Source: an uncultured virus (IMG/VR IMGVR_UViG_3300032294_002400)
Taxonomy: Duplodnaviria; Heunggongvirae; Uroviricota; Caudoviricetes
DNA length: 64,000 bases
Virus record (IMG/VR): IMGVR_UViG_3300032294_002400
Reading direction: 5' to 3' (one strand)
Positions within the stretch are counted from its first letter, which is position 1, and the number at the start of each line of letters is the position of its first letter. Of the stretch, positions 1 through 64,000 are shown piece after piece. The position numbers were made by a program, and so were the translations under genes. The notes under the pieces were generated by a model. It saw nothing but the letters and a program-made list of their open reading frames with translations. It made no database searches and was not told the origin of the DNA.

Positions 1-2
1 AC

Positions 3-2984
3 CCGTTGCTAGAACCTTTCCTAAACAAGAAGGTTCAAGGATCTGACGGTAAGTATTACTACCCAAACAAGTCGTACTACCAACCAATTATTCGTGGAAG
101 TGCTGAAAAGGCTGGTAAGTCTAAGGAAATGACTCCTGAGACATCAGACGTTCAGCCTTTGTTCTTTGCAATTGTTTCTCAAGATGATCCTAGCGCGGTG
201 CTTGAACTTGTTTCACTCGTTCCTGCAAGCTCTACGTCTACAGATCCTATGACATATATTCGTCGCGATAATAAGTGGGCACGCGAGGAAGAGATTCTTG
301 CAGACCTAAACTCTCCAACACCTCCGCCAGTAATTCCACTTGACGGCGAGTCACTTAAGAGTGTTATCGAGCAGGTAGACGGAATCAAGCCAGTTCTTAC
401 AGCTAGCGCTGACGCAGAGTTCTTTACAATTCTATGGGGTGCAGGCGGAAACATTATGGTTATGACCGCTGCAGGCGGTGCAGACCGCAACCGTGGAAAC
501 GCAGAGCGTCTACGTCGCTACTGGACTGTTGGTAAGGGTGGACTAAAGATTCGCTGGAACACGCCTGGCGATTGGACACGTTGCTATAGAAATCTAAAGA
601 AGTACATGGGTCCGCGCGCTAAGGGTTATTGCTCTTTGCGTCATCATGAAATGACCGGAATGTGGCCTGGAGACAAGCGTAATCCAGGAATGAAGAAGGG
701 TGCGTTTGCATTGGACGATATTCGCTCATACGATGAAGTCTTAGAGGCTTCAGTTCTTTCTGCTCGTGCAGCAGATGCTAAAGAAAGAGTTCTTTTGGCT
801 GGAGGACATACAGAAATGTCTGAAGGCTGTGCCTTTAGAATTCCTCTTGTTATTCCTGAGGATCTTGAGTCTGGAGACGGACGTAAGTTTAAGAAGAACG
901 CGATTGAAATTCGCGAGCTCCCTCTTCCTTTGATGTGGCAGATTAAATCTGCTGAAGGACATAACGGCTCGGTGGTCGTAGGTCGTATCGATCACATGGA
1001 GCGCGTTGAAAATGGTATTGGAAACGCAACCGGAGTCTTTGACTCAGGCGCGTACGGAAGAGAGGCTGAGCGTCTAGTACGTGAAGGCTTTATCCGTGGT
1101 GTTTCCGCTGACTTGGATCAATTCGAGGCAAGCCAGCACACAGTTGAATTATCTGATGATGAAGATGCTGGTAAAATTGGAACAGACAAGCTCATGATTA
1201 CTCATGCGCGTGTCATGGCGGTAACTCTAGTGCCTAAACCGGCATTTCAAGAGTGCCAAATCTACCTCGTCAATGATGGCGAGAAACAGGAGGACATTGT
1301 GATTCCCGACGGAGTATACGTCGACGAAATGGATCCAATCGAGGCATCAGCTTTAGTAGCTTGTGGTCTCGTTGCTGGTTCTGTTCCTGTCGTTCCGCCA
1401 CGCTCGTGGTTCGATAATCCAAAGCTATCTCAGGCAACACCGTTGACAGTAGACGATGAAGGCCGAGTGTTTGGTCACATTGCCGCATGGCATGTAGACC
1501 ATATTGGAATGTCGTTTGGTACCCGCCCACCTCGCTCAAAGAGCAAGTACGCCTACTTCCACACAGGAGTTATTCGTACTGATGATGGCAAGGATGTGCC
1601 AGTAGGACAATTAACATTAGCTGGTGGCCACGCTTCACTAGAGGCATCTGCGGCTGAAGCTGCTCGTCACTACGACGACACAGCATCTGCAATCGCGGAC
1701 GTTCACGCAGGCGAGGACGCCTTCGGTATCTGGGTTGCTGGTTCACTTCGCCCAGGCGTTAGCCCGGAGCAGGTTCGCGCCCTTCGCGCGTCTGCACCTT
1801 CTGGCGACTGGCGTCCAATTAAGGGACAACTTGAGCTCGTAGCGGTTTGCCAGGTAAACGTACCAGGCTTCCCTATCGCACGCGCTCGTGTAGCCTCAGG
1901 CGCGGTTATGGCACTGGTTGCGGCAGGTGCCCAGGTACTTGCACGTATGAAGTCAGATCCTGTCGCAGAATTAAGCTCTAGAATCGAAAAATTGGAGCAG
2001 TTAGAAAACGCGCAGCTTTCTGTAAAAGCTACCGCGGCAAAGGCAAAGTTTGATGAAGTTCGTGAAGAGCGTCTAGCTCAGCTTTCAGCTGCTGCCGACG
2101 CAGTATATGAGCGTATTCACGGCGAGCCTCGCTACGACGACAACTTCGGGTATATCTCTCGCGAGAAGCGCCAGAAGCTAGCCAAGGAAGGTAAGGCTCT
2201 TCCAGACGGTTCTTACCCAATTACAAACATTGATTCCCTAAAGGATTCTATTCAAGCGTACGGTCGCTCTAAGCCAGGCAAGCGAGCAGCTGTTCGCCGC
2301 CACATCTCAAAGATGGCACGTAAGTTTGATCGCCCAGATCTCATCCCAGAAAACTGGAAATCACTGTCTACTGTAGACGAGGACGTAGATGATTTACGCG
2401 CTCGCCTCGCAGAGTTTTCCGCTAAGCTAGGCGATGATATGGGAAAAACATTAGCGGTTGAGGTTCAAGAGCAGGGTAAATATAACCCTGACACTCAACC
2501 GCGCGATGCAAAAGGCAAGTTTCGTCAGGTTTTAGCCCGCATTAAGCAGGATGCGGGCGTGTCTGGTCTCCAAGATGTTATTGAAAAAATCGAGGAGACA
2601 GAAAATCTTGATGATGCTGGAAACTACGTAGAAGCTACTAAGTCAGCGGGAGATGTTATCTCGATAATTGACCGCATTGACTCAGGAGCCCTTAACCCAG
2701 ATGCACTAGAAAATATTCGTTCCTCGGCAAGAGCCCTAGGTAAGGCTGTTGCTAACCTTCCTTTGCCTTTCGGGAGCGATACGGAGAAGGTCCGCTATAG
2801 CGATCTTCCTCCAGCCCTTCAAAATCTTATCAAAGATATGATGTCAAGGGTAGAAGAAAAGATCGGCGACGAAGACGCTGATAAGGCGACCACGGGGCTG
2901 AGGTCGTTTATGTCTGGCGGAGATTACTTTACTCAGCAGGAAATTTCCTCCGAGTTAAGTAAGCTTCTCAGACTATTAACCTGA
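3..2984 (+). CDS. Multi-domain capsid maturation (prohead) protease / head morphogenesis protein, 5'-truncated by window edge
   Basis: Frame is open to the window start. Prohead-protease-like segment (LPLMWQ..GH..VVVGRI..GVSADLD..VTLVPKPAF) is followed by a second protease-like segment (GRVFGHIAAW..SGDWR..VNVPGFP). Lies immediately upstream of the capsid gene. Confidence 0.75.
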   Translation, partial: PLLEPFLNKKVQGSDGKYYYPNKSYYQPIIRGSAEKAGKSKEMTPETSDVQPLFFAIVSQDDPSAVLELVSLVPASSTSTDPMTYIRRDNKWAREEEILADLNSPTPPPVIPLDGESLKSVIEQVDGIKPVLTASADAEFFTILWGAGGNIMVMTAAGGADRNRGNAERLRRYWTVGKGGLKIRWNTPGDWTRCYRNLKKYMGPRAKGYCSLRHHEMTGMWPGDKRNPGMKKGAFALDDIRSYDEVLEASVLSARAADAKERVLLAGGHTEMSEGCAFRIPLVIPEDLESGDGRKFKKNAIEIRELPLPLMWQIKSAEGHNGSVVVGRIDHMERVENGIGNATGVFDSGAYGREAERLVREGFIRGVSADLDQFEASQHTVELSDDEDAGKIGTDKLMITHARVMAVTLVPKPAFQECQIYLVNDGEKQEDIVIPDGVYVDEMDPIEASALVACGLVAGSVPVVPPRSWFDNPKLSQATPLTVDDEGRVFGHIAAWHVDHIGMSFGTRPPRSKSKYAYFHTGVIRTDDGKDVPVGQLTLAGGHASLEASAAEAARHYDDTASAIADVHAGEDAFGIWVAGSLRPGVSPEQVRALRASAPSGDWRPIKGQLELVAVCQVNVPGFPIARARVASGAVMALVAAGAQVLARMKSDPVAELSSRIEKLEQLENAQLSVKATAAKAKFDEVREERLAQLSAAADAVYERIHGEPRYDDNFGYISREKRQKLAKEGKALPDGSYPITNIDSLKDSIQAYGRSKPGKRAAVRRHISKMARKFDRPDLIPENWKSLSTVDEDVDDLRARLAEFSAKLGDDMGKTLAVEVQEQGKYNPDTQPRDAKGKFRQVLARIKQDAGVSGLQDVIEKIEETENLDDAGNYVEATKSAGDVISIIDRIDSGALNPDALENIRSSARALGKAVANLPLPFGSDTEKVRYSDLPPALQNLIKDMMSRVEEKIGDEDADKATTGLRSFMSGGDYFTQQEISSELSKLLRLLT

Positions 2985-3104
2985 GAAATATAATGTATTA
3001 TTCAATATAGGTGGAGTGCCTTAATGCGCCGCATTAAGTCCCTCGGCCTTGACTGATTAGCGAATGAACAACTCGTTCATCATGACTGGCCCGGAGGAGG
3101 GACA

Positions 3105-5072
3105 GTGGACCAAATTAAACTAATGATTGACCAGCTCTCTGAGCTCAACGAGGAACAACTCGCAGAGCTACAGACTGCTATTGTCAACGAGTTTGAAACG
3201 GTTGAGAAGGAAGATCCAACTCCCCAGACAGTAGACGCCATGACATCTCTAGCCGATATGCTTGACACCGTTCGCGGTGAAATCAAGGGTCGTGCAGCTG
3301 CAGCTGAAGAGCTTGCAGCACGCGCTGCGGAAGCAGCAATGCGCGTTAAAGGCGAAGAAGATGCCCCTGCAGAAGCTCCAGAAGGTGATATGCCTGAAGA
3401 GACTCCTGCCAAAACTGATGAAGCTGATGAAGCTGAAGAAGAAGAGAAGAAGGAAATGCCAATGGCAGCGTCAACATCTGTGGAAGAAGCATCTGAACTA
3501 TCAACCTCAGTAGAACCAACCGAAACAACCACAACAGAGGCAACAGAGCCTGCAGCTGAACTTTCAGCTCCAGAAGAAGTTGCTGCAACTGAGACAGAAG
3601 CTGCGGTAGAGGCAACTCCACAAACCGAGCTTTCAACAGAACCAGCCGAGGCTGAAGTTGTTGCAGAGACACCTGCTGAAGAAGCAGTTGTTGCATCAGC
3701 TGAAGTCGAGGAATCAACAGAAACAATCGAAACAACCGAAGCGCCTACAGCGCAGGAAGATCAGGAGGCACCAGTGACCGCCGCCGCAAACGAGCCGGAC
3801 GCTTTAATTGAAGCTCCAGCAGATCGCCGCCCAGTAGCACAGGCTTCAGTAGCTCCAGTGGCAATCACTGCAGGCGCTGATATCCCTGGTTACACAGCCG
3901 GATCTGCAATTACAGACATGTCAGAAGTTGCACAAGCAATGTCAAAGCGCTTGCACACACTTCGTCGTGTAAACGGTGGAGATGGAGAGCAGCACATTGT
4001 TGCTTCTATCACCACACAGTACCCAGAAGATCGCACTCTTTCAACAGATGCAGAATCTAACTGGGGCAAGATTCAGAAGGTAGTCGGTCCTGAGGCACTT
4101 GTTGCTTCTGGCGGACACCAAGCTCCATTCGAAGTTAAGTACGACATCTTCGGACTTGGCACAGCAGTACGCCCAGTTCGCGATTGCCTACCTCGCTTCC
4201 AAGCAGACCGTGGCGGTATCCGCTACATCGTTCCACCAGTTCTATCTGACTACGCTAACGCTGTAGGCATCTGGACTGCTGCAAACGATTCAGCAGAAAC
4301 ACCATCACCATCAGCTAAGCTAAGCTTAACTGTAACAGCAGCATCTGAGACAACAGTCGCAACTGACGCTGTAACACTACAGCTACAGTTCGGTAACCTC
4401 CTAACTCGCGCGTATCCTGAGTTGATCGCTCGTCACAACGAGCTTGGTCTAATCCAGCACGCACGTGAGGCTGAAGGCAACCTATTGTCAAAGATCGGCG
4501 ATGCTTCAACGGCAGTTACATCAACATCAATCATTGGTGTTGCTCGTGACTTCCTAGTACAGATCGGCCGCGCTGCAGCAGCTTACCGTTCACGTCACCG
4601 TCTAGAGGCTGACGCGCCACTTCGCGCAATCATGCCAGCATGGATCAAGGACGCAATGGCAGCTGACCTCGCTCTATCAGCACCTGGAGATAACCTCCTA
4701 AATGCATACGGCGAGATCGATGGCCTACTTGCAGCACGTGGCATCAACGTATGCTACACAATCGACGGTTCAGCGCTCACAACCTCACAAGGTGCGAACG
4801 CAATGAACGAGTTCACAGATACATTCGTCTGGTACTTGTTCGCTGAAGGAACATTCTTGTTCCTAGACGGCGGCACACTGGATCTAGGTATCATCCGTGA
4901 CTCCACCCTCGTTGGCACAAACGACTACAAGATGTTCGTAGAAACATTTGAAGGCGTTGCTAAGGTAGGCGTTGAGTCACTCAAGGTAACATCAACCATC
5001 TCTGTAAACGGTGCAGCAGCTGCTCTCCGTGACACACTAGGTGGCGTTACAGCAGCAGTAATCGAATACTAA
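3105..5072 (+). CDS. Major capsid protein (hexamer type) with fused N-terminal acidic scaffold region
   Basis: GTG start with GGAGGAGG RBS. About 250 aa of Glu/Ala/Thr-rich linker precede a capsid-like domain (LVASGG..RGGIRY..FLDGGTLDLGIIRDS..NDYKMFVETFEG), as in actinophage capsids. Confidence 0.85.
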   Translation: MDQIKLMIDQLSELNEEQLAELQTAIVNEFETVEKEDPTPQTVDAMTSLADMLDTVRGEIKGRAAAAEELAARAAEAAMRVKGEEDAPAEAPEGDMPEETPAKTDEADEAEEEEKKEMPMAASTSVEEASELSTSVEPTETTTTEATEPAAELSAPEEVAATETEAAVEATPQTELSTEPAEAEVVAETPAEEAVVASAEVEESTETIETTEAPTAQEDQEAPVTAAANEPDALIEAPADRRPVAQASVAPVAITAGADIPGYTAGSAITDMSEVAQAMSKRLHTLRRVNGGDGEQHIVASITTQYPEDRTLSTDAESNWGKIQKVVGPEALVASGGHQAPFEVKYDIFGLGTAVRPVRDCLPRFQADRGGIRYIVPPVLSDYANAVGIWTAANDSAETPSPSAKLSLTVTAASETTVATDAVTLQLQFGNLLTRAYPELIARHNELGLIQHAREAEGNLLSKIGDASTAVTSTSIIGVARDFLVQIGRAAAAYRSRHRLEADAPLRAIMPAWIKDAMAADLALSAPGDNLLNAYGEIDGLLAARGINVCYTIDGSALTTSQGANAMNEFTDTFVWYLFAEGTFLFLDGGTLDLGIIRDSTLVGTNDYKMFVETFEGVAKVGVESLKVTSTISVNGAAAALRDTLGGVTAAVIEY

Positions 5073-5119
5073 TAGTTATTCGATAGTCGTTGAGGGGGAG
5101 CTCGGAAACGGGCTCCCCC
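5061..5119 (+). terminator. Two tandem hairpins after the capsid gene (terminator or mRNA stabiliser)
   Basis: ATCGAATA/TATTCGAT (5061-5084) and GGGGGAGCTCG-GAAA-CGGGCTCCCCC (5094-5119). No U-tract follows. Confidence 0.65.
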
Positions 5120-5162
5120 GATACGAAAACAAAAAACTAAACTTTTAAGTTAGGAAAAGCAA

Positions 5163-6035
5163 ATGGCTTTTAGAGGAATTTTTGACGCTCCGAAGATCAT
5201 GCCTTCAGCATTCGGTCTTTTCGTTGTAGCTAAGCCAAACTCTCCTGTAGCCGAAGATCAATGGGTCCGCGGATTCTCCCAACTATGGGATACACGTCCA
5301 AACTACGGACGCAACTTGGACGATACAGATAACACTTCTGAAGAACTTTTTTCTGATGCATCATCACCGTTATACACCGAGCACAAGCCATTTTTTATCG
5401 AGGTAGAAGACTACCGTTCAACATTTGGTCTTAACGGTGAAGATCGTTTTGCTCGCGTACTTCGCCAGCTTGAAGGCATCAGCCAGCACGCATGCGAGGT
5501 CGAGTTTTGGGACGGAGCTATCGCTGAAGGCGAGTCGCTATCTAACCCATATCTAACACGTGAAAATGGCGCTACTATTCTTAATAGTGGAACAGCGCTT
5601 TCACCACGTCGTGCGGTAGCTCTTCTAGAGCACGAAATCGGCCAGATGTCAGCAGCTGGTGAGCAGGGCATCATTCACATGACCCGCGACACAGCAGCTC
5701 TTCTCAGCTCGACAAGCAACATGCTTTTCCACGATAAGGACACGGAGCACCTACAGACTGTCGGTGGGACTCCTGTAGTAGTAGGGTCTGGTTACTCAGG
5801 TAATGGACCTATCGGTGCAACTGGCGCAACAGCGTCAGCCATAAACAAATGGATTTACGCAACTGGAACAGTTAGGGTCTACCTTGGCGAGCCAGATGTA
5901 GTAAACGACAATCTAGCACAAGGCTATGATGTGTCGGGGAACGCTAATGATATGCGTATCAAGGCAACCCGAGCAGCTTCGGTCTATTTTGACAGCTCGA
6001 TCTATCTAGCAGTCAGAGTTGATCTAACCGCGTAA
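5163..6035 (+). CDS. Second capsid-type protein, probably major capsid pentamer protein
   Basis: 290 aa, between capsid and major tail genes. Motifs (E.EFWDG, A.LLE, GIIH, T.GGTPVVVGSGY, WIYATG.V) resemble the pentamer protein of Rosebush-like actinophages (from recall). Confidence 0.6.
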   Translation: MAFRGIFDAPKIMPSAFGLFVVAKPNSPVAEDQWVRGFSQLWDTRPNYGRNLDDTDNTSEELFSDASSPLYTEHKPFFIEVEDYRSTFGLNGEDRFARVLRQLEGISQHACEVEFWDGAIAEGESLSNPYLTRENGATILNSGTALSPRRAVALLEHEIGQMSAAGEQGIIHMTRDTAALLSSTSNMLFHDKDTEHLQTVGGTPVVVGSGYSGNGPIGATGATASAINKWIYATGTVRVYLGEPDVVNDNLAQGYDVSGNANDMRIKATRAASVYFDSSIYLAVRVDLTA

Positions 6036-6081
6036 AATATACGTATTAGTAGCCGCCTCTAAATAAGGAGAAACAAACACA

Positions 6082-7128
6082 ATGGCAACTCAAGAATACG
6101 CCGCCAGTATTCAGGGCGTGTCAATTCGAGTAACTCGACTTGACGCGTCTGGCAACCTCCTGAATGAGCCTGGCGACAGCTACACAACATCTGCGTTCAT
6201 GCGTCTTTCATTCACACCTGAATACGAAGAAGGCGATGAAATTACAGAAAAAGGCGCTAATGGCGCTGTCTGCGTAACATACAAGTCTCCAGATACTTTA
6301 AAGCGTATCACAATGGAACTTGCTATCTGTGAGCCAGACCCAGAATTAACACAGCTTCTATCAGGTGGTTTATTGCTTCGTAAGAATCTTGGAACATACG
6401 CAGAGCCAGATCGTAAGTCAATCGGTTGGTCTTCTCCTGCAACAGGTGATGACCCAGCTGGTAACGGCGTTGCTATCGAGACATGGTCACATGCAATCAT
6501 CGACGGTAAGAAGGCTTCAACACTTCCTTACTTCCACTGGGTGTTCCCATACGCGAAGCTTCGCCTTTCAGGCGACCGCGTAATTGAGAATGGTTTGCTT
6601 GCAAACACATTCGAAGGTTACGGCCTTGGAAACACAGCATTTGCTCTAGGTCTTGATGAGCGCTGGGAGTTCCCAACAGCAACAGAGCGTCCATACTCAT
6701 ATGCTCGCTCATCATGGGCTCCAACAGGACGCAAGGGCTTCTACAGCTGGCACGGAGATATTACAAAGACTATCTCAAACGTTGCTCGTACTTCTTCTAC
6801 GGCGACTATCACGACATCTGCAGCTCATACATTTGAAGCTGGAGACACAGTAGTTGTTTCTGGTCTAACTACTACAGCGTTGAACGGTACATACACAATC
6901 ACTACTGTACCAACAACCACAACATTTACATACACAACTACAACAAGTGGCTCAATTGCGTCTACATCAGACGCAGGTACCGCTTTAGTTACAGCGAACT
7001 CACGTGCGGTGACAGACTTCACTTCACAGGGTTCAACATCTTCATACAACGTTCCAGGTAATGAAGTATACAACGCAGATCTTCCTGTAGACTTCATCAT
7101 CGCTTCAACAGAGGATCCAACCTCTTAA
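6082..7128 (+). CDS. Major tail (tube) protein with C-terminal beta-rich accessory domain
   Basis: N-terminus IQGVSIRVTRLDASG and EYEEGDEI..K.ANG..C are typical of actinophage tail tube proteins. Strong RBS (AAGGAG). Confidence 0.8.
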   Translation: MATQEYAASIQGVSIRVTRLDASGNLLNEPGDSYTTSAFMRLSFTPEYEEGDEITEKGANGAVCVTYKSPDTLKRITMELAICEPDPELTQLLSGGLLLRKNLGTYAEPDRKSIGWSSPATGDDPAGNGVAIETWSHAIIDGKKASTLPYFHWVFPYAKLRLSGDRVIENGLLANTFEGYGLGNTAFALGLDERWEFPTATERPYSYARSSWAPTGRKGFYSWHGDITKTISNVARTSSTATITTSAAHTFEAGDTVVVSGLTTTALNGTYTITTVPTTTTFTYTTTTSGSIASTSDAGTALVTANSRAVTDFTSQGSTSSYNVPGNEVYNADLPVDFIIASTEDPTS

Positions 7129-7139
7129 TAATAGAATGT

Positions 7140-7190
7140 GAGCGGCATGCCAATGTGTTATTACCAACACAGGCATGCCGCTCCTTTATT
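7140..7190 (+). terminator. Intrinsic terminator after major tail gene
   Basis: GAGCGGCATGCC...GGCATGCCGCTC stem, extended by TGTGTT/AACACA, followed by CTTTATT. Confidence 0.75.
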
Positions 7191-7227
7191 AAGATACGAA
7201 TTAACGACGATTAGACAGGACAAATAA

Positions 7228-8595
7228 GTGTCAAACCTTTGGGTTTCGGTAGATGAGCTCGACAGATATTCAGATCATGAATATGCGTATGAGGCAGTTA
7301 AAGTTGCATCTCAACTACTATGGTCAATGTCTGGTCGTAAGTTTAACGGTATAAATACTGTAACAGAAAAATATGTTTGCGCATCTCGCGCGTACCGTTT
7401 AGGTGCTTCTGCACGTAACTACACTCCAGAGCTAGTCGGCGGCGAGATGTATAACATTCCTTTTGATGAATTTGACGACTATGCCGAGCTTACAACAGAC
7501 GGTATGTCACCTTCAACACGTCTACGTCTTCGCGGCACGCCAGTTGTCGCTATTCACTCCGTGCGTAACCGTACAGGATCTATCGTAGACCCTGCAAATT
7601 ATTATTTAGTAGATCATTCAACACTTCAAGCACGTCAGGGCACATCCTGGGCGCCTTGCAACATTGAGGTAACGTATTCCTATGGATCTCCTCCAAATGC
7701 GGCTGGAAAAGCAGCTGCGCGTGTTTTAGCTACAGAGTTTATTAAGCTTTGGTCAGGCGACGACGATTGTGCATTGCCGCAACGCATTACCGCGATCTCT
7801 CGCCAAGGCGTTTCATACACAGTTCTTGACAACCAGGACTTTATTGATGAGCTTCGTACAGGTTTATACGTAGTAGACCTTTTCCTTAAGTCTTCAAACC
7901 CAGACAAGGCACGTGCAAAGGCTAAGGTATTTAGCCCAGACGTTCCACGCGCTCGTCGTCACGTTGCTAAGCCTCCAGTCTTGCCTAGAACTATCTTAGA
8001 TATGTTCATTACAGGCGCAGAAGGTGGAACACTTGACGTAAACATTGACTACATCAACGCCGCGTTCCTCGTGACAAACGATGACTGGATTCCAACGCTT
8101 AAGATCGGCAACTACACCGCGACTAAGACAAAAGATCTTGGCTCAGGCGCTGTATCTATTAACTCGATCACTACAGACATCTCTAAGTCAATTACGCATA
8201 AGCAACTTGCGGATAACATGGCAATTATTACCACGTCTACTGCTCACGGGTTCTCAGTAGGCGACTACGTGACAATCTCAGGCATTAACGCGACCTTCAA
8301 TGGCTCGTACTACATCAGCGAGGTGCCTACAAGCACGACGTTTATGTACGCTAAGGTCGCCAATGATGTTGCGTACGGCGCAGACACAGGTACAGCGTTG
8401 GTTACTAATGAATCTCGCGATACATTAACTCTCTCAGTTACATATAATGATGCCTACGCATACGCAGGATTTTTAGACCCAGGTACGTGGGACCTTTACG
8501 CGACAAAGGGCGACGAAACTGTGTATATTGCGTCAGGTAACTTAATGCTTCAATTAGGTAAGACTACTACACCTACCTATACACTAGACAACTAG
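7228..8595 (+). CDS. Head-to-tail adaptor with C-terminal extension
   Basis: A...ASQLLWSMSGRKF, V.Y.YG..P, C.LP.R.T.ISRQGVS and TGLY.VDLFL..NP motifs typical of actinophage adaptors; consistent synteny. Confidence 0.7.
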   Translation: MSNLWVSVDELDRYSDHEYAYEAVKVASQLLWSMSGRKFNGINTVTEKYVCASRAYRLGASARNYTPELVGGEMYNIPFDEFDDYAELTTDGMSPSTRLRLRGTPVVAIHSVRNRTGSIVDPANYYLVDHSTLQARQGTSWAPCNIEVTYSYGSPPNAAGKAAARVLATEFIKLWSGDDDCALPQRITAISRQGVSYTVLDNQDFIDELRTGLYVVDLFLKSSNPDKARAKAKVFSPDVPRARRHVAKPPVLPRTILDMFITGAEGGTLDVNIDYINAAFLVTNDDWIPTLKIGNYTATKTKDLGSGAVSINSITTDISKSITHKQLADNMAIITTSTAHGFSVGDYVTISGINATFNGSYYISEVPTSTTFMYAKVANDVAYGADTGTALVTNESRDTLTLSVTYNDAYAYAGFLDPGTWDLYATKGDETVYIASGNLMLQLGKTTTPTYTLDN

Positions 8596-8605
8596 GAGAC
8601 GCGAC

Positions 8606-9109
8606 ATGTCAATCGTTGATATCTCCACAGTAGATTCTAGAGCACTACATCTTAAGACCTTTTTAGACAAGGTTCTTGCAAAGGTAGTAGAAACATACGA
8701 TGAGTACAACGTATATCTACCTTCACGTCAGTTTTGGACCATGGGTGAGCCTGCAATTGATTGCGAGCAGCTTGTTGTTTCATTTATTCAAATGTATCTA
8801 GGTCTTCCTGGAGATCAGGCAAGCCAACCACAACGTTGCACCCAGCCAAGAACAGCGGTTCTTAGCATTTCTGTATCTCGCCAGATCCCAGTAGTTGGGA
8901 ATAACGGCAAGGCTCCTACTGGAGAAAAAATCCAAGAGGGTTCAGAGATCGCGGCAGTTGATTGCTACCTATTTATGGAGCTTATTCGTCGTCTTGACCA
9001 GTGGGAAGAGAACGAATACGGCATGGGCGTTATTGCAACTGTCGAGGCGGGAAACCCTGAGGGCGGCTTCGAGACCGTTCGTATGCAGGTATCTATGGTG
9101 GTCCCATAA
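8606..9109 (+). CDS. Head-tail joining / tail terminator-like protein
   Basis: Synteny in the neck module; P..DCEQL.V and GG motifs. Confidence 0.5.
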   Translation: MSIVDISTVDSRALHLKTFLDKVLAKVVETYDEYNVYLPSRQFWTMGEPAIDCEQLVVSFIQMYLGLPGDQASQPQRCTQPRTAVLSISVSRQIPVVGNNGKAPTGEKIQEGSEIAAVDCYLFMELIRRLDQWEENEYGMGVIATVEAGNPEGGFETVRMQVSMVVP

Positions 9110-9504
9110 TGGCAGTAACTAAGACAACAATAGTTTTTCGCCCACGCGCTCTTGACTTTTTACTAAACGACCCGTACGGTCCAGTAGGGCGACATCTGTT
9201 TGCTCGCGGCCGTCTTATCATGGCAGCAGCTAAAAACCAGGTTGGCGTAAAGACAGGACGCTTAAAAGCTTCTATACACATGCGACAAGAGCGGGATCCT
9301 TTGGGCCAGCAGATACGTATAGGCTCACCTTTAAGCTATGCGCTTATGCACCATGAAGGCACACGCCCACACATCATTACACCTAATCGCGCTCAAGTTT
9401 TAAGGTTTAGCTCAGGTGGGAGAATTATTTACACGCACGCTGTAAGACACCCTGGAACAAGGCCAAATAGGTACCTCACCGATAACCTTTATTTGATAAG
9501 ATAA
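9109..9504 (+). CDS. HK97 gp10-like tail completion protein
   Basis: V.TGRLKASI, YA..HHEGTRPH.I.P and V.HPGT.PN.YL motifs. Confidence 0.7.
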   Translation: MAVTKTTIVFRPRALDFLLNDPYGPVGRHLFARGRLIMAAAKNQVGVKTGRLKASIHMRQERDPLGQQIRIGSPLSYALMHHEGTRPHIITPNRAQVLRFSSGGRIIYTHAVRHPGTRPNRYLTDNLYLIR

Positions 9505-9562
9505 CCTAGAATTAAAGCACGTGCTTTAATAAAGACACCAACACAATACGGAGGAAGAAATA

Positions 9563-9910
9563 ATGACCAAGTTCAAAGATTTTGGTTCTGACGATGCAGG
9601 TGAAAAAGAGTCGGTATCGTTTAAGATTCACGGTGAAGAATTCTTTTGCCGTCCAGAGCTTCAAGGCAAGGTTCTTTTAGACCTGGTTGCCAAATCAAGT
9701 TCTGATGACCCAGCTGAAGCTGCCAACGCAATTAACTTTTTCTTTAAGCATGCGCTTATTGAAGAAAGCTACGAGCGCTTTAATGCTCTTCTAGTCCACC
9801 CAGAAAAGATTGTTCAAATGGAAAAACTAGGAGAGATTAGCGGGTGGCTCGTTGAAGTGTACTCTTCGCGCCCGAACGAGGGGCCAGAAGTCTCCTCTCC
9901 TGGGGAATAG
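9563..9910 (+). CDS. Tail assembly chaperone (gpG-like)
   Basis: Small acidic ORF two genes before the tape measure; ends with ..WLVEVYSSRP. Confidence 0.7.
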   Translation: MTKFKDFGSDDAGEKESVSFKIHGEEFFCRPELQGKVLLDLVAKSSSDDPAEAANAINFFFKHALIEESYERFNALLVHPEKIVQMEKLGEISGWLVEVYSSRPNEGPEVSSPGE

Positions 9911-10320
9911 ATCTCTGGCCCTACATTAATGGAAAAGCACTCGTGAACGGAATAAACTTAAAAGAAATGGAGGCAAGCGACATGCTAGACGTCTTGCACT
10001 ACTTCTTTGAAGATGATCTTTTCTACTCTTCTGTTGAGCAGGCAGATGGCAGAGATCGTTCACGTGAGGCTATCTATAGGGACTTCTACAACTCTTCCTA
10101 CGCTTACTCTACTAAGGCAGGCTCTAATACAGCAGGCGGAGGCGTTAGTAAGAACTTTGACAACTTTGAGTTTATGTCTGAAGAGGAAGAAGAAAAGATA
10201 GTTCCGTTTGATCCTTTACAAAAGCAAAAAGCAATTAAGCCTTTCATTAAGCCAACAAGTGTAAACGCGGCAGCAGCTCAGCCATTTGGCGATATGCTCG
10301 ACGGTCCGATTACTCGATAA
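9856..10320 (+). CDS. Tail assembly chaperone C-terminal extension (gpT-like), probably via -1 frameshift
   Basis: The -1 frame is open from 9856, overlapping the end of the previous ORF. It reads ..SLLSWGIDLWPYINGKALVNG.. into the listed 9943 ORF. Confidence 0.6.
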   Translation, partial: SVLFAPERGARSLLSWGIDLWPYINGKALVNGINLKEMEASDMLDVLHYFFEDDLFYSSVEQADGRDRSREAIYRDFYNSSYAYSTKAGSNTAGGGVSKNFDNFEFMSEEEEEKIVPFDPLQKQKAIKPFIKPTSVNAAAAQPFGDMLDGPITR

Positions 10321-10355
10321 GAATATTAGAAAAGAAATAGGAAGGAGGTGACCAA

Positions 10356-13300
10356 GTGGCAGTAATTGGCGACGCGTACATAGTTGTAAGAGCTATAACA
10401 ACTGGCTTTGAAAATGAAGTTAAAAGAGCAGCAAGTGGTATCAATCTAGAGCGTGATGGAAAAAGCGTAGGAAGAAGTTTTTCTAACGGATTTAACTCTG
10501 GAGTTGGAGACAGTCTAGCAAACTCTTTTGGCAAGTTTGGCAAAGAAGCTTTGCAAGCCCGTGCGCAATTCCAATCCTTAGTAAGAACTGGATACACGCT
10601 TGGTCCCTTACTTTCTATTCTTCTTTCTGGTATTGGATCTCTTGCTGGAGGTTTTGTAGCTCTTGCTGGAACGGTTGCGGGAGCTATTCCATCTCTCGTA
10701 GTCTTACCAGGTATATTTACTGCAATTGGTCTATCTGCTGTTACTGCGTTTGCTGCATTTTCCGGTGTAGGAGGCGCTATTTCCGCGGGGCTTAAAGCTG
10801 CAAAGAAAGCTACTGCCGACAACACCGCTGCAAAGATTGCAGCTGCCCGTCGCATTGAAGATATTGAAAAGCGTATTGACAAGCTGCGCGAAGACGGAAT
10901 GCGTCTTGACCGTGACCGAATTCAAGATATGGTTGAGGCAGAAGAAGATAAAGTTAATGCCATCGCCGAAGCCGCAGCTGATGAAGAAGAAGCGTACGCT
11001 AAACTAGCTTTAGTAAAAGAAAAAAATACGGAGTCAATGATAGAGGCGAATAACCGCCTCAAGGATGCGCAGCTTGAACTTACAAAAGCATTGGAAGACG
11101 GCCGTGAAGAAATTCAGCAGATTGGCTTTGACGCAGAGGACGCAGCTCTTTCAGAGAAGCGCGCATCTATTACTCTTGAAAAAGCTCGTGAGACATTACA
11201 GCGTACTCAAGATCTACCTCCAAATTCCCGCGCTCGTCGTGAAGCACAGCTTGCGTTTGCTGAGGCTGAACTTGGTCTACGTCGCGCTAAGGATAAGAAT
11301 GCAGATCTTCAAAAACAACAAGATAAGCTAGCTGGAGATCCTAAAAATACTGCTGGGTACATCAATGCACTAGAGCGTCAAGAAGAGGCACAGGCAAACG
11401 TCGCTCAAACTGCACGTGACGCACTGCGTAGCCAGCAAGAGGCTGAAGCAAACATCACAGCTGTTAAGCTTGAAAACACACAAAAAATTCTTGATGCAGA
11501 AAAGAAAATTGCTGACGTAAAGCAAAGATATCAAGATCGCGAAGCAGACATTATTCGTCAAATTCAAGACGCGTATGATGATCTTGAAAGAGCATTAGAA
11601 GACCAGGCAAAAGCGAATAAAGGCGCTGCTGCCGGAGTTGACGCATACGCAGACGCTTTGGCTGGTCTTTCTCCAGCTGCCCGTAAATTTGTAAAGTATA
11701 TGGTTGGTACATTTATACCAGCACTTAAGAAAATTAGAGACGCTGTAGCCGAGACGCTACTGCCAGCAGTGCAAGAAGGTTTAGAAAAACTTCGCACTAA
11801 GCTGTTCCCTGCGCTTGCTCCTATGATGGCTCAATTAGGAACTTCTCTAGGAAAAGCATTTAACTCTGTTATCGATGTGATTGTTGATCCAAAGAATATT
11901 AAAGACCTTGGTAAAGTTTTTGAGCAGTCAGGGTATGTCGTCGAAGGTCTTGGTAAGACAATTGGCAATGTCTATGATTCTATTCTTTCTACCCTTGTAG
12001 GCGCTGATCCTCTTATTCGCAAATTTACTGATTTTCTTTCTAAGAAAACAGGCGACTTTGCTAAGTTCTTAGACACAAAGCAAGCCTCTGGCGAGCTTGA
12101 AACGTTCTTTAATAAGGCAGGAGAAATCGCTGCCAAGTGGGGCGAAGTTTTTGGCAATGTCTTTAGTGGTGCGGTAAATATCGTAAAGTCAATTTTTGCT
12201 CCAGGAGGCGCAGGAGACTTTATTCTTACATGGTTTAGAGATGCTACCGCAGAGTTTGAAAAGTTTTCTGGATCTGCTGCAGGACAAAACCAACTTGCAA
12301 CATACTTTAAAGACGTTGCTGTCAACTCTCGCGCAGTTCTTGGCTCACTAGGCGCTTTTGTTAAAGAAATTCTAAAGGCTGGCGCTGATCCAAACGTTAA
12401 AGTCTTTTTTGACATATTAAAAGAAGCAGCACCATCTTTTGGTGAAATTTTAAGGCAAGCAAACGCGGCTGCCCCTTCACTTGCAAAGTTCGTTGTTTCG
12501 CTTACTAAATTTGCTGCCGTAACTCTTTCTACTGGCGCTATTCAAACCTTTTTTGGCATCTTAACAAAGGCCTTAGACGCTTTAACTAAGGTTATGGAAA
12601 ATCCCGCTGTTAAAAAAATATTTGATGTTACAGCAAGAATATTTGCAGCATTTTCTGCTATTGGACTTATCGGCAGCGTAGTTGGATTTGGTGTAAAAGT
12701 TATTGTTGGAAGTTTTCTTGCATTTATCAACGTAGTAGGTAAGGTTATTAAATTCGGAGGATTTTTGCTAAAAACACTAGGACTTTTACTAAAAGGACTA
12801 GGATTTTTAGCAAAGCTTATAGCCGGAGTAATAATAAAGGCAGTAGTAGCTTTTATAAAAGTCCTTAATCTTTTAAGAATAGCATTACTTGCAAATCCCA
12901 TCGGAGCAGTGGTTATAGCAATAGCTGCGTTAGTTGCAGCTTTTGTAATTCTTTATAAGAAAAATGAAGCGTTTAGAGAATTAGTGCAGAAAGTCTGGGC
13001 GGCAATAAAAGACGCGATAGGGTCAGTAATTGATTTTCTTATCCCTATATTTAAGACCCTGTGGGACGGACTAAGTAAGGGACTTGAACTCGCCTGGGCA
13101 GGAATACAAAAAGTCTGGGATTTAATAGTTGCAGGAGTTAAGATCTATATAGGTCTTATAACAACTGTAATTAAGTTTGTATGGGATATCCTTAAGAAGG
13201 GGCTTGAACTTGCTTGGGCCGGAATAAAAATTGTTTGGGATCTAATTGTTGCTGGAGTTAAGATCTATATAGGTCTTGTAACAACTGCAATTAAGTTTGT

Positions 13301-13955
13301 ATGGGACATCCTTAAAACAGGACTTGAACTCGCCTGGGCAGGAATAAAACTAGTCTGGGACACAATTGTTTCAGGAGTTAAGGGCCTAGCAACAAGAATT
13401 AAAGACGCTGGCGTTGCCATGTGGACATGGCTAACTACCGGTATAGGAACTGCATGGACTTCTGTGCAAGCTAAGTTCACTGAAATTGTTACAGGGGTTA
13501 AGGCGTTGCCTGGAAGAATTGGAAGCGGCCTTAGCAGCATATGGAGCGGCCTAACAGAAGGCCTACAGATTGCATGGAAAAATGCAAAGGCTTGGTGGAA
13601 TGCCAACGTAGCAAGTAAGAAATTAAAAATTGGTGGAGCGACTGTTCTTGGAAAAACTCTTCCAAGTTTTACACTAGGTTTCCCACAGCTAGCAGAAGGC
13701 GGAATTATTTCTCCTACGCGCGGTGGCACCCTGGCGGTTATTGGAGAAGCTGGACGCTCAGAGCGCGTTGAGCCTCTTGATCCGCAAGGCTTGTCTAATC
13801 GAGATCGCGCTATGATTCAAATGCTAGCTGGCAGTTCTACTAGCGGCTCTAGCAATGTTATTAACGTCTACCCATCACAGGGTATGAATGAGGCAGAACT
13901 TGCATCTATGATTTCACGTCAAATCGCATTCCAACTTCGTCGCGGAGGAGCATAA
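10356..13955 (+). CDS. Tape measure protein
   Basis: 1199 aa, Ala/Gly-rich helical protein with coiled-coil and hydrophobic segments, Trp-spaced repeats, and C-terminal LAEGGI..GEAG..E.V.PL. Confidence 0.93.
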   Translation: MAVIGDAYIVVRAITTGFENEVKRAASGINLERDGKSVGRSFSNGFNSGVGDSLANSFGKFGKEALQARAQFQSLVRTGYTLGPLLSILLSGIGSLAGGFVALAGTVAGAIPSLVVLPGIFTAIGLSAVTAFAAFSGVGGAISAGLKAAKKATADNTAAKIAAARRIEDIEKRIDKLREDGMRLDRDRIQDMVEAEEDKVNAIAEAAADEEEAYAKLALVKEKNTESMIEANNRLKDAQLELTKALEDGREEIQQIGFDAEDAALSEKRASITLEKARETLQRTQDLPPNSRARREAQLAFAEAELGLRRAKDKNADLQKQQDKLAGDPKNTAGYINALERQEEAQANVAQTARDALRSQQEAEANITAVKLENTQKILDAEKKIADVKQRYQDREADIIRQIQDAYDDLERALEDQAKANKGAAAGVDAYADALAGLSPAARKFVKYMVGTFIPALKKIRDAVAETLLPAVQEGLEKLRTKLFPALAPMMAQLGTSLGKAFNSVIDVIVDPKNIKDLGKVFEQSGYVVEGLGKTIGNVYDSILSTLVGADPLIRKFTDFLSKKTGDFAKFLDTKQASGELETFFNKAGEIAAKWGEVFGNVFSGAVNIVKSIFAPGGAGDFILTWFRDATAEFEKFSGSAAGQNQLATYFKDVAVNSRAVLGSLGAFVKEILKAGADPNVKVFFDILKEAAPSFGEILRQANAAAPSLAKFVVSLTKFAAVTLSTGAIQTFFGILTKALDALTKVMENPAVKKIFDVTARIFAAFSAIGLIGSVVGFGVKVIVGSFLAFINVVGKVIKFGGFLLKTLGLLLKGLGFLAKLIAGVIIKAVVAFIKVLNLLRIALLANPIGAVVIAIAALVAAFVILYKKNEAFRELVQKVWAAIKDAIGSVIDFLIPIFKTLWDGLSKGLELAWAGIQKVWDLIVAGVKIYIGLITTVIKFVWDILKKGLELAWAGIKIVWDLIVAGVKIYIGLVTTAIKFVWDILKTGLELAWAGIKLVWDTIVSGVKGLATRIKDAGVAMWTWLTTGIGTAWTSVQAKFTEIVTGVKALPGRIGSGLSSIWSGLTEGLQIAWKNAKAWWNANVASKKLKIGGATVLGKTLPSFTLGFPQLAEGGIISPTRGGTLAVIGEAGRSERVEPLDPQGLSNRDRAMIQMLAGSSTSGSSNVINVYPSQGMNEAELASMISRQIAFQLRRGGA
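13073..13382 (+). repeat. 120-bp (40-aa) tandem repeats within the tape measure gene
   Basis: G(A/G)CTTGAACT.GC.TGGGC.GGAATA recurs at 13081, 13201 and 13321. Confidence 0.85.
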
Positions 13956-13956
13956 T

Positions 13957-15594
13957 ATGGCGAGAAATAACCTAATCGTCAACCCTTCGTTTAAGACAAA
14001 CACAAGCGGTTGGTCTGCTACAGGATCTTCAACTATCGCGCGTATCACTACCGACGCGTTCTTTGGTTCTTCCTGCTTGCAGGTTACAAAGGCCGCAAGC
14101 GCAAACTCAGGCGTGTCCATTGCGTCTCGTATTTCTGTAACTGCCGCAACATCATATGCGGTTGCAGCATATGTAAAGGTGCCTGCGGGAGAAGAAACTG
14201 GCACCTTCCAAATTAACGTTAGCTGGTATACCGCGTTGACAGGCGGTAGCCTTATCTCCACAACGTCCACAATCGGTTTAGAGAACACTCCAGGTGATGA
14301 CTGGGTAAGACTAATGGCCGTAATGACCGCGCCTTCATTGGCCCTTGGAGCGTCAATTTCAATTGTCCAGCCTGTAGCTGGAACAGCAGGTAAAAAATTC
14401 TATGTAGATGCGACCATGTTTGAGGCTGCAACGTACGTAGGCGAGTATTTTGATGATGTAACGCAGGCGACTGAGAACAAGTTCGTTAACCTTGGGCTTA
14501 CGCCTCTACCTTTCCCTAAGATCACAGGAATGCAGCTTAACGCTGACGTTTCTATTGGAAGCCTTATTCTTAACACGGTAGATGAAAACGGTGTTGTCTG
14601 GGTGTGCACGGACATTGAAGGTTGGTGGGTTCATCCTGAGCCGGAGGTACGCGATATTCCTCGCGGCTGGGGAGACGGATCCTATGACGTGCGCGGACGC
14701 TACCAAGCTCGTCAAATTACTCTTAACGGAGTCTTTCTTACTCCAGACCCATCGCTAGTTCAAGTGTCAAGAGATAAGCTTATCCAGGAGACAGATCTCG
14801 TATACGTCGGCGGATGGTTAAAGACAAATGAAAATCCTACCAAGGCTTCGTTTGTTCGTTTATCTGGTCAACCAGATATCCAAACTGTAAACGCTCGTGG
14901 ACGCACAGAGTTTTCTATCGGGCTTCGTGCACCAGACCCTCTTAAGTATGAGTGGTACGAAGGGCATGAACTAGGCTATCGTGCGGTGACGATTGCAGGA
15001 GAAGATTCAGGAACTCCTGGATCTGGCACTGGCACAGTTACAAATACAGGAAACGCATACTCACCTGTCATATTTGAAGTTACAGGCCCTCTTACTGGTC
15101 CCGCGACTATTCTTAACGAGACAACTAACGAATCTATTACTATCATCGGCGCGTTGCGTGGAGTCTTAACACCTACCGTTTCTAACAAGGCTTTAACAGG
15201 AAACATTGCTACGCTAACTACGTCGGCAGCGCATGGGCTTCTCGAAGGCGATGTGGTAGTCGTATCAGGTGTTGACTCTACATTTAACGGTACCTTTACA
15301 ATATTAACTGTTCCGACAACTACTACGCTTACCTATGCTAAAACCGCTACCAACGTAGTGTCTGAAGCTTCCTCTGGCACAATTACGTCTACAGCAGACA
15401 TTCTTGAAATTGATACACGAGATCACGAGGTTGCTCTTAACGGAGACGCGGTCGGCAAGCGTAGTCTTATCGATGTTCTTGCAGAGTGGACGTTACTAGC
15501 TCCTGGCGCAAACGTATTTAGTTTCTATGATGAAGGAGATCTAACAAGCTCTGCTTCTTTGACTGTATATTACCGCTCTGCATGGCTTGGATAG
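13957..15594 (+). CDS. Distal tail (Dit-like) protein with N-terminal carbohydrate-binding-like domain
   Basis: Follows the tape measure. N-terminal NLIVNPSF..W CBM-like jelly-roll; Dit motifs (R.ITL.G, APDP..Y, N.GNA..P, W..L.PG.N). Confidence 0.75.
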   Translation: MARNNLIVNPSFKTNTSGWSATGSSTIARITTDAFFGSSCLQVTKAASANSGVSIASRISVTAATSYAVAAYVKVPAGEETGTFQINVSWYTALTGGSLISTTSTIGLENTPGDDWVRLMAVMTAPSLALGASISIVQPVAGTAGKKFYVDATMFEAATYVGEYFDDVTQATENKFVNLGLTPLPFPKITGMQLNADVSIGSLILNTVDENGVVWVCTDIEGWWVHPEPEVRDIPRGWGDGSYDVRGRYQARQITLNGVFLTPDPSLVQVSRDKLIQETDLVYVGGWLKTNENPTKASFVRLSGQPDIQTVNARGRTEFSIGLRAPDPLKYEWYEGHELGYRAVTIAGEDSGTPGSGTGTVTNTGNAYSPVIFEVTGPLTGPATILNETTNESITIIGALRGVLTPTVSNKALTGNIATLTTSAAHGLLEGDVVVVSGVDSTFNGTFTILTVPTTTTLTYAKTATNVVSEASSGTITSTADILEIDTRDHEVALNGDAVGKRSLIDVLAEWTLLAPGANVFSFYDEGDLTSSASLTVYYRSAWLG

Positions 15595-15639
15595 TATACA
15601 ATGTATTCAACGACGAATCTACTTAGTGAGGTATAACCA

Positions 15640-17607
15640 ATGGCACTGTATCCATCAGACGCAGCCGTATATAGATACTTTACTACCGATCTTTTAACTA
15701 ATCAAATTCTTGCGGAGATTCCTTTCAAGGGTGTTTCATTTGAACGCTCGATTAAGGCCGCGGGAAGCTTTAATGGAAACATTCCAGTTATCCCAGAGAC
15801 AGCCTCAATGGATCTTTATAACAGCACTATGCCGGGAAAAACTGGACTGTACGTTGTGCGCGACAGCGAGTGCGTATGGGGCGGAATTATTTGGAACCGG
15901 AATTACAACGTCGTTGAGCGCGAACTAAGCGTTAGCGCGTCAGAGTTTACTAGCTACTTCTACCATCGTAACATCTGGAAGACATGGACACATGATTTTG
16001 GCGCAACCATCGTTGCCTCTGGCGGAACGTTAACTGGAACCTTAGAAGCTTTAGAGTACGACTTCCCTGTTGGCTCGTCGGTGCGTCTTATCTTCCCTGA
16101 GGTTTCGGACTTTGTCTACAACTCGTACTACACAATTGCGTCTTCTCCTACAAACAGCACGTTTACTATTACTGGAACATCCGTACCTAACGGCACATAC
16201 GTCGGTGTAACAGTTTATGCACGCGTTGATACATATGACTACGTACGCCAATTACTTGACGAGATCCTCGTTGACTTTAGCGACATAACGTTTCCTAATA
16301 CGGACATCGAGCCAGCACTTACTACAAGCCTTCAAATTACGTCTATTGCCGCGCCTTCAAGTATTACTACTATAACTACAGCCGAGCCGCATGGGTTAAT
16401 ACCTACACAGACAATAGAGATCTATAACGTGTCTAACGATCTCAACGGATTGTGGGACGTTACCGCAACTCCAAGCGACACTACATTTACTATTGCGTCT
16501 GCCTTGACAGCGTCTGTTAAAAACCTAACAAGAACGGTCACGTCTAAGTCAATTGCTGATTTTACCGCGACAATTACTACAAGCGGATCTCATGGTTTTG
16601 CAGCGGGAGATACGGTTGTGCTTAGCGGTGTTGATGATCCAGCGTCTCTTGTTATTGTATTTGACGGAGAGTATCAAATAGTTGACACGCCAAGCGCTAC
16701 TACGTTTAGAGTATATGTTGCAGACAGCGATATGGTTGCAACGGCGGTAACAGGCGGAACGGCGGTTGTTCAGTCAACAGCAAACGCAGGAACGTACGGA
16801 CCGTTTCCTGGAAACTCTGACATTGACATCGAATACTCCACAAACGCCTACAGCGGTAAGAACGTGCCTAACAACTCATACCGCGGATACGAACTACGCT
16901 CCGTCGGTGAAGAGCTCGATGAGTACTCTGACACCGTAGACGGCTTCGAGTATCGCATTGACTGTGCGCTTGTCTACATCGGAGACATTCCTACGTTTAC
17001 ACGCACGTTTGTTTTGCTTCCTATTGACTTTCCGAATCCTCCAGCTGAGGGAGAAGTCTCGCCACCAAGTCGCTACGGAGCAGATGAGCTAGTCTTCGAG
17101 TACCCTGGAAGTATTATTGATGTGACAATGGAAGAGTCTGCCGAGGACGCGGCAACACGTTTCTTTGTTGTTGGAAATATTCCAGATCTTGGTGAGGATA
17201 TTAGCCAACCGTACGCGGTTGCATCTGCGACTGATCTTTTACTAGCAGGTTGGCCTTTGCTTGACGCAGAGGAGACAAGAAGCGAAGAGTCTGATGAACT
17301 AGCGCTGTATGGGCACGCGCAACGCTATCTTGCAGAAGCACGTCCACCTATCTCAGACATCAAGGTAAAGGTTAACGGATCTCTATCTCCTAAGATCGGC
17401 GAGTTTGTTCCAGGAGACTGGTGCTCGATTATCGTTGAAGACGAATTTGTAAGAATGCGTCTTGCAAGTGACCTTGAAGTTCGCGACACGGTAATCGTTC
17501 GTAAGATCGAAGGATTTAAGGTTTCAGTCCCAGATACGCCAAGTTTTCCAGAGGAGACTGAGCTTCTACTAGTTACAGAGCCGGAGGTTGACAAGATTGG
17601 CGAGTAG
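15640..17607 (+). CDS. Baseplate hub / minor tail protein
   Basis: YRYFTTDLLT..LAEIP, VVRD..CVWGGIIW and FEYPG.I motifs; follows Dit. Confidence 0.7.
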   Translation: MALYPSDAAVYRYFTTDLLTNQILAEIPFKGVSFERSIKAAGSFNGNIPVIPETASMDLYNSTMPGKTGLYVVRDSECVWGGIIWNRNYNVVERELSVSASEFTSYFYHRNIWKTWTHDFGATIVASGGTLTGTLEALEYDFPVGSSVRLIFPEVSDFVYNSYYTIASSPTNSTFTITGTSVPNGTYVGVTVYARVDTYDYVRQLLDEILVDFSDITFPNTDIEPALTTSLQITSIAAPSSITTITTAEPHGLIPTQTIEIYNVSNDLNGLWDVTATPSDTTFTIASALTASVKNLTRTVTSKSIADFTATITTSGSHGFAAGDTVVLSGVDDPASLVIVFDGEYQIVDTPSATTFRVYVADSDMVATAVTGGTAVVQSTANAGTYGPFPGNSDIDIEYSTNAYSGKNVPNNSYRGYELRSVGEELDEYSDTVDGFEYRIDCALVYIGDIPTFTRTFVLLPIDFPNPPAEGEVSPPSRYGADELVFEYPGSIIDVTMEESAEDAATRFFVVGNIPDLGEDISQPYAVASATDLLLAGWPLLDAEETRSEESDELALYGHAQRYLAEARPPISDIKVKVNGSLSPKIGEFVPGDWCSIIVEDEFVRMRLASDLEVRDTVIVRKIEGFKVSVPDTPSFPEETELLLVTEPEVDKIGE

Positions 17608-18748
17608 ACGTAGACGCCGTAAAAGTATCGGCAAGGTAATCGTTGACGTTGAGCGTCGCGTTCGTCGTGTAGAAAAACGACCTGGTGCAAAGCGTCTTAA
17701 GACTAACGTTGTAACAACTGAAAAGCTAGGATTTCGTGCAGTAAGCACAAAGGCAATTAAACCTGACGCGGTGACTGCAAATGAGGCAGCATTTGGTGTT
17801 ACCGTAGTTTCGGATACAGATCCTGCTATTGTAAAAGAAGGAACGACTGTAGTTGACCCTGGCACGGGTGCGCAAAAAGTCTACAGCGAAAACCTCGAAG
17901 ACTATATTCCTGTAACAGACCCTAATGCGCAAGCAACGGCAGATTCTAAAAATGCTAGCTACTATCAAGATAACGCACCTGCAGGGACTGACCACCAGAT
18001 TGGTGATCTTTGGATTGACACAAATGACAACGATAAGTTGTATTCTTGGGATGGTGACAGTTGGGAATTAGCACAAGACTCGGCCGCAGCATCGTCTGCC
18101 GCGCAAACAGCATATAACGCGGCGATAGCGTCACTTCAACCAAGCGCAAGCACAATTGTAAATGCTAGCAATCAGATAACTGCTGTAAACACAAACGGAA
18201 TTACTGTCTACTCTGGTGGATCGCCAACAACCGGCGCACGTATCGTTATGAACTCTGCAGGTATTGCTGGGTTTGACGCAACAAGTACTAATGCCAGCAC
18301 CGGCGCAACGTTTTCAATTAGTGCATCTACAGGCGCTGCTGTATTTAAAGGCAGTATTCAAAGCGGAAGTACTATCACTGGTGCTGCTATTACTGGTTCT
18401 TCTTTTCAGTCTACAAACTACGCTGCTGGCACTGGTATAGGTATAACTACGTCTAGCACTATAGATAGCATTAAGTTTAGATCCGGCGGTGTTGAAAGAG
18501 CTAGTTTCGACGTGGTGTCCGGTGGATTAGTTATTTCAGCTGGATTAGCGTCTATCACTATGACGGCTCTTGGAGCTATATCTATTGCTTCTGCTAGCAA
18601 TAGTCTTCTTATGAGCAATGCACCATACTTCTTATCTGGTTCTGGCTCTAATACTGCCGGTGCGTACGGAAGTATTAGAAATACATGGGCATCATCAAGT
18701 GATCCTTCTGGCGGAGATCTTGGAGACGTCTGGTTGAAGTGGATATAA
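17588..18748 (+). CDS. Minor tail / tail tip protein
   Basis: N-terminal coiled coil, GDLWIDTND..LY.WDG..W module, Gly/Ser/Thr beta-rich body, C-terminal GDVW. Confidence 0.6.
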   Translation: MTRLASRRRRRKSIGKVIVDVERRVRRVEKRPGAKRLKTNVVTTEKLGFRAVSTKAIKPDAVTANEAAFGVTVVSDTDPAIVKEGTTVVDPGTGAQKVYSENLEDYIPVTDPNAQATADSKNASYYQDNAPAGTDHQIGDLWIDTNDNDKLYSWDGDSWELAQDSAAASSAAQTAYNAAIASLQPSASTIVNASNQITAVNTNGITVYSGGSPTTGARIVMNSAGIAGFDATSTNASTGATFSISASTGAAVFKGSIQSGSTITGAAITGSSFQSTNYAAGTGIGITTSSTIDSIKFRSGGVERASFDVVSGGLVISAGLASITMTALGAISIASASNSLLMSNAPYFLSGSGSNTAGAYGSIRNTWASSSDPSGGDLGDVWLKWI

Positions 18749-18751
18749 AAA

Positions 18752-20791
18752 ATGCCAGCGTATATAAATGTTTCTAATGTATGGAAATCTGTAACAAGTC
18801 TTTATATAAAGACAGCTAGTGGAGGTCCGTTCTCTAACGGCTGGAGAACTGTTACTGACGGATATGTAAAGGTAGGGACTACAGGAGGTCCGTTCTCAAA
18901 CGGATGGCGTCGTATTTTTAGTTCTGTGCTTACTCCTGCAATTCAGTCTACAGTTACTATTTCACGTAACAACGCAACATACCCTTCGACTCTTACTGGC
19001 ACTAACTTTCATTGGACTAACTCTACTTCAATAACATACGTCTTTCAAAAGTCTTCAGACAACACTAACTGGACAAACATAGGCTCTGCAACTTCCATTT
19101 CTAATCCTTCCTCAGGATCTTCAAATACAGTAACCTATGAGCTTGCACTTGCAGATTTCCCAGCGTTTACATCCTACTTCCGCTTCGTCGTAACTGCGGT
19201 GAACTCTACGTATTCTACCTCTGCAACATCGACCAGCGGATCTGTGTCTGTGAATCGCCCTGCTCCAATTAACACCGTTGCACCTACTATCACTCCAACA
19301 TCTGGAACTGTAGGAGTTACTCAGTACAGTGTAGACAGCAATGGAACATGGGACCCCGTTGATGCGGACGGCACGTACGAGTATCTATGGCAATCGTATG
19401 ATACTCCAACTTATGTTAGCGCTCCTGGCACTAATAACTCATCTACGTACACACCGCCATCTGACTTTTTAACTTCAGGATACCTAAGTCCTATCCGCTG
19501 TCGCGTAACTGCAACAAACGCTAGTGGTTCAACAGCCGCTTTCTCTAATACAGCTACCGTGTCTCCTGTTGCGCCATCCGCTAGTAACCTTGCAACAGCA
19601 GATGGAACAGTAACTCCAGGAAATCCGTCTTCTATTACAGTTGCTAATACCGCTAATGCTAATGAAGGAAAAGTTTCTTGGACTAATGGCGCGAACGCGA
19701 CGAGTTCGTGGGTATCGTCTGTTACGCCAGGGTCTTCGTTTACCGGGACTGACGGTGGCACACTTATAACAGAGCAGCTTTTCACAATTACTTCTTCTGA
19801 CACCGCAACCGCTACCGTAAACAATAATAATAATAATAAAAGAGTTACTATCTCATGGGACCAGTCTAACGCGGCTAGCTACACCGTAAACTACACTATA
19901 ACTAACGCTGGTCTTGCAAATGGCACGTATAACACTAGCGGAAACTCTACTGCCGCCTCGGCAAGTATTACAGTAACTCTTGGAAACGTATCTGGAACTG
20001 TTCGCGCAAACAACGTCACAGTGTATCCAAATGCAAATCAAGGTGGCACAGGAGTTACCCATACACCCGCAACTGCACCATCAACGTCACCAACCAATAA
20101 GTCAAGTAGCGCTACACAGACTGGCTCGCTAACGTTTACAGCGCCTGCCCCTGTAAATTCAGTTGCACCAGCAGTAACACCTACTTCAGGAAGAATTGGA
20201 TTCACTACGTACTCTTCTACTGAAGGCACGTGGACAAACTCACCGACAACGTACGCATATCAATGGCAGTATAACGATCAAGGCGCTATATACTTAAACA
20301 TAACTGGCGCTACTAGTTCTACATACTCACCTCCTTCTAACTTTTTTTCTTCTTTTGCGAGCCCTATACGCTGTCGCGTAACTGCAACAAACGCAGGAGG
20401 GTCAACACAGGCATTTTCTAACACGGCTACTGTATCTACTACGACTGTGCCTGGTACAGTCGGGTCGCTAACTGCATCTTCCGCACTTAGCGGCACTAAC
20501 TTAAACTGGTCTGCGTCGTGGACTGCGCCAAGTGACAACGGAGGCACTGCTATTACAGGCTATAGAATATACGTCGAGCGCGCGGGATCTAGTTCTGGCC
20601 CTTGGCTAGCGACAACGACGCAAAGCCCAGCTGGAACAGGAGCCTTTACACAGGCATCACCACGCCTTGTAGCTTCCACTATAACAAGCGTCACCGGGCG
20701 TGTTACAGGTACGTCCGCTACATGGATCCGCGTCTGGGTAGCAGCAGTCAATAACACCGGCACTGGTTCATACACATCGGCAATAGGTTAA
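18752..20791 (+). CDS. Tail fibre / receptor-binding protein with Ig-like repeats and C-terminal FN3-like domain
   Basis: Two copies of P.N.VAP..TP..GTW..Y.Y.WQ..IRCRVTATNA.GS; WTAPSDNGGTAITGY..V.A.N..G.G FN3 motif. Confidence 0.7.
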   Translation: MPAYINVSNVWKSVTSLYIKTASGGPFSNGWRTVTDGYVKVGTTGGPFSNGWRRIFSSVLTPAIQSTVTISRNNATYPSTLTGTNFHWTNSTSITYVFQKSSDNTNWTNIGSATSISNPSSGSSNTVTYELALADFPAFTSYFRFVVTAVNSTYSTSATSTSGSVSVNRPAPINTVAPTITPTSGTVGVTQYSVDSNGTWDPVDADGTYEYLWQSYDTPTYVSAPGTNNSSTYTPPSDFLTSGYLSPIRCRVTATNASGSTAAFSNTATVSPVAPSASNLATADGTVTPGNPSSITVANTANANEGKVSWTNGANATSSWVSSVTPGSSFTGTDGGTLITEQLFTITSSDTATATVNNNNNNKRVTISWDQSNAASYTVNYTITNAGLANGTYNTSGNSTAASASITVTLGNVSGTVRANNVTVYPNANQGGTGVTHTPATAPSTSPTNKSSSATQTGSLTFTAPAPVNSVAPAVTPTSGRIGFTTYSSTEGTWTNSPTTYAYQWQYNDQGAIYLNITGATSSTYSPPSNFFSSFASPIRCRVTATNAGGSTQAFSNTATVSTTTVPGTVGSLTASSALSGTNLNWSASWTAPSDNGGTAITGYRIYVERAGSSSGPWLATTTQSPAGTGAFTQASPRLVASTITSVTGRVTGTSATWIRVWVAAVNNTGTGSYTSAIG

Positions 20792-20794
20792 AAC

Positions 20795-20992
20795 ATGTCA
20801 AACGAATTAACGCGAGAAGAAAAGATTGCTCAAGTTGAAAGCAAAATTCGCACATGTATAGGTATGCAAGAAAGCATGGAAGTCTACGCTTTAGAAGAAC
20901 CTGATCTAGAGATTGCACAGCAGTACAGAGACAAGGTAGAAGACTACAAAAATATAATAAATGTTCTTAAAGTATTTAAAGAAACATGTTAG
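20795..20992 (+). CDS. Small coiled-coil protein (possible fibre chaperone)
   Basis: ORF coupled to the fibre gene. LTREEKI resembles the next ORF's LTAEEKI. Confidence 0.5.
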   Translation: MSNELTREEKIAQVESKIRTCIGMQESMEVYALEEPDLEIAQQYRDKVEDYKNIINVLKVFKETC

Positions 20993-21067
20993 AATAGCAC
21001 GCAATACAGCAGTAAATGTTATACAATTTAGCGTTACAAGGACGCTAAATGGACGCAAGGAGACATA

Positions 21068-21286
21068 ATGGCAGACTATATCTTAACCGCTGAAGAAAAG
21101 ATCTCGGTTATCAATTCACACATTAAAAACATTAACTACAACAAGTTTAACGCCGAGCTTATTATCATTGAAGAAAACGCTAGCGCAGAGCCTTCTGCTA
21201 CAAAAATCTCAGATGCAAACGTAATAATCACAGATAGTAACGCCCAGATTGAAGCGCTAGAAGCTCAAATCGAAGCTCTTTCATAG
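21068..21286 (+). CDS. Small coiled-coil hypothetical protein
   Basis: AAGGAG RBS; apparent paralogue of 20795..20992. Confidence 0.6.
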   Translation: MADYILTAEEKISVINSHIKNINYNKFNAELIIIEENASAEPSATKISDANVIITDSNAQIEALEAQIEALS

Positions 21287-21313
21287 TAACTATAACTAAA
21301 GGACACTTGCTTA

Positions 21314-21502
21314 ATGGACAAGCCAAAGACTAAAGACGAGCTGATTATCATCGCGCTTCAACAGCGCATAGGTGAAATGGCTATGCAGTACGAAAGCGCT
21401 ATCGCGTCTATTCGTGCAGATTTGACCCAGCTTCAAGATGTACTTGCTATAGTCAATGGCGACAACATCAAGAAGATTGAGGGAGAGACGCCAAGTGCAT
21501 GA
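21314..21502 (+). CDS. Small coiled-coil hypothetical protein
   Basis: AAGGAC RBS; ELII.ALQQRIGE...YE..IA..RA.LT heptads. Confidence 0.6.
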   Translation: MDKPKTKDELIIIALQQRIGEMAMQYESAIASIRADLTQLQDVLAIVNGDNIKKIEGETPSA

Positions 21503-21965
21503 AGTAAAAGACGGCTCGCGGACTTTACAGTTTAGCGGAAAACTCCTTGCGGAGTCTTCATCTTGGCGTAGAGGAACATACCGCTGGATCGAGTTTAAGC
21601 TATATAAGACGGATAATGGTTCTTACATTCTTTCACGCGTCGGCGTATCCTTAATCTTCCACGGTGCAGCCTGTCCTTTAGTAAAAAGATACGGTCTTAC
21701 AGAGATGCCAACCGCATCTCTTGTAGATGATGCGCTTCCTTGTGAAGAGTGTAGACCTACACGCAGCGTTGCAGTTATCTTCCCCGAGAAACATCGTCAT
21801 TGGGCACAGGTATCCGAGGAACCAACTCCCGTACTTGAGGCTTTATATAAATACGACCAGTCTGGTGCACGATACCTCACAAACGTTGCTCAAAGACTAT
21901 TAGAGGACGCCTCGGAAGTAGATAAGGGTATCGAGTCGGTATACAGAATAGAGCTTATTCCGTAA
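21495..21965 (+). CDS. Hypothetical protein (DG.R.L.F.G.LL..SS..RW.E..LY family)
   Basis: Likely GTG start at 21495 after GAGGGAG; contains His/Cys residues (HGAAC..PCEEC). Confidence 0.6.
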   Translation: MHEVKDGSRTLQFSGKLLAESSSWRRGTYRWIEFKLYKTDNGSYILSRVGVSLIFHGAACPLVKRYGLTEMPTASLVDDALPCEECRPTRSVAVIFPEKHRHWAQVSEEPTPVLEALYKYDQSGARYLTNVAQRLLEDASEVDKGIESVYRIELIP

Positions 21966-22012
21966 ATAAGGTTTTAGTGTTATAATTTTCTAAGAGACAA
22001 AGGACGCAAAGA

Positions 22013-23029
22013 ATGTTTATAGTAATCGAAGGTACAGACGCCTCAGGCAAATCTACTCTTGTGTCTGAAGTCCAAAAGCAACTTGCTGATAAGTTTCCTA
22101 ATAAAGAAGTCGAGTTTTACCACAAATCTAAGCCAGAAGAGATGACGCGCCGTTGGGTCTTATACGACTACGTCACGTCTATTGAAAAAGCTGACTGGTC
22201 TCAACGCGTTGCTATAGCAGACCGTTGGCATTGGGGCGAGGTAACATACGCGGCTGTTAAACGCCCTGAGACGGGCACAGGCGACGGATACGGTCTCCTT
22301 GGCAAAGCTGGTTGGCGTTGGACAGAGCTCTTCCTACAATCACGTGGTGTTGCTCAGTTTTGGCTCTATCAACCTCTTGATGTTATCACTCGTCGTCTTA
22401 CTGCTCGCGGTGACGATTACATACAGGCGCACGAGCTAGAACAAATTTTAGATTTTTATCATCTTGCGGCTGCAAACTCTGCAGGTCTTGCAGGGCGCTT
22501 AACTCCAGGCGCAGACTCGCTTGATGCGGTTGGGCACCTTGCTACACATATTATTAACGCTGCCGAGACGATAGAAGACGAAACCCGTGAGCTTGCAAAG
22601 TTTCCGGAGTATATAGGTCAACGCTATCCTCGCACACTGCTTGTAGGAGATACACGTAACATTACAAAGAAATACGGCGAGGAAACTATCCTACCTTTCA
22701 TGCCTGTTGACGGCAACTCCGGCGAGTATCTGTTAACCGCGCTTGAATCTGAAAAATGGAAGACTATGGGTATCGTCAATATAAATGACATGTCACCAGA
22801 GCGTTTTCACGCGCTGTGGGCAATGTTGCGTCGTCCTCCTATAGTTGCCCTTGGGCGTTTGGCTGAAAAAGGTCTCATGCGGGCAGGAATACCAGAGTAC
22901 CAATACACGGTAACCTCTCATCCGCAACACGTCCGACGATTTTTTAATTCTAAGAAAGAAGAGTATGGTCAAGCCATATCTCGTATTGCCACTACAAAGG
23001 ATAGGACAGACACATGGATACTGCGATAA
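22013..23029 (+). CDS. Thymidylate/dNMP kinase-like domain fused to a uracil-DNA-glycosylase-like domain
   Basis: N-terminal IEGTDASGKST P-loop and DRWH..E..Y motif. C-terminal LLVGD..PF....SG.YL, IVALG..A and HP motifs of the UDG superfamily. Confidence 0.75.
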   Translation: MFIVIEGTDASGKSTLVSEVQKQLADKFPNKEVEFYHKSKPEEMTRRWVLYDYVTSIEKADWSQRVAIADRWHWGEVTYAAVKRPETGTGDGYGLLGKAGWRWTELFLQSRGVAQFWLYQPLDVITRRLTARGDDYIQAHELEQILDFYHLAAANSAGLAGRLTPGADSLDAVGHLATHIINAAETIEDETRELAKFPEYIGQRYPRTLLVGDTRNITKKYGEETILPFMPVDGNSGEYLLTALESEKWKTMGIVNINDMSPERFHALWAMLRRPPIVALGRLAEKGLMRAGIPEYQYTVTSHPQHVRRFFNSKKEEYGQAISRIATTKDRTDTWILR

Positions 23030-23880
23030 TCAACTTACCTGACGCGGTTAACGGCTACGTTAATCTTGTTCAACACGTACTCAAGTACGGTAAGGAGGCA
23101 GCTCCTCGCGGTATGAAGACGCGCGAGATTGAAGATGCAATTATTCGCATTAACGATGTCCGACATACTCTTCCTTTAGGTGTCGGTCGTGGAACTGTTC
23201 CTGGAATCGGTGCGGTTGAAGCTTGCCAGTTGCTTGCAGGCGCTGCAACTCCTAAGCTTGTTATGGCGGTCGGTCCTATGTTTAAGAACTACGCAGAAGA
23301 TAACGGAATGTTTCACGGAGCATACGGCGCGCGTACGCAAGATCAATATGGGCCAGTTATCGAGCGTCTTAAGAAAGACCCAGACTCACGGCAAGCGGTT
23401 GTAACTATCTGGGATCCAGTTTTAGATCTATTGCCAGATAAGCGCGATTACCCTTGTACAGTTTTGCATCAGTTTAGAATTCGTGACAACAAGCTTAACA
23501 TGAGCGTCTACATGCGCTCGAATGACGTATGGCTTGGAGCAGCATATGACTTCTTCCAGTTTACTCGTGTGCAAATTGCTATGGCATCTGTTCTAGGAGT
23601 TGCTCCCGGATCTTATGCTCATCACGTCGGATCTCTTCACATCTACGAGCAGCACTACGACGCGGCAGAGAATCTAAAGTATACAACCGAGCCGTATGAG
23701 AATATTCCTGCTATTACAGGATTTAACTGGCGTCAAGTGCAGGATCGAGCGCTATCATCTTTAACCGCTGCAATACATATCGATGAGCCTATGCTTGTCA
23801 ACAGCCTTCACCCGTTTGAAGGTTGGTATGCCCGCGCAATGATTACAGCAATCAAAAAGAACGAGGCTAAGAATGTCTGA
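23014..23880 (+). CDS. Thymidylate synthase homologue, probably dCMP-modifying (hydroxymethylase-like)
   Basis: DPDSRQAV, PC catalytic motif, MRSND, SLHIY. Asp (GAAYDFF) occupies the position of the dUMP-specifying Asn of ThyA. Confidence 0.8.
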   Translation: MDTAIINLPDAVNGYVNLVQHVLKYGKEAAPRGMKTREIEDAIIRINDVRHTLPLGVGRGTVPGIGAVEACQLLAGAATPKLVMAVGPMFKNYAEDNGMFHGAYGARTQDQYGPVIERLKKDPDSRQAVVTIWDPVLDLLPDKRDYPCTVLHQFRIRDNKLNMSVYMRSNDVWLGAAYDFFQFTRVQIAMASVLGVAPGSYAHHVGSLHIYEQHYDAAENLKYTTEPYENIPAITGFNWRQVQDRALSSLTAAIHIDEPMLVNSLHPFEGWYARAMITAIKKNEAKNV

Positions 23881-24049
23881 TCTTGAAAAAGAGTTTAGCA
23901 ACAGCCCTCTACGCGAGTCAATGCTGCAACTTCATGAAATGTATCTAGAGTTACGTGCGTCTGGCTTTAGCAAGAAACAGTCTTTATATTTAGTCTCTAA
24001 GGTCTTAACAACTGCGGTGTCAGGAAGCATGGACGATTTGAATGATTAG
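23873..24049 (+). CDS. 58-aa hypothetical protein (absent from the ORF track)
   Basis: ATG 23873 to TAG 24049 gives MSDLEKEFSNSPLRESMLQLHEMYLELRASGFSKKQSLYLVSKVLTTAVSGSMDDLND. It overlaps both neighbours and fills the gap. Confidence 0.65.
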   Translation: MSDLEKEFSNSPLRESMLQLHEMYLELRASGFSKKQSLYLVSKVLTTAVSGSMDDLND

Positions 24050-24521
24050 TAGACCCTCATGGGACGAAGTATGGATGCAGGTTGCAGATGCAATCTCGCG
24101 TAGATCTCGCTGTAGCCGCGCACAAATTGGCGCTGTCGTTGTGTCTAAGGACCAACGTATTAGCTCCACGGGTTACAACGGACCTGCGTCTTTATTTCCT
24201 ACCGAGGACGAGTGTATGGCATGGTGTCCACGCGCTCAGGGTTTAACTGTATTAGATAACACGTATGACTCTTGCCCGTCAATTCACGCAGAAGCAAATG
24301 CACTGTTGTATGTTGACCGTTCTCGCGTAGAAGGTGGTACTATCTACATTACAGACGCGGCTTGCTACCAATGTGCAAAGTTAATTTCTAACTCTGGCAT
24401 TACCCGCGTAGTTATGCGAATTGGTACACGTGCAGCTCATCGGTTACCAGACGCTACTGTTGAATATTTTAAGAAATGTAACATTGATGTAGTAATAACA
24501 GAGGACGTAGATGACAACTAA
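24042..24521 (+). CDS. dCMP deaminase
   Basis: RPSWD, RS.C.R..GAV, GYNG, HAE.NA and C..C zinc motifs. Confidence 0.9.
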   Translation: MISRPSWDEVWMQVADAISRRSRCSRAQIGAVVVSKDQRISSTGYNGPASLFPTEDECMAWCPRAQGLTVLDNTYDSCPSIHAEANALLYVDRSRVEGGTIYITDAACYQCAKLISNSGITRVVMRIGTRAAHRLPDATVEYFKKCNIDVVITEDVDDN

Positions 24522-26334
24522 CGGATTAGGTGACGTACAGCTTCACCTTGTAGACAGCGTTGAAAAGGCAGGTCAGTTCTTGACTTGGCTTGGCGAGCGT
24601 CGTCCTCACAATGCAATTGCAATCGACACTGAAACTGGCGAGCTTCCAGGTAACGAGCGCAAGGACGCCTTGTCACCTTGGCATGGTCGCTTGCGTTTAG
24701 TGCAGGTTGGCGATGGGCAACAAGCGTGGGCAATGCCGTGGGAAGAGTGGGCTGGCGTTTTCTACGAGGCTATGGATAACTTTGACGGCCAAATTGTTTG
24801 CCACAACATTGCGTTTGAAGCTCGCTGGTTTGATATTAAGTCTAAGTGGAAGATGCCATGGCATAGAGCGCATGACACAATGATTATGGCGCACATCATT
24901 GACCCGTTAGGATCAGGTGCGTTAAAACGTCTTGCTGCTTTACACGTCGACGGCCGTGCAGTCGCGTTGCAGGATACCTTAGATCAAGAGCTAGCTAAAA
25001 ATGGTTGGACGTGGGGAACTGTTCCTACTAATTTTCAACCTTACTGGGCATACGGTGCACTAGACTGCGTTCTAACTATGCGCATATGGGAAATGTTTTA
25101 CGAAAAGTGCGGCCCTGGAGGTCAATACAACCAAGCCTACGAGTTAGAAATGGCTACACGTCGCATCGTTACCCGTATGGAAATCAACGGTGCACGTATT
25201 GACCTTGACTACTCTAAGAGAAAGTTTGATGAACTTACAGAGTATGCTGAGTCCGTTAAGACATGGGCTAAGCAAAAGTACAACGGCGTCTCTATTACAT
25301 CTAACATTCAACTAGTGCGTCTTATCGAGTCTTTGGGCGCAGAGATTAACGAGTACACACCGTCTGGGCAAAAGTCAGCCTCAAAGGATCAGCTCAAGCT
25401 TCTTTCTATTGAAGGAAACGACGAGGTAAAGAACTTAGCTGAAATCGTATTAAAGCAACGCAAGGCAGATAAGCTTGCTAATACATATTTCTCTAACTTC
25501 CTAAGTGATAACGTAAATGGTTTTGTTCATCCATCTGTAAAAACGCTTGGCGCTCGTACTTCTCGTATGTCAATCCAAAACCCCGCACTGCAGACGTTGC
25601 CTAAGGGCGATGACGTTGTCCGTCGTGCGTTTATTCCAAAGGATGAAGATCATGTCATCATTACCTCAGACCTTGATCAGGTCGAGTTCCGCATGTTTGC
25701 CTCACTGTCACAAGATCCAAATCTCATCACACTCTTTAACCGTGCAGACGCAACAGGATCGGATCCTTTTACTGAAATTGGTCGTGAAATCTACAACGAT
25801 CCAAATATGCAAAGGTCGGACAAGCGTCGTAACCTCATCAAGGGAACTATCTATGGTCGTCTCTATGGCGCGGGAGTCTCTAAGCAAGCTCTAACAGCGG
25901 GCGTGCCTGAAACACAAATGCGCACCGTGTCTGACTCGTTAGATACACGCTTCCCAGGTATGGCTTTATTCCAACGACAAATTGAAGATGTTGGAATGCG
26001 TCGCCTAAAGGCAGAAGGACAGGGATACGTCTATACCTGGACAGGTCGCAGGCTTCCTTGTGATGAAGATCGAGTTTATACCTTGCTAAATTATTTGATC
26101 CAGGGAGGTGCGGCTGAGGTATTTAAGTCTAACCTTGTAAAACTAGATCAGGCAGATTTAACCGAACTTCTAATCGTCCCTGTACACGATGAAATCGTGC
26201 TTAATGCTCCACGCAAGGAAGCGGAAGAGATTAAGCAAATCGTAAAGCAATGCATGACAACTACCGAAGGCTGGGCTGTCCCTCTTACATCTGGTATTGA
26301 TGGACCTATGGAAACTTGGGGAGATAAATACTGA
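24511..26334 (+). CDS. polA: Family A DNA polymerase with 3'-5' exonuclease domain
   Basis: Exo motifs DTET, HN..FE, YGALD; pol motifs DLDQVEFR (A), K...YG..YG (B), VHDE (C). Confidence 0.95.
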   Translation: MTTNGLGDVQLHLVDSVEKAGQFLTWLGERRPHNAIAIDTETGELPGNERKDALSPWHGRLRLVQVGDGQQAWAMPWEEWAGVFYEAMDNFDGQIVCHNIAFEARWFDIKSKWKMPWHRAHDTMIMAHIIDPLGSGALKRLAALHVDGRAVALQDTLDQELAKNGWTWGTVPTNFQPYWAYGALDCVLTMRIWEMFYEKCGPGGQYNQAYELEMATRRIVTRMEINGARIDLDYSKRKFDELTEYAESVKTWAKQKYNGVSITSNIQLVRLIESLGAEINEYTPSGQKSASKDQLKLLSIEGNDEVKNLAEIVLKQRKADKLANTYFSNFLSDNVNGFVHPSVKTLGARTSRMSIQNPALQTLPKGDDVVRRAFIPKDEDHVIITSDLDQVEFRMFASLSQDPNLITLFNRADATGSDPFTEIGREIYNDPNMQRSDKRRNLIKGTIYGRLYGAGVSKQALTAGVPETQMRTVSDSLDTRFPGMALFQRQIEDVGMRRLKAEGQGYVYTWTGRRLPCDEDRVYTLLNYLIQGGAAEVFKSNLVKLDQADLTELLIVPVHDEIVLNAPRKEAEEIKQIVKQCMTTTEGWAVPLTSGIDGPMETWGDKY

Positions 26335-26798
26335 TGAGAGTTGTACTTTCTGTAGACCCAGGCAAGGCAAGTGGTATTGCTTTGTTTGAGATAGAACGCG
26401 GTGAAGAACCTAAGGTTGTCTGGTCAGGCGAGTACCAGATGAAGGAATATGCAAAGCCTATACGCGAGGCTATCTCATACGCCTTGGAGTCCGAGGTTGT
26501 TCTTGACGTTGTTTGCGAGCGCTTTATCATTAACGCACAGACCGTGCGCAATTCACAAGCGCCCTACAGCCTTGAGCAAATCGGCATACTTAAGCAGTTA
26601 ATGCTAGACGGAGGATTAGACCCTGACAACCTTGTCTACCAGTCTCCGGCAGACGCCAAAAAGATGTTTCCTAACGAGGCATTGAAGAAATTAGAGTATT
26701 GGCACCGTGGAGGCGAAGGCCACGCACTAGATGCGATTCGCCACGGGCTTCTACGCTGTGTAAAGCTAGGTTGGAGCCCTAGAAGGCTCCTACAATGA
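26334..26798 (+). CDS. RuvC-like Holliday junction resolvase
   Basis: VDPG..SG.A, V.CE.F and H..DA motifs. Confidence 0.7.
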   Translation: MRVVLSVDPGKASGIALFEIERGEEPKVVWSGEYQMKEYAKPIREAISYALESEVVLDVVCERFIINAQTVRNSQAPYSLEQIGILKQLMLDGGLDPDNLVYQSPADAKKMFPNEALKKLEYWHRGGEGHALDAIRHGLLRCVKLGWSPRRLLQ

Positions 26799-26885
26799 AA
26801 AAAGTAGATACTAAGCAGAAACAATAAACAATTTCTGTAAAATCCTGTTAGTATAGCGAAATAATGACGAAAGGAATGACAACCA

Positions 26886-28688
26886 GTGCCAGTTGACGTA
26901 GAGCTCGACGAGTCGGGCAAGCACGTAATTATCAATACTGAGTGGCGTCTTAAGGAGCTGTGCAAAAGTATTCCTGGAGCAAAGTGGGATGCAAAATCTC
27001 AAGTATGGTCGGTGCCTGCAAGTTGGGCAACCTGTCTTGCGCTACGTTCTACCTTCAAAACTGACCTTCAAATTGGCCCTAGATTGACCGCCTGGGCAAC
27101 TAACGAAGTCGCTACACGTATTACCCCAGCGAACGAACTTCGTGACCTAGAAACCCTGGAAGAGGGCAACGAGGACCTGTTCCCACACCAGCGCGCAGGC
27201 GTCAAATTCCTATCGGTTGCTCGTAGAGCATTACTAGCGGATGAACCTGGCCTTGGCAAAACAGCGCAGGCAATTAGAGCATTAAAACAACTACAGGACA
27301 ACGGCGAGACAGTCTTTCCTGCGCTTATTGTTTGCCCTAATACCCTTAAGAAAAACTGGAAGCGCGAGTTTGAAATGTGGTGGCCTGGAACTAAGGTCAC
27401 GGTCATTAAAGGGTCTGCCTCACAGCGTCGCAAGCAGTTCGAGGAAGATGCAGATGTATTCGTTATCAACTGGGAATCCTTACGCTCACACTCTAAGCTT
27501 GCCTCCTACGGCTCAATTGCTTTAGCGCGTTGTCAAGCCTGCGGTGGTCACGATGAACGAGTAACTGAAAATCGCTGCGAGGTTCACAAGCGAGAACTTA
27601 ATGAGATCGATTTCAAGGCAGTCATTGCCGATGAGATCCACCGCTCTAAGGAGCCAAAGTCTAAGCAATCACGTGCCCTGTGGGCTGCAACAGGTGACGC
27701 GGATATTCGCTTTGCCTTAACAGGTACACCTATTGCAAACGATGTTTTAGATCTATGGTCTATCCTTCACTGGTTATCACCTGAAGAGTGGCCAAGCAAG
27801 ACACGTTGGGTTGACAGAATGGTTAACACGATGTTGAATGCCTTTGGCGGAATGATGGTTTTAGGTATTAAGCCTCACATGGAGGAAGAGTTCTACAAGA
27901 CTGTCAACCCACGCATGCGCCGTATGTTAAAGGCAAGAGTTCTTCCTTGGCTTCCTGAAATGATGTTTGAACGTCGCGATATTGAAATGTCCGCTAAGCA
28001 AAAGAAAGCTTATGACCAAATGCGTGACACGATGATTGCAGAATTGGAATCTGGTGACGCACTAACTGCGCCATCAGCTTTGACGCAAACAATTCGCTTA
28101 CTGCAGTTTGCTAGTTCATACGCAACTATGGATGTAAACGAAGACACCGGTGAGATGCGCGCTATTCTTGCCGAGCCTTCTTGTAAGGTAGACTCCTTAA
28201 TGGACGACATATCCAACGGTGACTTTGGAAATGACTCCGTTGCGGTGTGCGCAGTGTCACGTCAGCTGATTGATTTGCTGAGCGCGGAAATGACAAAAGC
28301 TAAGATTCCACATGGTCTTATCACTGGTGCACAGACTGAAGATGAACGTCAACAAGCGGTTGACGATTTTCAATCTGGCAAGATCAAGTGGATCCTATTT
28401 ACCGCACAGGCTGGTGGTGTTGGAATTACACTTACCGCAGCACGCCGTCTTGTGATGTTGCAGCGTCCTTGGTCACTTGTTGACCATAAGCAAGCGCTTG
28501 ACCGTGTGCACCGTATCGGATCTGAAATTCACGATTCGATTATCATCTCAGACTACGTGACTGAGGGAACTATTGAAGAACGAGTTATTCAAGTTCTATC
28601 AACTAAGGCTGATAACTTTGAACAAATCGTTCGTGACAAAGACAAATTACTTGCACTACTAAAAGACGATAAGGCAGGAAACCTATGA
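26886..28688 (+). CDS. SNF2-family (SF2) helicase
   Basis: LLADEPGLGKT, DEIH, LTGTP and QA.DR.HRIG motifs; small Cys/His insertion CQAC..CEVH. Confidence 0.92.
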   Translation: MPVDVELDESGKHVIINTEWRLKELCKSIPGAKWDAKSQVWSVPASWATCLALRSTFKTDLQIGPRLTAWATNEVATRITPANELRDLETLEEGNEDLFPHQRAGVKFLSVARRALLADEPGLGKTAQAIRALKQLQDNGETVFPALIVCPNTLKKNWKREFEMWWPGTKVTVIKGSASQRRKQFEEDADVFVINWESLRSHSKLASYGSIALARCQACGGHDERVTENRCEVHKRELNEIDFKAVIADEIHRSKEPKSKQSRALWAATGDADIRFALTGTPIANDVLDLWSILHWLSPEEWPSKTRWVDRMVNTMLNAFGGMMVLGIKPHMEEEFYKTVNPRMRRMLKARVLPWLPEMMFERRDIEMSAKQKKAYDQMRDTMIAELESGDALTAPSALTQTIRLLQFASSYATMDVNEDTGEMRAILAEPSCKVDSLMDDISNGDFGNDSVAVCAVSRQLIDLLSAEMTKAKIPHGLITGAQTEDERQQAVDDFQSGKIKWILFTAQAGGVGITLTAARRLVMLQRPWSLVDHKQALDRVHRIGSEIHDSIIISDYVTEGTIEERVIQVLSTKADNFEQIVRDKDKLLALLKDDKAGNL

Positions 28689-29614
28689 CAGAACCGATAA
28701 GAATCTCAAACTCCGAGATTCAAACGTTTAAGGACTGCCGTCGCAGATGGTGGCTTAGCTACTATCGTCGCCTACAGCCAAAGACCCAGCAGATGACAGG
28801 TGCACTTGCGCTTGGGTCTCGTGTCCACGAGGCACTTGATATGTACTACGGTAAAGGTATTCCTTTGCTTGACGCACATGCTGAGTTAGTCGCAAAGGAC
28901 AAACTCATTCTTGAAGAGTCATATCGTGATACCTATGACCTAGACGCAGAAGCCGAGCTTGGACGCATCATGCTTGAAGGATACCTTCAATGGGTTGATG
29001 AAAACGGAATTGACGCAGAGTTAGATATGATCTCTACCGAAGAAATTATCGAGATGCCGTTGCTTGATGGCCAGGTAATCCTTCAAGGTAAAATTGATAT
29101 GCGGGTTCGTCGTAAGGCGGACGGCGTGCGTATGTTCCGCGACTTTAAGACTGTCGGCGGCTCATTTACAGACTTCTCTGCTATGGCACACATGAACGAA
29201 CAGATTCTTACGTACATGATGTTAGAGACAGCGCAAAACAAAGAAGGTGAACGCTCTGAAGGCGGAATCTTTACTATGCTCAAGAAGGTAAAGCGCTCTG
29301 CAAACGCAAAGCCACCGTTCTACGAGCAAATTGAAGTTCGTCACAATGTGTTTGCCTTGCGCTCGTTTTGGCAACGTATCCACGGTGTTTTAACTAACAT
29401 GATGGATGCACGCAAGGCACTTGATGAAGGAGGAGATCACCGTTTCATAGTGTATCCTAGTCCTTCGCGTGATTGCAAATGGAAATGCTCATTCTTCTCA
29501 ATATGTCCGATGTTCGACGACGGTTCTGCCGCAGAGGCAGCAATCGAAGACGCGTTCCAACCTTCGGATCCATACGCCTACTACGGTGTAGAAGAGAAGA
29601 AGGGTAACGCTTAA
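28685..29614 (+). CDS. Cas4-like / PD-(D/E)XK exonuclease
   Basis: S.S....F..C.R.W, G..VH, GKID, DFKT, Q...Y and C..C....C motifs. Confidence 0.85.
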   Translation: MTEPIRISNSEIQTFKDCRRRWWLSYYRRLQPKTQQMTGALALGSRVHEALDMYYGKGIPLLDAHAELVAKDKLILEESYRDTYDLDAEAELGRIMLEGYLQWVDENGIDAELDMISTEEIIEMPLLDGQVILQGKIDMRVRRKADGVRMFRDFKTVGGSFTDFSAMAHMNEQILTYMMLETAQNKEGERSEGGIFTMLKKVKRSANAKPPFYEQIEVRHNVFALRSFWQRIHGVLTNMMDARKALDEGGDHRFIVYPSPSRDCKWKCSFFSICPMFDDGSAAEAAIEDAFQPSDPYAYYGVEEKKGNA

Positions 29615-29647
29615 TAATGTTACAAACAACAGAGATGAAAGGAAACA

Positions 29648-30427
29648 GTGATGTCTGACGTACAACGTTCGTTGACAATCATGGTTTACGGCGAATCAAA
29701 GGTTGGTAAATCAACCTTCGCGGTAACCGCACCATATCCACGTCTCATGCTCGACGTTGAAGGTGGGCATCGATTCCTACCTATCACCGTTAAGTACTGG
29801 GACCCTATTAGAGAAGAACCACCAGTTGCCGATGGCACCTGGGACACTGTAGTCGTTAACGTTCGCGACTACGATGTTGTTCTCAAAACATTCCAGTGGT
29901 TACAAACTGGAAAGCATCAATTCAAGTCACTTATCATTGACTCCATCTCTGAACTTCAAGTGAAGTGCATGGATTCAATCGCAGGTACTGAACAGATGAA
30001 GATGCAACAATGGGGCGAGTTGCTTCGTCACATGGGTGCGCTATTGCGTGACCTACGTGACCTTACAATGCACCCTACACAACCGCTAGAAGCTGTTGTA
30101 TTGACTGCAATGGCACGTCCAGGCAGTGATGGTCGTTCACGTCCATACCTGCAGGGTCAGCTTGCAATTCAAGCACCATACTTCTATGACATCCTTGGCG
30201 CAATTACAGTAGAGACTCATCCAAATCCAGATCCACTGCAACCACCGTTCAAGGCACGACGTATGTATGTAGAACGTACAGACGAATACGAAGCAGGCGA
30301 GCGAGTACAAGGTCGACTTGGAAAGATCGTTGAACAACAAGACCTTGGAATCGAGCGCATGCTCGACATGATCTTCGGTCCAAAAAATCCACCAGCAGCA
30401 GCAACAACAACTAAGTCAGGAGAATAA
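29648..30427 (+). CDS. AAA-type ATPase (Sak4/AAA_24-like recombination protein)
   Basis: YGESKVGKST Walker A, D.E.G and IIDS.S motifs; lies between exonuclease and SSB. Confidence 0.8.
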   Translation: MMSDVQRSLTIMVYGESKVGKSTFAVTAPYPRLMLDVEGGHRFLPITVKYWDPIREEPPVADGTWDTVVVNVRDYDVVLKTFQWLQTGKHQFKSLIIDSISELQVKCMDSIAGTEQMKMQQWGELLRHMGALLRDLRDLTMHPTQPLEAVVLTAMARPGSDGRSRPYLQGQLAIQAPYFYDILGAITVETHPNPDPLQPPFKARRMYVERTDEYEAGERVQGRLGKIVEQQDLGIERMLDMIFGPKNPPAAATTTKSGE

Positions 30428-30432
30428 ACCAG

Positions 30433-30969
30433 ATGAGTTCACTCAATTGGGGCGATCTTGTTAAAGACGCCGGAGAAACAGGCAGCTACGAACCACTACC
30501 AGACGGCGACTACGATCTTGTAGTTCAAGAAGCTGTTGCTAAGACTTCACAGTCTGGCAAGACAATGTTCGCACTTAAGGCGCAGGTACAAAACGGTGCG
30601 CACGCAAAGCGTCTTGTGTGGGATAACTTAGTAGTTACTCCAGAATCACCAGCAGCTCTCGGAATGTTCTTCCGTAAAATGGCAGCTCTCGGTCTTGGCC
30701 GTGAGTTCTTTGCAACCAATCCTTCTAACGCTGCAATTGAGCAGGCAGTTAAGGGTCGCGCATTTCGTGCACAAATTGGCTCACGCACTTGGCAGGGTCA
30801 AAAGAAGAACGAAATCAAGATGTACTACGTTGCAACAGCAGCGGCTGCACCATCAATTGCGGCAGCAGCACCTGCGCCAGCTCCAGCACCTGCTCCTGCA
30901 CCAGCGCCCGCGCCTGCAGCAGCTCCAGTAGCTGAAACACCAGCTGCTCCACCGGCAGCTCCATTCTAA
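30433..30969 (+). CDS. Single-stranded DNA-binding protein (DUF669-like)
   Basis: YEPLP.G.Y and S.SGK.M motifs, Pro/Ala-rich tail ending in PF; consistent synteny. Confidence 0.7.
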   Translation: MSSLNWGDLVKDAGETGSYEPLPDGDYDLVVQEAVAKTSQSGKTMFALKAQVQNGAHAKRLVWDNLVVTPESPAALGMFFRKMAALGLGREFFATNPSNAAIEQAVKGRAFRAQIGSRTWQGQKKNEIKMYYVATAAAAPSIAAAAPAPAPAPAPAPAPAPAAAPVAETPAAPPAAPF

Positions 30970-30972
30970 GAC

Positions 30973-31038
30973 CTAAGTAAGTCTGGTTTATCATCTATTC
31001 CTGGTACAGTGAATAGATGATATTCCAAATCTACTTAG
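30973..31038 (+). promoter_or_regulatory. Long stem-loop between SSB and the glycosyltransferase pair
   Basis: ATCATCTATTC/GAATAGATGAT 11-bp stem plus outer CTAAGTA/TACTTAG; abuts the AGAAAGG RBS. Confidence 0.55.
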
Positions 31039-31052
31039 AAAGGTAGTGGAGC

Positions 31053-32264
31053 ATGAAGGTATTGATGAGTGGTTTTACCGCGTTGCAAATCAACACGGAA
31101 AAACGTACAATACAAAAGATTGACGTGCCTGCGTCTATCGCAAAGGCATTACGTGAGGCTGGACATGAAGTTGACTGGCGTAAAATTACTCCAGGCGAGG
31201 ATCTTTCTGGCTATGACGTTTTATGGATCAATCTTGCTCCACTCAACTCATTAAATGGTCGTCAAGGTGCGATGGGTGCACTTTACGCTCTATCGTCAGG
31301 CATTCCTTGCGTAGGATTCTTTGATGATTGGCAGTTTAATACCGTATTCAATGGCGCTCGTGCTTTGATTCGCAAACCTGCGATGTTGTATAAGCATCTA
31401 CTTGTAGGGACTGAACATCGCGGTGAAGAAGGCGCAACTTATTTTAGTCGTGCAGATATTGAGGCAGCGCTTGAGCGTGTCAGAGAATTGAACCCAGCGG
31501 CTGCAAAGAAGTGTTATATCGAACGTTACTACATGATGGACACAGATGAAAACGTTCAGCCGTATGAAAAGCGTCTTGTTGAAGCAGCGCGTGATCTTTT
31601 AGCAGATCGTTGGACAGCAGGCATGGTTCCAGTTTGCCCTATGTACTCATTTGGTGATAGAGCCATTGTGCGTAAGCGCATGCCTGATGAAGTAGGACCT
31701 ATTGAAGCTCTTGATCCGACATCAACTGTTGTACCAACTCTTCAACCAGTAACCGCGCTCCCGTCAGAGCACAAGAAAAAAGCTTGGGTGCTTGGAGCTC
31801 TCATGCCACACGACACTTGGCTGGAAAAGAAAAATCCAGACTGGCCAGTCGAGATTGTTGGCAGTCGTAAGCTTATTAAGAAGCTTGGCGGACAGAGATT
31901 TGATACAGAGCAGGACGTTTTAGAATTCTACAATAAGCATTGGGGAATTCTTTCTCCACCGTACCCACATGCGGGGTCAGGCTGGTGGCGTAGTCGTTTT
32001 CTATATGCAGCGCACGTTGGTTCTATCCTTGTTACCGATAAAGGTGAAGGTGATCCACTAGGTGATGCGTATAAGTTAAAGATCTCCGACGTCGAGAAGA
32101 TGACAGACGCAGAGTTGCATGAAGCGGCTATGGCTCAACGTGCAGCTCTTGCTCCGTACTTGCCAGAGTATTCAGCGTTTGTAGATCATTGCGACCGTAT
32201 CATTAAGCGTGCGGTTGCGGAGGACAAAGGTCTTGCACGAAAGGCAGATGGTACTCTTGTATGA
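31053..32264 (+). CDS. GT-B-like glycosyltransferase, candidate DNA-base glycosyltransferase
   Basis: MKVLMSG, AL..AGHEV, DLS.YD, FFDDWQ and PPY...GWWR.R motifs; located in the DNA metabolism block. Confidence 0.6.
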   Translation: MKVLMSGFTALQINTEKRTIQKIDVPASIAKALREAGHEVDWRKITPGEDLSGYDVLWINLAPLNSLNGRQGAMGALYALSSGIPCVGFFDDWQFNTVFNGARALIRKPAMLYKHLLVGTEHRGEEGATYFSRADIEAALERVRELNPAAAKKCYIERYYMMDTDENVQPYEKRLVEAARDLLADRWTAGMVPVCPMYSFGDRAIVRKRMPDEVGPIEALDPTSTVVPTLQPVTALPSEHKKKAWVLGALMPHDTWLEKKNPDWPVEIVGSRKLIKKLGGQRFDTEQDVLEFYNKHWGILSPPYPHAGSGWWRSRFLYAAHVGSILVTDKGEGDPLGDAYKLKISDVEKMTDAELHEAAMAQRAALAPYLPEYSAFVDHCDRIIKRAVAEDKGLARKADGTLV

Positions 32265-33304
32265 GTAAAATTCTTATCACCGGAATGAGTGCGTCTCATT
32301 CATCTGAGAAAGCCAACTCGCGCTCGCTATCTTTTGCTGGCGTGATTAAGCTTGTGCTTGAACAGCAAGGGCATGAGGTTACACAGGCAAACCCTGAGGT
32401 CTCCTGGAACTTAAAAGATCTTGAACAATATGACTCCGTGCTTGTTGGAATCAGCCCGTTGACAAGTCTTAGCGCAAATCACGTCTATGGTGCGTTAAGT
32501 GTTATTGACGTGCTGCTTGATTCGCCTAAGCTCCATCTACTCATTGACGCACCAGAGCCTGCAAAGATTACAGCAAGCCTACGCGCAATGGTTAAGACTC
32601 CTGACAACCTCACCAAGCCTTTTTATTCATATCGCAAAGGGTTTAGCTCGGCTACTCAGCCAAACATGCTTGAAAACCTTCTAGAGGTTATAGATCATCT
32701 TGTCAACAAGAAATGGCCAACTACACTGTATCCAGCGTTGCCGTGGACAGATACTACAAAGCACATCGCTAATTATCTGCCAGACGGCGCGACAGATTCA
32801 CTTGTTGGAATCAACCTAGACGCTTATTTAATTTCTACGCAAGACATCATTGAAACCGAACGTCGTGAAAAGTGGGTTGTAGAAAATTACTCAACAAAGT
32901 GGATTAAGTCTACTACTGCAACTTTAGCCTTGCCTACCGTTCCTATGAAGTGGAATAAGGCTTGGACAGACGCGCAGGTATCCGCGCAGATAGCCTCTGG
33001 CTTTGGTGCGCTTATTCCTCCTTATTCTTCTAGCACGTGGTGGAGTTATAGATACATTCAATGCATGAATGGCTTAACTCCTATCGCGACAGACTGGAAG
33101 GAAAGCCAACTTGTTGGCTTATCATGGACACATCTTGCGTCAAGTATTGAAAGTATGACGCAGGAGCAACGTATTCAGCTTGCCAAGGATCAACGTAGCT
33201 CATATATTGAACATATACCTACACGTAGAGACGCGGCAGTCAGTTTATCACAGGCGCTAGATCTATTCACGAGAAAAGAGCAAACTAATGTCCACCTTGT
33301 TTGA
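32261..33304 (+). CDS. Paralogous GT-B-like glycosyltransferase
   Basis: KILITG, L...GHEV, DL..YD and PPY...WW.YRY align by eye with the previous ORF; ATGA coupling. Confidence 0.55.
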   Translation: MSKILITGMSASHSSEKANSRSLSFAGVIKLVLEQQGHEVTQANPEVSWNLKDLEQYDSVLVGISPLTSLSANHVYGALSVIDVLLDSPKLHLLIDAPEPAKITASLRAMVKTPDNLTKPFYSYRKGFSSATQPNMLENLLEVIDHLVNKKWPTTLYPALPWTDTTKHIANYLPDGATDSLVGINLDAYLISTQDIIETERREKWVVENYSTKWIKSTTATLALPTVPMKWNKAWTDAQVSAQIASGFGALIPPYSSSTWWSYRYIQCMNGLTPIATDWKESQLVGLSWTHLASSIESMTQEQRIQLAKDQRSSYIEHIPTRRDAAVSLSQALDLFTRKEQTNVHLV

Positions 33305-33773
33305 TAGTTGGTTAAAGCGTACACGTGACCTACAAAAAGACGTGTACTTTATTAACTATGAAGAAATGGAAGGCGACAAGGACGCAAACATCCGTCGTCT
33401 TATCGAGTACATGCGCTGGAACATGCTAGCCATTGACGACGAGCTTGCGGAGATGCGTCAGGCGATTTCATGGAAGCCTTGGCAGCATGACAAGCCTTAC
33501 GCAGACCGCGAAGAAATCATTAAAGAGGCAGTTGACGTTTTGCACTTTGTTGCAAATATCATCGTTGCGGCTGGCGGAACAGACGCACAGCTAAACAAGT
33601 ATTATCTTGAAAAGATGCAGCGTAACAAGCAGCGTCAGTTAGACGGATACAAGATTAAAGACATTGGAGTAAAGTGTGCTCTGTGTCAGCGCGCAATTGA
33701 CGACGTAGGGCGTGGTGCAACGCCTGATATGTGCGCTAAATGTTTACCTAAGGAGGATGGACACGATGCCTGA
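33288..33773 (+). CDS. All-alpha nucleotide pyrophosphohydrolase (dimeric dUTPase / dCTPase-like)
   Basis: E..E......WKPW, E..D..HF, Y..K...N..RQ..GY; C-terminal CxxC..CxxC. Confidence 0.8.
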   Translation: MSTLFDSWLKRTRDLQKDVYFINYEEMEGDKDANIRRLIEYMRWNMLAIDDELAEMRQAISWKPWQHDKPYADREEIIKEAVDVLHFVANIIVAAGGTDAQLNKYYLEKMQRNKQRQLDGYKIKDIGVKCALCQRAIDDVGRGATPDMCAKCLPKEDGHDA

Positions 33774-34185
33774 AATTAACGAGAAATGGATTAGAGAACA
33801 GATGCAGGAAGCAAAGGTAAAGGTTGGAACAGGAAAGGCTCTACTTGCATTGCTTGCTGAGTGGGAAAAGCTTACCTTATCTGTTCCACAGCAGAAGGAA
33901 GTTATCGCGCTGTTTGGACCTCTTGCTATGGGCCACTCTGTTTTGCCAGAGCAAAAAGACGAGATATGGATTGACGCACAGCCAGGAGCTATCTTAGTTG
34001 CAGACGAGGTACGTGTTAAGGCTGATGCTTATGACGGATCTACTGGTGCTATGCACAATGGACGACGCGGCAAGGTTGTTGCAGTACGCTACGGAGACGT
34101 GATCTTTAAGTCGACAGACGGCAAGGAGCCTTTGCTTGACGGAGCACATTATTCACCACACCAACTACAGAAGCGAGTCCGATAA
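33766..34185 (+). CDS. Hypothetical protein with C-terminal SH3/KOW-like segment
   Basis: ATG 33766 after AAGGAGG; D.VRV..HNGR.G.VV.VR.GD. Confidence 0.6.
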   Translation: MPEINEKWIREQMQEAKVKVGTGKALLALLAEWEKLTLSVPQQKEVIALFGPLAMGHSVLPEQKDEIWIDAQPGAILVADEVRVKADAYDGSTGAMHNGRRGKVVAVRYGDVIFKSTDGKEPLLDGAHYSPHQLQKRVR

Positions 34186-34382
34186 TGCGATCTAACATTG
34201 AACTAGTAGTACGCGGTAAGAACATTGATGAAATTCTTGCAAACGCAAAGAAAAGCTGGCAAGGTTTTATCAACGACCCTAACGCAGACCTTCCTCACGA
34301 CGCAGAGTTAAATGCAAAGGAAGATGGGTCAAAGGACATGATTGCGTACGTAACTATCCGCACAAAGATTGAAAGAGAATAA
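34185..34382 (+). CDS. Hypothetical protein
   Basis: Translationally coupled 65-aa ORF. Confidence 0.55.
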   Translation: MRSNIELVVRGKNIDEILANAKKSWQGFINDPNADLPHDAELNAKEDGSKDMIAYVTIRTKIERE

Positions 34383-34708
34383 TGATGACAGAGACAGAAG
34401 GTCAACTTACTAAGCCTCGTGTAGAAGCCTTACGCGAGGCCGCAAAGATTATCTCAGGCGACAGAGATGTACAGTACGGCGGTCCTGAGGAAAACTTTGC
34501 GCGTATCGCAAAGGTCTGGTCGATGATCCTCGGTGTTGAGATATCAAATGAAGATGTCGCAATGATGATGGTTGGGTTAAAGGTTGCACGTTACGCAAGT
34601 AAGTCTGGGTTCCAGGGAGATACCTGGATTGATATCGCAGGATACGCGGGTTGCGGCTATGAGGTAGGTATGTTGGAGCTGGAGAAAAAAGCTAATCTTT
34701 CTGCGTAA
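34382..34708 (+). CDS. DUF6378-like protein (often near nucleotide-metabolism genes)
   Basis: A...I.GDR...YG.P..NF.RIA..W, LKVAR and D...D.AGY motifs. Confidence 0.75.
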   Translation: MMTETEGQLTKPRVEALREAAKIISGDRDVQYGGPEENFARIAKVWSMILGVEISNEDVAMMMVGLKVARYASKSGFQGDTWIDIAGYAGCGYEVGMLELEKKANLSA

Positions 34709-34773
34709 ATAGCACGCGGTAAGCAATATCTCAGTATAAGGTCCTACCATACGAACTACGGAGGGTCTTACTA

Positions 34774-36039
34774 GTGTCTCAACATACCTTTATCGACTGC
34801 AACGGGCTTGCGGCGTTCATGAGTCTTGGCTTCGTGCAAAACGATATGAAGATGATTCAACGCACTGGAACGCTAAACTTTGGAAACGTTGTTGCAGAAA
34901 ATAATCGTCATCTTCTTGGAGATGACTGGACAGCTGAGTTTTCAGACGATCCTAATGAATGGCGTGTACAAAAGGCAGACATAGTTATGGGTTGCCCTCC
35001 TTGCTCCGGTTGGTCGGTATGGTCTGGCCCTGCTAATCGTGGACCTGACTCTAAGGCGCACGAACACACCGTAGCCTTTATGAAATACGCAGGACGTGTA
35101 AAACCACGCGCTATTGTTTTTGAGTGTGTACAGCAGGCGTACACGCAAGGGCGCGATGTAATGGTTAAATACCGTGACATGGTTGAACAGATCTCAGGAA
35201 AGAAATACGATCTGTATCACGTTAAAGAAAATAATTTACAGGTTGGCGGATTTTCGTATCGTCCGCGCTACTTCTGGGTAGCGGTAGAATCTGGCCTTAA
35301 GTTTTCAGCTCCTATCATCGAGCCAAAAGAACTTCCACGCATCATGGACATCATCGGCGATCTTGCAGAGATGCCTCAGACATGGAACAAGCAAAAGTAT
35401 ACAGCGCCTGCGCCTTCTAAGTGGGTTAAGCACCTGCGCTCAAAAGATGGGCTTATTGACGGCCACATCGGCAAATCAAATATTCACGCACAACGTATTG
35501 AAGAAATCTTTAGCATTATCGGCAATGACGGCTGGGAAGGAAACGGTGACACAGGCGGTGCGCTTAAAAAAGCCGTAGACTTAAATGACGGCAAGTTTCC
35601 ACAAAAGTGGATTGATATTTCTCCTCGTGTTATTCGCAAGAATTTTAAGCTTGGATTTTCACAGCCATATCGTTGGAAGGAAGATCACTGGTGCAACGTG
35701 CTAACTGGCTCGGCGTTAGATCACGTTGTTCACCCAACACAGCCACGACTGATTACCCACCGTGAGTCTGCTCGTATGCAAGGTCTTCCTGATGATTGGA
35801 ATATTGAAGCCTCACGTGACTACTCACACCTTGCGGCTGTATGGGGCAAGGCTGTACCTGTGCAGGCAGCTAATTGGCTTGGTAGCGCGATTAAGGCGTC
35901 ACTAGACGGCAACCCACAAGGACCAGACGCAGAGTTAATTGGAGATCGCGAATATCTTATTGACGCTGACAAAGGATTCTCTCGACACTACGCTAAGAAA
36001 AAGTGGTACAGTAGCCCTATGGAGACAGCTAGCGAATGA
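34774..36039 (+). CDS. DNA (cytosine-5)-methyltransferase-fold enzyme with atypical cofactor motifs
   Basis: Motif IV GCPPCSGWS, VI FECV, VIII R.R.F, IX R.IT.RE.AR.QG.PD, X GKAVP. Motif I is DCNGLAA instead of FxGxG. Confidence 0.85.
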   Translation: MSQHTFIDCNGLAAFMSLGFVQNDMKMIQRTGTLNFGNVVAENNRHLLGDDWTAEFSDDPNEWRVQKADIVMGCPPCSGWSVWSGPANRGPDSKAHEHTVAFMKYAGRVKPRAIVFECVQQAYTQGRDVMVKYRDMVEQISGKKYDLYHVKENNLQVGGFSYRPRYFWVAVESGLKFSAPIIEPKELPRIMDIIGDLAEMPQTWNKQKYTAPAPSKWVKHLRSKDGLIDGHIGKSNIHAQRIEEIFSIIGNDGWEGNGDTGGALKKAVDLNDGKFPQKWIDISPRVIRKNFKLGFSQPYRWKEDHWCNVLTGSALDHVVHPTQPRLITHRESARMQGLPDDWNIEASRDYSHLAAVWGKAVPVQAANWLGSAIKASLDGNPQGPDAELIGDREYLIDADKGFSRHYAKKKWYSSPMETASE

Positions 36040-36335
36040 AACATATCCGCACGTACGATGACAATCTCGTGCCGATTTGCGAACGATGCTGGATAGACGA
36101 AAATAGTCTATGGGAAGCTGACAGCGTAGACATCAACGGTAATATCATTACCCGTCTTATCAGCGTCACCGTACCTATCGAGTTGTCCCCAGGCGCGGTG
36201 TCAGATTGCTACGTATGCGGAAGATTAACCGTCGTAGGTATCTACATCTCATCCATTGAGCTAGACGGGGAAGATCCAATTGATGATTTAGAGGAAGAGC
36301 CTATTCACGAGGAGCCTAAGCCCGACGAGCTATAA
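36036..36335 (+). CDS. Hypothetical zinc-ribbon-like protein
   Basis: CERC and CYVC; acidic tail. Confidence 0.55.
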   Translation: MKHIRTYDDNLVPICERCWIDENSLWEADSVDINGNIITRLISVTVPIELSPGAVSDCYVCGRLTVVGIYISSIELDGEDPIDDLEEEPIHEEPKPDEL

Positions 36336-36374
36336 TTCCTGTTATAATTTACACAATGACGAACGGACGGATAT

Positions 36375-36902
36375 ATGCAAACATTTCTACCTCAGACTAG
36401 TTCCTTCGAGCAAATTGCTCAAGAGCTAGATAACAAACGCCTTAATAAGCAAGTACTTGAGGCCTGGCAGCTTATGCTAGTTCTTACTTCGCTAAATCCA
36501 CAAGGTGAACACCGTGACCCTAAAGGCTGGCGCAATCACCCTGCGGCGAAGATGTGGGAAGGACACGAAAAAGCCTTAGCCTTATACGCAACTGTAATGT
36601 GCGACGAGTGGCTTAAGCGTGGCTACAAATCTACGATGATTCCTAAGATCAACGCTACGTTTTCTCGCGCCCTAGAACTTGGCCGCGCCGAGGACAAGCT
36701 AACCTTCCCGTGGTGGATGGAAGACAAGAACAAGTATGAAGAGCTAGCGTCTACTCACCGTGTTGCATTATTGCGCAAAGAGTACGAGTGGTACTCCAAG
36801 TTCGGCTGGCCAGAGGATAATGGCTACCGCCCAGCCCATTACCAATACCTATGGCCTGACAATAACGGTAGCCTTTACTTGGGCACCTTTAACGCCGCTT
36901 AA
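36375..36902 (+). CDS. Pyrimidine-dimer DNA glycosylase / endonuclease V-like (MSMEG_6728-like)
   Basis: MQTFLP, LD.KRL.KQ..E..Q, W.NHPA..MW, SH...LLRK and Y.WP motifs; own TATAAT at 36343. Confidence 0.8.
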   Translation: MQTFLPQTSSFEQIAQELDNKRLNKQVLEAWQLMLVLTSLNPQGEHRDPKGWRNHPAAKMWEGHEKALALYATVMCDEWLKRGYKSTMIPKINATFSRALELGRAEDKLTFPWWMEDKNKYEELASTHRVALLRKEYEWYSKFGWPEDNGYRPAHYQYLWPDNNGSLYLGTFNAA

Positions 36903-37043
36903 TAAGCTACTCAGTGACGCTTAGAGACACTTTCACGTCTAGCCTGAGGTAATTTATTGTTCTAAAATAGTCGGTGTTTGCCCGCGCAATCGTGCGCCTT
37001 TCAGTGTAATATTCCCTTAACGACGGCAACGCTAAGGGGAATT

Positions 37044-37388
37044 GTGAAGGACTCACGTGTAGGTGAGCTTCTGTGGAAGGAATGGACGGGAAGTGGCTAT
37101 GAGCCTCTTCACGAGGACACCGTTACCTTCTTCACAGAAGATCACGTTGATCTTGAAAATGAGCTTATTCGACGTGCATTGGCATCTGCCTTGCAACGTG
37201 ATGGTGTCTCTGTTTCGCTAGGCAGCGGGTTTAAGTATCTTGATTCTGCGGTGATCAACTACGGCTACGCAGGAGAAGTTGACGGCGATACGGACTTCAC
37301 CGCATGCGATGAAGACGGCGAAACACGTGAAGGTGAAATTGTAGATCATACTCTCCCCATAACATGGGTCGAGGTAATGGCAGAATGA
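37044..37388 (+). CDS. Hypothetical acidic protein
   Basis: Probable GTG start at 37044 after AAGGGGA. Confidence 0.55.
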   Translation: MKDSRVGELLWKEWTGSGYEPLHEDTVTFFTEDHVDLENELIRRALASALQRDGVSVSLGSGFKYLDSAVINYGYAGEVDGDTDFTACDEDGETREGEIVDHTLPITWVEVMAE

Positions 37389-37894
37389 GCGGATCACTAG
37401 ATCTTAGTTGGCAAAAAGATTCAGCATGTGGACAGCAGGTAAATGAAGATTTTAGAGATTTCTTCTTTTCGTCCGAGCCTGCAGAAAAATATCAAGCAAA
37501 GAACCTTTGCTTCTCTTGCCCTGTAAGAAAAGAATGCCTAAAGTGGGCGCTTGAACATAAACAGATCTGGGGAATCTGGGGAGGAAAGGACGAAGGAGAG
37601 ATTCGTCGCACGCTTTCTGTATCCTGGAACGGACAGGAATCACGTCGTCAACGTTTCCCGCAATGCCCTTATTGCAACGCGCGACCAAATAAACTTAAGA
37701 CATTGGTTGTAGATACTCCAGGCGGAGGACGTTGGGCGACTATGCGTCTTGTTAAGTGCGAAGCTTGCGACTTTACCTGGCGCTCACGAACAAGCGCTAA
37801 CGCGGTAGATGCGTATCATACACAGCGGGAAGAGAAACTTGCAAAGGCTAAGACTAAGAAGATAAAGAAGAAAAAGAAAAAAGAAACGACTTAG
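37385..37894 (+). CDS. whiB: WhiB-family transcription factor with C-terminal zinc ribbon and basic tail
   Basis: W...AC, AK..C..CPV...C...AL and GIWGG; extra CPYC..CEAC; Lys-rich end. Confidence 0.88.
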   Translation: MSGSLDLSWQKDSACGQQVNEDFRDFFFSSEPAEKYQAKNLCFSCPVRKECLKWALEHKQIWGIWGGKDEGEIRRTLSVSWNGQESRRQRFPQCPYCNARPNKLKTLVVDTPGGGRWATMRLVKCEACDFTWRSRTSANAVDAYHTQREEKLAKAKTKKIKKKKKKETT

Positions 37895-38754
37895 ATCTCT
37901 CGTTCTCTGTAAAGTTTTGTTTGTGTTGCTGGATCTTTAAGATGCTCCATCCACCAGCGACAGGCTTTTTCATTTTCTGTCAATGTTAAGACTCCCCAGA
38001 TGCGACGATTATCTAGGTATTGAGGAATTCCTGCCTTACGTGCAGACTCCGAAAAGATCATATACTCCCAGCGATCTGACTCCTCCATGTAACTCAACTT
38101 GTCGATGTACTCGCGCTTAATCAAATATGTGCAGTGAACGCACATGCAGTCAATTAGACCTTTAATGTCCTGGTCAAGAATCTTATAGTACATGTCGTTA
38201 GCAATAATAGAGCCGTAGTCGTCTACAACATGATGGTAATTTGAGTAGTACTGTCCGCGATGTCCCTTGATCTTTTCCGCTTCCTCAGGAGTATCCTCAA
38301 CGTCTCCAAACGCAACCGCGTACCGCAGCATTGGCGAGACGATAGGAAGCTGAAGTGCAACAAGTTCCTTTAAAGTATCTGGGTAGATAAAGTTGTCAAT
38401 GTCTACTACAAAGTAATAGTCCGCATCGGAAAGAAGAGATTGACGTAGGCTTTCCTGGCGAATACGCGCAAGGACTCTAAAGCGTTCGCCGTTCCATGTA
38501 TGGACACCATATTGCTCGATGTTTTCCGGAACATTTTTAGTCTCGAAAGAGATGCTACGATATTTAGGACCGTGGATACCGATCCAATCTGCAAGGATTG
38601 CCTCGGTGTTATCAGTGTTGTTGTTCGTACGAACGTATAGATGGATCTTGTCCTTAGGGTAGTCCCATGCCTCAAGATTCTCCAGGAAAAAATTAAGTAC
38701 ACCTTCCTTTTGCTTTGCCAGTAAAGCTACAAAGACTACGGGTGCATCTGTCAT
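37891..38754 (-). CDS. Glycosyltransferase resembling the N-terminal GT-A domain of procollagen galactosyltransferase (COLGALT/GLT25D)
   Basis: VALLAK..L..L....YPK..I.L...T.NN.DNT..IL..W, W...R.....RQ..L, DY.F.VD.DN, P..L..L......V.PML, YSNY and VH.TYLI. Confidence 0.75.
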   Translation of the reverse strand: MTDAPVVFVALLAKQKEGVLNFFLENLEAWDYPKDKIHLYVRTNNNTDNTEAILADWIGIHGPKYRSISFETKNVPENIEQYGVHTWNGERFRVLARIRQESLRQSLLSDADYYFVVDIDNFIYPDTLKELVALQLPIVSPMLRYAVAFGDVEDTPEEAEKIKGHRGQYYSNYHHVVDDYGSIIANDMYYKILDQDIKGLIDCMCVHCTYLIKREYIDKLSYMEESDRWEYMIFSESARKAGIPQYLDNRRIWGVLTLTENEKACRWWMEHLKDPATQTKLYREREI

Positions 38755-39809
38755 ACTTGGTTCTCTATGCCCATCTCGTAAAATCTCATGTTGTTGCGTA
38801 GGCGTAGATCCGCAGGGTTTCCATCAATTGCAAGCTGGCCATATTTAACAGCCTTTGCCTTATCGCCAAGGTTGTGCGCTGATAGAGCTTGCATGTCATA
38901 TAGACGCCACTTCCATAGCTCTTCGCTAGATAGATAATGAGATGTTTTTTCACAGCGCGCCGCAATCTTGCACGTTTCCCAAACTCCGCCCCAGTCTTGC
39001 TGCTCGTAGTAGCAACGAACTTTTTCAAAGTAGTTTTCACCGCAAGGGTCAATTTCAATCGCGCGGTCTGCCCACATCATTGCATTTTCAGGCTGTCCTA
39101 AAGCTCGACACGCCTCGCTTGCCCAACGGCAGACAGCAGCTCTTTCAACAAACCAGTCCTTACTAAAGCTGTGAACTTTCTCAGCGCTTGATAGCACTAG
39201 ATCCCACATCTTGTAGAACATATACTCGCGAGTTAAATACACCCAGATGCGGTGATCTTCTCCAAACTCCTTTGATGCTGCAACAAGCATAGGTAGGTAT
39301 TGTCCACGTGATTTTGTGTTGTCTGGCTTGTGAGACATCTTAGTTCCGGTGATAGTTACGCTTTTAATTCCTGTATCAAGCGATGGAACAAACACCTCGT
39401 GAATTGGGTACTTCCAATACATGCCGTGCCGTGCGTGAAGGCGTGCGCCTAGCCAGGTGTGTCCTGTATCAAAATCACACCAACCTTTGTTAGCTCCAGG
39501 AATCCACTGCTTGCGAACCTCGTCAAAAAAGTTTTCATCTACAAGCTCATCCATATCTAAAGACAGGCAGACGTCTATATCGTCTGGCAATAAACTTTGT
39601 GCAGTGTTACGCGCAACGTCAAAGCGCCAGGGCTTTACTCTAATTTCGTGAACTATGACTCCATGCTCACGTAAGATCTCGACCGTACGGTCTGTGGATC
39701 CAGTGTCACAGACTAGGCGGAAGTCCGCATCCTTGGTAGTTTCTGCCCAGCGGGCAGCATGTTTTTCTTCATTTAGCGAGATGGCGTATGCGGCAACTTT
39801 CATGGTCAT
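38751..39809 (-). CDS. GT2 glycosyltransferase with C-terminal TPR repeats
   Basis: YAI..NE, DTGSTD.T, WRFD.ARN, LD.DE and HE motifs; helical TPR-like C-terminus. Confidence 0.85.
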   Translation of the reverse strand: MTMKVAAYAISLNEEKHAARWAETTKDADFRLVCDTGSTDRTVEILREHGVIVHEIRVKPWRFDVARNTAQSLLPDDIDVCLSLDMDELVDENFFDEVRKQWIPGANKGWCDFDTGHTWLGARLHARHGMYWKYPIHEVFVPSLDTGIKSVTITGTKMSHKPDNTKSRGQYLPMLVAASKEFGEDHRIWVYLTREYMFYKMWDLVLSSAEKVHSFSKDWFVERAAVCRWASEACRALGQPENAMMWADRAIEIDPCGENYFEKVRCYYEQQDWGGVWETCKIAARCEKTSHYLSSEELWKWRLYDMQALSAHNLGDKAKAVKYGQLAIDGNPADLRLRNNMRFYEMGIENQV

Positions 39810-39962
39810 ACCTTATCAAGATTAACACTATAAAATACACTTATACTGCTAAAATATATCTATATAATAATACTCAAGATCGAGTCAAACTGCCAGCTAA
39901 TCAGGTAAAGTTGGATAGCATAATACAATAATATTTATAATAAAAACCTGTAGCGCGTCAGG

Positions 39963-40871
39963 CTATAGGTTAAAAAATTGAAGCATTTCTTCTTGGCTAA
40001 ACCTATCCTTATTATTTTCACTGTTTATAGAAAAATTATGGATTTCAGACGTGTCACGCAGGATATATCTGTCATGTTGCTCTTCGACAGTGCCTATGTC
40101 ATTTCTGCATAGCAAATCTTCATGCATTTTTTCTGTTTTCCTCATGCCGATGTACTCTATTTCATCATCAGTGGCTATCAAAGTTGCAATGTCGTATACT
40201 AAAGCACTTTTCATTTTGGGCAAAAAAAGTTCTCCTCCAGAAGAATTAAGTAGAGAAGATATGCAAAACTTTGCAGCGTCTTTTTCAGAAATAAAAAATC
40301 TTGTCATTTTTTTGTCAGTTATAAATATTTTTTCTTGGGCAGTAATTGCTGTTTTCCACTTTTTAAAAATTGATCCGTTACTTCCAATTACGTTTCCGTA
40401 CCTTAACGCAGAAAACCTTGTGTCTGAAAAAGAATTTGCCAAAATAACATTTTTTTCTGCAAGCAGTTTAGTTGTGCCATATAAACTTGTTGGGGCACAA
40501 GCTTTATCACTAGACGTTAAAATCATTCCAGCCACGCCGTTCTGAATGCACGCGTTAACAACGTTATTTGTACCTACAACGTTAATATTTGTAGTTTCAT
40601 ATGGAATTTCTGCGGCTATATCTATATGCTTATTTGCCGCTGTGTGTATAACATAATCAATGCCTCTTGTAGCTAAAAAAATTGAATTAAAATCTTTTAT
40701 GTCTCCTACAACAAATTTTATTTTTTTATTTTTAAAAAGATCTTTCATTGCCATTTGTTCTTTTATGTTTCTTGAATATACTACTATTTCAGACACTGAA
40801 TTGTCAAGCAATAGTTCTTTACAGATAGAGTGTCCCACAGATCCTGTGCCGCCGGTTACTAAAAATTTCAT
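39963..40871 (-). CDS. UDP-N-acetylhexosamine 4,6-dehydratase (PseB/CapD-like SDR)
   Basis: TGGTGS.G, H.AA.KH, S(S)DKA..P..YG.TK, RYGNV.GS.GS and MTRF motifs. Confidence 0.88.
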   Translation of the reverse strand: MKFLVTGGTGSVGHSICKELLLDNSVSEIVVYSRNIKEQMAMKDLFKNKKIKFVVGDIKDFNSIFLATRGIDYVIHTAANKHIDIAAEIPYETTNINVVGTNNVVNACIQNGVAGMILTSSDKACAPTSLYGTTKLLAEKNVILANSFSDTRFSALRYGNVIGSNGSIFKKWKTAITAQEKIFITDKKMTRFFISEKDAAKFCISSLLNSSGGELFLPKMKSALVYDIATLIATDDEIEYIGMRKTEKMHEDLLCRNDIGTVEEQHDRYILRDTSEIHNFSINSENNKDRFSQEEMLQFFNL

Positions 40872-40884
40872 TTGCTAATTCACC

Positions 40885-41601
40885 TTACTCATCAAACTGT
40901 CCAAGTTTTTCTATATTTTTATAGTACTTTGACTCAGAATCAACGTATAAAGTAGTTAATACTGTTGTTGCTATAGGCAAGTATCCTTTGCCTTCTAAAG
41001 CTTTTCTTATTGGAGAGTCAGAAAAAATAGAGTTACTTATGTCTTCAATCATGATAAAAGGTATTTTTACGCTACTAGAGTAGGTACTTATTACGTCTAA
41101 ATCTTTTCCTTCAATGTCAATACTCATAAAGAAAGGTATTTCTTTAAAATAAGAAATGTGCATATTGACTATTTCATCTATAGTTTTTGCTTGAACTGTC
41201 TTTACAACAGCAATGTCTGTTCGCTGAGATTTTACCTTTCTTTCAGCGTATTCTAATGATGTTGTGTTAGACGAGTCGTAGTCTGCAAAAACATAAAATT
41301 CTTTTTCACCAGACTCTACTTCTACTGCGTAATTAAGAAGTAAATCATTTGGTCTTGTCTCTTTGATTACTTGGTTGTAGTGTGGGTTGGGGTCAACTAA
41401 AGTCCCTGTCCATCCCCGCCTGTGCAAGAAAAATGTATTAGAGTACATTACTGGATGAAACGCGCCTACGTCTAAATAAGTTTTTTTATCAAATAGATTA
41501 GTATTCATTACCCACGAAAGATGCTGCATTACTCCGTTTAACAGCGCATCTTCTCCGTAAGAACCATAAGAATCAAATGGCTTATACTCCGTTTGATCCA
41601 T
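40885..41601 (-). CDS. FkbM-family methyltransferase
   Basis: S.GED, YLDVGA.HP...SNT, GW.G..VDPN and SID.EG.D motifs. Confidence 0.8.
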   Translation of the reverse strand: MDQTEYKPFDSYGSYGEDALLNGVMQHLSWVMNTNLFDKKTYLDVGAFHPVMYSNTFFLHRRGWTGTLVDPNPHYNQVIKETRPNDLLLNYAVEVESGEKEFYVFADYDSSNTTSLEYAERKVKSQRTDIAVVKTVQAKTIDEIVNMHISYFKEIPFFMSIDIEGKDLDVISTYSSSVKIPFIMIEDISNSIFSDSPIRKALEGKGYLPIATTVLTTLYVDSESKYYKNIEKLGQFDE

Positions 41602-41603
41602 TT

Positions 41604-42407
41604 TTACTCACTTCTTGGTTCATTTTTAACAAATAAAACATTCCATTGTTTTCCAGAACAAATGTCTGAAAATTCAACTCGGGTCATTGTGTCAATGTCA
41701 TAGCAAAGTCTTCCAAAAGCTACTTCATTAAAAAAACTTTTTGAAGTATATGGACCCATTTCCATTATAATATACGGAGTATTTTTTATATTGTCGGTTG
41801 CACCACTCCAAAAGTCTTCTTCTCCTCCTTCTATATCAACCTTTATTAAGTCTGGTTGCTCATCTTCTAATGCTAAACTATCGACCCTTTTTATTTCGCA
41901 TTCTATAGTTTCCCATTCGATATCTAAAAAAGAATTTGCAAAGTCTTTAAATGATTCTTTAAACGTTGATCCGCCAAGATTGTCTTTATTTACCATAAAC
42001 TTTGTATTCTTAGTTTCGCTACCTAAGCCGAAAGAATGTACATGTATGGGCGCAGCGTTTTCATAAGTATTTAGTTTTTGAGCAGCAATATACTTGTTTA
42101 CTAAGTCTATCTGTGGTTCAAACGCACGTACTAATCCTTTTGGCCCGGAAAGCCTTGACGAAAGCTCAGTAACTTCAAACATATTAGCTCCAACGTCATA
42201 CACAACCCAACCTGGTTTTACATTTTTAATTAGCCATTCTGCTAAAAAAGGATCAAAAGTTCCAGATTGCTCTACGTATTTTTTATGAATATAGTCATTT
42301 TTGTAGCCAGCAAATAAGTAAAAATCCATATACTTTGATTTCACAAAATCATTATCACCTGTTTGATCTTGGTTCATTTGATTTTCATCCATTTCATTTT
42401 TATTCAT
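41604..42407 (-). CDS. FkbM-family methyltransferase
   Basis: DVGAN, V.AFEP, GLG and KVDIEG.E motifs. Confidence 0.8.
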   Translation of the reverse strand: MNKNEMDENQMNQDQTGDNDFVKSKYMDFYLFAGYKNDYIHKKYVEQSGTFDPFLAEWLIKNVKPGWVVYDVGANMFEVTELSSRLSGPKGLVRAFEPQIDLVNKYIAAQKLNTYENAAPIHVHSFGLGSETKNTKFMVNKDNLGGSTFKESFKDFANSFLDIEWETIECEIKRVDSLALEDEQPDLIKVDIEGGEEDFWSGATDNIKNTPYIIMEMGPYTSKSFFNEVAFGRLCYDIDTMTRVEFSDICSGKQWNVLFVKNEPRSE

Positions 42408-43134
42408 TAAACAGTCCTAAAACGTATTTATTGTAGAAAAACTCTATTGCTGACCCTGAAGGCAGATTATTTTTGTCTATTCCAGCCCTAGACGCCATTT
42501 CGTTATACACGCTAAAACTTTTTATATTTTTAGAAATTTCAATAACATTTTTAAAATGTTCTGGCGTCCACAGGTAGTACCAGTCTTGCCACTCTATTCC
42601 ATTGACCAAAGATTCATCGATTAAGTACCTTTTATAGTCTGGAAACATATCAAAGGCTTTATTAAGAATATTTGAATTGGTATCCGTCCACCCGAGAAGA
42701 GACCTGTCTACCATGTCCGATGACTTTATTATATGCTGAAGTATGTCTGATCCTTGGGGCAGTCTGAAGATTCCGTTTTGAACTTCTCCATTGTGTTGCA
42801 TGATGCAATAGTATTCGTCGTCAGGGAACCACTCGTCTGTCAAGCAAATAGTGTCTGCGTCTACCCAACCAAAATTAAATTTTTCAACCATTTTGTATCT
42901 AAATACGTCTGCAAAATTGGCCATGTTTCCAATTCCGTCGTACGCCATCACGTCATTAGCGTCTCTCAGAACGACTTGATCTGGAACTTTTCCAATATCT
43001 TCATACACAAAAAGGTTTACTTTATGGCCGTGTTTTACAAAAGAACTAAAACATATCTCTTGTATTTTTGTTATGTTTTTACCTACCCAGAGAGAACCTA
43101 GTTCTGCCACGACCCTACCTCTTTCTTTATACAC
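42400..43134 (-). CDS. DXD-motif glycosyltransferase (GT32 / alpha-1,4-GT-like)
   Basis: SLWVG, SF..HGH...LF.Y, DAN, FAD.FRY and W.DAD motifs. Confidence 0.75.
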   Translation of the reverse strand: MYKERGRVVAELGSLWVGKNITKIQEICFSSFVKHGHKVNLFVYEDIGKVPDQVVLRDANDVMAYDGIGNMANFADVFRYKMVEKFNFGWVDADTICLTDEWFPDDEYYCIMQHNGEVQNGIFRLPQGSDILQHIIKSSDMVDRSLLGWTDTNSNILNKAFDMFPDYKRYLIDESLVNGIEWQDWYYLWTPEHFKNVIEISKNIKSFSVYNEMASRAGIDKNNLPSGSAIEFFYNKYVLGLFNE

Positions 43135-43208
43135 CTATAGGATTGTGAATCCGGGCTAATACTGACATGCGTACTATAAAATAGTATCATATAGGGCACT
43201 GTTAATAG

Positions 43209-44693
43209 CTAGAATATATAATCTTTTCCGTATTTAGACGTAAAATATCGCACATTGTCGTTAGAAGAGGTTTTCCACTCTTCTCTAGAATGCTCTAGAG
43301 ACACTCCTATTCCGTCAATATAGTCAAAAAGTCTTCCATACTTATCTAAGTACCTTTTGTGATAATCTATGTCTTCTTGTCCCCAGCCGACGTAGTTTTC
43401 GTCAAAACCGCCTAGCTCGTTAAAGGTTTTTTTAGTTATAACGAGCAGACCAGAGCACACCCATAAGCGGTCGGTTTTTCCGTCTTTTAGCTTAGGGTTA
43501 GTATTTCTTCTGTTATGTAAGTTAATAGATTCTGGTCGCTCTTCTAAAAACTTTTTTGTTCCTTCGTACGACAACTCTACGTAGTCGTTGTAAGGAAGAC
43601 TGATATGCTCTGTTTTAATTGAATTTAATATCGCTTTTATTAAAGAATCTTTTGATGGAAAAAAATCAGCATCACTTGATAAAACTATGTCTGCGCCACC
43701 CTCGAACGCTTCTATTATCCCTTTATTCCTGCTAGACGAAAGATTAAAAATTTGATGATTACTATCAGATAAGATAATACTAAACGTAGGAAATTCTTTA
43801 CAATACCATTTTGTTAAATAAGTAAATATTTCAGCTCTTGATTCTGTTCTTCTCCACGGAATTACGACAGCTATTTTTTTATTAACTATTATATTATCTA
43901 AAAAAGATTTAGAAAAGTAGCTTTTATTACTGGTGCTGATTATGTCTTGATACTCAATAGTTGTAGACTTTGACCACCTTACTTCATAGTCATTTGCGCT
44001 TTTTACATTTTGCCTATGGTGCTCGTCTGACACTTGTATTGATGACTTTGATATATTAAATGAAAAAAGAGGACAAGAGATAGTAGTTGTCATACCGTAC
44101 ACGATCCACTCGGCGGTTGGCTGAGACAAAATATAGGCATTATTTCTATAATCTAGAATACTTAAACTGACAAAATTATCTAAAACAAATATATTATTTT
44201 TAATATATGTGTCTACTAGCTTTTTTCCATATTTTCTGCTTATTAAATACACTGTACAGTTAAAGTCCCATGGGGTTCTTTCATGCGCATTAAAGTTTAA
44301 ACTTACATCTTCTCTTGTAGAAATTGCCAGTTGAAAGCATTCAGTACCTTTAAAATTATTAAATAAATCTGTAATAGTAAAATTGATCTTTTTAAGGTTA
44401 TCGAGCTTTGCATCATCTTCACAAAACATTGCATACTCGTCGTCTGAGTTTTCTATAAAATATTTTATAGCAGTTAAATGTGATAAAGAAGTTGCAATTT
44501 CTACATTTCTACAGCCTTTGGTCCGCCCCTGGACTAAAGTAGATTCTGGAACATCAAACTCAGTTAGTGCTTCTATTCTTTCATATCTTTTTATGCCAAG
44601 TTCTGACATTTGTTGAATAAAAATATCATCTCTGTCTTTTCTTTCACTAAGATTGATATAATATATTTTGTAATTTTCTAAAAACTTTGTCAT
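43209..44693 (-). CDS. Two-domain glycosyltransferase: GT25-like N-terminus plus GT2/GT7-like C-terminus
   Basis: N-terminal YINL..R.DR, SH..A and EDD; C-terminal VIPWR, FN.S..RN.G, DAD and GGFDE.Y.GWG.ED. Confidence 0.8.
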   Translation of the reverse strand: MTKFLENYKIYYINLSERKDRDDIFIQQMSELGIKRYERIEALTEFDVPESTLVQGRTKGCRNVEIATSLSHLTAIKYFIENSDDEYAMFCEDDAKLDNLKKINFTITDLFNNFKGTECFQLAISTREDVSLNFNAHERTPWDFNCTVYLISRKYGKKLVDTYIKNNIFVLDNFVSLSILDYRNNAYILSQPTAEWIVYGMTTTISCPLFSFNISKSSIQVSDEHHRQNVKSANDYEVRWSKSTTIEYQDIISTSNKSYFSKSFLDNIIVNKKIAVVIPWRRTESRAEIFTYLTKWYCKEFPTFSIILSDSNHQIFNLSSSRNKGIIEAFEGGADIVLSSDADFFPSKDSLIKAILNSIKTEHISLPYNDYVELSYEGTKKFLEERPESINLHNRRNTNPKLKDGKTDRLWVCSGLLVITKKTFNELGGFDENYVGWGQEDIDYHKRYLDKYGRLFDYIDGIGVSLEHSREEWKTSSNDNVRYFTSKYGKDYIF

Positions 44694-44805
44694 AAGTTCT
44701 CTATGCTTTTAAGATTTAAAAGTCTAATTAACGACTTGATTTTTTTATACTTATATGCTAAAGAAAAATTGCTGCTGTCTACATAAATCATTACATATTT
44801 CATAA

Positions 44806-45393
44806 TTATAAAGCTCTTAAAAAATCTTTATTTGGAAATAAAGCGCTGCTTTTTATCCCTAAAAAATAGCATATCTTTTTTTCAATTTGGTCGTCGCTTA
44901 ATGATAAAGTTAAAAGTCTATCTGTTCCATAAAAAAAGTCCTTTACACTTTTTCTATGCTCATTGTAGTATTCAAGCTGTTCTTCTTTAGACAAAACTGG
45001 ATGTTTTTCAACATCTATACTTATATACTTGCCATAGTATATTTTTTCAAATTTTGTTAAGAACTCTCTTTTAAACTTGGTTTTTTCTTTATACGAGACG
45101 CACGACTCGTACCATGCAAGAGGATCTCTCTCTACTAATATGAACTTTGCGTTTGGATACTTTTTAGAAAAGTGATCATATAAAAAAGTATATGGTGTGT
45201 CGTTAAAAGCGTTAAAAGATTCTTCTAATGGAGATATTAAGTCAATTATATCTTTTTCATTGTTAAATTGATCTAAATCAAAATCTATAGTTTGACCTAT
45301 CCAATGGTGTGACTTATAGCCTATGCTAGTTAAAAAATCGTGCATTGACTGTGTGCCAGAGCGAGGGCTGCTGACATTAAAAACTTTATCCAT
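44806..45393 (-). CDS. Sulfotransferase (P-loop, PAPS-dependent)
   Basis: 5'-PSB-like PRSGT.S, D.P, YPNAKFIL..RD...W..S and FLG motifs. Confidence 0.75.
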   Translation of the reverse strand: MDKVFNVSSPRSGTQSMHDFLTSIGYKSHHWIGQTIDFDLDQFNNEKDIIDLISPLEESFNAFNDTPYTFLYDHFSKKYPNAKFILVERDPLAWYESCVSYKEKTKFKREFLTKFEKIYYGKYISIDVEKHPVLSKEEQLEYYNEHRKSVKDFFYGTDRLLTLSLSDDQIEKKICYFLGIKSSALFPNKDFLRAL

Positions 45394-45445
45394 TATAACG
45401 CTCCCATAGACGTACTATAACATGTTCCTACTAACAGTGAGGTAG

Positions 45446-46135
45446 CTAAAGATCGTTTGTATTTCTAATGTTATCTGGGTCAATTGTTGATTTGATATTT
45501 ATGTAGTCGTGCTTTAAAAAATAAAGATTATCTGGAACTATAGAGTACCCGTCGACAGTTCCTTCATGGCACTGACGAAATACAAAGCAGTCTGTAGTGT
45601 ACTGTATTCCTGTTCTTTTTAAAATTTTTAAAAGCGTTTTCGCTCCAGAAAAAGAATAAACCATCGCTTGTCCTGCAGAAAACTGAGTTAAGGCTCTATG
45701 TATATATCGAGAACCAATGTCTGTTTTTTTATCAAAACTATTTTGTTCTTTAAAATAGTACAAAGATAGAAAGTCAAAATCTTTAGGCAAGTCATTTAAG
45801 CACAACTGCAAATTTGATACAAAATCTTTTTCCAATACTACATCATCTTCTAGCATTAAAAACATGTCAACATTGTTATTAACTATATACTCCCACACGT
45901 TAATTGTGCTTACCCAAACTCCTAACTCTCCAGGCAATGGCGGAAGAGACCTTCCATCATACGGATTCCATACATCTTGTCTAATACCCTTATGATTTAT
46001 TACGTCCCAGGCATTTCCTTTGTTTCCATTAAAAAATTCTATACTGTTTACATGCTCGAAACCAGACAATATAGACTTGTTATAGTCCATATTTTCTTTT
46101 GATCTATCGTTTATGTGAACAATTGTATATTTCAT
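45446..46135 (-). CDS. GT25-family glycosyltransferase
   Basis: GE.G.W.S...W and LEDD motifs; LP.DFD. Confidence 0.75.
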   Translation of the reverse strand: MKYTIVHINDRSKENMDYNKSILSGFEHVNSIEFFNGNKGNAWDVINHKGIRQDVWNPYDGRSLPPLPGELGVWVSTINVWEYIVNNNVDMFLMLEDDVVLEKDFVSNLQLCLNDLPKDFDFLSLYYFKEQNSFDKKTDIGSRYIHRALTQFSAGQAMVYSFSGAKTLLKILKRTGIQYTTDCFVFRQCHEGTVDGYSIVPDNLYFLKHDYINIKSTIDPDNIRNTNDL

Positions 46136-47235
46136 TATAGGTATTTAGCAAAGTTTTCAAACTTTTCTCTTCCAATCCTTCCTATAAGACTGTCAATTGC
46201 GTCATTAGTTCTTTTTTGCCAATTATACTCTGAAGTGACTTGATCAATCTGATTATAAAATAGATCTGATTGATGGTCAAAGTCTTCAACGGCTTTTTTC
46301 ATTAAGTAAACCATTGAATCTATGTCTGGCAAAACAACATTACCGTGCCGTACGTATGTTTCAACTATTGGAGATACTCCCAATGTTGATTCGATAACGT
46401 TTCCATTTAAAAATTTTTCATACGAACACCAACGACTTGTCGATATTACTGGCATTCCAGTAGCCAGTGCTTGAAGAGGGATTAGTCCAAACCCTTCTCC
46501 TTCTGATGGATAAATAAGAATGTCATGAAACTTAAAAAGACTTACGAGTTGATCTAGTGTGATATTTTCTTTAATATGCCTTACGGTGGCTGACTCCCAC
46601 GTCCCTCTTTCGGCAAGAACAGATTCATCGTGCCAATCTGCGTCGGACTGCGAATAATGACTATGCTTTAATGTTATTTCATAGCCAAATTTTCCTCCGA
46701 ATGCCTTTTTAAAAGCTTCTACTGCTAATGGCGCACGTTTTCTTGGCGATCCAGAGTCTACGTGAAGAAATCTAATAACATCTTTTCTTTTTCTTTTACG
46801 AGGAGTCCACACTGAAGCGTCTACTCCATGTTCGAACACATGTATTTTTTCTGCAGGAACACCTGCGTCAATAAAGGCGTTTGCTCCGAACTGATTAGCA
46901 GTCCACCATTCGTCGTAGCGTTTTGCATGATCTACCCAGTTAGGTGGGATTAGTGTTGACTCCCATTGAGTCATTTGAATTTTATATTGATGGTCGTAAA
47001 AAAACCCTCCAGGAGATCCATAGTAAAGTTGCACTTGAGATTTAGGAGAATTTATGTCAATGCTTATTTGTTCGTCGTTATATTTATACTGCCTTAGGTG
47101 TTTTGCTATCTCTTGATACGTGTACGCGTACCCGAAATAAGACCCAGACGCTCTAACGTGCGGGTCGGCATATAAGGACATTCTAAACATTTTGCCTGCT
47201 CCTCTCCATTTATGCTCTGCCTTACAGATACGCAT
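46135..47235 (-). CDS. GT4-family (GT-B) glycosyltransferase
   Basis: WES..P..W, HGVD, RK and YPS.GEGFGL.PLQA.ATG.P.I motifs. The true start may be a few codons downstream. Confidence 0.85.
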   Translation of the reverse strand: MRICKAEHKWRGAGKMFRMSLYADPHVRASGSYFGYAYTYQEIAKHLRQYKYNDEQISIDINSPKSQVQLYYGSPGGFFYDHQYKIQMTQWESTLIPPNWVDHAKRYDEWWTANQFGANAFIDAGVPAEKIHVFEHGVDASVWTPRKRKRKDVIRFLHVDSGSPRKRAPLAVEAFKKAFGGKFGYEITLKHSHYSQSDADWHDESVLAERGTWESATVRHIKENITLDQLVSLFKFHDILIYPSEGEGFGLIPLQALATGMPVISTSRWCSYEKFLNGNVIESTLGVSPIVETYVRHGNVVLPDIDSMVYLMKKAVEDFDHQSDLFYNQIDQVTSEYNWQKRTNDAIDSLIGRIGREKFENFAKYL

Positions 47236-47320
47236 ACTTCTAGCCGTTTATGTATTATAGCATAAGTTTGCCTATATAAGCGGCTTGCGACGCAGTTTGT
47301 GCGAACAACGTAGAAGCGTA

Positions 47321-48187
47321 CTAGGAGATGTCGCCTATTACTAAGAAAGTGTTACTTGCGGTGCACACTAACGACGCTGCTGAATATTGTGCTCTGAGCT
47401 TAGGAGCCGAGGCAGTCGCACCTGTTGAAATTATCGTAACTCCAGATCCTTGCGCAAACGTGACCTGCCCTGAACCAGTCTGCGCTACGTTGACAACGTC
47501 GTTCGGGCTAAAAACTGAAGGAGGCACGGTAATTGTTATTGCACTAGCATTATTTAAAGTTACAAGGTCATTAAGATCTGTTAACTGCAAAGTATAGCTT
47601 GTTCCTGTGTCATTATTTATTGCAAGGATTGCTCCTGCAGCTCCTGTTGCGCCTGTTGCTCCTGTTGAACCTGTACTTCCAATCGCACCTGTTGCGCCAG
47701 TAAGTCCTGTCGCTCCTGTAGATCCGTTAGTCCCATTAGATCCTGTAGGACCAGTCGCTCCTACCGCGCCAGTCTCACCAACAGCTCCTGTAGGACCAGT
47801 AACTGTTGAGCCGGTAGAACCAGTCGGGCCGGTGTTGCCAATTGCGCCCTTTGCGGCGAGCAAGTCCCAACGTGCGGACGAGCCTGGAATGTGCGACATG
47901 ATGTCGCCTGATGAAATAGCTGTGTTGCAGTAGTAAGTGCTGCCGTTATATTGAACAACGTCACCGACGCTGTATCCGATAAAATCGAAAGCAGCTTCCC
48001 AGTTAATTCCTGTAATGCCCGTTGCGCCTGTCTGGCCTACTGCTCCAGTTGGGCCGACGGCGCCCGTTGCTCCTGTAGGCGCGAAATTACGAATTACCTT
48101 CCAAACACTGCCGTCCCATCGCCAGGTAGTAGAACCCGACGTAAACTCGTCGTTTGACGACGGAGTGTTAGGAAAATCAATAGGCAT
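47321..48187 (-). CDS. Collagen-like fibre protein
   Basis: G-X-T repeats. N-terminal PIDFP.TP..W.W module and C-terminal YTL..D......ITVP..Q.G.GQVT..LR.QYS domain. Confidence 0.8.
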
Positions 48188-48250
48188 AGGTCTCTCTCAT
48201 CTGACGTGACTCTAGGGCATACTATACTACAAATCTCGGTTTTTATCTTA

Positions 48251-48291
48251 AAAGAAACGCCCGTCTTCCGAAGAAGAACGGGCGTTTCTTT
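48251..48291. terminator. Intrinsic (possibly bidirectional) terminator
   Basis: AAAGAAACGCCCGT...ACGGGCGTTTCTTT inverted repeat downstream of the 48304..51264 gene. Confidence 0.8.
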
Positions 48292-48303
48292 GTTAAGAAT
48301 GGG

Positions 48304-51270
<2,967 letters not shown>

Positions 51271-51360
51271 TCATTTCACTCGAGTGGGAGAATTCCCGGG
51301 TGATATTCTATCCTCTATCAAATAAAATGATTAGGATAGTTTAAGGATTACAAAAAGGGA

Positions 51361-53148
51361 TTACCAGGACCCAGCTGTCCACGCAATACGATACCAAATT
51401 TTAGTTGAGTTGTTAACGTAGTTTTGTGTACAGAAGTAGTAATACGTTGCGTCAGAGGCAACGTCACCTGCTAAGTTTCCGGAGACTCCGTAGTCATGAG
51501 CTGGGACAGAAACTATACGACCAACACCGTCTGCGCCTGTTGGGCCAGTCTCTCCTAACGCACTGCTCGAAGCTTCTAGCCAGAAGCCGTCATAGAAAAT
51601 AAAGAACGTTCCACTTGAAGGATCAAACCATGCGTCACCAGTTTCTGCACCAGTTGGAGGTGTACCTTCATTTGTTGAGAAGATTGCGTCTGCGCCCGTT
51701 GGGCCGGTAGGTCCTGTTACGCCAGTCTCGCCTTTTTGAGCAATAAGAGTCCAGAATAGTCCTTCAGAAGGAGTGTCTCCAGTGTTTCCGCCATGAGCAT
51801 CAATGCGGTACCAAGTCTGTCCTTCGTAAGTTACTACGTCGCCAACTGCGTATGGCAGACCTAGATTATAAGCGCCAGTGAAGTTCCATAGAGCGTCTGC
51901 GCCCGTTGCGCCAGTAACGCCATCTGCTCCGGTCGTACCAGTTATTCCATCAGCTCCAGTAACTCCGGTATTTCCTGTTACACCATCTGCGCCTGTTGCA
52001 CCAGTCTGGCCTGTTGCTCCATCATTACCTGTCGCGCCTGTTGCTCCGTCTGCGCCAGTCGCACCATCAGCTCCGGTGACACCCGTTACACCTGCAGCTC
52101 CTGTTTCTCCTTGCGCGCCTGCTGCTCCGTCATTGCCTGTGGCACCAGTAGCTCCTACTGCGCCAGTAGCGCCTGCTGCTCCTTGTGGCCCAACAATTTG
52201 ACCAGCGTCGCTCCAACTTGAACCGTTCCAAACCCAAAGATTACCGTCTGCATCTACGATGTACGCATCATTGGTAGTGTTTCCAGTTGCTGGAAGTGAA
52301 CCAGTGTCTGCAACACTTCCAACAAAGTTGATGCTGACACCTTGTGGCCCTGTAGGTCCTGTTGCGCCGTCTGCACCAGTCGGACCAGTTGCACCAAAAC
52401 CATCAGGCAATTGTTCAAGAGGGACCTTGCCTGTAATATCAAGCTCGGCGACTCCGCCTGTCGCGCCTTTTTGCGTAAGCGGAATGTAGTCGCCAAGTGC
52501 TCCAGTAAGACTGTCAGTGCGAACAAGGTCATCAGGAAGTTGCTCATCGGGGACTACGCCTGATGCATTAAGAGTAGCAAGACCACCAGCAGTGCCTTCA
52601 TCTAATGAAAGTAAGCCAGTGCCAGTGTCATAGTTAAGAGAACCTGTAACGCTGATGATTGGGCTTTCGCCTGTTGGACCAGTCGCACCGTCTGCGCCGG
52701 TAGGGCCAGTCGCGCCAGTCGGGCCTGTCGCTCCACTGCCGCCGCCAGAAATAGAATCAATCTGCTCGCGATAAGTTTCAGCAATGATACCTGCTGCAAG
52801 AAGCTCGTCAATTCCTTGCTGAGTAAACGAAGGCTGCTCAGGTAAAAGAAGATTAGTAGTTACTGCAAGAATTACACCTGTGCCGCCAGGAGGCTCGATT
52901 GGGTCTCCTGCAGAGTCCCAAGAAACAACTAGGCTTATCGGGTTAACTGATACGTCAGTTAGCGAAGTAATTTCATAGCGAACTGCACCTGCGGTGTTGT
53001 CGTACAGATAAACGCGTTGGCCAATAGAAACATCTCCTGGACCATACAGCCCGGAGTCATCGATAAACGTTCCAGATATGTTATAGACACCTGTGGATGT
53101 TTCAGCTACTGATGTTACCGCAAAGCGACCGGATAGAGGTTTTGTCAT
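51361..53148 (-). CDS. Collagen-like fibre protein
   Basis: GAT/GPT/GAD repeats; modules shared with neighbouring collagen genes; C-terminal G...D..Y.Y.C....W.R. Confidence 0.82.
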
Positions 53149-53161
53149 TTGCTATCCTTCC

Positions 53162-55030
53162 TTACGCGAAGCTAAAACGAATAGTTCGGTTGGCGGCTGG
53201 CATTACCAATGACAATGCATAGTTGCCACTTAATGAAGCAAGGTTAGAGTTAGGCGATGACTGTGCGTTTGTATCTTCACGCCATTGGAATATCATAGGC
53301 GGATATCTGTCTGCCGCCGAGGAGTTTAGTCCTACCGCCGCGTAGTCAAAGATCAAAGGCGATGCAACACTTGAAGGCAAACGCATCATTCCTCCAAGCA
53401 GTGTTACCCCTGCGTAGCCTGTTGGAGCAGATAGCGTAACGGTTGAAGAAACGCGTGACATGTTGTATCCGCGTGAGTAAGTTGCAGATGATCCACTGCT
53501 TGTTCCGGTGTTGTCTACAGGAACTGTAAATGTGTTTGTGTCTACAAACGTAGCAACTAATGATTGAGCCATAGGCACGTTTGCGTTGCGAAGGATAATA
53601 CGGTCACCTGTTGAAACTCCATGGAACGGAGAAGTCACTGTTAAAGTTGTACCAGAGCGTGACCACGTAAGAGATGATTTTTGGCCAGAGTCATATGAGT
53701 GTAGATAAAATTCTTCGCCGCTTGTTGTCTGTACTTGATAGCGCTCAACAAATACTACAGAGCCGGATCCCGCAGCGCCTGTAGGGCCAGTCGCACCAGT
53801 CTGCCCTGCACCGGTAGCTCCTGTAGCACCAGTAGCGCCTGTTGCACCTGTTGCACCTGTTTCACCAGCGCCTGTTGGGCCGGTAGGACCTGTTGGGCCT
53901 GCAACAGTTGAGTCTGCACCGGTAGGACCAGTAATGCTTGCGCCTGTTGCGCCCGTAGCTCCTGTGTTACCAACTGCACCAGTTGCGCCAGTGTTGCCTG
54001 TTGCACCAGTAGTACCAGCGCCTGTCGCACCAGTTGCACCGATGGTTCCGTTAATTCCGTTTGCACCAGTTGGACCAGTCGCACCAGTCTGTCCTGCGCC
54101 TGTCGCGCCAGTAACACCAGTATTTCCAGCTACACCTGTTGGGCCAGTCGCACCAGTCTGCCCTGCACCGGTAGCTCCTGTTGGACCAGTCGCACCGTCA
54201 ACACCGATAGTTCCATTAGTACCTGTTGGTCCTTGTGGGCCTGTTGCTCCAGTGGCACCAGTTGCTCCAGTGACACCAGCACCAGTTGCTCCAGCAGGTC
54301 CAACAATCTGACCTACGCTTTCCCAAGCAGATCCGTCCCAGATATAAAGGTCACCATCTGCAGTAACAATGTACGCATCGTTTGTTGAGCCTGTCGGTGG
54401 AAGAGATCCAACGTTAGCAACTGTGCCAACAACATTGATTGAAGTTCCTTGAGGACCAGTAGCACCGGTTGCGCCCGTAGCTCCAGTTGAGCCAGAGCCT
54501 GTTGCGCCAGTTGCACCTGTCGCACCTGTAGGAGCACCAGCAGGACCAGTCGGTCCTGTTGCTCCAACAGTGCCGACGCCTGTTGCGCCAGTAGCACCGG
54601 TTGCACCTGCTGCACCAGCAGGACCGATAGGTCCGCGCGCAGTAGTTGTAGAAGCTGATGAAACGTAAGATGAAGTTGTTGAAGGAACTAGGCGAGCGAT
54701 TTGAGTAAATAGATCAATATCTGATCCATCGCCAAGAGGTAAAAATACTCGTACGTTTACAGACTTAACTCCGTTGATTCGAACTGCAACTTCATAGGCC
54801 CAGCCTTGAGGAGTTACGAGAGGATTGTCTGTTGTTGGAAGCTCTACGCTAAATGAGCCAGTGCCGTCAAGAGTAACAGTAGTAGGACCGCTAAGAACGA
54901 CAGAGTCATCAGGGTCATAAATTGTAGCGGTAGGGGTGAACGTAATAGTTCCAATTCCCGCAATCCCGCGGGATGTAACATAGGTGCCTATGACGGTACG
55001 TGTTACAACGTCCTCAGACCAAGTTGGCAC
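53162..55030 (-). CDS. Collagen-like fibre protein with actinophage minor-tail-type N-terminal anchor domain
   Basis: Probable GTG start at 55030. N-terminus G.ITFTP..TLD..G.FSV.LP.TD....GW.Y.V, then GAT/GPT repeats. Confidence 0.8.
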
Positions 55031-55163
55031 AGAAGCTCCGTTCCTCAAAACCCAACGCACCTATGCTTGCAACGTCAAAATGACATTGGTAGGCGACAGG
55101 TTAATACTACCAAATAATTAGAATCTTTACTTAGGCATTTTATAATTTTTTAAGATAGATGTC

Positions 55164-56381
55164 CTATAAAATTGCTAAATCAGTCCAAATTTTATTTCCC
55201 ACAAGAACGCTTACCATTCCTGGAGGAGACACCTCTCCAGTCTTTTCACGCCACCACGTTGACTCTGATTCCATGGCAGGAACCTGAATCCAGGTGCGAG
55301 GTCCCATGGCTTGAATATGCAGGTGATGATGATGCCCCGTAATGATAAGGTGCGCGTCTCCAACAGGTGCCATGTTCTTTGCGTGCTCAGCAACCCACTT
55401 AGGAACGTTCCCACCCTTGACTTGGTGACCGTGGGCGATTGCAGTAATGGTTCCGCCTAGGTCTAAAACAATGGTGCCTTCATCCTTGCCTGGAGTGACA
55501 AACTTGACATGTGAGTAGGCTGCCTTATTTTGCTCGAGCGTCTCGGCAACTGCAATGACCGCGTCAATATCCCACGAGTCATCCATACGCGTTGCCATTT
55601 TTCCCATGAGGCGAACTGTCTCGCCGTGGTTTCCTGGCACCGCAACTACAAGAAGGTTCTCAGTTTCCGCCGCAAGTCGTGTGACGATCTCGAATACAAG
55701 TCGACGATAAAGACGAACCTGCTCTGTCATCGTAAGATTGGTACGCCATGTGTTTCCGCCACCCTGAGATACAAAACCTTCAACGCAGTCGCCTGTAAGT
55801 ATGAGAACCGCGTTACCAGGCCAGCGCTTTAGACGACGTAATTCCTTTATGCGCTCGATTGAACGGTCTGTTGAATCGAGGATACGTTGGATTGTTCCCT
55901 CTACTCCGTCGCCGTCTATCTTGCCTAGCTGCCAGTCTCCTGTCGCTAGAATCCATTGCTGGGTACCAATTTCTGTGTCCGAAGGCTTCTTTGCCTTGGT
56001 CTTTGATACGAGGTCTAATAAATCGTCAATACTTATCTCTGAGCCACTTGACGGCTCGACCTTAAAGCGGTATCTCCACGCTGGACGGGTAACGGCCTCG
56101 CCGTCTTCCTCGTCGCGGTGCCATGCCGCTGGGTCGTAGCGTGCTTCATACAAACGAATGGTGTATCCTTCAGGGACAGACACGCCTAAACTTTCTACCG
56201 CGGCCTTCCATGACTCTTCATCTTGAATCTTAGGGACACGGTCTGTCGTAACAGTTAATCCACCGTCGTCTCCGTGCAAGACTCCTGGTTCCCACCCTGT
56301 CGGGTAGGTTGGGCGTGTGCGCTGTGCAAACGAGGAGGTTGGGGCAGAAATTAGCTTATCGAGCTTTTCTGAAAATGCCAC
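55164..56381 (-). CDS. Metallophosphoesterase (Mre11/calcineurin-like)
   Basis: GDWQ.GK, GD..EG, GNH, HGH and GH.HH motifs. Confidence 0.85.
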   Translation of the reverse strand: MAFSEKLDKLISAPTSSFAQRTRPTYPTGWEPGVLHGDDGGLTVTTDRVPKIQDEESWKAAVESLGVSVPEGYTIRLYEARYDPAAWHRDEEDGEAVTRPAWRYRFKVEPSSGSEISIDDLLDLVSKTKAKKPSDTEIGTQQWILATGDWQLGKIDGDGVEGTIQRILDSTDRSIERIKELRRLKRWPGNAVLILTGDCVEGFVSQGGGNTWRTNLTMTEQVRLYRRLVFEIVTRLAAETENLLVVAVPGNHGETVRLMGKMATRMDDSWDIDAVIAVAETLEQNKAAYSHVKFVTPGKDEGTIVLDLGGTITAIAHGHQVKGGNVPKWVAEHAKNMAPVGDAHLIITGHHHHLHIQAMGPRTWIQVPAMESESTWWREKTGEVSPPGMVSVLVGNKIWTDLAIL

Positions 56382-56384
56382 GTC

Positions 56385-56675
56385 TTATTCCTCTTCACTG
56401 TTGAACTTTGGGCTGAACCCATAGCAGCGACATTCTTTTCTGCGGTGACGGCTTACTGCCGCAACGCCAATGTCGTAGCCTTCCTGGCGTAGCGCCTGCG
56501 AGATGGCGGTCGTAGGAATACGAGCTGGATCGCTGTGTGTAACTTCTAATACTTTTTGAAGATAAACTTTTTCTTCGTCGGACATTTCATTTCCGCGAAG
56601 AATCGAACCGAGCCTACAAGCTAATCCCGGCCTTGACTTTCCGGCCTCTTTTTCAAGTCTTTGTACTAACGACAT
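56385..56675 (-). CDS. Small HTH-like hypothetical protein
   Basis: I..AL..EG..I....V.RHR...C.C; coupled to the phosphoesterase gene. Confidence 0.6.
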   Translation of the reverse strand: MSLVQRLEKEAGKSRPGLACRLGSILRGNEMSDEEKVYLQKVLEVTHSDPARIPTTAISQALRQEGYDIGVAAVSRHRRKECRCYGFSPKFNSEEE

Positions 56676-56869
56676 TGGTAGCTATCTCCTATCAAGTAAA
56701 CTGGTAGGATAAACTATAACCTGTAGTGTGAACAAATAGGTCATAGTTCACAGTAAAGTTTTAATAATTTTTCTGTCAACTTTACGGCAACCTTGTCGGC
56801 ATAGTTGCATAAGGGCAAGCCATTTAGGTGTATTTTTATAATTAAGCAGTAAAGATAAAACTGCTTCTT

Positions 56870-57244
56870 TTAAGCGGTTGGAGCTTTCTTTTTGCGAGCC
56901 TTTGTCATCTTAGGCTCGACTGGGGCTGGACCTTGGTGCATTTCAGGAAGAGATAGCAGTTGAAGAAGTACGTCTTTAATAAATCTAACCTCTACCGCGG
57001 TTTCCTTGGCAAGCTGCGAGCTGGCGTTTATCTGGTCCTTCATAGACTCTCCGCCATTTTCCCAAAGCTGGTACTCGACGCGGTCCATGCGCTCGGACAT
57101 GGTTCTTCCTTGGTCATCTACTCCTATGGCTGTCTCTACGCGGTGGATAACTTTGTAGATCTTGTAGACTAGGCCGAACAAGAATATGACGCCCGCGATA
57201 ATTCCGACAACCGCGCCAATTTGCATTGATAGACTATTAAGCAA
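56870..57244 (-). CDS. Single-TM membrane protein with coiled coil (possible lysis accessory)
   Basis: N-terminal hydrophobic helix; R..RVE.QL..NGG.S.KD motif. Confidence 0.55.
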   Translation of the reverse strand: MLNSLSMQIGAVVGIIAGVIFLFGLVYKIYKVIHRVETAIGVDDQGRTMSERMDRVEYQLWENGGESMKDQINASSQLAKETAVEVRFIKDVLLQLLSLPEMHQGPAPVEPKMTKARKKKAPTA

Positions 57245-57468
57245 GATATCGGCCTTCCAATCAAGACTGTTAAGTATACAAATTATAACTTATATGGTTT
57301 ACTATTATTTATCTGTTTCGGTTGTTTACTTATGCGGTAAGTACCCTTTATAGTCGCCAAGTAACAAATAGCCAAGATAAGTGATATGATAGCTCTTCTC
57401 AACAAAAGTTATTTGTTTATAGGACTGATTGGAGTTAACGACAAAAAGATGCAATATGGTGAGACCAA

Positions 57469-60093
57469 ATGAGCGCCTGGGAATCTGCAGAAGGACGTTT
57501 AGGTCCTGCGGCTAACTGGTATGCTAAAAACGGTTGGTCAATACTTCCATGTTACGGAATTGTCGGAGGCCGCTGTACTTGCGGCGGCGCACACGTCGAG
57601 CCAAAAGATGTAGGCAAGCACCCATCGCTTCCTGAGTGGAATAAGTTTGCAACTACAGATCCAGCGACAGTAGACTCGTGGTGGCAACGCGACCCAAACA
57701 TGAACATTGGTGTTATGTGTCGCTCCAGCGGATTTTTTGTAATTGATATTGACCCGCGCTCAGGTGGACCAGATTCATTTGAAAAGTTTGAAGCTTTAGT
57801 CGACGGATTCCTGCCTCCCACAGTTGAGGCAATCACAGGTGAGTACACTATCGGTGGTGGAAAGGTAATGCGAGGACGTCACCTATTTTATAAGTGTGAA
57901 GAGTCAGAGCAGCTTGTTGGAAATCTTAAGAAGGCAAACCTGCCAGGTGTTGATATCAAACACAACGGCTACGTCCTTATTACTCCATCGCGTCACTTCT
58001 CTGGAGTCTGCTACGAGTGGGCACCAGGCAAAGCGCCGTGGGAAATTGAAATGGCGCAGGCGCCTGAAGAGCTATTACAGTCTCTTCGTAAAAAGAACAG
58101 TCGTCGCGGTGGAACTAATCTTGGTGAAGGCGACTGGAGTTTCCTTGACGACTTAGATTTTGCTGGCGAGCGCGTAGACGTTGAGCGCTTGCTTGAAGAA
58201 GGAATTGACGAAGGCTCACGCGCAGTTGACATTTACTCGATGACATGTGCGCTTGCTAATAAGTTTCCAATCAACACCGAGGCTGGTCGCCTTGCTGTTG
58301 AAACTATGATGATTCGCTTTAACGCAGAGAAGGTGCGTCCGCCACTTGAGCTTGAAGGTCAAGGCGGATTGTTGATGCACGTACGTCGCGCTATACAGTT
58401 TGTTATTGACAATCCAAAGTCAGAGCGCATGTGGCCAGGATTACAAGAGTGGGCGTCTAAGTCTCAAGAGGAAACACGTTCAAAGGCGTCTGGTAAAGCG
58501 CAAGAGATTAGAACAACCGAGAATTATTCACCGCAGGATACATACAACATGCCTGGAACTATCGGTGGCTCGATTACACAGTCTATCTCAGACGGTGATT
58601 CAATCTCTGAGGCATCAAGTCTTTTAAAGATGGATGTGCCTAAGGATGTTGACTCTGTTAATGAGAACGAAGGTGGAGAACCTGGTAAGCGCACGCTTAC
58701 AGATACAGGCAACGGTCGTCGTCTTGTAGACTCATTTGGTCCTGCAATTCGTTACACTCCAGGGCTTGGTTGGTTTCACTGGGACGGTGGATATTGGAAG
58801 CCTGATGTTGAGAATCTTGAACTACAAGAGTTAACAAAGAAACTTGCACCTATCATTGCATCCGAGGTTGTAAACTACGACGACGCAGACAAGCAAGCAG
58901 AGCTAATGAAATGGGCACTACAGGCAAAATCAAACTCGCGTATTGCAGGATGTATTGAAAATGCAACATCTGACCCACGCGTTCAAGTAAACGTTGAAGC
59001 TTGGGACTCAGACGAAACACTACTTGGTGTTGCAAACGGAGTTATTGATCTTCGCACAGGAGATCTTCTTAAAGGTCGCCCAGATTTATTTATTACTCGC
59101 CGTGCGCCAGTCGCATACACTCCAGGAATGCGAAATGTTAAATGGGAACAGTTCTTAGACTTTGCAACAGGAGGAGACAAAGAGCTGCAGGATTGGCTGC
59201 AACGTGCAGCTGGTTACTCATTGACTGGTCTACGCACATACGATGTTATGTTTTTAATTTACGGACCTGCTGGTTCAGGTAAGAACACGCTAGTTGAAGC
59301 TTTAGTAAAGTGCATGGGCACACAGCAGTATGCCTGGCCTTTAGACTCTTCTATTCTTGCGCAAGGTGATGGCCAGGCAAATGGGTCAGATCTTTATCAC
59401 TGGGCAGAGCTACGTGGACGCAGATTAGTGTGGGTTGATGAATTGCCAGAGTCTGAGCGCTTGAAAGAAAACTCAGTTAAGAAACTAACTGGTTCATCTG
59501 AAATCTCTGCACGTTCACCTGGTGAAAAGCCATTTACATTTTCTTCTCGCGCGAAACTATGGGTTACAACTAATCACCGTCCAATCATTAACGATGATGC
59601 GATGTGGCGTCGTATTCGCCCAGTGCCTTTGACAAACGTTCCTGAAAATCCAGACCCAGACCTAAAGCACTATATCTTCGATCCTGAAGGAGCCCTTCCA
59701 GCGGTTCTATCCTGGGCAGTTGAAGGAGCAATTAAACTGCTTGGCTCGTCAGCGAGAGATGCTCTTGGAACCTGTAAGGTTGTGACCGAGGCGTCTGAAA
59801 TGTATCGAAAAAACGAAGACCGTATCGGTATTTTCTTAAACGAAGAGACAAAGGAGTCAGAAGGAACGGTCGTCCCTGTTAAGGCTTTGTACTCTGTTTA
59901 CCGCGCTTGGAGCGAAGAGCGCGGCGAAAGACCAATGACACAGATCGCATTCCAGCGTAAGATATCTGATCGTGGAATGACTGTAGTCGGTCTTGGTTCA
60001 AAAGCTGAAATTCAAGGTCGTGTACTTGTTCCGCGCGCTGTACAAACTGGCGAGGTCGATTGGGGTCTCGCTTCTCGATACTCTCGCGGTTAG
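57469..60093 (+). CDS. Bifunctional primase-polymerase fused to D5/P4-type SF3 helicase
   Basis: N-terminal GKHP, NIG, DID, G.H.FY and GYV..PS.H; D5_N TD.GN..R; Walker A GPAGSGKNT; KKLTG...AR; TNH.P. Confidence 0.92.
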   Translation: MSAWESAEGRLGPAANWYAKNGWSILPCYGIVGGRCTCGGAHVEPKDVGKHPSLPEWNKFATTDPATVDSWWQRDPNMNIGVMCRSSGFFVIDIDPRSGGPDSFEKFEALVDGFLPPTVEAITGEYTIGGGKVMRGRHLFYKCEESEQLVGNLKKANLPGVDIKHNGYVLITPSRHFSGVCYEWAPGKAPWEIEMAQAPEELLQSLRKKNSRRGGTNLGEGDWSFLDDLDFAGERVDVERLLEEGIDEGSRAVDIYSMTCALANKFPINTEAGRLAVETMMIRFNAEKVRPPLELEGQGGLLMHVRRAIQFVIDNPKSERMWPGLQEWASKSQEETRSKASGKAQEIRTTENYSPQDTYNMPGTIGGSITQSISDGDSISEASSLLKMDVPKDVDSVNENEGGEPGKRTLTDTGNGRRLVDSFGPAIRYTPGLGWFHWDGGYWKPDVENLELQELTKKLAPIIASEVVNYDDADKQAELMKWALQAKSNSRIAGCIENATSDPRVQVNVEAWDSDETLLGVANGVIDLRTGDLLKGRPDLFITRRAPVAYTPGMRNVKWEQFLDFATGGDKELQDWLQRAAGYSLTGLRTYDVMFLIYGPAGSGKNTLVEALVKCMGTQQYAWPLDSSILAQGDGQANGSDLYHWAELRGRRLVWVDELPESERLKENSVKKLTGSSEISARSPGEKPFTFSSRAKLWVTTNHRPIINDDAMWRRIRPVPLTNVPENPDPDLKHYIFDPEGALPAVLSWAVEGAIKLLGSSARDALGTCKVVTEASEMYRKNEDRIGIFLNEETKESEGTVVPVKALYSVYRAWSEERGERPMTQIAFQRKISDRGMTVVGLGSKAEIQGRVLVPRAVQTGEVDWGLASRYSRG

Positions 60094-60101
60094 GAACTAA
60101 T

Positions 60102-60767
60102 ATGCGCAAGCATAGCACAACAAAAGGCGTAATGCCTATCATACTTTTTATTATCGTAGCGACATCAACAGGAGCGTTCGCGGCAGATAAGCCTACAACG
60201 TTTGCAACAGTAGACGCTGGAATTAAAGCGCTAAAGGTTGCGCCTGATGTTCGTGAAGGATACGCGCGCTCGCAATTTAAGCACTGGTCAGATCTTGATA
60301 AGAACGGTTGCAACACACGCAACGACGTGATTATTCAGGAGGCTCTTGTTAAGCCTAAAGTTGATAAGGGCTGCAAGATCGTAAAAGATACAGGCAAGTG
60401 GTATTCTGCATATGACGGATTAACAGTTACAAATTTTTCTGGACTAGACGTTGACCATATGGTTCCTCTAGCCGAGGCTTGGGACTCAGGCGCTAAAGCT
60501 TGGGATAAGACTAAGCGTGAGGTATACGCAAATGACATGGGAGACGTTAACGCGTTGATTGCTGTCACCGCAGCGACTAACCGCTCTAAGTCAGATCAGG
60601 ATCCAGCAGAGTGGCTTCCTGCAAAGGACGTTTGCACATACATTAAGAATTGGGTTCACGTAAAACTACGTTGGTCACTTACAGTTGACGACAAAGAGCT
60701 CAAGGCAATTAAAGATGCAAACGCAAAATGCCCTAAGGCAAAAATTACAGTAGTAATTGTTAAGTAA
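60102..60767 (+). CDS. Secreted HNH-type nuclease (DUF1524-like)
   Basis: Signal-peptide-like N-terminus (..IILFIIVATSTGAFA), Y.R..F..W, C.TR, DH.VPL.EAW.SGA and N.SK.D.P..W. Confidence 0.8.
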   Translation: MRKHSTTKGVMPIILFIIVATSTGAFAADKPTTFATVDAGIKALKVAPDVREGYARSQFKHWSDLDKNGCNTRNDVIIQEALVKPKVDKGCKIVKDTGKWYSAYDGLTVTNFSGLDVDHMVPLAEAWDSGAKAWDKTKREVYANDMGDVNALIAVTAATNRSKSDQDPAEWLPAKDVCTYIKNWVHVKLRWSLTVDDKELKAIKDANAKCPKAKITVVIVK

Positions 60768-60790
60768 GAAACTAAAGAGAGGTAAACATT

Positions 60791-60856
60791 ATGTGCGCAA
60801 CATGCGGATGTAAGAAATCAAAGCCAAAGCCGTCAAAGCCAAAGGGAGGCAGATAA
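60791..60856 (+). CDS. 21-aa Cys/Lys peptide MCATCGCKKSKPKPSKPKGGR (absent from the ORF track)
   Basis: GAGAGG RBS, ATG 60791, TAA 60854-60856; fills the gap before the endolysin. Confidence 0.6.
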   Translation: MCATCGCKKSKPKPSKPKGGR

Positions 60857-60858
60857 AA

Positions 60859-61635
60859 ATGGCAGCAGCCCAAGGAACAGCAGCGCGACTCATTGAGATT
60901 GCACTTGCTGAGGTAGGAACCGTTGAGGGTCCTAAAGATAACGAAACAAAGTACGGCGCGTTCACAAAGGCAAACTTCTTGCCATGGTGTGGATCATACG
61001 TAATGTGGTGCGCAAACCAAGCTGGAGTTAAGGTGCCTAACACCGTTTCAACAGTTGCAGGCGCAGATGCTTTCAAGAAGCAAAAGCGCTGGTATGACAA
61101 CGACGGAGTAAATACTCCACAACCAGGCGACGTAGTCTACTTTGACTTCCCAGGTGACGGTGTCAACCGTATCTCGCACGTAGGAATTGTCGTAAAGGAT
61201 AACAAGGACGGCAGCATGGTTTGCCTTGAGGGGAACACCTCAGGCGCTCCTAAGGGTGACCAGCGCAACGGCGGCGAAGTATGCAAGAAGATTCGCGCAT
61301 ACAAGAAGGGCGCTAAGCAAGGACTTCCTATGGCAGTCGTTGGTTGGGGTCGTCCAGACTATGCGGGATCAACAGCCAGCCCAGTTGCTCCTAAGGTAGT
61401 AAAGGAAAAGGATACAACTGGTAAGGTTTACCCTGGTGAGACAATCGACCCAGGTGAGTCTGGTATCCATGTTAAGACTGTTCAGGCGGCATTAGATCTT
61501 AAGCCAGCCGATGGTCAATTTGGCCCAGTCACAAAGAAGGCTGTCATGGCCCATCAGAAGGCTAAGAAGTTGCCTGTAACTGGTATCGTTGACGCAAAAA
61601 CTTGGAAATCTATTACAGGATTGCCTGTTAAGTAG
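60859..61635 (+). CDS. Endolysin: CHAP amidase/endopeptidase with C-terminal peptidoglycan-binding domain
   Basis: N.TKYG, PWC, PGD.V, HVGIV and EGNT; C-terminal V..VQ..L...DG.FGP.T..AV..Q...L..TG.VD..TW. Confidence 0.9.
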   Translation: MAAAQGTAARLIEIALAEVGTVEGPKDNETKYGAFTKANFLPWCGSYVMWCANQAGVKVPNTVSTVAGADAFKKQKRWYDNDGVNTPQPGDVVYFDFPGDGVNRISHVGIVVKDNKDGSMVCLEGNTSGAPKGDQRNGGEVCKKIRAYKKGAKQGLPMAVVGWGRPDYAGSTASPVAPKVVKEKDTTGKVYPGETIDPGESGIHVKTVQAALDLKPADGQFGPVTKKAVMAHQKAKKLPVTGIVDAKTWKSITGLPVK

Positions 61636-61696
61636 AGCTTTTAGGTATACAGTATTACTAGTTTTTGACGTCCCGGGAGAGAACGTCTAAAACACA

Positions 61697-61740
61697 AGAG
61701 CCGGATAGCGCGAGTAATCGCGCGTCCGGCTCTATCTTTT
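61697..61740 (+). terminator. Intrinsic terminator at a convergent junction
   Basis: AGAGCCGGA..GCGCGA-GTAA-TCGCGC.TCCGGCTCT followed by ATCTTTT. Confidence 0.75.
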
Positions 61741-61757
61741 TACGATTCTATTGTTAA

Positions 61758-62423
61758 CTATCTCCAGGTGATTGGGATTTTTTTCATGTGCGTCACTAGA
61801 ACCGTAGGGTCAAAATAAATATCAATTCCAGCCCTATATGCTTTTACACACCACGATATGTCTTCACCTACCGTGTCAATAACTGCGTTCCCAGCCACGT
61901 CTATTCCAACCTGCACCTGCTCATGATTAAACCACGGACGTTGAATACTTTCAAACACTCCACATTTCATCGCAACAAAACCAAAGCCAATGCTTTGCAC
62001 CTTTATAATTTCATTCATCTTAAGTATTTTATGCACTGGTATTCCGCCAGGCTCTCCCCACGCATGTACTGTAGTTGTAACTCCATCTGCTAGCAAGTAC
62101 GCACCGGAGATTACGTCATATTCCGAGTCGTATATCTTAAAAAAGTCGTCTACCGTCCAGGCTATATCTGAATCAATCCAAAAAATCTTATTATAGGTGA
62201 TGTCTTTTCCTGCAGGTGACACCTGCGTCGGGTCAAGGTTAAGATTTTTGGAACCGCTTGCTGTCAACTCTCTTGCATGGTGAACAAGAGATGTGTAGGC
62301 ATTAAGCCACTTGTATGAAATTCCGCGCTTATCACACTCAGCTAATGTCTCAACAAGACTGTCTACATATTGAGCCTCGAGCATCGCACCTGGTGTTGCA
62401 ATTAGTACATCATAGTGCTTCAT
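61758..62423 (-). CDS. GT2-like glycosyltransferase
   Basis: V.IATP, V..AR, FWIDSD, GFGFV, F....PWF and GED..WC.....G..I..D....H.K motifs. Confidence 0.7.
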   Translation of the reverse strand: MKHYDVLIATPGAMLEAQYVDSLVETLAECDKRGISYKWLNAYTSLVHHARELTASGSKNLNLDPTQVSPAGKDITYNKIFWIDSDIAWTVDDFFKIYDSEYDVISGAYLLADGVTTTVHAWGEPGGIPVHKILKMNEIIKVQSIGFGFVAMKCGVFESIQRPWFNHEQVQVGIDVAGNAVIDTVGEDISWCVKAYRAGIDIYFDPTVLVTHMKKIPITWR

Positions 62424-62595
62424 TATTGTCTATCCTTATCCATTTACCATATGGGTTTTCGCTATTTGAACCAATGTACTTTTGACCTGTTTCCATATCT
62501 ATAAGAAGCCATTTTGACGGGCACTTTGTGTGAATGGTTAAATCAACTGCTGATTCAAATTCTTCGACAAGTGTACCATCTTTAAGATGTCTCAC
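62410..62595 (-). CDS. Hypothetical protein
   Basis: 61-aa ORF overlapping both neighbours; TKCP.KW...D.ETG..Y.G. Confidence 0.55.
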   Translation of the reverse strand: MRHLKDGTLVEEFESAVDLTIHTKCPSKWLLIDMETGQKYIGSNSENPYGKWIRIDNNEAL

Positions 62596-62797
62596 TGGCT
62601 CTTCCCCATTTTATTTTATTCCAAACACGTTCGTGCGCGTAATACAAAATAAAGTTAATTGTATTTGTCAATACCGTGACTTGTAGCGCAGCAATCTCTT
62701 CACCAGTGATCCAATATGCAGAAACAAATGTAGTGATTAGCGCAACTACTCTCCATGTTAATGATTTAATTAAGGATCTTGACTTAGAAACGATCAC
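62582..62797 (-). CDS. DUF2061-like membrane protein
   Basis: RSLIKSLTWR..T, two hydrophobic helices, YY.HER.W..I.WG. GTG start at 62797 overlaps the upstream stop. Confidence 0.75.
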   Translation of the reverse strand: MIVSKSRSLIKSLTWRVVALITTFVSAYWITGEEIAALQVTVLTNTINFILYYAHERVWNKIKWGRASETS

Positions 62798-63069
62798 GAA
62801 AGTATCTCTGGTCCTGGACCAGTTTGAATTGATGCCCTTGTTCCATGCCAATAAATTTTTCCATCACAGGCAATATTCATCTTTTGATCCCCGTCAACAA
62901 AACTTGACTCTCCATATGTGTATCCGTGAATTTCAATATGGCTGGCTAACACTTCTTCTCCATCAACTATAATTCTCCACTTTAGTGGACCACCATTATT
63001 TTTTGTATTGTATCTAATCTGAAAATGTTGATTTGGTTTAAAGAACCAAGACTTAAACTTGTTAATCAT
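62794..63069 (-). CDS. Hypothetical protein
   Basis: IRYNT.....WR...G.E; coupled ORF. Confidence 0.55.
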   Translation of the reverse strand: MINKFKSWFFKPNQHFQIRYNTKNNGGPLKWRIIVDGEEVLASHIEIHGYTYGESSFVDGDQKMNIACDGKIYWHGTRASIQTGPGPEILS

Positions 63070-63259
63070 TTTTTCCCTGTCTTTTGTTTGTTCTATTAAG
63101 AATATTTTTTACCATAGTTGATGCTGTTGTTTGAAACAAAAATGGAAAAATTGAATGAATAAAACAGATAAGACCTGCACCAATAAAAGTAATAGCAACT
63201 ATCCATGCTTCAAACATATGCTTAAAGTAGTTCTCATTAACCAACTTTAAGTGTTTCAT
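63062..63259 (-). CDS. DUF6356-like small membrane protein
   Basis: HL....E.YF.H...A and IH...PFLF..TAS motifs. Confidence 0.7.
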   Translation of the reverse strand: MKHLKLVNENYFKHMFEAWIVAITFIGAGLICFIHSIFPFLFQTTASTMVKNILNRTNKRQGKND

Positions 63260-63999
63260 ATACCCATTTCCTTACGCTTTTGCGTAGCAGAAATAGCATG
63301 AATCTCTGCACCCAAATCTACCTGTTCAATCTTATATCCTACATCACGTCCATAGACGATGTTAGTGATGTTAGGGACTCGAACAACCATCGCATCCTTC
63401 ATTGCAGGGTCCTTGTCGATGTAAAACTTTACCTGGTCAAACGACAGCGGATCTTTCTCACTCGTTCCTTGCGTGTTACGAACTCCTAGAAGAACCTGCG
63501 ATGTTCGTTTACCAGCTTCATTGTAAAGAGCATGATGACCTTCGTGCCATGGTTGGTATCTACCAAGCATCAAAGTCGTCGGCTTCTTCCAGTCGTGAAG
63601 GCCAGTTGCTGTTAAAACAATTTGAACTTCTTCTTCGACAGTACAATCTGCTTCAATACGAACGCTGTACTCCGTAGGGTCTTCCCACATTTTATTAGTG
63701 TCTGCAAAGCGACCTTCTTCAATGCGATCTACCCAGACTAAATAGTCTGGGGTGCCAAATGCCTCGCGCGTCTCAGAAGTAGGGCACACAAAATCAACGA
63801 TAACTAAACGTCCCTGTGCGTGCAATAGACGAGCTAACGCGCCTAAGCGACGTGCCTGCTCGATACGATCTTCAGGAGTAAAACCTAGATCCTTGTTAAG
63901 ATCTGCTCGAACTTCATCGGCGTTGAGATGAATAGCATCTGTGTGCTCCATAAGAGCTTTAGACAGCGTTGTTTTTCCAGAACCTGGAAGACCTATAAC
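63256..63999 (-). CDS. cysC: Adenylyl-sulfate kinase-like domain fused to an HxGH nucleotidyltransferase domain, 5'-truncated by window edge
   Basis: Frame continues upstream of 63951 as VIGLPGSGKTTLSKAL (P-loop). NAD.VR..LN.DLGF..EDR..Q.RR and DFVCP motifs; C-terminal GRYQPWHEGH. Confidence 0.75.
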   Translation of the reverse strand, partial: VIGLPGSGKTTLSKALMEHTDAIHLNADEVRADLNKDLGFTPEDRIEQARRLGALARLLHAQGRLVIVDFVCPTSETREAFGTPDYLVWVDRIEEGRFADTNKMWEDPTEYSVRIEADCTVEEEVQIVLTATGLHDWKKPTTLMLGRYQPWHEGHHALYNEAGKRTSQVLLGVRNTQGTSEKDPLSFDQVKFYIDKDPAMKDAMVVRVPNITNIVYGRDVGYKIEQVDLGAEIHAISATQKRKEMGI

Positions 64000-64000
64000 T

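Follow-up and report, generated by a model that had tools for sequence, protein, structure and literature searches.

A lysine-type cytosine-C5 methyltransferase-fold enzyme of predicted 5-hydroxymethylcytosine phages as a candidate for chemistry other than methylation

The cytosine-C5 methyltransferase fold is among the best-studied DNA-modifying scaffolds, and SAM-free side reactions of these enzymes on 5-hydroxymethylcytosine (5hmC) as well as their engineered carboxymethylation are used as laboratory tools. Which reaction might be carried out by such a fold if the catalytic residues are kept and the cofactor site is rebuilt is the question raised by a gene of an uncultured phage of actinobacteria (IMG/VR record IMGVR_UViG_3300032294_002400; the 64,000 nucleotides analyzed are referred to as the window). 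The original prediction, made from this DNA, was a C5-methyltransferase-fold enzyme with a natural Asn-to-Lys change in motif X and with a remodelled cofactor site, proposed to be a carboxymethyltransferase or an enzyme of non-SAM chemistry. The gene, a Lys-type C5-methyltransferase-fold gene, is named MTL here.

The MTL open reading frame occupies positions 34774-36039 of the window and encodes 421 amino acids from a GTG start; it lies on the plus strand, as do all features described below. A Shine-Dalgarno-like GGAGGG (34760-34765) is located 8 nt before the GTG, and the start position agrees with homologues that begin with MSQHTF. The protein matched PF00145 (E 2.6e-19; score 70.3 bits, cut-off 22), but the match begins at profile position 57 and leaves the first 56 N-terminal positions of the profile uncovered, and it scored 33.8 bits with the NCBIfam dcm model (TIGR00675), for which the cut-off is 100.65. 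Its database annotation is methylase. An AF2 model (pLDDT 95.6, pTM 0.93) confidently predicts a complete two-domain cytosine-C5 methyltransferase fold. The best Foldseek matches of this model were DNMT1, MET1, ZMET2, 3g7u, M.HaeIII and M.HhaI, with E-values of 1e-14 to 1e-20 and a probability of 1.0 for DNMT1, MET1, M.HaeIII and M.HhaI, and the large, conserved recognition domain was most similar to that of DNMT1 and MET1. A near-identity DNA search of phage records returned no match.

To describe conservation, an alignment of 124 sequences was used, consisting of the query and 123 representatives of at least 340 amino acids clustered at 50% identity. All motifs quoted in the original prediction were found in the open reading frame. 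Motif IV contains Pro75-Pro76-Cys77 (34996-35004) within GCPPCSGWS (residues 73-81), with Cys77 as the catalytic nucleophile followed by Ser78 in place of the usual Gln. The Cys is present in 119 of the 124 rows and the Ser in 105, while 14 of 15 ordinary enzymes read PPCQ and the remaining one PSCQ. Motif VI is Glu117-Cys118-Val119 (35122-35130) within FECV (116-119); its Glu is found in 123/124 rows, and position 118 is Ser in 117 and Cys in five, so that the family reads E-S-V where ENV was present in 15/15 ordinary bacterial enzymes. In motif VIII, Arg163-Pro-Arg165 (35260-35268) within SYRPRYFW (161-168), Arg165 is invariant and Arg163 nearly so (alignment A1), and motif IX, RLITHRESARMQGLPDDW (residues 325-342; 35746-35799), lines up with its counterpart in M.HaeIII, 3g7u and the DNMTs. 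Across diverse members Cys77, Glu117, Arg163, Arg165 and the motif X residue Lys359 are conserved at 94-99%. MTL retains the residues for cytosine flipping, attack on C6 (Cys77), protonation of N3 (Glu117) and contact to O2 (Arg163 and Arg165). With its two-domain fold, PPC, motif VI Glu, R-x-R and motif IX it thus resembles M.HaeIII, M.HhaI, the CP-933R enzyme 3G7U and DNMT1/MET1.

The cofactor site, in contrast, differs from that of ordinary C5-methyltransferases at several positions, as had been noted for motifs I and II in the original prediction. Motif I reads Asp8-Cys-Asn-Gly-Leu-Ala-Ala-Phe15 (34795-34818). When aligned to LFSGAGG of M.HaeIII by means of the family profile, Asn10 takes the place of the Phe and Leu12 that of the first Gly; F-x-G-x-G-G was present in 15/15 ordinary bacterial enzymes, whereas MTL reads N-G-L-A-A-F there. 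The Leu12 position is occupied by a hydrophobic residue (Phe, Leu, Tyr or Met) in 116/124 family rows. The acidic residue of motif II binds the ribose hydroxyls in C5-methyltransferases. At this position MTL has Arg30-Thr-Gly-Thr33 (34861-34872; Q-R-T-G-T), which contains no acidic residue, and Gly32 takes the position of the Asp or Glu seen in the 15 ordinary enzymes. In a sister subfamily, G-K-[RC]-E is retained at motif II and a GG pair in motif I. Since the motif II acid is lacking in 36/124 rows (in five of these the N-terminal segment is missing from the alignment), the adenosine site of the family is not uniformly constrained, unlike the motif X Lys.

Motif X of MTL is Gly358-Lys359 (35845-35850) within GKAVP (358-362), the Lys codon being AAG at 35848-35850. 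Whether the single sequence or the family profile was used, Lys359 fell on the GNAVP Asn of M.HaeIII and of the DNMTs of plants and mammals, in agreement with the predicted Asn-to-Lys change. GN is found at motif X in 15/15 ordinary bacterial C5-methyltransferases; in the MTL family, 117 of the 124 rows carry Lys and three Arg. The three polar residues adjacent to C5 are altered jointly across the family, with PCQ becoming PCS, ENV becoming E-S/C-V and GN becoming GK. These family-wide changes are not due to chance. In the subfamily of MTL, the residues that bind adenosine in the methyl-donor pocket (Phe, both Gly, Glu and the counterpart of the Asp) are replaced, the geometry of the pocket being deduced from alignments.

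The family comprises 862 representative clusters at an E-value of 1e-3 or better. Cultured carriers are the Gordonia phages GMA2, Sixama, GodonK and Phendrix and the Micrococcus phage Kurnik. The loci of relatives were searched with the subfamily alignments A2 and A3. In cellular genomes (one genome per species, 185,579 prokaryote species) no close relative of MTL was found: A3 patterns detected no relative, and A2 patterns matched ordinary methyltransferases only, of which 15 full-length ones were inspected and were all canonical. In the searches made, the family is thus restricted to viruses. No published description of it was found in the literature on the family, on 5hmC in actinophages or on GMA2 DNA modification. 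The MetaGPA paper (PMC8670742) nowhere mentions a methyltransferase, PF00145 or MazG, and the accessible part of the GMA2 paper (PMC4524720) contains no nucleoside analysis. A methylase-like gene adjoining the ThyA gene of cyanophage S-TIM5 was also considered; it has Q-N at motif X and is not CmoX-like.

The family is closely linked to phages with predicted 5hmC DNA. The window encodes a ThyA homologue (23014-23880; PF00303) with the signature of a 5hm-dCMP synthase; among relatives of solved structure, the CMP hydroxymethylase MilA is its best match. Asp occupies the positions of E. coli L143 and N177, and D169 is kept; according to the accessible part of PMC13326640, Asp at all three positions is the signature of hydroxymethylases. 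A PF00303 homologue was present in 39/39 viral records carrying an MTL family gene (25/25 for records with a completeness of 90% or more) and in 3/3 carrier phage isolates or assemblies, that is in 42/42 carriers, compared to 0/31 control viral records with ordinary Asn-type methylases; the records counted are related by descent and not independent of one another. The Asp/Asp/Asp signature was shown by each of the 36 ThyA homologues examined (that of the window, three from isolates and those of 32 of the 39 records). In the reverse direction, of 17 records that encode a related ThyA, only 10 carried the MTL gene; many of these records are fragments, but three that were checked are genuinely without it. 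The family thus occurs only in phages that have a 5hm-dCMP-synthase-type ThyA and are predicted to contain 5hmC DNA.

Further genes of the window fit such a pathway. A nucleotide kinase-like gene (22013-23029; phrog_761 thymidylate kinase, E 8e-13, with a weak P-loop match to dTMP kinase) overlaps the start of the ThyA gene, and a dCMP deaminase (PF00383, E 4e-18; phrog_174, E 6.7e-46) is encoded at 24042-24521. Two paralogous GT-B glycosyltransferase-like genes lie at 31053-33304 (31053-32264 and 32261-33304). Their products are 19-20% identical to each other, gave no Pfam match even at an E-value of 5 and were assigned to the GT-B fold by modelling; Atlas feature matches were to a PF09198 cluster. 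The AF2 model of the 347-amino-acid protein (pLDDT 90) is predicted to be GT-B, with best TM-scores to T4 beta-glucosyltransferase (1j39, 0.60). They are followed by a MazG/dUTPase_2-type nucleotide pyrophosphohydrolase gene (33288-33773; PF08761, E 3e-11). Each component of the T4 glucosyl-5hmC pathway (gp42, gp1, gp56, Cd and the alpha- and beta-glucosyltransferases) has a predicted counterpart in the window, namely a dCMP-type ThyA homologue, a kinase, a MazG-type pyrophosphohydrolase, a dCMP deaminase and two GT-B proteins. Phage T4 is not known to encode a C5-methyltransferase-fold enzyme, so that MTL would be an addition to the T4 scheme.

MTL closes the DNA-modification block, in which the order is SSB, variable cassette, MazG and MTL. 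The pyrophosphohydrolase is a constant neighbor: among loci of at least 15 kb, a MazG-type homologue was present in 19/19 of subfamily A and in 35/43 of subfamily B. Downstream, the start of a gene for a 99-amino-acid CxxC...CxxC protein with an acidic tail (36036-36335) overlaps the MTL stop codon; this protein was found in 19/19 subfamily-A loci and persists in one relative without MTL. The presence of MTL is independent of the decoration cassette, which consists of either glycosyltransferases or a kinase together with amino-acid:DNA-transferase homologues, and in three relatives whose synteny is otherwise conserved the MTL gene is cleanly absent. The latter observation makes MTL an accessory gene, and together both observations indicate that it is not a required step in any decoration pathway. 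MTL is thus dispensable for the 5hmC pathway.

Two of the possible activities employ an adenosyl cofactor. For a carboxy-SAM-dependent DNA cytosine carboxymethyltransferase, the published model is CmoX of Synechococcus phage S-B43 (PDB 8YF3), a natural enzyme of this type acting at C5, in which Arg350 occupies the motif X position and contacts the carboxymethyl group on C5 (PMC12783734). Like CmoX, MTL is a phage enzyme of the C5-methyltransferase fold with a basic residue beside the C5 group replacing the motif X Asn (Arg in CmoX, Lys359 in MTL, with the same charge). Such a residue selects carboxy-SAM in CmoX and likewise in the engineered M.MpeI Asn-to-Lys variant (PMC12783734 and its introduction), and Lys359 falls precisely on the Asn of motif X and equals the M.MpeI substitution, so that it could act like the Lys of the variant or Arg350 of CmoX. 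However, in M.MpeI a single change was made in an intact SAM pocket, while MTL adds at least four other pocket changes. CmoX keeps Phe25, Glu47, Phe48 and Asp69 around the adenosine (PMC12783734), whereas via the M.HaeIII alignment Phe25, Glu47 and Asp69 correspond to Asn10, Gly32 and Thr53 of MTL, and the adenosine pocket that is complete in CmoX appears to be lost. The sequences further differ in that CmoX has SPPC and MTL C-P-P-C (N-P-P-C in most of its family), and CmoX (8yf3) was only a distant match of MTL in a single-sequence search (E 0.18). A phage CmoA and an amide ligase go together with CmoX, and in the survey 4257 CmoA genes accompany 5615 CmoX genes (PMC12783734). In contrast, CmoA (TIGR00740) was detected in 0/39 related viral records, in 0/3 related cultured or assembled phages and, as originally stated, in none of the 42 open reading frames of the window by NCBIfam scan; the actinobacterial control genome of Corynebacterium glutamicum gave no TIGR00740 match either. 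Moreover, CmoX acts on ordinary cytosine in GC sites, while the MTL phage is predicted to be of the 5hmC type. As carriers are predicted to replace cytosine by 5hmC, the C5 positions of their DNA would already be occupied and a C5 transferase would find none free. With the adenosine contacts apparently gone and no CmoA in 42 related genomes, the carboxymethyltransferase part of the original prediction is poorly supported and most improbable. Its other part, a non-methyl, non-SAM reaction, is the best reading, with the exchange of groups on 5hmC as the leading candidate. It is also improbable, if less so, that MTL is an ordinary SAM-dependent 5mC methyltransferase with a divergent SAM pocket that methylates host or leftover cytosines in a site-specific manner. 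The PF00145 match above the cut-off, the presence of all catalytic motifs, the motif II Glu and motif I G-G of the sister subfamily and the annotation as methylase are in line with this activity. Yet five positions that are uniform in 15/15 ordinary enzymes are changed family-wide, and none of the adenosine-holding residues (Phe, Gly, Glu and the counterpart of the Asp) is kept within the MTL subfamily. The score is far under the NCBIfam dcm cut-off, and the exclusive association with 5hmC phages would be left without explanation.

The main rival to 5hmC chemistry, which we consider rather unlikely, is that MTL targets unmodified cytosine, the base missing from the phage's own predicted 5hmC DNA. 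Used as a weapon against host DNA, Cys77 would add to C6 and Lys359 would protonate C5, and the resulting dihydrocytosine would deaminate to uracil or stay cross-linked, marking the host chromosome for breakdown. Used for patching, the enzyme would convert leftover phage cytosine to 5hmC or another C5 adduct with a non-SAM one-carbon donor. SAM-starved C5-methyltransferases deaminate cytosine and exchange H5, and the cofactor pocket of MTL appears plugged. That MTL depends strictly and in one direction on the 5hmC pathway (42/42 carriers) is expected from self-immunity, and the constant pair of MazG and MTL, whatever the cassette, fits a module that keeps cytosine out. The dispensability of MTL would suit a weapon or a patching enzyme, and the translationally coupled CxxC protein, persisting in one relative without MTL, could fit an inhibitor. 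Against this, the changes from PCQ to PCS and from ENV to ESV shrink side chains, which suggests room for a C5 substituent more than for a bare C5-H, and Arg in place of Lys in 3/124 rows suits the binding of an anion or hydroxyl better than proton donation. In addition, the large conserved DNMT1-like recognition domain suggests sequence-specific action and not bulk damage, and a donor for the patch reaction is not evident. A catalytically idle pseudo-enzyme that binds DNA, reading or shielding 5hmC or cytosine sites or recruiting factors, would agree with the apparently eroded pocket and the dispensable gene, and cofactor-less methyltransferase-like regulators occur in other systems. The retention of Cys77, Glu117, Arg163, Arg165 and Lys359 at 94-99% is, however, not expected of a mere binder and renders a purely binding role highly doubtful.

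MTL probably performs chemistry other than methylation or carboxymethylation. We tentatively favor the idea that it is an accessory DNA enzyme that acts covalently, and without SAM, on the 5hmC of phage DNA. The enzyme would use neither SAM nor carboxy-SAM. After replication it would bind 5hmC in the phage DNA and Cys77 would add to C6, while Lys359, placed like Arg350 of CmoX, would hydrogen-bond to or protonate the oxygen of the 5-CH2OH group. Loss of the hydroxyl could then be followed by the entry of another small group at the exocyclic methylene. The outcome would be a second, sequence-specific cytosine modification on top of the sugar or amino-acid decoration added by the neighboring cassette. 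The fold and catalytic motifs, the family-wide changes, the low score with the NCBIfam dcm model, the link to 5hmC, the position of the gene and the role of motif X in CmoX are consistent with such a reaction. A precedent is provided by an ordinary C5-methyltransferase that, in the accessible part of PMC11347137, takes 5hmC DNA as a substrate, becomes covalently linked to it and seems to take off the hydroxymethyl group. On the other side, little free 5hmC may remain if the 5hmC of the phage is fully glycosylated. Cassette independence and the clean absence from three syntenic relatives fit an enzyme for unmodified cytosine equally well, and some adenosyl cofactor may be used in the family, given that the motif II Glu and the GG pair persist in the sister subfamily. 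That MTL is the first natural user of the covalent C5-methyltransferase mechanism without SAM, with an exchange of the 5hmC hydroxyl, Lys359 as leaving-group catalyst and a hypermodification product not yet described, is possible but doubtful.

Taken together, a large natural family in which the cofactor site is rebuilt and the covalent machinery is kept points to an uncatalogued reaction on DNA cytosine, and because cultured carriers exist, the question is directly testable. The family could supply a new enzyme for 5hmC-specific labelling and sequencing. The reaction may mean a new base or a new way in which phages distinguish their own DNA from that of the host. If a SAM-free exchange of the 5hmC hydroxyl is true, it would bring a hypermodification to a large group of actinobacterial, marine and soil phages, and either a new base or a mark of self-DNA would be relevant to phage counter-defence.

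The gene of MTL, the Lys-type C5-methyltransferase-fold protein under study, extends over 34774-36039 on the plus strand and encodes 421 residues from a GTG start preceded by GGAGGG; a homologue with 98% identity is likewise 421 aa long and starts with MSQHTF. Every motif quoted in the original prediction was found in this open reading frame, and the AAG codon of Lys359 was read from the sequence at 35848-35850 (plus strand). The Pfam C-5 cytosine DNA methylase domain was detected with an E-value of 2.6e-19, its match beginning at profile position 57, and the SAM-binding N-terminus goes unrecognised by this profile; the NCBIfam dcm model gave 33.8 bits (cut-off 100.65). The profile of 119 MTL family members aligned with M.HaeIII from M.HaeIII residue 1, placing the family Gln/Asn at the motif I Phe and the family Phe/Leu at the first Gly of LFSGAGG. 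An AlphaFold2 model calculated from the 119-member alignment was very confident (pLDDT 95.6, pTM 0.93), and its closest solved folds were DNMT1, MET1, ZMET2, the prophage enzyme 3G7U, M.HaeIII and M.HhaI. Alignment to solved structures bore out that the Lys occupies the motif X Asn position, as GKAVPV of MTL corresponds to GNAVPV of M.HaeIII and to its counterparts in plant MET1/ZMET2 and mammalian DNMT1. Past motif X, residues 386-404 (35929-35985) form a C-terminal extension with the consensus GE-IGDRE-LID, which is kept in both subfamilies of the MTL family and modelled as a beta-hairpin, whereas the chain of ordinary C5-methyltransferases stops short of it.

Relatives were sought among 1.84 billion cluster representatives (862 at E ≤1e-3, 137 at E ≤1e-30), and the query was aligned with 123 representatives of at least 340 aa, giving 124 sequences. 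The motif X Lys proved conserved in the homologues (Lys in 117/124, Arg in 3/124); most of the few rows without Lys also miss the PPC or are truncated. The catalytic Cys is present in 119/124 and the motif VI Glu in 123/124 sequences. The residue following this Glu is Ser in 117/124 and Cys in 5/124, MTL of the window having Cys, that following PPC is Ser in 105/124, and the first motif I Gly is replaced by Phe, Leu, Tyr or Met in 116/124. In contrast, all 15 ordinary bacterial C5-methyltransferases taken from genome contigs for comparison have F-x-G-x-G-G, the motif II Asp/Glu, PCQ, ENV and GN. The proposed remodelling of the cofactor site, with an altered motif I and no motif II acid, holds for MTL and its subfamily, which has D-C-N-G-L-A-G/A-F at motif I and R-T-G-T at motif II, while the larger sister subfamily has D-C-Q-G-F-A-G-G-F and G-K-[RC]-E, retaining the motif II Glu. 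Since the motif II acid is missing in 36/124 rows (5 of the 36 lack the N-terminal segment in the alignment) and Lys is present in 117/124, the Lys is a constant of the family, as are the alterations around C5, and the adenosine site is variable or lost.

The window derives from an actinophage of siphovirus-like type that encodes WhiB, collagen-like fibres and a family A polymerase. Among named relatives, the metagenome-assembled Actinomycetia phage DSL-LC01 is the nearest and shares the gene order (65.5% MTL identity). Upstream of MTL lie a kinase-like gene, a ThyA homologue, a dCMP deaminase, replication/recombination genes, two paralogous unnamed proteins and a MazG-type pyrophosphohydrolase. 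Among solved structures, the CMP hydroxymethylase MilA is the best relative of the ThyA homologue. In an alignment with true thymidylate synthases, the ThyA homologue shows Asp where E. coli has N177 and L143, and D169 is retained. In the scheme of PMC13326640, N177D indicates dCMP use, L143D/E indicates that water has access, as it does in 5hm-dCMP synthases of the T4 type, and D169N would indicate 5-hydroxy-dCMP synthases; by these rules the window ThyA bears a 5hm-dCMP synthase signature. Of the two unnamed proteins, one was modelled confidently (pLDDT 90) with a GT-B glycosyltransferase fold, with top TM-scores against T4 beta-glucosyltransferase (1j39, 0.60), and the second is its distant paralogue. 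Together, the ThyA signature and the GT-B fold predict that the phage is equipped, much as T4 is, to make 5hmC DNA decorated with sugar.

Exactly one ThyA homologue was found in each of 39/39 large viral records with an MTL family member (30 of the sister, 9 of the window's subfamily), including 25/25 that are at least 90% complete, and one was likewise present in 3/3 GenBank phage records. All 36 ThyA homologues inspected (window, three phage records, 32 of the 39 viral records) have Asp/Asp/Asp at the diagnostic positions, those of Kurnik being read by eye. None of 31 viral records with ordinary Asn-type methyltransferases had a ThyA homologue, a rough control of mostly proviruses and smaller records not matched for lifestyle. 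A search of 185,579 prokaryote species, each represented by one genome, yielded nothing but ordinary methyltransferases; none was a close MTL family member. Cyanophage S-TIM5 carries a distant methylase-like gene (L197:4839-6056; 21-22% identity) three genes from its ThyA gene, with PPCAGLS, ENA and Q-N at motif X and no F-x-G-x-G-G.

Both subfamilies share the local order SSB, variable cassette, MazG and MTL, with a MazG homologue in 19/19 (window's subfamily) and 35/43 (sister) loci of at least 15 kb. In most lineages the cassette encodes GT-B-like proteins with sugar nucleotidyltransferases or epimerases. In the sister-subfamily phages L099 (6558-9154) and L161 (6581-9159) it encodes homologues of amino-acid:DNA transferase (PF18724) and 5-hmdU DNA kinase (PF18748) and an FkbM methyltransferase, besides an inositol-1-phosphate synthase in L099. 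Despite this cassette their ThyA is of the dCMP type, so that thymidine hypermodification may have a counterpart on cytosine here. Conversely, the MTL gene is present in just 10/17 records with closely related ThyA. In three of the seven MTL-free records, G041 (L370, 90% complete), G043 (L371, terminal repeats) and G052 (L372), the kinase-to-WhiB block is whole and in order, and MTL is cleanly absent between the DUF6378 and pyrimidine-dimer glycosylase genes. Thus the MTL gene is accessory and no required step of glycosylation: it depends on the 5hmC pathway, which for its part can do without the gene. These three genomes are natural MTL knock-outs, of use for comparison.

The MTL stop codon is overlapped by the ATG of the next gene (36036-36335, plus), whose 99-aa product has two CxxC pairs and ends in a strongly acidic tail; this protein was found in 19/19 close loci, is kept in G043, which has lost MTL, and could be an MTL partner or inhibitor. 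Just downstream of MTL there is also a pyrimidine-dimer DNA glycosylase homologue (36375-36902, plus; PF03013, NCBIfam MSMEG_6728 family), also in 19/19 close loci. A protein at 60060-60767 (plus) has the C-terminal nuclease domain of GmrSD-type restriction enzymes (PF07510, E 3e-10), whose usual target is glucosyl-5hmC DNA. A large sugar-modification cluster (37891-47235 and 63256-63951, both minus) adjoins the collagen-like tail fibre genes (47321-55060) and encodes GT2-, GT25- and GT4-type glycosyltransferases, two FkbM methyltransferases, a PseB-like UDP-GlcNAc 4,6-dehydratase and a sulfotransferase, with an APS-kinase-like gene beyond the rest; it may serve to decorate the proteins of the virion, not the DNA.

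MTL had been proposed to be a natural carboxymethyltransferase. Such an enzyme for DNA cytosine is already known, as CmoX of Synechococcus phage S-B43, published with a structure, uses carboxy-SAM to form 5-carboxymethylcytosine (PMC12783734, Nat Commun, December 2025). In structure 8YF3, Arg350, at the M.HhaI Asn304 position, contacts the carboxymethyl group, and adenosine is held by Phe25, Phe48, Glu47 and Asp69; S-B43 carries its own carboxy-SAM synthase CmoA, and a survey found 5615 CmoX genes accompanied by 4257 CmoA genes (PMC12783734). MTL is unlike CmoX: the adenosine contacts present in CmoX are substituted, and 8YF3 gave a marginal single-sequence match (E 0.18). The M.HhaI residues contacting SAM were assigned partly from general knowledge and partly from the CmoX paper. 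CmoA (TIGR00740) was absent from all 39 related viral records searched (completeness at least 90% in 25 cases), from three related phage records and, as originally noted for the 64-kb window, from its 42 scanned ORFs, though the part of the genome outside the window could still encode one. These findings argue against MTL as a carboxy-SAM enzyme, which we consider very improbable.

In MTL the covalent-catalysis residues are kept, the adenosine pocket is, judged from the alignments, lost or plugged, and the three polar residues near C5 have changed together in the family, which depends on the predicted 5hmC phages. That MTL is a plain but divergent SAM methylase is improbable, and that it is an idle binder even more so; MTL would use neither SAM nor carboxy-SAM. 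The motif X position touches the C5 substituent in CmoX (PMC12783734), and M.MpeI, an ordinary C5-methyltransferase, takes 5hmC DNA and forms covalent complexes, with the hydroxymethyl group apparently released (PMC11347137). Based on this role of motif X, the M.MpeI precedent and the kept catalytic residues, we tentatively favour a reaction that acts on the 5hmC of phage DNA after replication, in which Lys359 would handle the 5-CH2OH group. The main alternative, that MTL is aimed at unmodified cytosine, either damaging or deaminating host DNA or patching leftover C in phage DNA, is less probable; it explains the one-way dependence on the 5hmC pathway and the constant MazG pairing equally well.

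A literature search yielded no paper describing the MTL family; in the GMA2 genome paper, orf51 is named merely a putative methylase (PMC4524720). As cultured Gordonia and Micrococcus phages carry the MTL family, its chemistry is open to direct test.

Follow-up and report, generated by a model that had tools for sequence, protein, structure and literature searches.

What does a stand-alone homologue of an animal collagen-modifying domain do in a phage genome that also encodes collagen-like proteins? The question arises from a gene at positions 37891..38754 on the minus strand of a 64,000-nucleotide stretch of DNA (the window) from an uncultured virus of the Caudoviricetes, recorded in IMG/VR as IMGVR_UViG_3300032294_002400. 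The initial annotation had compared its product to the N-terminal domain of collagen galactosyltransferase COLGALT1 (GLT25D1), and had seen in it one half of a split counterpart of the animal enzyme. Our analysis indicates that the protein probably helps to glycosylate the collagen-like tail fibers of the phage, and places it in an extensive family of bacteria and phages that has not been studied so far. More specifically, we propose, at roughly even chances, that it is a UDP-sugar, metal-dependent glycosyltransferase, which together with a GT2 protein carrying a TPR domain O-glycosylates the threonines of these fibers.

The ORF starts with ATG, occupies exactly 37891-38754 and encodes a single domain of 287 residues, without the C-terminal GT25 domain and EDD motif of COLGALT1. 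A phmmer search of 177,635 PDB sequences matched the protein to four COLGALT1 sequences with E-values of 1.7e-19 to 3.3e-19, followed by LH3 at 0.15 and a generic GT2 enzyme at 0.34. The alignment at 1.7e-19 spans residues 3-150 and pairs VFVALLAK of the phage protein with VLIALLAR of COLGALT1, TNNNTDNT..L..W with TDHNMDNT..L..W, and ADYYFVVDIDN with ADYILFVDADN, in addition to the motifs W...R.......RQ..L and PDTL..L......V.PML. The C-terminal half was aligned via the bacterial relative P0229, which placed YSN, VH.T.LI and S....A....Y..N....G against COLGALT1. All the motifs listed in the initial annotation are present in the translation and align to the human enzyme, and the match greatly exceeds what chance would give.

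The AlphaFold model of the protein has a mean pLDDT of 94.5 and a pTM of 0.92. Superposition against residues 48-320 of COLGALT1 gave a Z-score of 30.9, with an rmsd of 2.1 Å over 252 residues and a sequence identity of 27%, and Foldseek returned COLGALT1 with an E-value of 2e-24, compared to 2e-10 or weaker for generic enzymes. The next structural matches are residues 293-541 of LH3 (Z 26.8) and residues 250-455 of mimivirus R699 (Z 21.9), and the top viral structure matches are PLOD- and COLGALT-like proteins of giant viruses. As a correction to the PLOD/LH3 GT region named in the initial annotation, the part of LH3 that matches is the central AC domain at 293-541, not the catalytic GT. Altogether, the resemblance of the phage protein to the N-terminal GT1 domain of human COLGALT1 is confirmed as genuine and specific homology. 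No family in PHROGs or NCBIfam matches it, and neither tblastn nor megablast found a match in deposited phage genomes; the window holds no detected tRNAs.

The gene directly upstream (38751..39809, minus strand) encodes a protein of 352 residues with an N-terminal GT2 domain (residues 30-98) and a C-terminal TPR domain (residues 229-328), assigned to phrog_13126 with an E-value of 3e-68. Its stop codon overlaps the start codon of the GT1-like gene in the sequence ATGA. Such a GT2+TPR gene is present in 63 of the 80 related viral loci, and in 58 of the 80 it lies directly upstream on the same strand, the stop and start codons overlapping or abutting. The conserved partner of the GT1-like gene is thus an SgtA/GmaR-like GT2+TPR gene, rather than a GT25 gene. 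In bacteria, the two occur as parts of one polypeptide: a GT2 domain precedes the GT1-like domain in 34 of 42 fusion ORFs, and a bacterial protein of 639 residues (L153) aligns to both phage proteins. The GT2 part of the bacterial fusion P0169 matches GmaR, an O-GlcNAc transferase acting on flagellin, with an E-value of 7e-9, compared to a weak match of the phage partner (0.009), whose likeness to SgtA lies in the architecture and size described for that enzyme. SgtA, a protein of 358 residues with a GT-A and a TPR domain, is encoded beside BclA3 and adds β-O-GlcNAc to threonines in the GPT collagen repeats of BclA3, according to the available part of that report, in which the authors did not find the enzymes that extend the glycan after SgtA (PMC7157674). 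In 15 more distant viral loci, the GT1-like gene occurs without a detectable GT2+TPR gene, its neighbors being DNA methylases, WhiB and proteins of unknown function.

The family has 810 prokaryotic and phage representatives at 50% identity. Bacterial members share 45-52% identity with the phage protein in alignments that cover about 90% of it, and the examples from Mesorhizobium (P0169, P0212) and Methylobacter (P0124) are annotated as “glycosyltransferase family 25/2 protein”. They adopt modular architectures, in which GT2+TPR is followed by the GT1-like domain, with or without a GT25, methyltransferase or GDSL domain. Some consist of a GT1-like domain followed by GT25, as judged from sequence alignments collinear with COLGALT1 over both domains (E 4e-36 and 3e-44); a GT25 domain with an EDD motif shares the polypeptide with the GT1-like domain in P0229 and P0169. 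The AlphaFold model of P0229 (514 residues, GT1-like followed by GT25) was poor, with a mean pLDDT of 63.5 and a pTM of 0.49, and was left out of the fold comparison. Against the LH3 AC domain, bacterial fusions gave E-values of 1e-13 to 2.5e-15, compared to 0.15 for the phage protein, so that by sequence the fusions are much closer to the animal enzymes. As the best 150 and the best 120 matches were all prokaryotic or metagenomic, the family tree contains no rows for eukaryotic COLGALT GT1, PLOD AC or giant-virus sequences; rooted at its midpoint, it places the phage copy as a diverged branch of the actinobacterial type.

Twelve residues of COLGALT1 GT1 are listed as contacts to UDP-Gal or metal (PMC12003778). 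Six are identical in the phage protein (COLGALT1/phage L59/L12, W135/W87, R139/R91, R147/R99, D166/D118 and D168/D120), and four are conservatively changed (R61/K14, D91/N44, V143/L95 and D265/E230). The DxD motif is formed by D118-I-D120. In 34 family members with identities down to 37%, no variation occurs at W87, R91, R99, D118, D120 or H207, and E230 is kept in at least 90%. The acid aligned to D265 of COLGALT1 sits at the start of helix 230-240. E230 is a candidate for the acid at the base position, and all candidate catalytic positions are kept in the sequence.

Is such a site catalytic? COLGALT1 GT1 binds Ca2+ and UDP-Gal and is nevertheless reported as non-catalytic and structural despite its DxD motif (PMC12003778), so that galactosyltransferase activity cannot be deduced from likeness to it. 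The phage protein might accordingly be a non-catalytic accessory subunit, holding UDP-sugar and metal as structural cofactors only and stabilizing, positioning or oligomerizing the GT2+TPR protein. The three closest solved structures, COLGALT1 GT1, LH3 AC and R699 AC, are all accessory domains described as non-catalytic (PMC12003778, PMC12279948), the first of them with the same ligand-site residues as the phage protein, and coupling or fusion to another GT domain is almost universal for the protein in the phage lineage. Yet the domain stands alone in 36 of 78 bacterial loci and in the 15 viral loci with no detectable GT2+TPR neighbor, and in fusions such as P0129 and L106 it is the sole GT, beside a methyltransferase, which argues for catalysis over scaffolding. 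The conserved acid at the D265 position also speaks against a merely structural role, which we regard as unlikely but the most serious of the alternatives.

Four collagen-like tail-fiber genes, matching PF01391 and tail-fiber PHROGs, are the proposed substrates (47321-48187, 48304-51264, 51361-53148 and 53162-55060, all on the minus strand). As anticipated in the initial annotation, they are close by: they lie 8.6 kb upstream of the GT1-like gene on the same strand, and the latter and its partner stand at the end of the fiber module. The fibers are built of Gly-X-Thr repeats, with threonine at the Y position in 21/32, 95/162, 33/54 and 36/56 triplets, respectively. Threonine is the commonest Y residue of bacterial collagens anyway, at 31.6% (PMC8968730), and its top rank was therefore downgraded as an argument and replaced by the degree of enrichment, which reaches 85% in the collagen-like neighbors of bacterial family members and 78% in those of viral ones.

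The association with such genes extends well beyond this phage. A strictly defined Thr-rich collagen-like ORF occurs within the fetched flanks of 10 kb in 38 of 78 bacterial loci, 15 of them within 1 kb, the loci having been collected via one peptide pattern and not being phylogenetically independent; in the other 40 none was seen. A collagen-like ORF accompanies 12 of 15 fused bacterial forms whose flanks extend for 8 kb or more on either side, but only 9 of 26 stand-alone bacterial forms with full flanks. Of 47 viral loci with an upstream flank of 5 kb or more, only 24 have one, and the 15 more distant viral loci without GT2+TPR yielded none. Across three whole genomes of 9.1, 6.0 and 5.6 Mb, collagen matches are confined to 2, 4 and about 5 frames, respectively, and in each of the three the largest match is the neighbor of a GT1-like domain. 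The link between the family and collagen-like genes thus holds widely in bacteria of several phyla, and joins homology, fold, ligand-site conservation and gene coupling or fusion as the directly supported parts of our proposal.

For the remaining parts, namely catalysis, donor sugar, acceptor and the physical binding of the two proteins, we infer the following scheme. The GT1-like protein, which has the GT-A fold, would bind a divalent metal together with a nucleotide sugar, and would form the second of the two modules of an enzyme for protein O-glycosylation. The GT2+TPR protein would transfer the first sugar, probably β-GlcNAc from UDP-GlcNAc, to the Y-position threonine of the Gly-X-Thr fiber repeats. 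The GT1-like protein, which would be translated from the same mRNA and probably bind its partner, would then add the next sugar from a UDP-sugar, with the metal held by D118, D120 and H207 and with E230 as the likely base.

The same pair of genes could instead modify a protein or glycopolymer of the host envelope, perhaps as a means of preventing superinfection or hiding receptors, leaving the virion itself unmodified. GT25, GT4 and GT2 are families typical of envelope glycan synthesis, and the glycosyltransferases that aquatic phages encode beside tail-fiber genes are so interpreted in the available part of one study (PMC7029224). But the genes lie on the fiber strand, at the end of the fiber module, and the GT1-like domain adjoins collagen-like genes in non-phage bacteria of several phyla as well. 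Moreover, the known TPR-bearing GT2 enzymes of this type, GmaR and SgtA, act on proteins. We consider a host-surface target quite improbable, and modification of the fibers remains our preferred reading.

Between the GT2+TPR gene and the fibers lies an island of lower GC content, 30-39% compared to 44-47% for the coupled pair, with all its genes on the minus strand. It begins with a PseB/FnlA-like UDP-GlcNAc 4,6-dehydratase of the SDR type (39963..40871; GC 0.33; PF02719, E 7e-71), which scores 257 bits against TIGR03589, below the equivalog cut-off, followed by two FkbM-type methyltransferases (40885-41601 and 41604-42407; PF05050, E 3e-15 and 3e-12) and a protein of 244 residues with no family match (42400..43134). 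The next gene (43209..44693) encodes a protein of 494 residues with a GT25-like N-terminus and a GT2/GT7-type C-terminal domain that resembles β-1,4-galactosyltransferase (PF10111, E 1.7e-9; PF02709, E 1.8e-9). It precedes a sulfotransferase (44806..45393; PF17784, E 4e-23), a stand-alone GT25 of 229 residues with an EDD motif (45446..46135; PF01755, E 6e-12), whose best PDB match is the GT2 region of COLGALT1 (E 6.7e-5), and finally a GT4 glycosyltransferase of the GT-B type (46135..47235; GC 0.39). Of the two nearby GT25 domains claimed in the initial annotation, the one at 45446-46135 is clear (46.2 bits, cut-off 24); the N-terminus at 43209-44693 has the EDD motif but stays below the cut-off with 22.7 bits. 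In this phage, the island may provide extra decoration of the glycan through its GT25, GT4, β4GalT-like, methyltransferase, sulfotransferase and UDP-GlcNAc dehydratase functions. The idea that the variable cassettes always encode sugar enzymes was rejected, as 26 proteins scanned in the fiber-to-GT2+TPR cassettes of relatives were mostly Gly_rich_2 proteins (7) or without a family (16), the others being one GT25, one GT2+TPR+methyltransferase and one weak CBM match.

These GT25 genes underlie the split-COLGALT idea, that the GT1-like protein and a stand-alone GT25 jointly form a phage version of the animal hydroxylysine galactosyltransferase. EDD-motif GT25 genes are indeed present in the window, and bacterial fusions of the GT1-like domain with GT25 in COLGALT1 order do exist. 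However, the GT25 genes sit in an island of foreign base composition, separated from the GT1-like gene by 4.5-6.7 kb and several genes, and occur in just 4 of the 80 related viral loci. In addition, lysine at the Y position is rare in the fibers of the window, is found in 0 of 987 triplets of viral neighbors and makes up 0.3% in bacterial ones, and the ORFs scanned included no lysyl hydroxylase or other 2OG-oxygenase; hydroxylysine chemistry hence cannot apply. A split enzyme as the phage counterpart of the animal one is therefore highly improbable. That the protein is a generic GT2/Anp1-like enzyme sharing only the GT-A fold with COLGALT1 is refuted, since, although Pfam detects only PF13704 (Glyco_tranf_2_4) just above the gathering cut-off (27.7 versus 27.5 bits), with PF03452 (Anp1, GT62; 23.9 versus 28.8) and PF00535 (Glycos_transf_2; 16.8 versus 23.3) below theirs, and Mnn9 reaches a Z-score of 21.3, COLGALT1 leads generic GT2 enzymes by 19 orders of magnitude in sequence and 14 in Foldseek, and SpsA, TarP, TarS and RmlT score a Z of only about 17, with identities of 11-19% compared to 27%.

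The suggested relevance to the origin of the COLGALT family is borne out, because bacterial fusions of the GT1-like domain with GT25 are collinear with COLGALT1. In the main text of a 2025 study on the structure of COLGALT1, BLAST with COLGALT1 GT1 retrieved animals and giant viruses only, bacteria being retrieved by GT2 alone (PMC12003778), and the same work proposed an ancestral gene fusion for COLGALT1 without naming a candidate. We add to this picture a large prokaryotic and phage GT1 family, a GT1-GT25 fusion in COLGALT order that already exists in bacteria, and a genomic tie that connects the family, in phages and across several bacterial phyla, with Thr-rich collagen-like proteins. A literature search covering few subscription journals turned up no earlier description of GT1 homologues in prokaryotes, nor of a link between them and collagen-like genes.

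We tentatively suggest, as a possibility that is still rather doubtful, that COLGALT (GT1 and GT25) and the accessory domain shared with LH3/PLOD descend from a system glycosylating prokaryotic collagen-like proteins, the “accessory” domain being still an active transferase in phages and bacteria, ancestral to the pseudo-enzyme of animals and giant viruses. If so, this enzyme architecture would have been paired with Gly-X-Y substrates before animals arose, and the bacterial proteins combining GT2+TPR, GT1-like and GT25 domains beside Gly-X-Thr genes would be living relatives of the ancestral system. The origin of the collagen glycosylation machinery, and the former enzyme status of the GT1/AC domain, become approachable at the bench with small soluble proteins. 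Our findings also suggest that glycosylation of prokaryotic collagen-like proteins, described as an exception in a review (PMC8968730), is common. For phage biology, they point to glycosylated collagen-like tail fibers in freshwater-type actinophages, in which a swappable cassette would diversify the glycan.

Compared to known systems, the phage protein is most similar to COLGALT1 GT1 (PDB 9evj, 8zgc and 9u7h), with which it shares the fold of the whole domain, the DxD motif and most contacts to UDP-Gal and metal. It differs in standing alone without GT25 and in being paired with GT2+TPR, and the animal acceptor, hydroxylysine, is absent from the phage system. The AC domains of LH3/PLOD3 and mimivirus R699 are the next-best structural matches; however, the sequence similarity to LH3 AC is not significant, and this domain has lost metal and donor binding (PMC12003778), whereas the phage family keeps the DxD. 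Yeast Mnn9/Anp1 (GT62) shares the GT-A fold and a weak Pfam match below threshold, but with 12% identity it ranks below all accessory domains of collagen enzymes. SgtA of C. difficile and GmaR of Listeria, both protein O-GlcNAc transferases, serve to model the partner gene and the substrate logic, not the GT1-like protein. SgtA resembles the phage partner in architecture and size (358 versus 352 residues), has a Gly-X-Thr collagen-like gene as its neighbor and attaches sugar to threonine in collagen repeats, but the available part of the report describes no second module similar to COLGALT GT1 (PMC7157674). GmaR is matched more clearly by the bacterial fusion than by the phage partner. The bacterial “family 25/2” multidomain proteins, of which we found no characterization in the literature, are true members of the family with GT2+TPR followed by the GT1-like domain, and differ in that the domains are fused there, compared to two coupled genes in the phage.

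The target gene (37891-38754, minus strand, 287 aa) lies in a siphovirus-type phage genome encoding portal, major head, tape-measure and Dit-like proteins, DNA polymerase, primase, endolysin and a WhiB regulator; given this gene set, the host is probably an actinobacterium. Upstream of it, with a stop codon that overlaps the target's start, is a minus-strand gene (38751-39809) for the 352-aa SgtA/GmaR-like GT2+TPR partner (phrog_13126, E 3e-68). The target and WhiB genes are convergent, with 3' ends overlapping by 4 nt (37891-37894) and therefore no space for a terminator between them; many relatives keep this arrangement, with gaps of -4 or -9 nt. A plus-strand nucleotide-metabolism set (22013-24521, 31053-33773 and 60060-60767) comprises a thymidylate-synthase-like gene, a dCMP deaminase, a dUTPase_2 and a kinase-like 338-aa ORF, accompanied by a GmrSD_C-like nuclease and by two conserved, family-less ORFs, one of 403 aa (30 of 80 related viral loci) and one of 347 aa (47 of 80). 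This set may be a sign of DNA base hypermodification.

When the target was searched with phmmer against the whole PDB sequence set, 12 entries reached E <= 10; the top four were human COLGALT1 (E 1.7e-19 to 3.3e-19, target residues 3-150), followed by LH3 (0.15-0.18), generic GT2 (0.34) and noise. In Pfam only PF13704 reached the threshold, with Anp1 and GT2 under their cut-offs, and no family was found in PHROGs or NCBIfam. The AlphaFold model, built from 34 family members (mean pLDDT 94.5, pTM 0.92), was compared with the PDB by Foldseek, which placed COLGALT1 first (E 2e-24, TM 0.77-0.78, 25% identity over 291 columns), then LH3 (7e-18) and mimivirus R699 (3e-14), with generic GT-A enzymes from 2e-10 onward. 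By VIA-align, the model superimposes on the N-terminal GT1 domain of COLGALT1 (residues 48-320) with a Z of 30.9 and an RMSD of 2.1 Å over 252 residues (27% identity), on the accessory (AC) domains of LH3 (293-541) and R699 (250-455) with Z of 26.8 and 21.9, on Mnn9 with 21.3, and on SpsA, TarP, TarS and RmlT with about 17. The best-matching predicted viral structures are giant-virus PLOD- or COLGALT-like proteins, with no phage proteins among them. The likeness to the COLGALT1 N-terminal domain proposed in the initial annotation is real and specific: all three methods rank COLGALT1 top, and in both structural comparisons COLGALT1, LH3 and R699 precede generic GT-A enzymes, so the best matches are not generic GT2/Anp1-like proteins.

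The GT1 residues holding UDP-Gal and metal in COLGALT1 (PMC12003778) were transferred onto the target via sequence alignments, directly and through the bacterial relative P0229. Six of the twelve are identical (L12, W87, R91, R99, D118 and D120), and four are conservatively substituted (K14, N44, L95 and E230). The family alignment, which reaches down to 37% identity, shows no variation at W87, R91, R99, D118, D120 or H207, and conservation of at least 90% at E230. Helix 230-240 of the model begins at E230, and excerpts of PMC7185993 place the xED base of inverting GT-A enzymes at this helix start; judged from topology rather than superposition, E230 would occupy the base position. The main rival reading, which we consider unlikely, is that the target is a non-catalytic accessory subunit like its three solved relatives (COLGALT1 GT1, LH3 AC and R699 AC).

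A near-length search found 452 metagenomic proteins, mostly of 285-288 aa, and an exhaustive one 810 representatives at E <= 0.001 (292 at E <= 1e-30). Multidomain relatives longer than the target number 223, the best 120 of which are 42-52% identical; some carry the names Mesorhizobium, Methylobacter, Rhodoblastus or Heyndrickxia. Genes for relatives occur on 252 viral contigs and in 164 species genomes. In a midpoint-rooted tree of 103 domain segments, with no eukaryotic row, one branch (SH-aLRT 98) sets all 25 viral and all four Actinomycetota rows on one side, Bacillota form a single group, and phylum labels change six times, the possible minimum. Stand-alone copies also occur in amoeba-associated lineages, namely Babeliales (L133, L145), Dependentiae (L128, L147, L149), Protochlamydia (L137) and a Parachlamydiales MAG (L125), where a 9-kb stretch has six collagen-like genes in tandem; such lineages could conceivably have linked bacteria, giant viruses and eukaryotes. 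GT1 BLAST matches were described as confined to animals and giant viruses (PMC12003778), and our literature search turned up no account of GT1 homologues in prokaryotes or of an association between them and collagen-like genes.

Bacterial P0229 (514 aa) consists of a target-type domain followed by GT25. Its residues 1-405 match COLGALT1 14-446 in one continuous alignment that includes the EDD motif (E 4e-36); its structure model was too poor for use. Residues 404-804 of Mesorhizobium P0169 match COLGALT1 at E 2.7e-44, and both proteins match the full LH3 AC domain (E 1e-13 to 2.5e-15). The further suggestion that the target and nearby GT25 proteins form a split phage COLGALT is not upheld: GT25 occurs in 4 of 80 related viral loci, and the GT25 genes of the window belong to a 7.3-kb island (39963-47235) whose GC content is 30-39%, compared to 44% for the target, 47% for GT2+TPR and 45.6% for the whole window. 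The closest relatives (94-95% identical) do not have the island. It also encodes a PseB-like UDP-GlcNAc dehydratase, two FkbM methyltransferases, a sulfotransferase (44806-45393, minus strand), a beta4GalT-like domain, a GT4 and a 244-aa ORF (42400-43134, minus strand) with no match in Pfam, NCBIfam or local comparisons. The same phage carries an APS-kinase-like gene (63256-63951, minus strand; PF01583, E 4e-13; phrog 'kinase'), whose product could, jointly with the sulfotransferase, make PAPS and sulfate a glycan.

GT2+TPR is found in 63 of 80 viral loci, directly adjoining the target homologue on the same strand in 58; in the other five it lies on the opposite strand, fused to a methyltransferase. 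One phage sub-lineage (L050 and L063, about 9986-12549) has an inverted target homologue, co-directional with WhiB, and a GT2+TPR with C-terminal methyltransferase (559 aa), then GT25, GT25 and GT4. In bacteria, GT2 and the target-type domain share one protein, with GT2 N-terminal in 34 of 42 fusion ORFs; ten of the 42 contain a methyltransferase and six a GT25, C-terminal to the target-type domain in five. Bacterial L153 (639 aa) aligns end to end with both phage proteins. The match to GmaR has an E of 7e-9 for the GT2 portion of P0169 and is weaker for the phage GT2+TPR (E 0.009). The 1894-aa enzyme of Bradyrhizobium sp. ma5 (L124, 1-12412) combines TPR, GT2, target-type, GDSL and GT25 domains; 848 nt away lies a giant collagen-like gene (2291-aa open frame).

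Four collagen-like fibre genes lie on the target strand of the window; Thr occupies Y in the majority of their triplets, and Lys is nearly absent. Of the 47 viral loci whose upstream flank is 5 kb or longer, 24 contain a collagen-like ORF. The cassettes between fibre genes and GT2+TPR vary (L003, L006, L013, L029, L061) and often encode Gly_rich_2 (PF21722) proteins, one with an FN3 domain, which are probably additional fibre or receptor-binding parts. Under a strict definition, which considered the longest frame alone and required an uninterrupted run of 12 or more Gly-X-Y triplets, a collagen-like neighbour was present in 38 of 78 bacterial loci (fused forms 27/42, stand-alone 11/36) and lay within 1 kb in 15 of the 38. 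These loci all stem from one peptide pattern and include relatives that are not independent of each other; some 'Actinomycetes' MAG contigs among them may belong to viruses. With both flanks at least 8 kb, the counts are 12/15 for fused and 9/26 for stand-alone forms. In control genomes of 9.1, 6.0 and 5.6 Mb, Pfam Collagen matches are confined to 2, 4 and about 5 frames, the largest in each being the neighbour of the target-type gene; two Paenibacillus genomes have many more matches, partly clustered near that gene. The giant L124 gene holds 42 of the 44 Collagen matches of its genome and has Thr at Y in 533 of 542 triplets. Pooled, Thr occupies Y in 85% of triplets of bacterial and 78% of viral neighbours, with X mostly Ala; published values are 31.6% across all bacteria and 48.3% in Gram-positives (PMC8968730). 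Modification of the host surface by the GT2+TPR/target pair is an alternative that we consider improbable.

We give about even credence to GT2+TPR and the target being the two modules of an enzyme that O-glycosylates Gly-X-Thr fibre proteins, in which the target, as second module, would attach the second sugar. A 2023 study reportedly found mycobacteriophage virions glycosylated by phage-encoded enzymes, which provides a precedent. A genome announcement (PMC11256854) has a related abstract. Clostridioides difficile SgtA, according to excerpts of PMC7157674, transfers beta-O-GlcNAc onto Thr of GPT collagen repeats and its gene adjoins bclA3; as far as these excerpts describe it, SgtA has the same architecture and size as the phage GT2+TPR.
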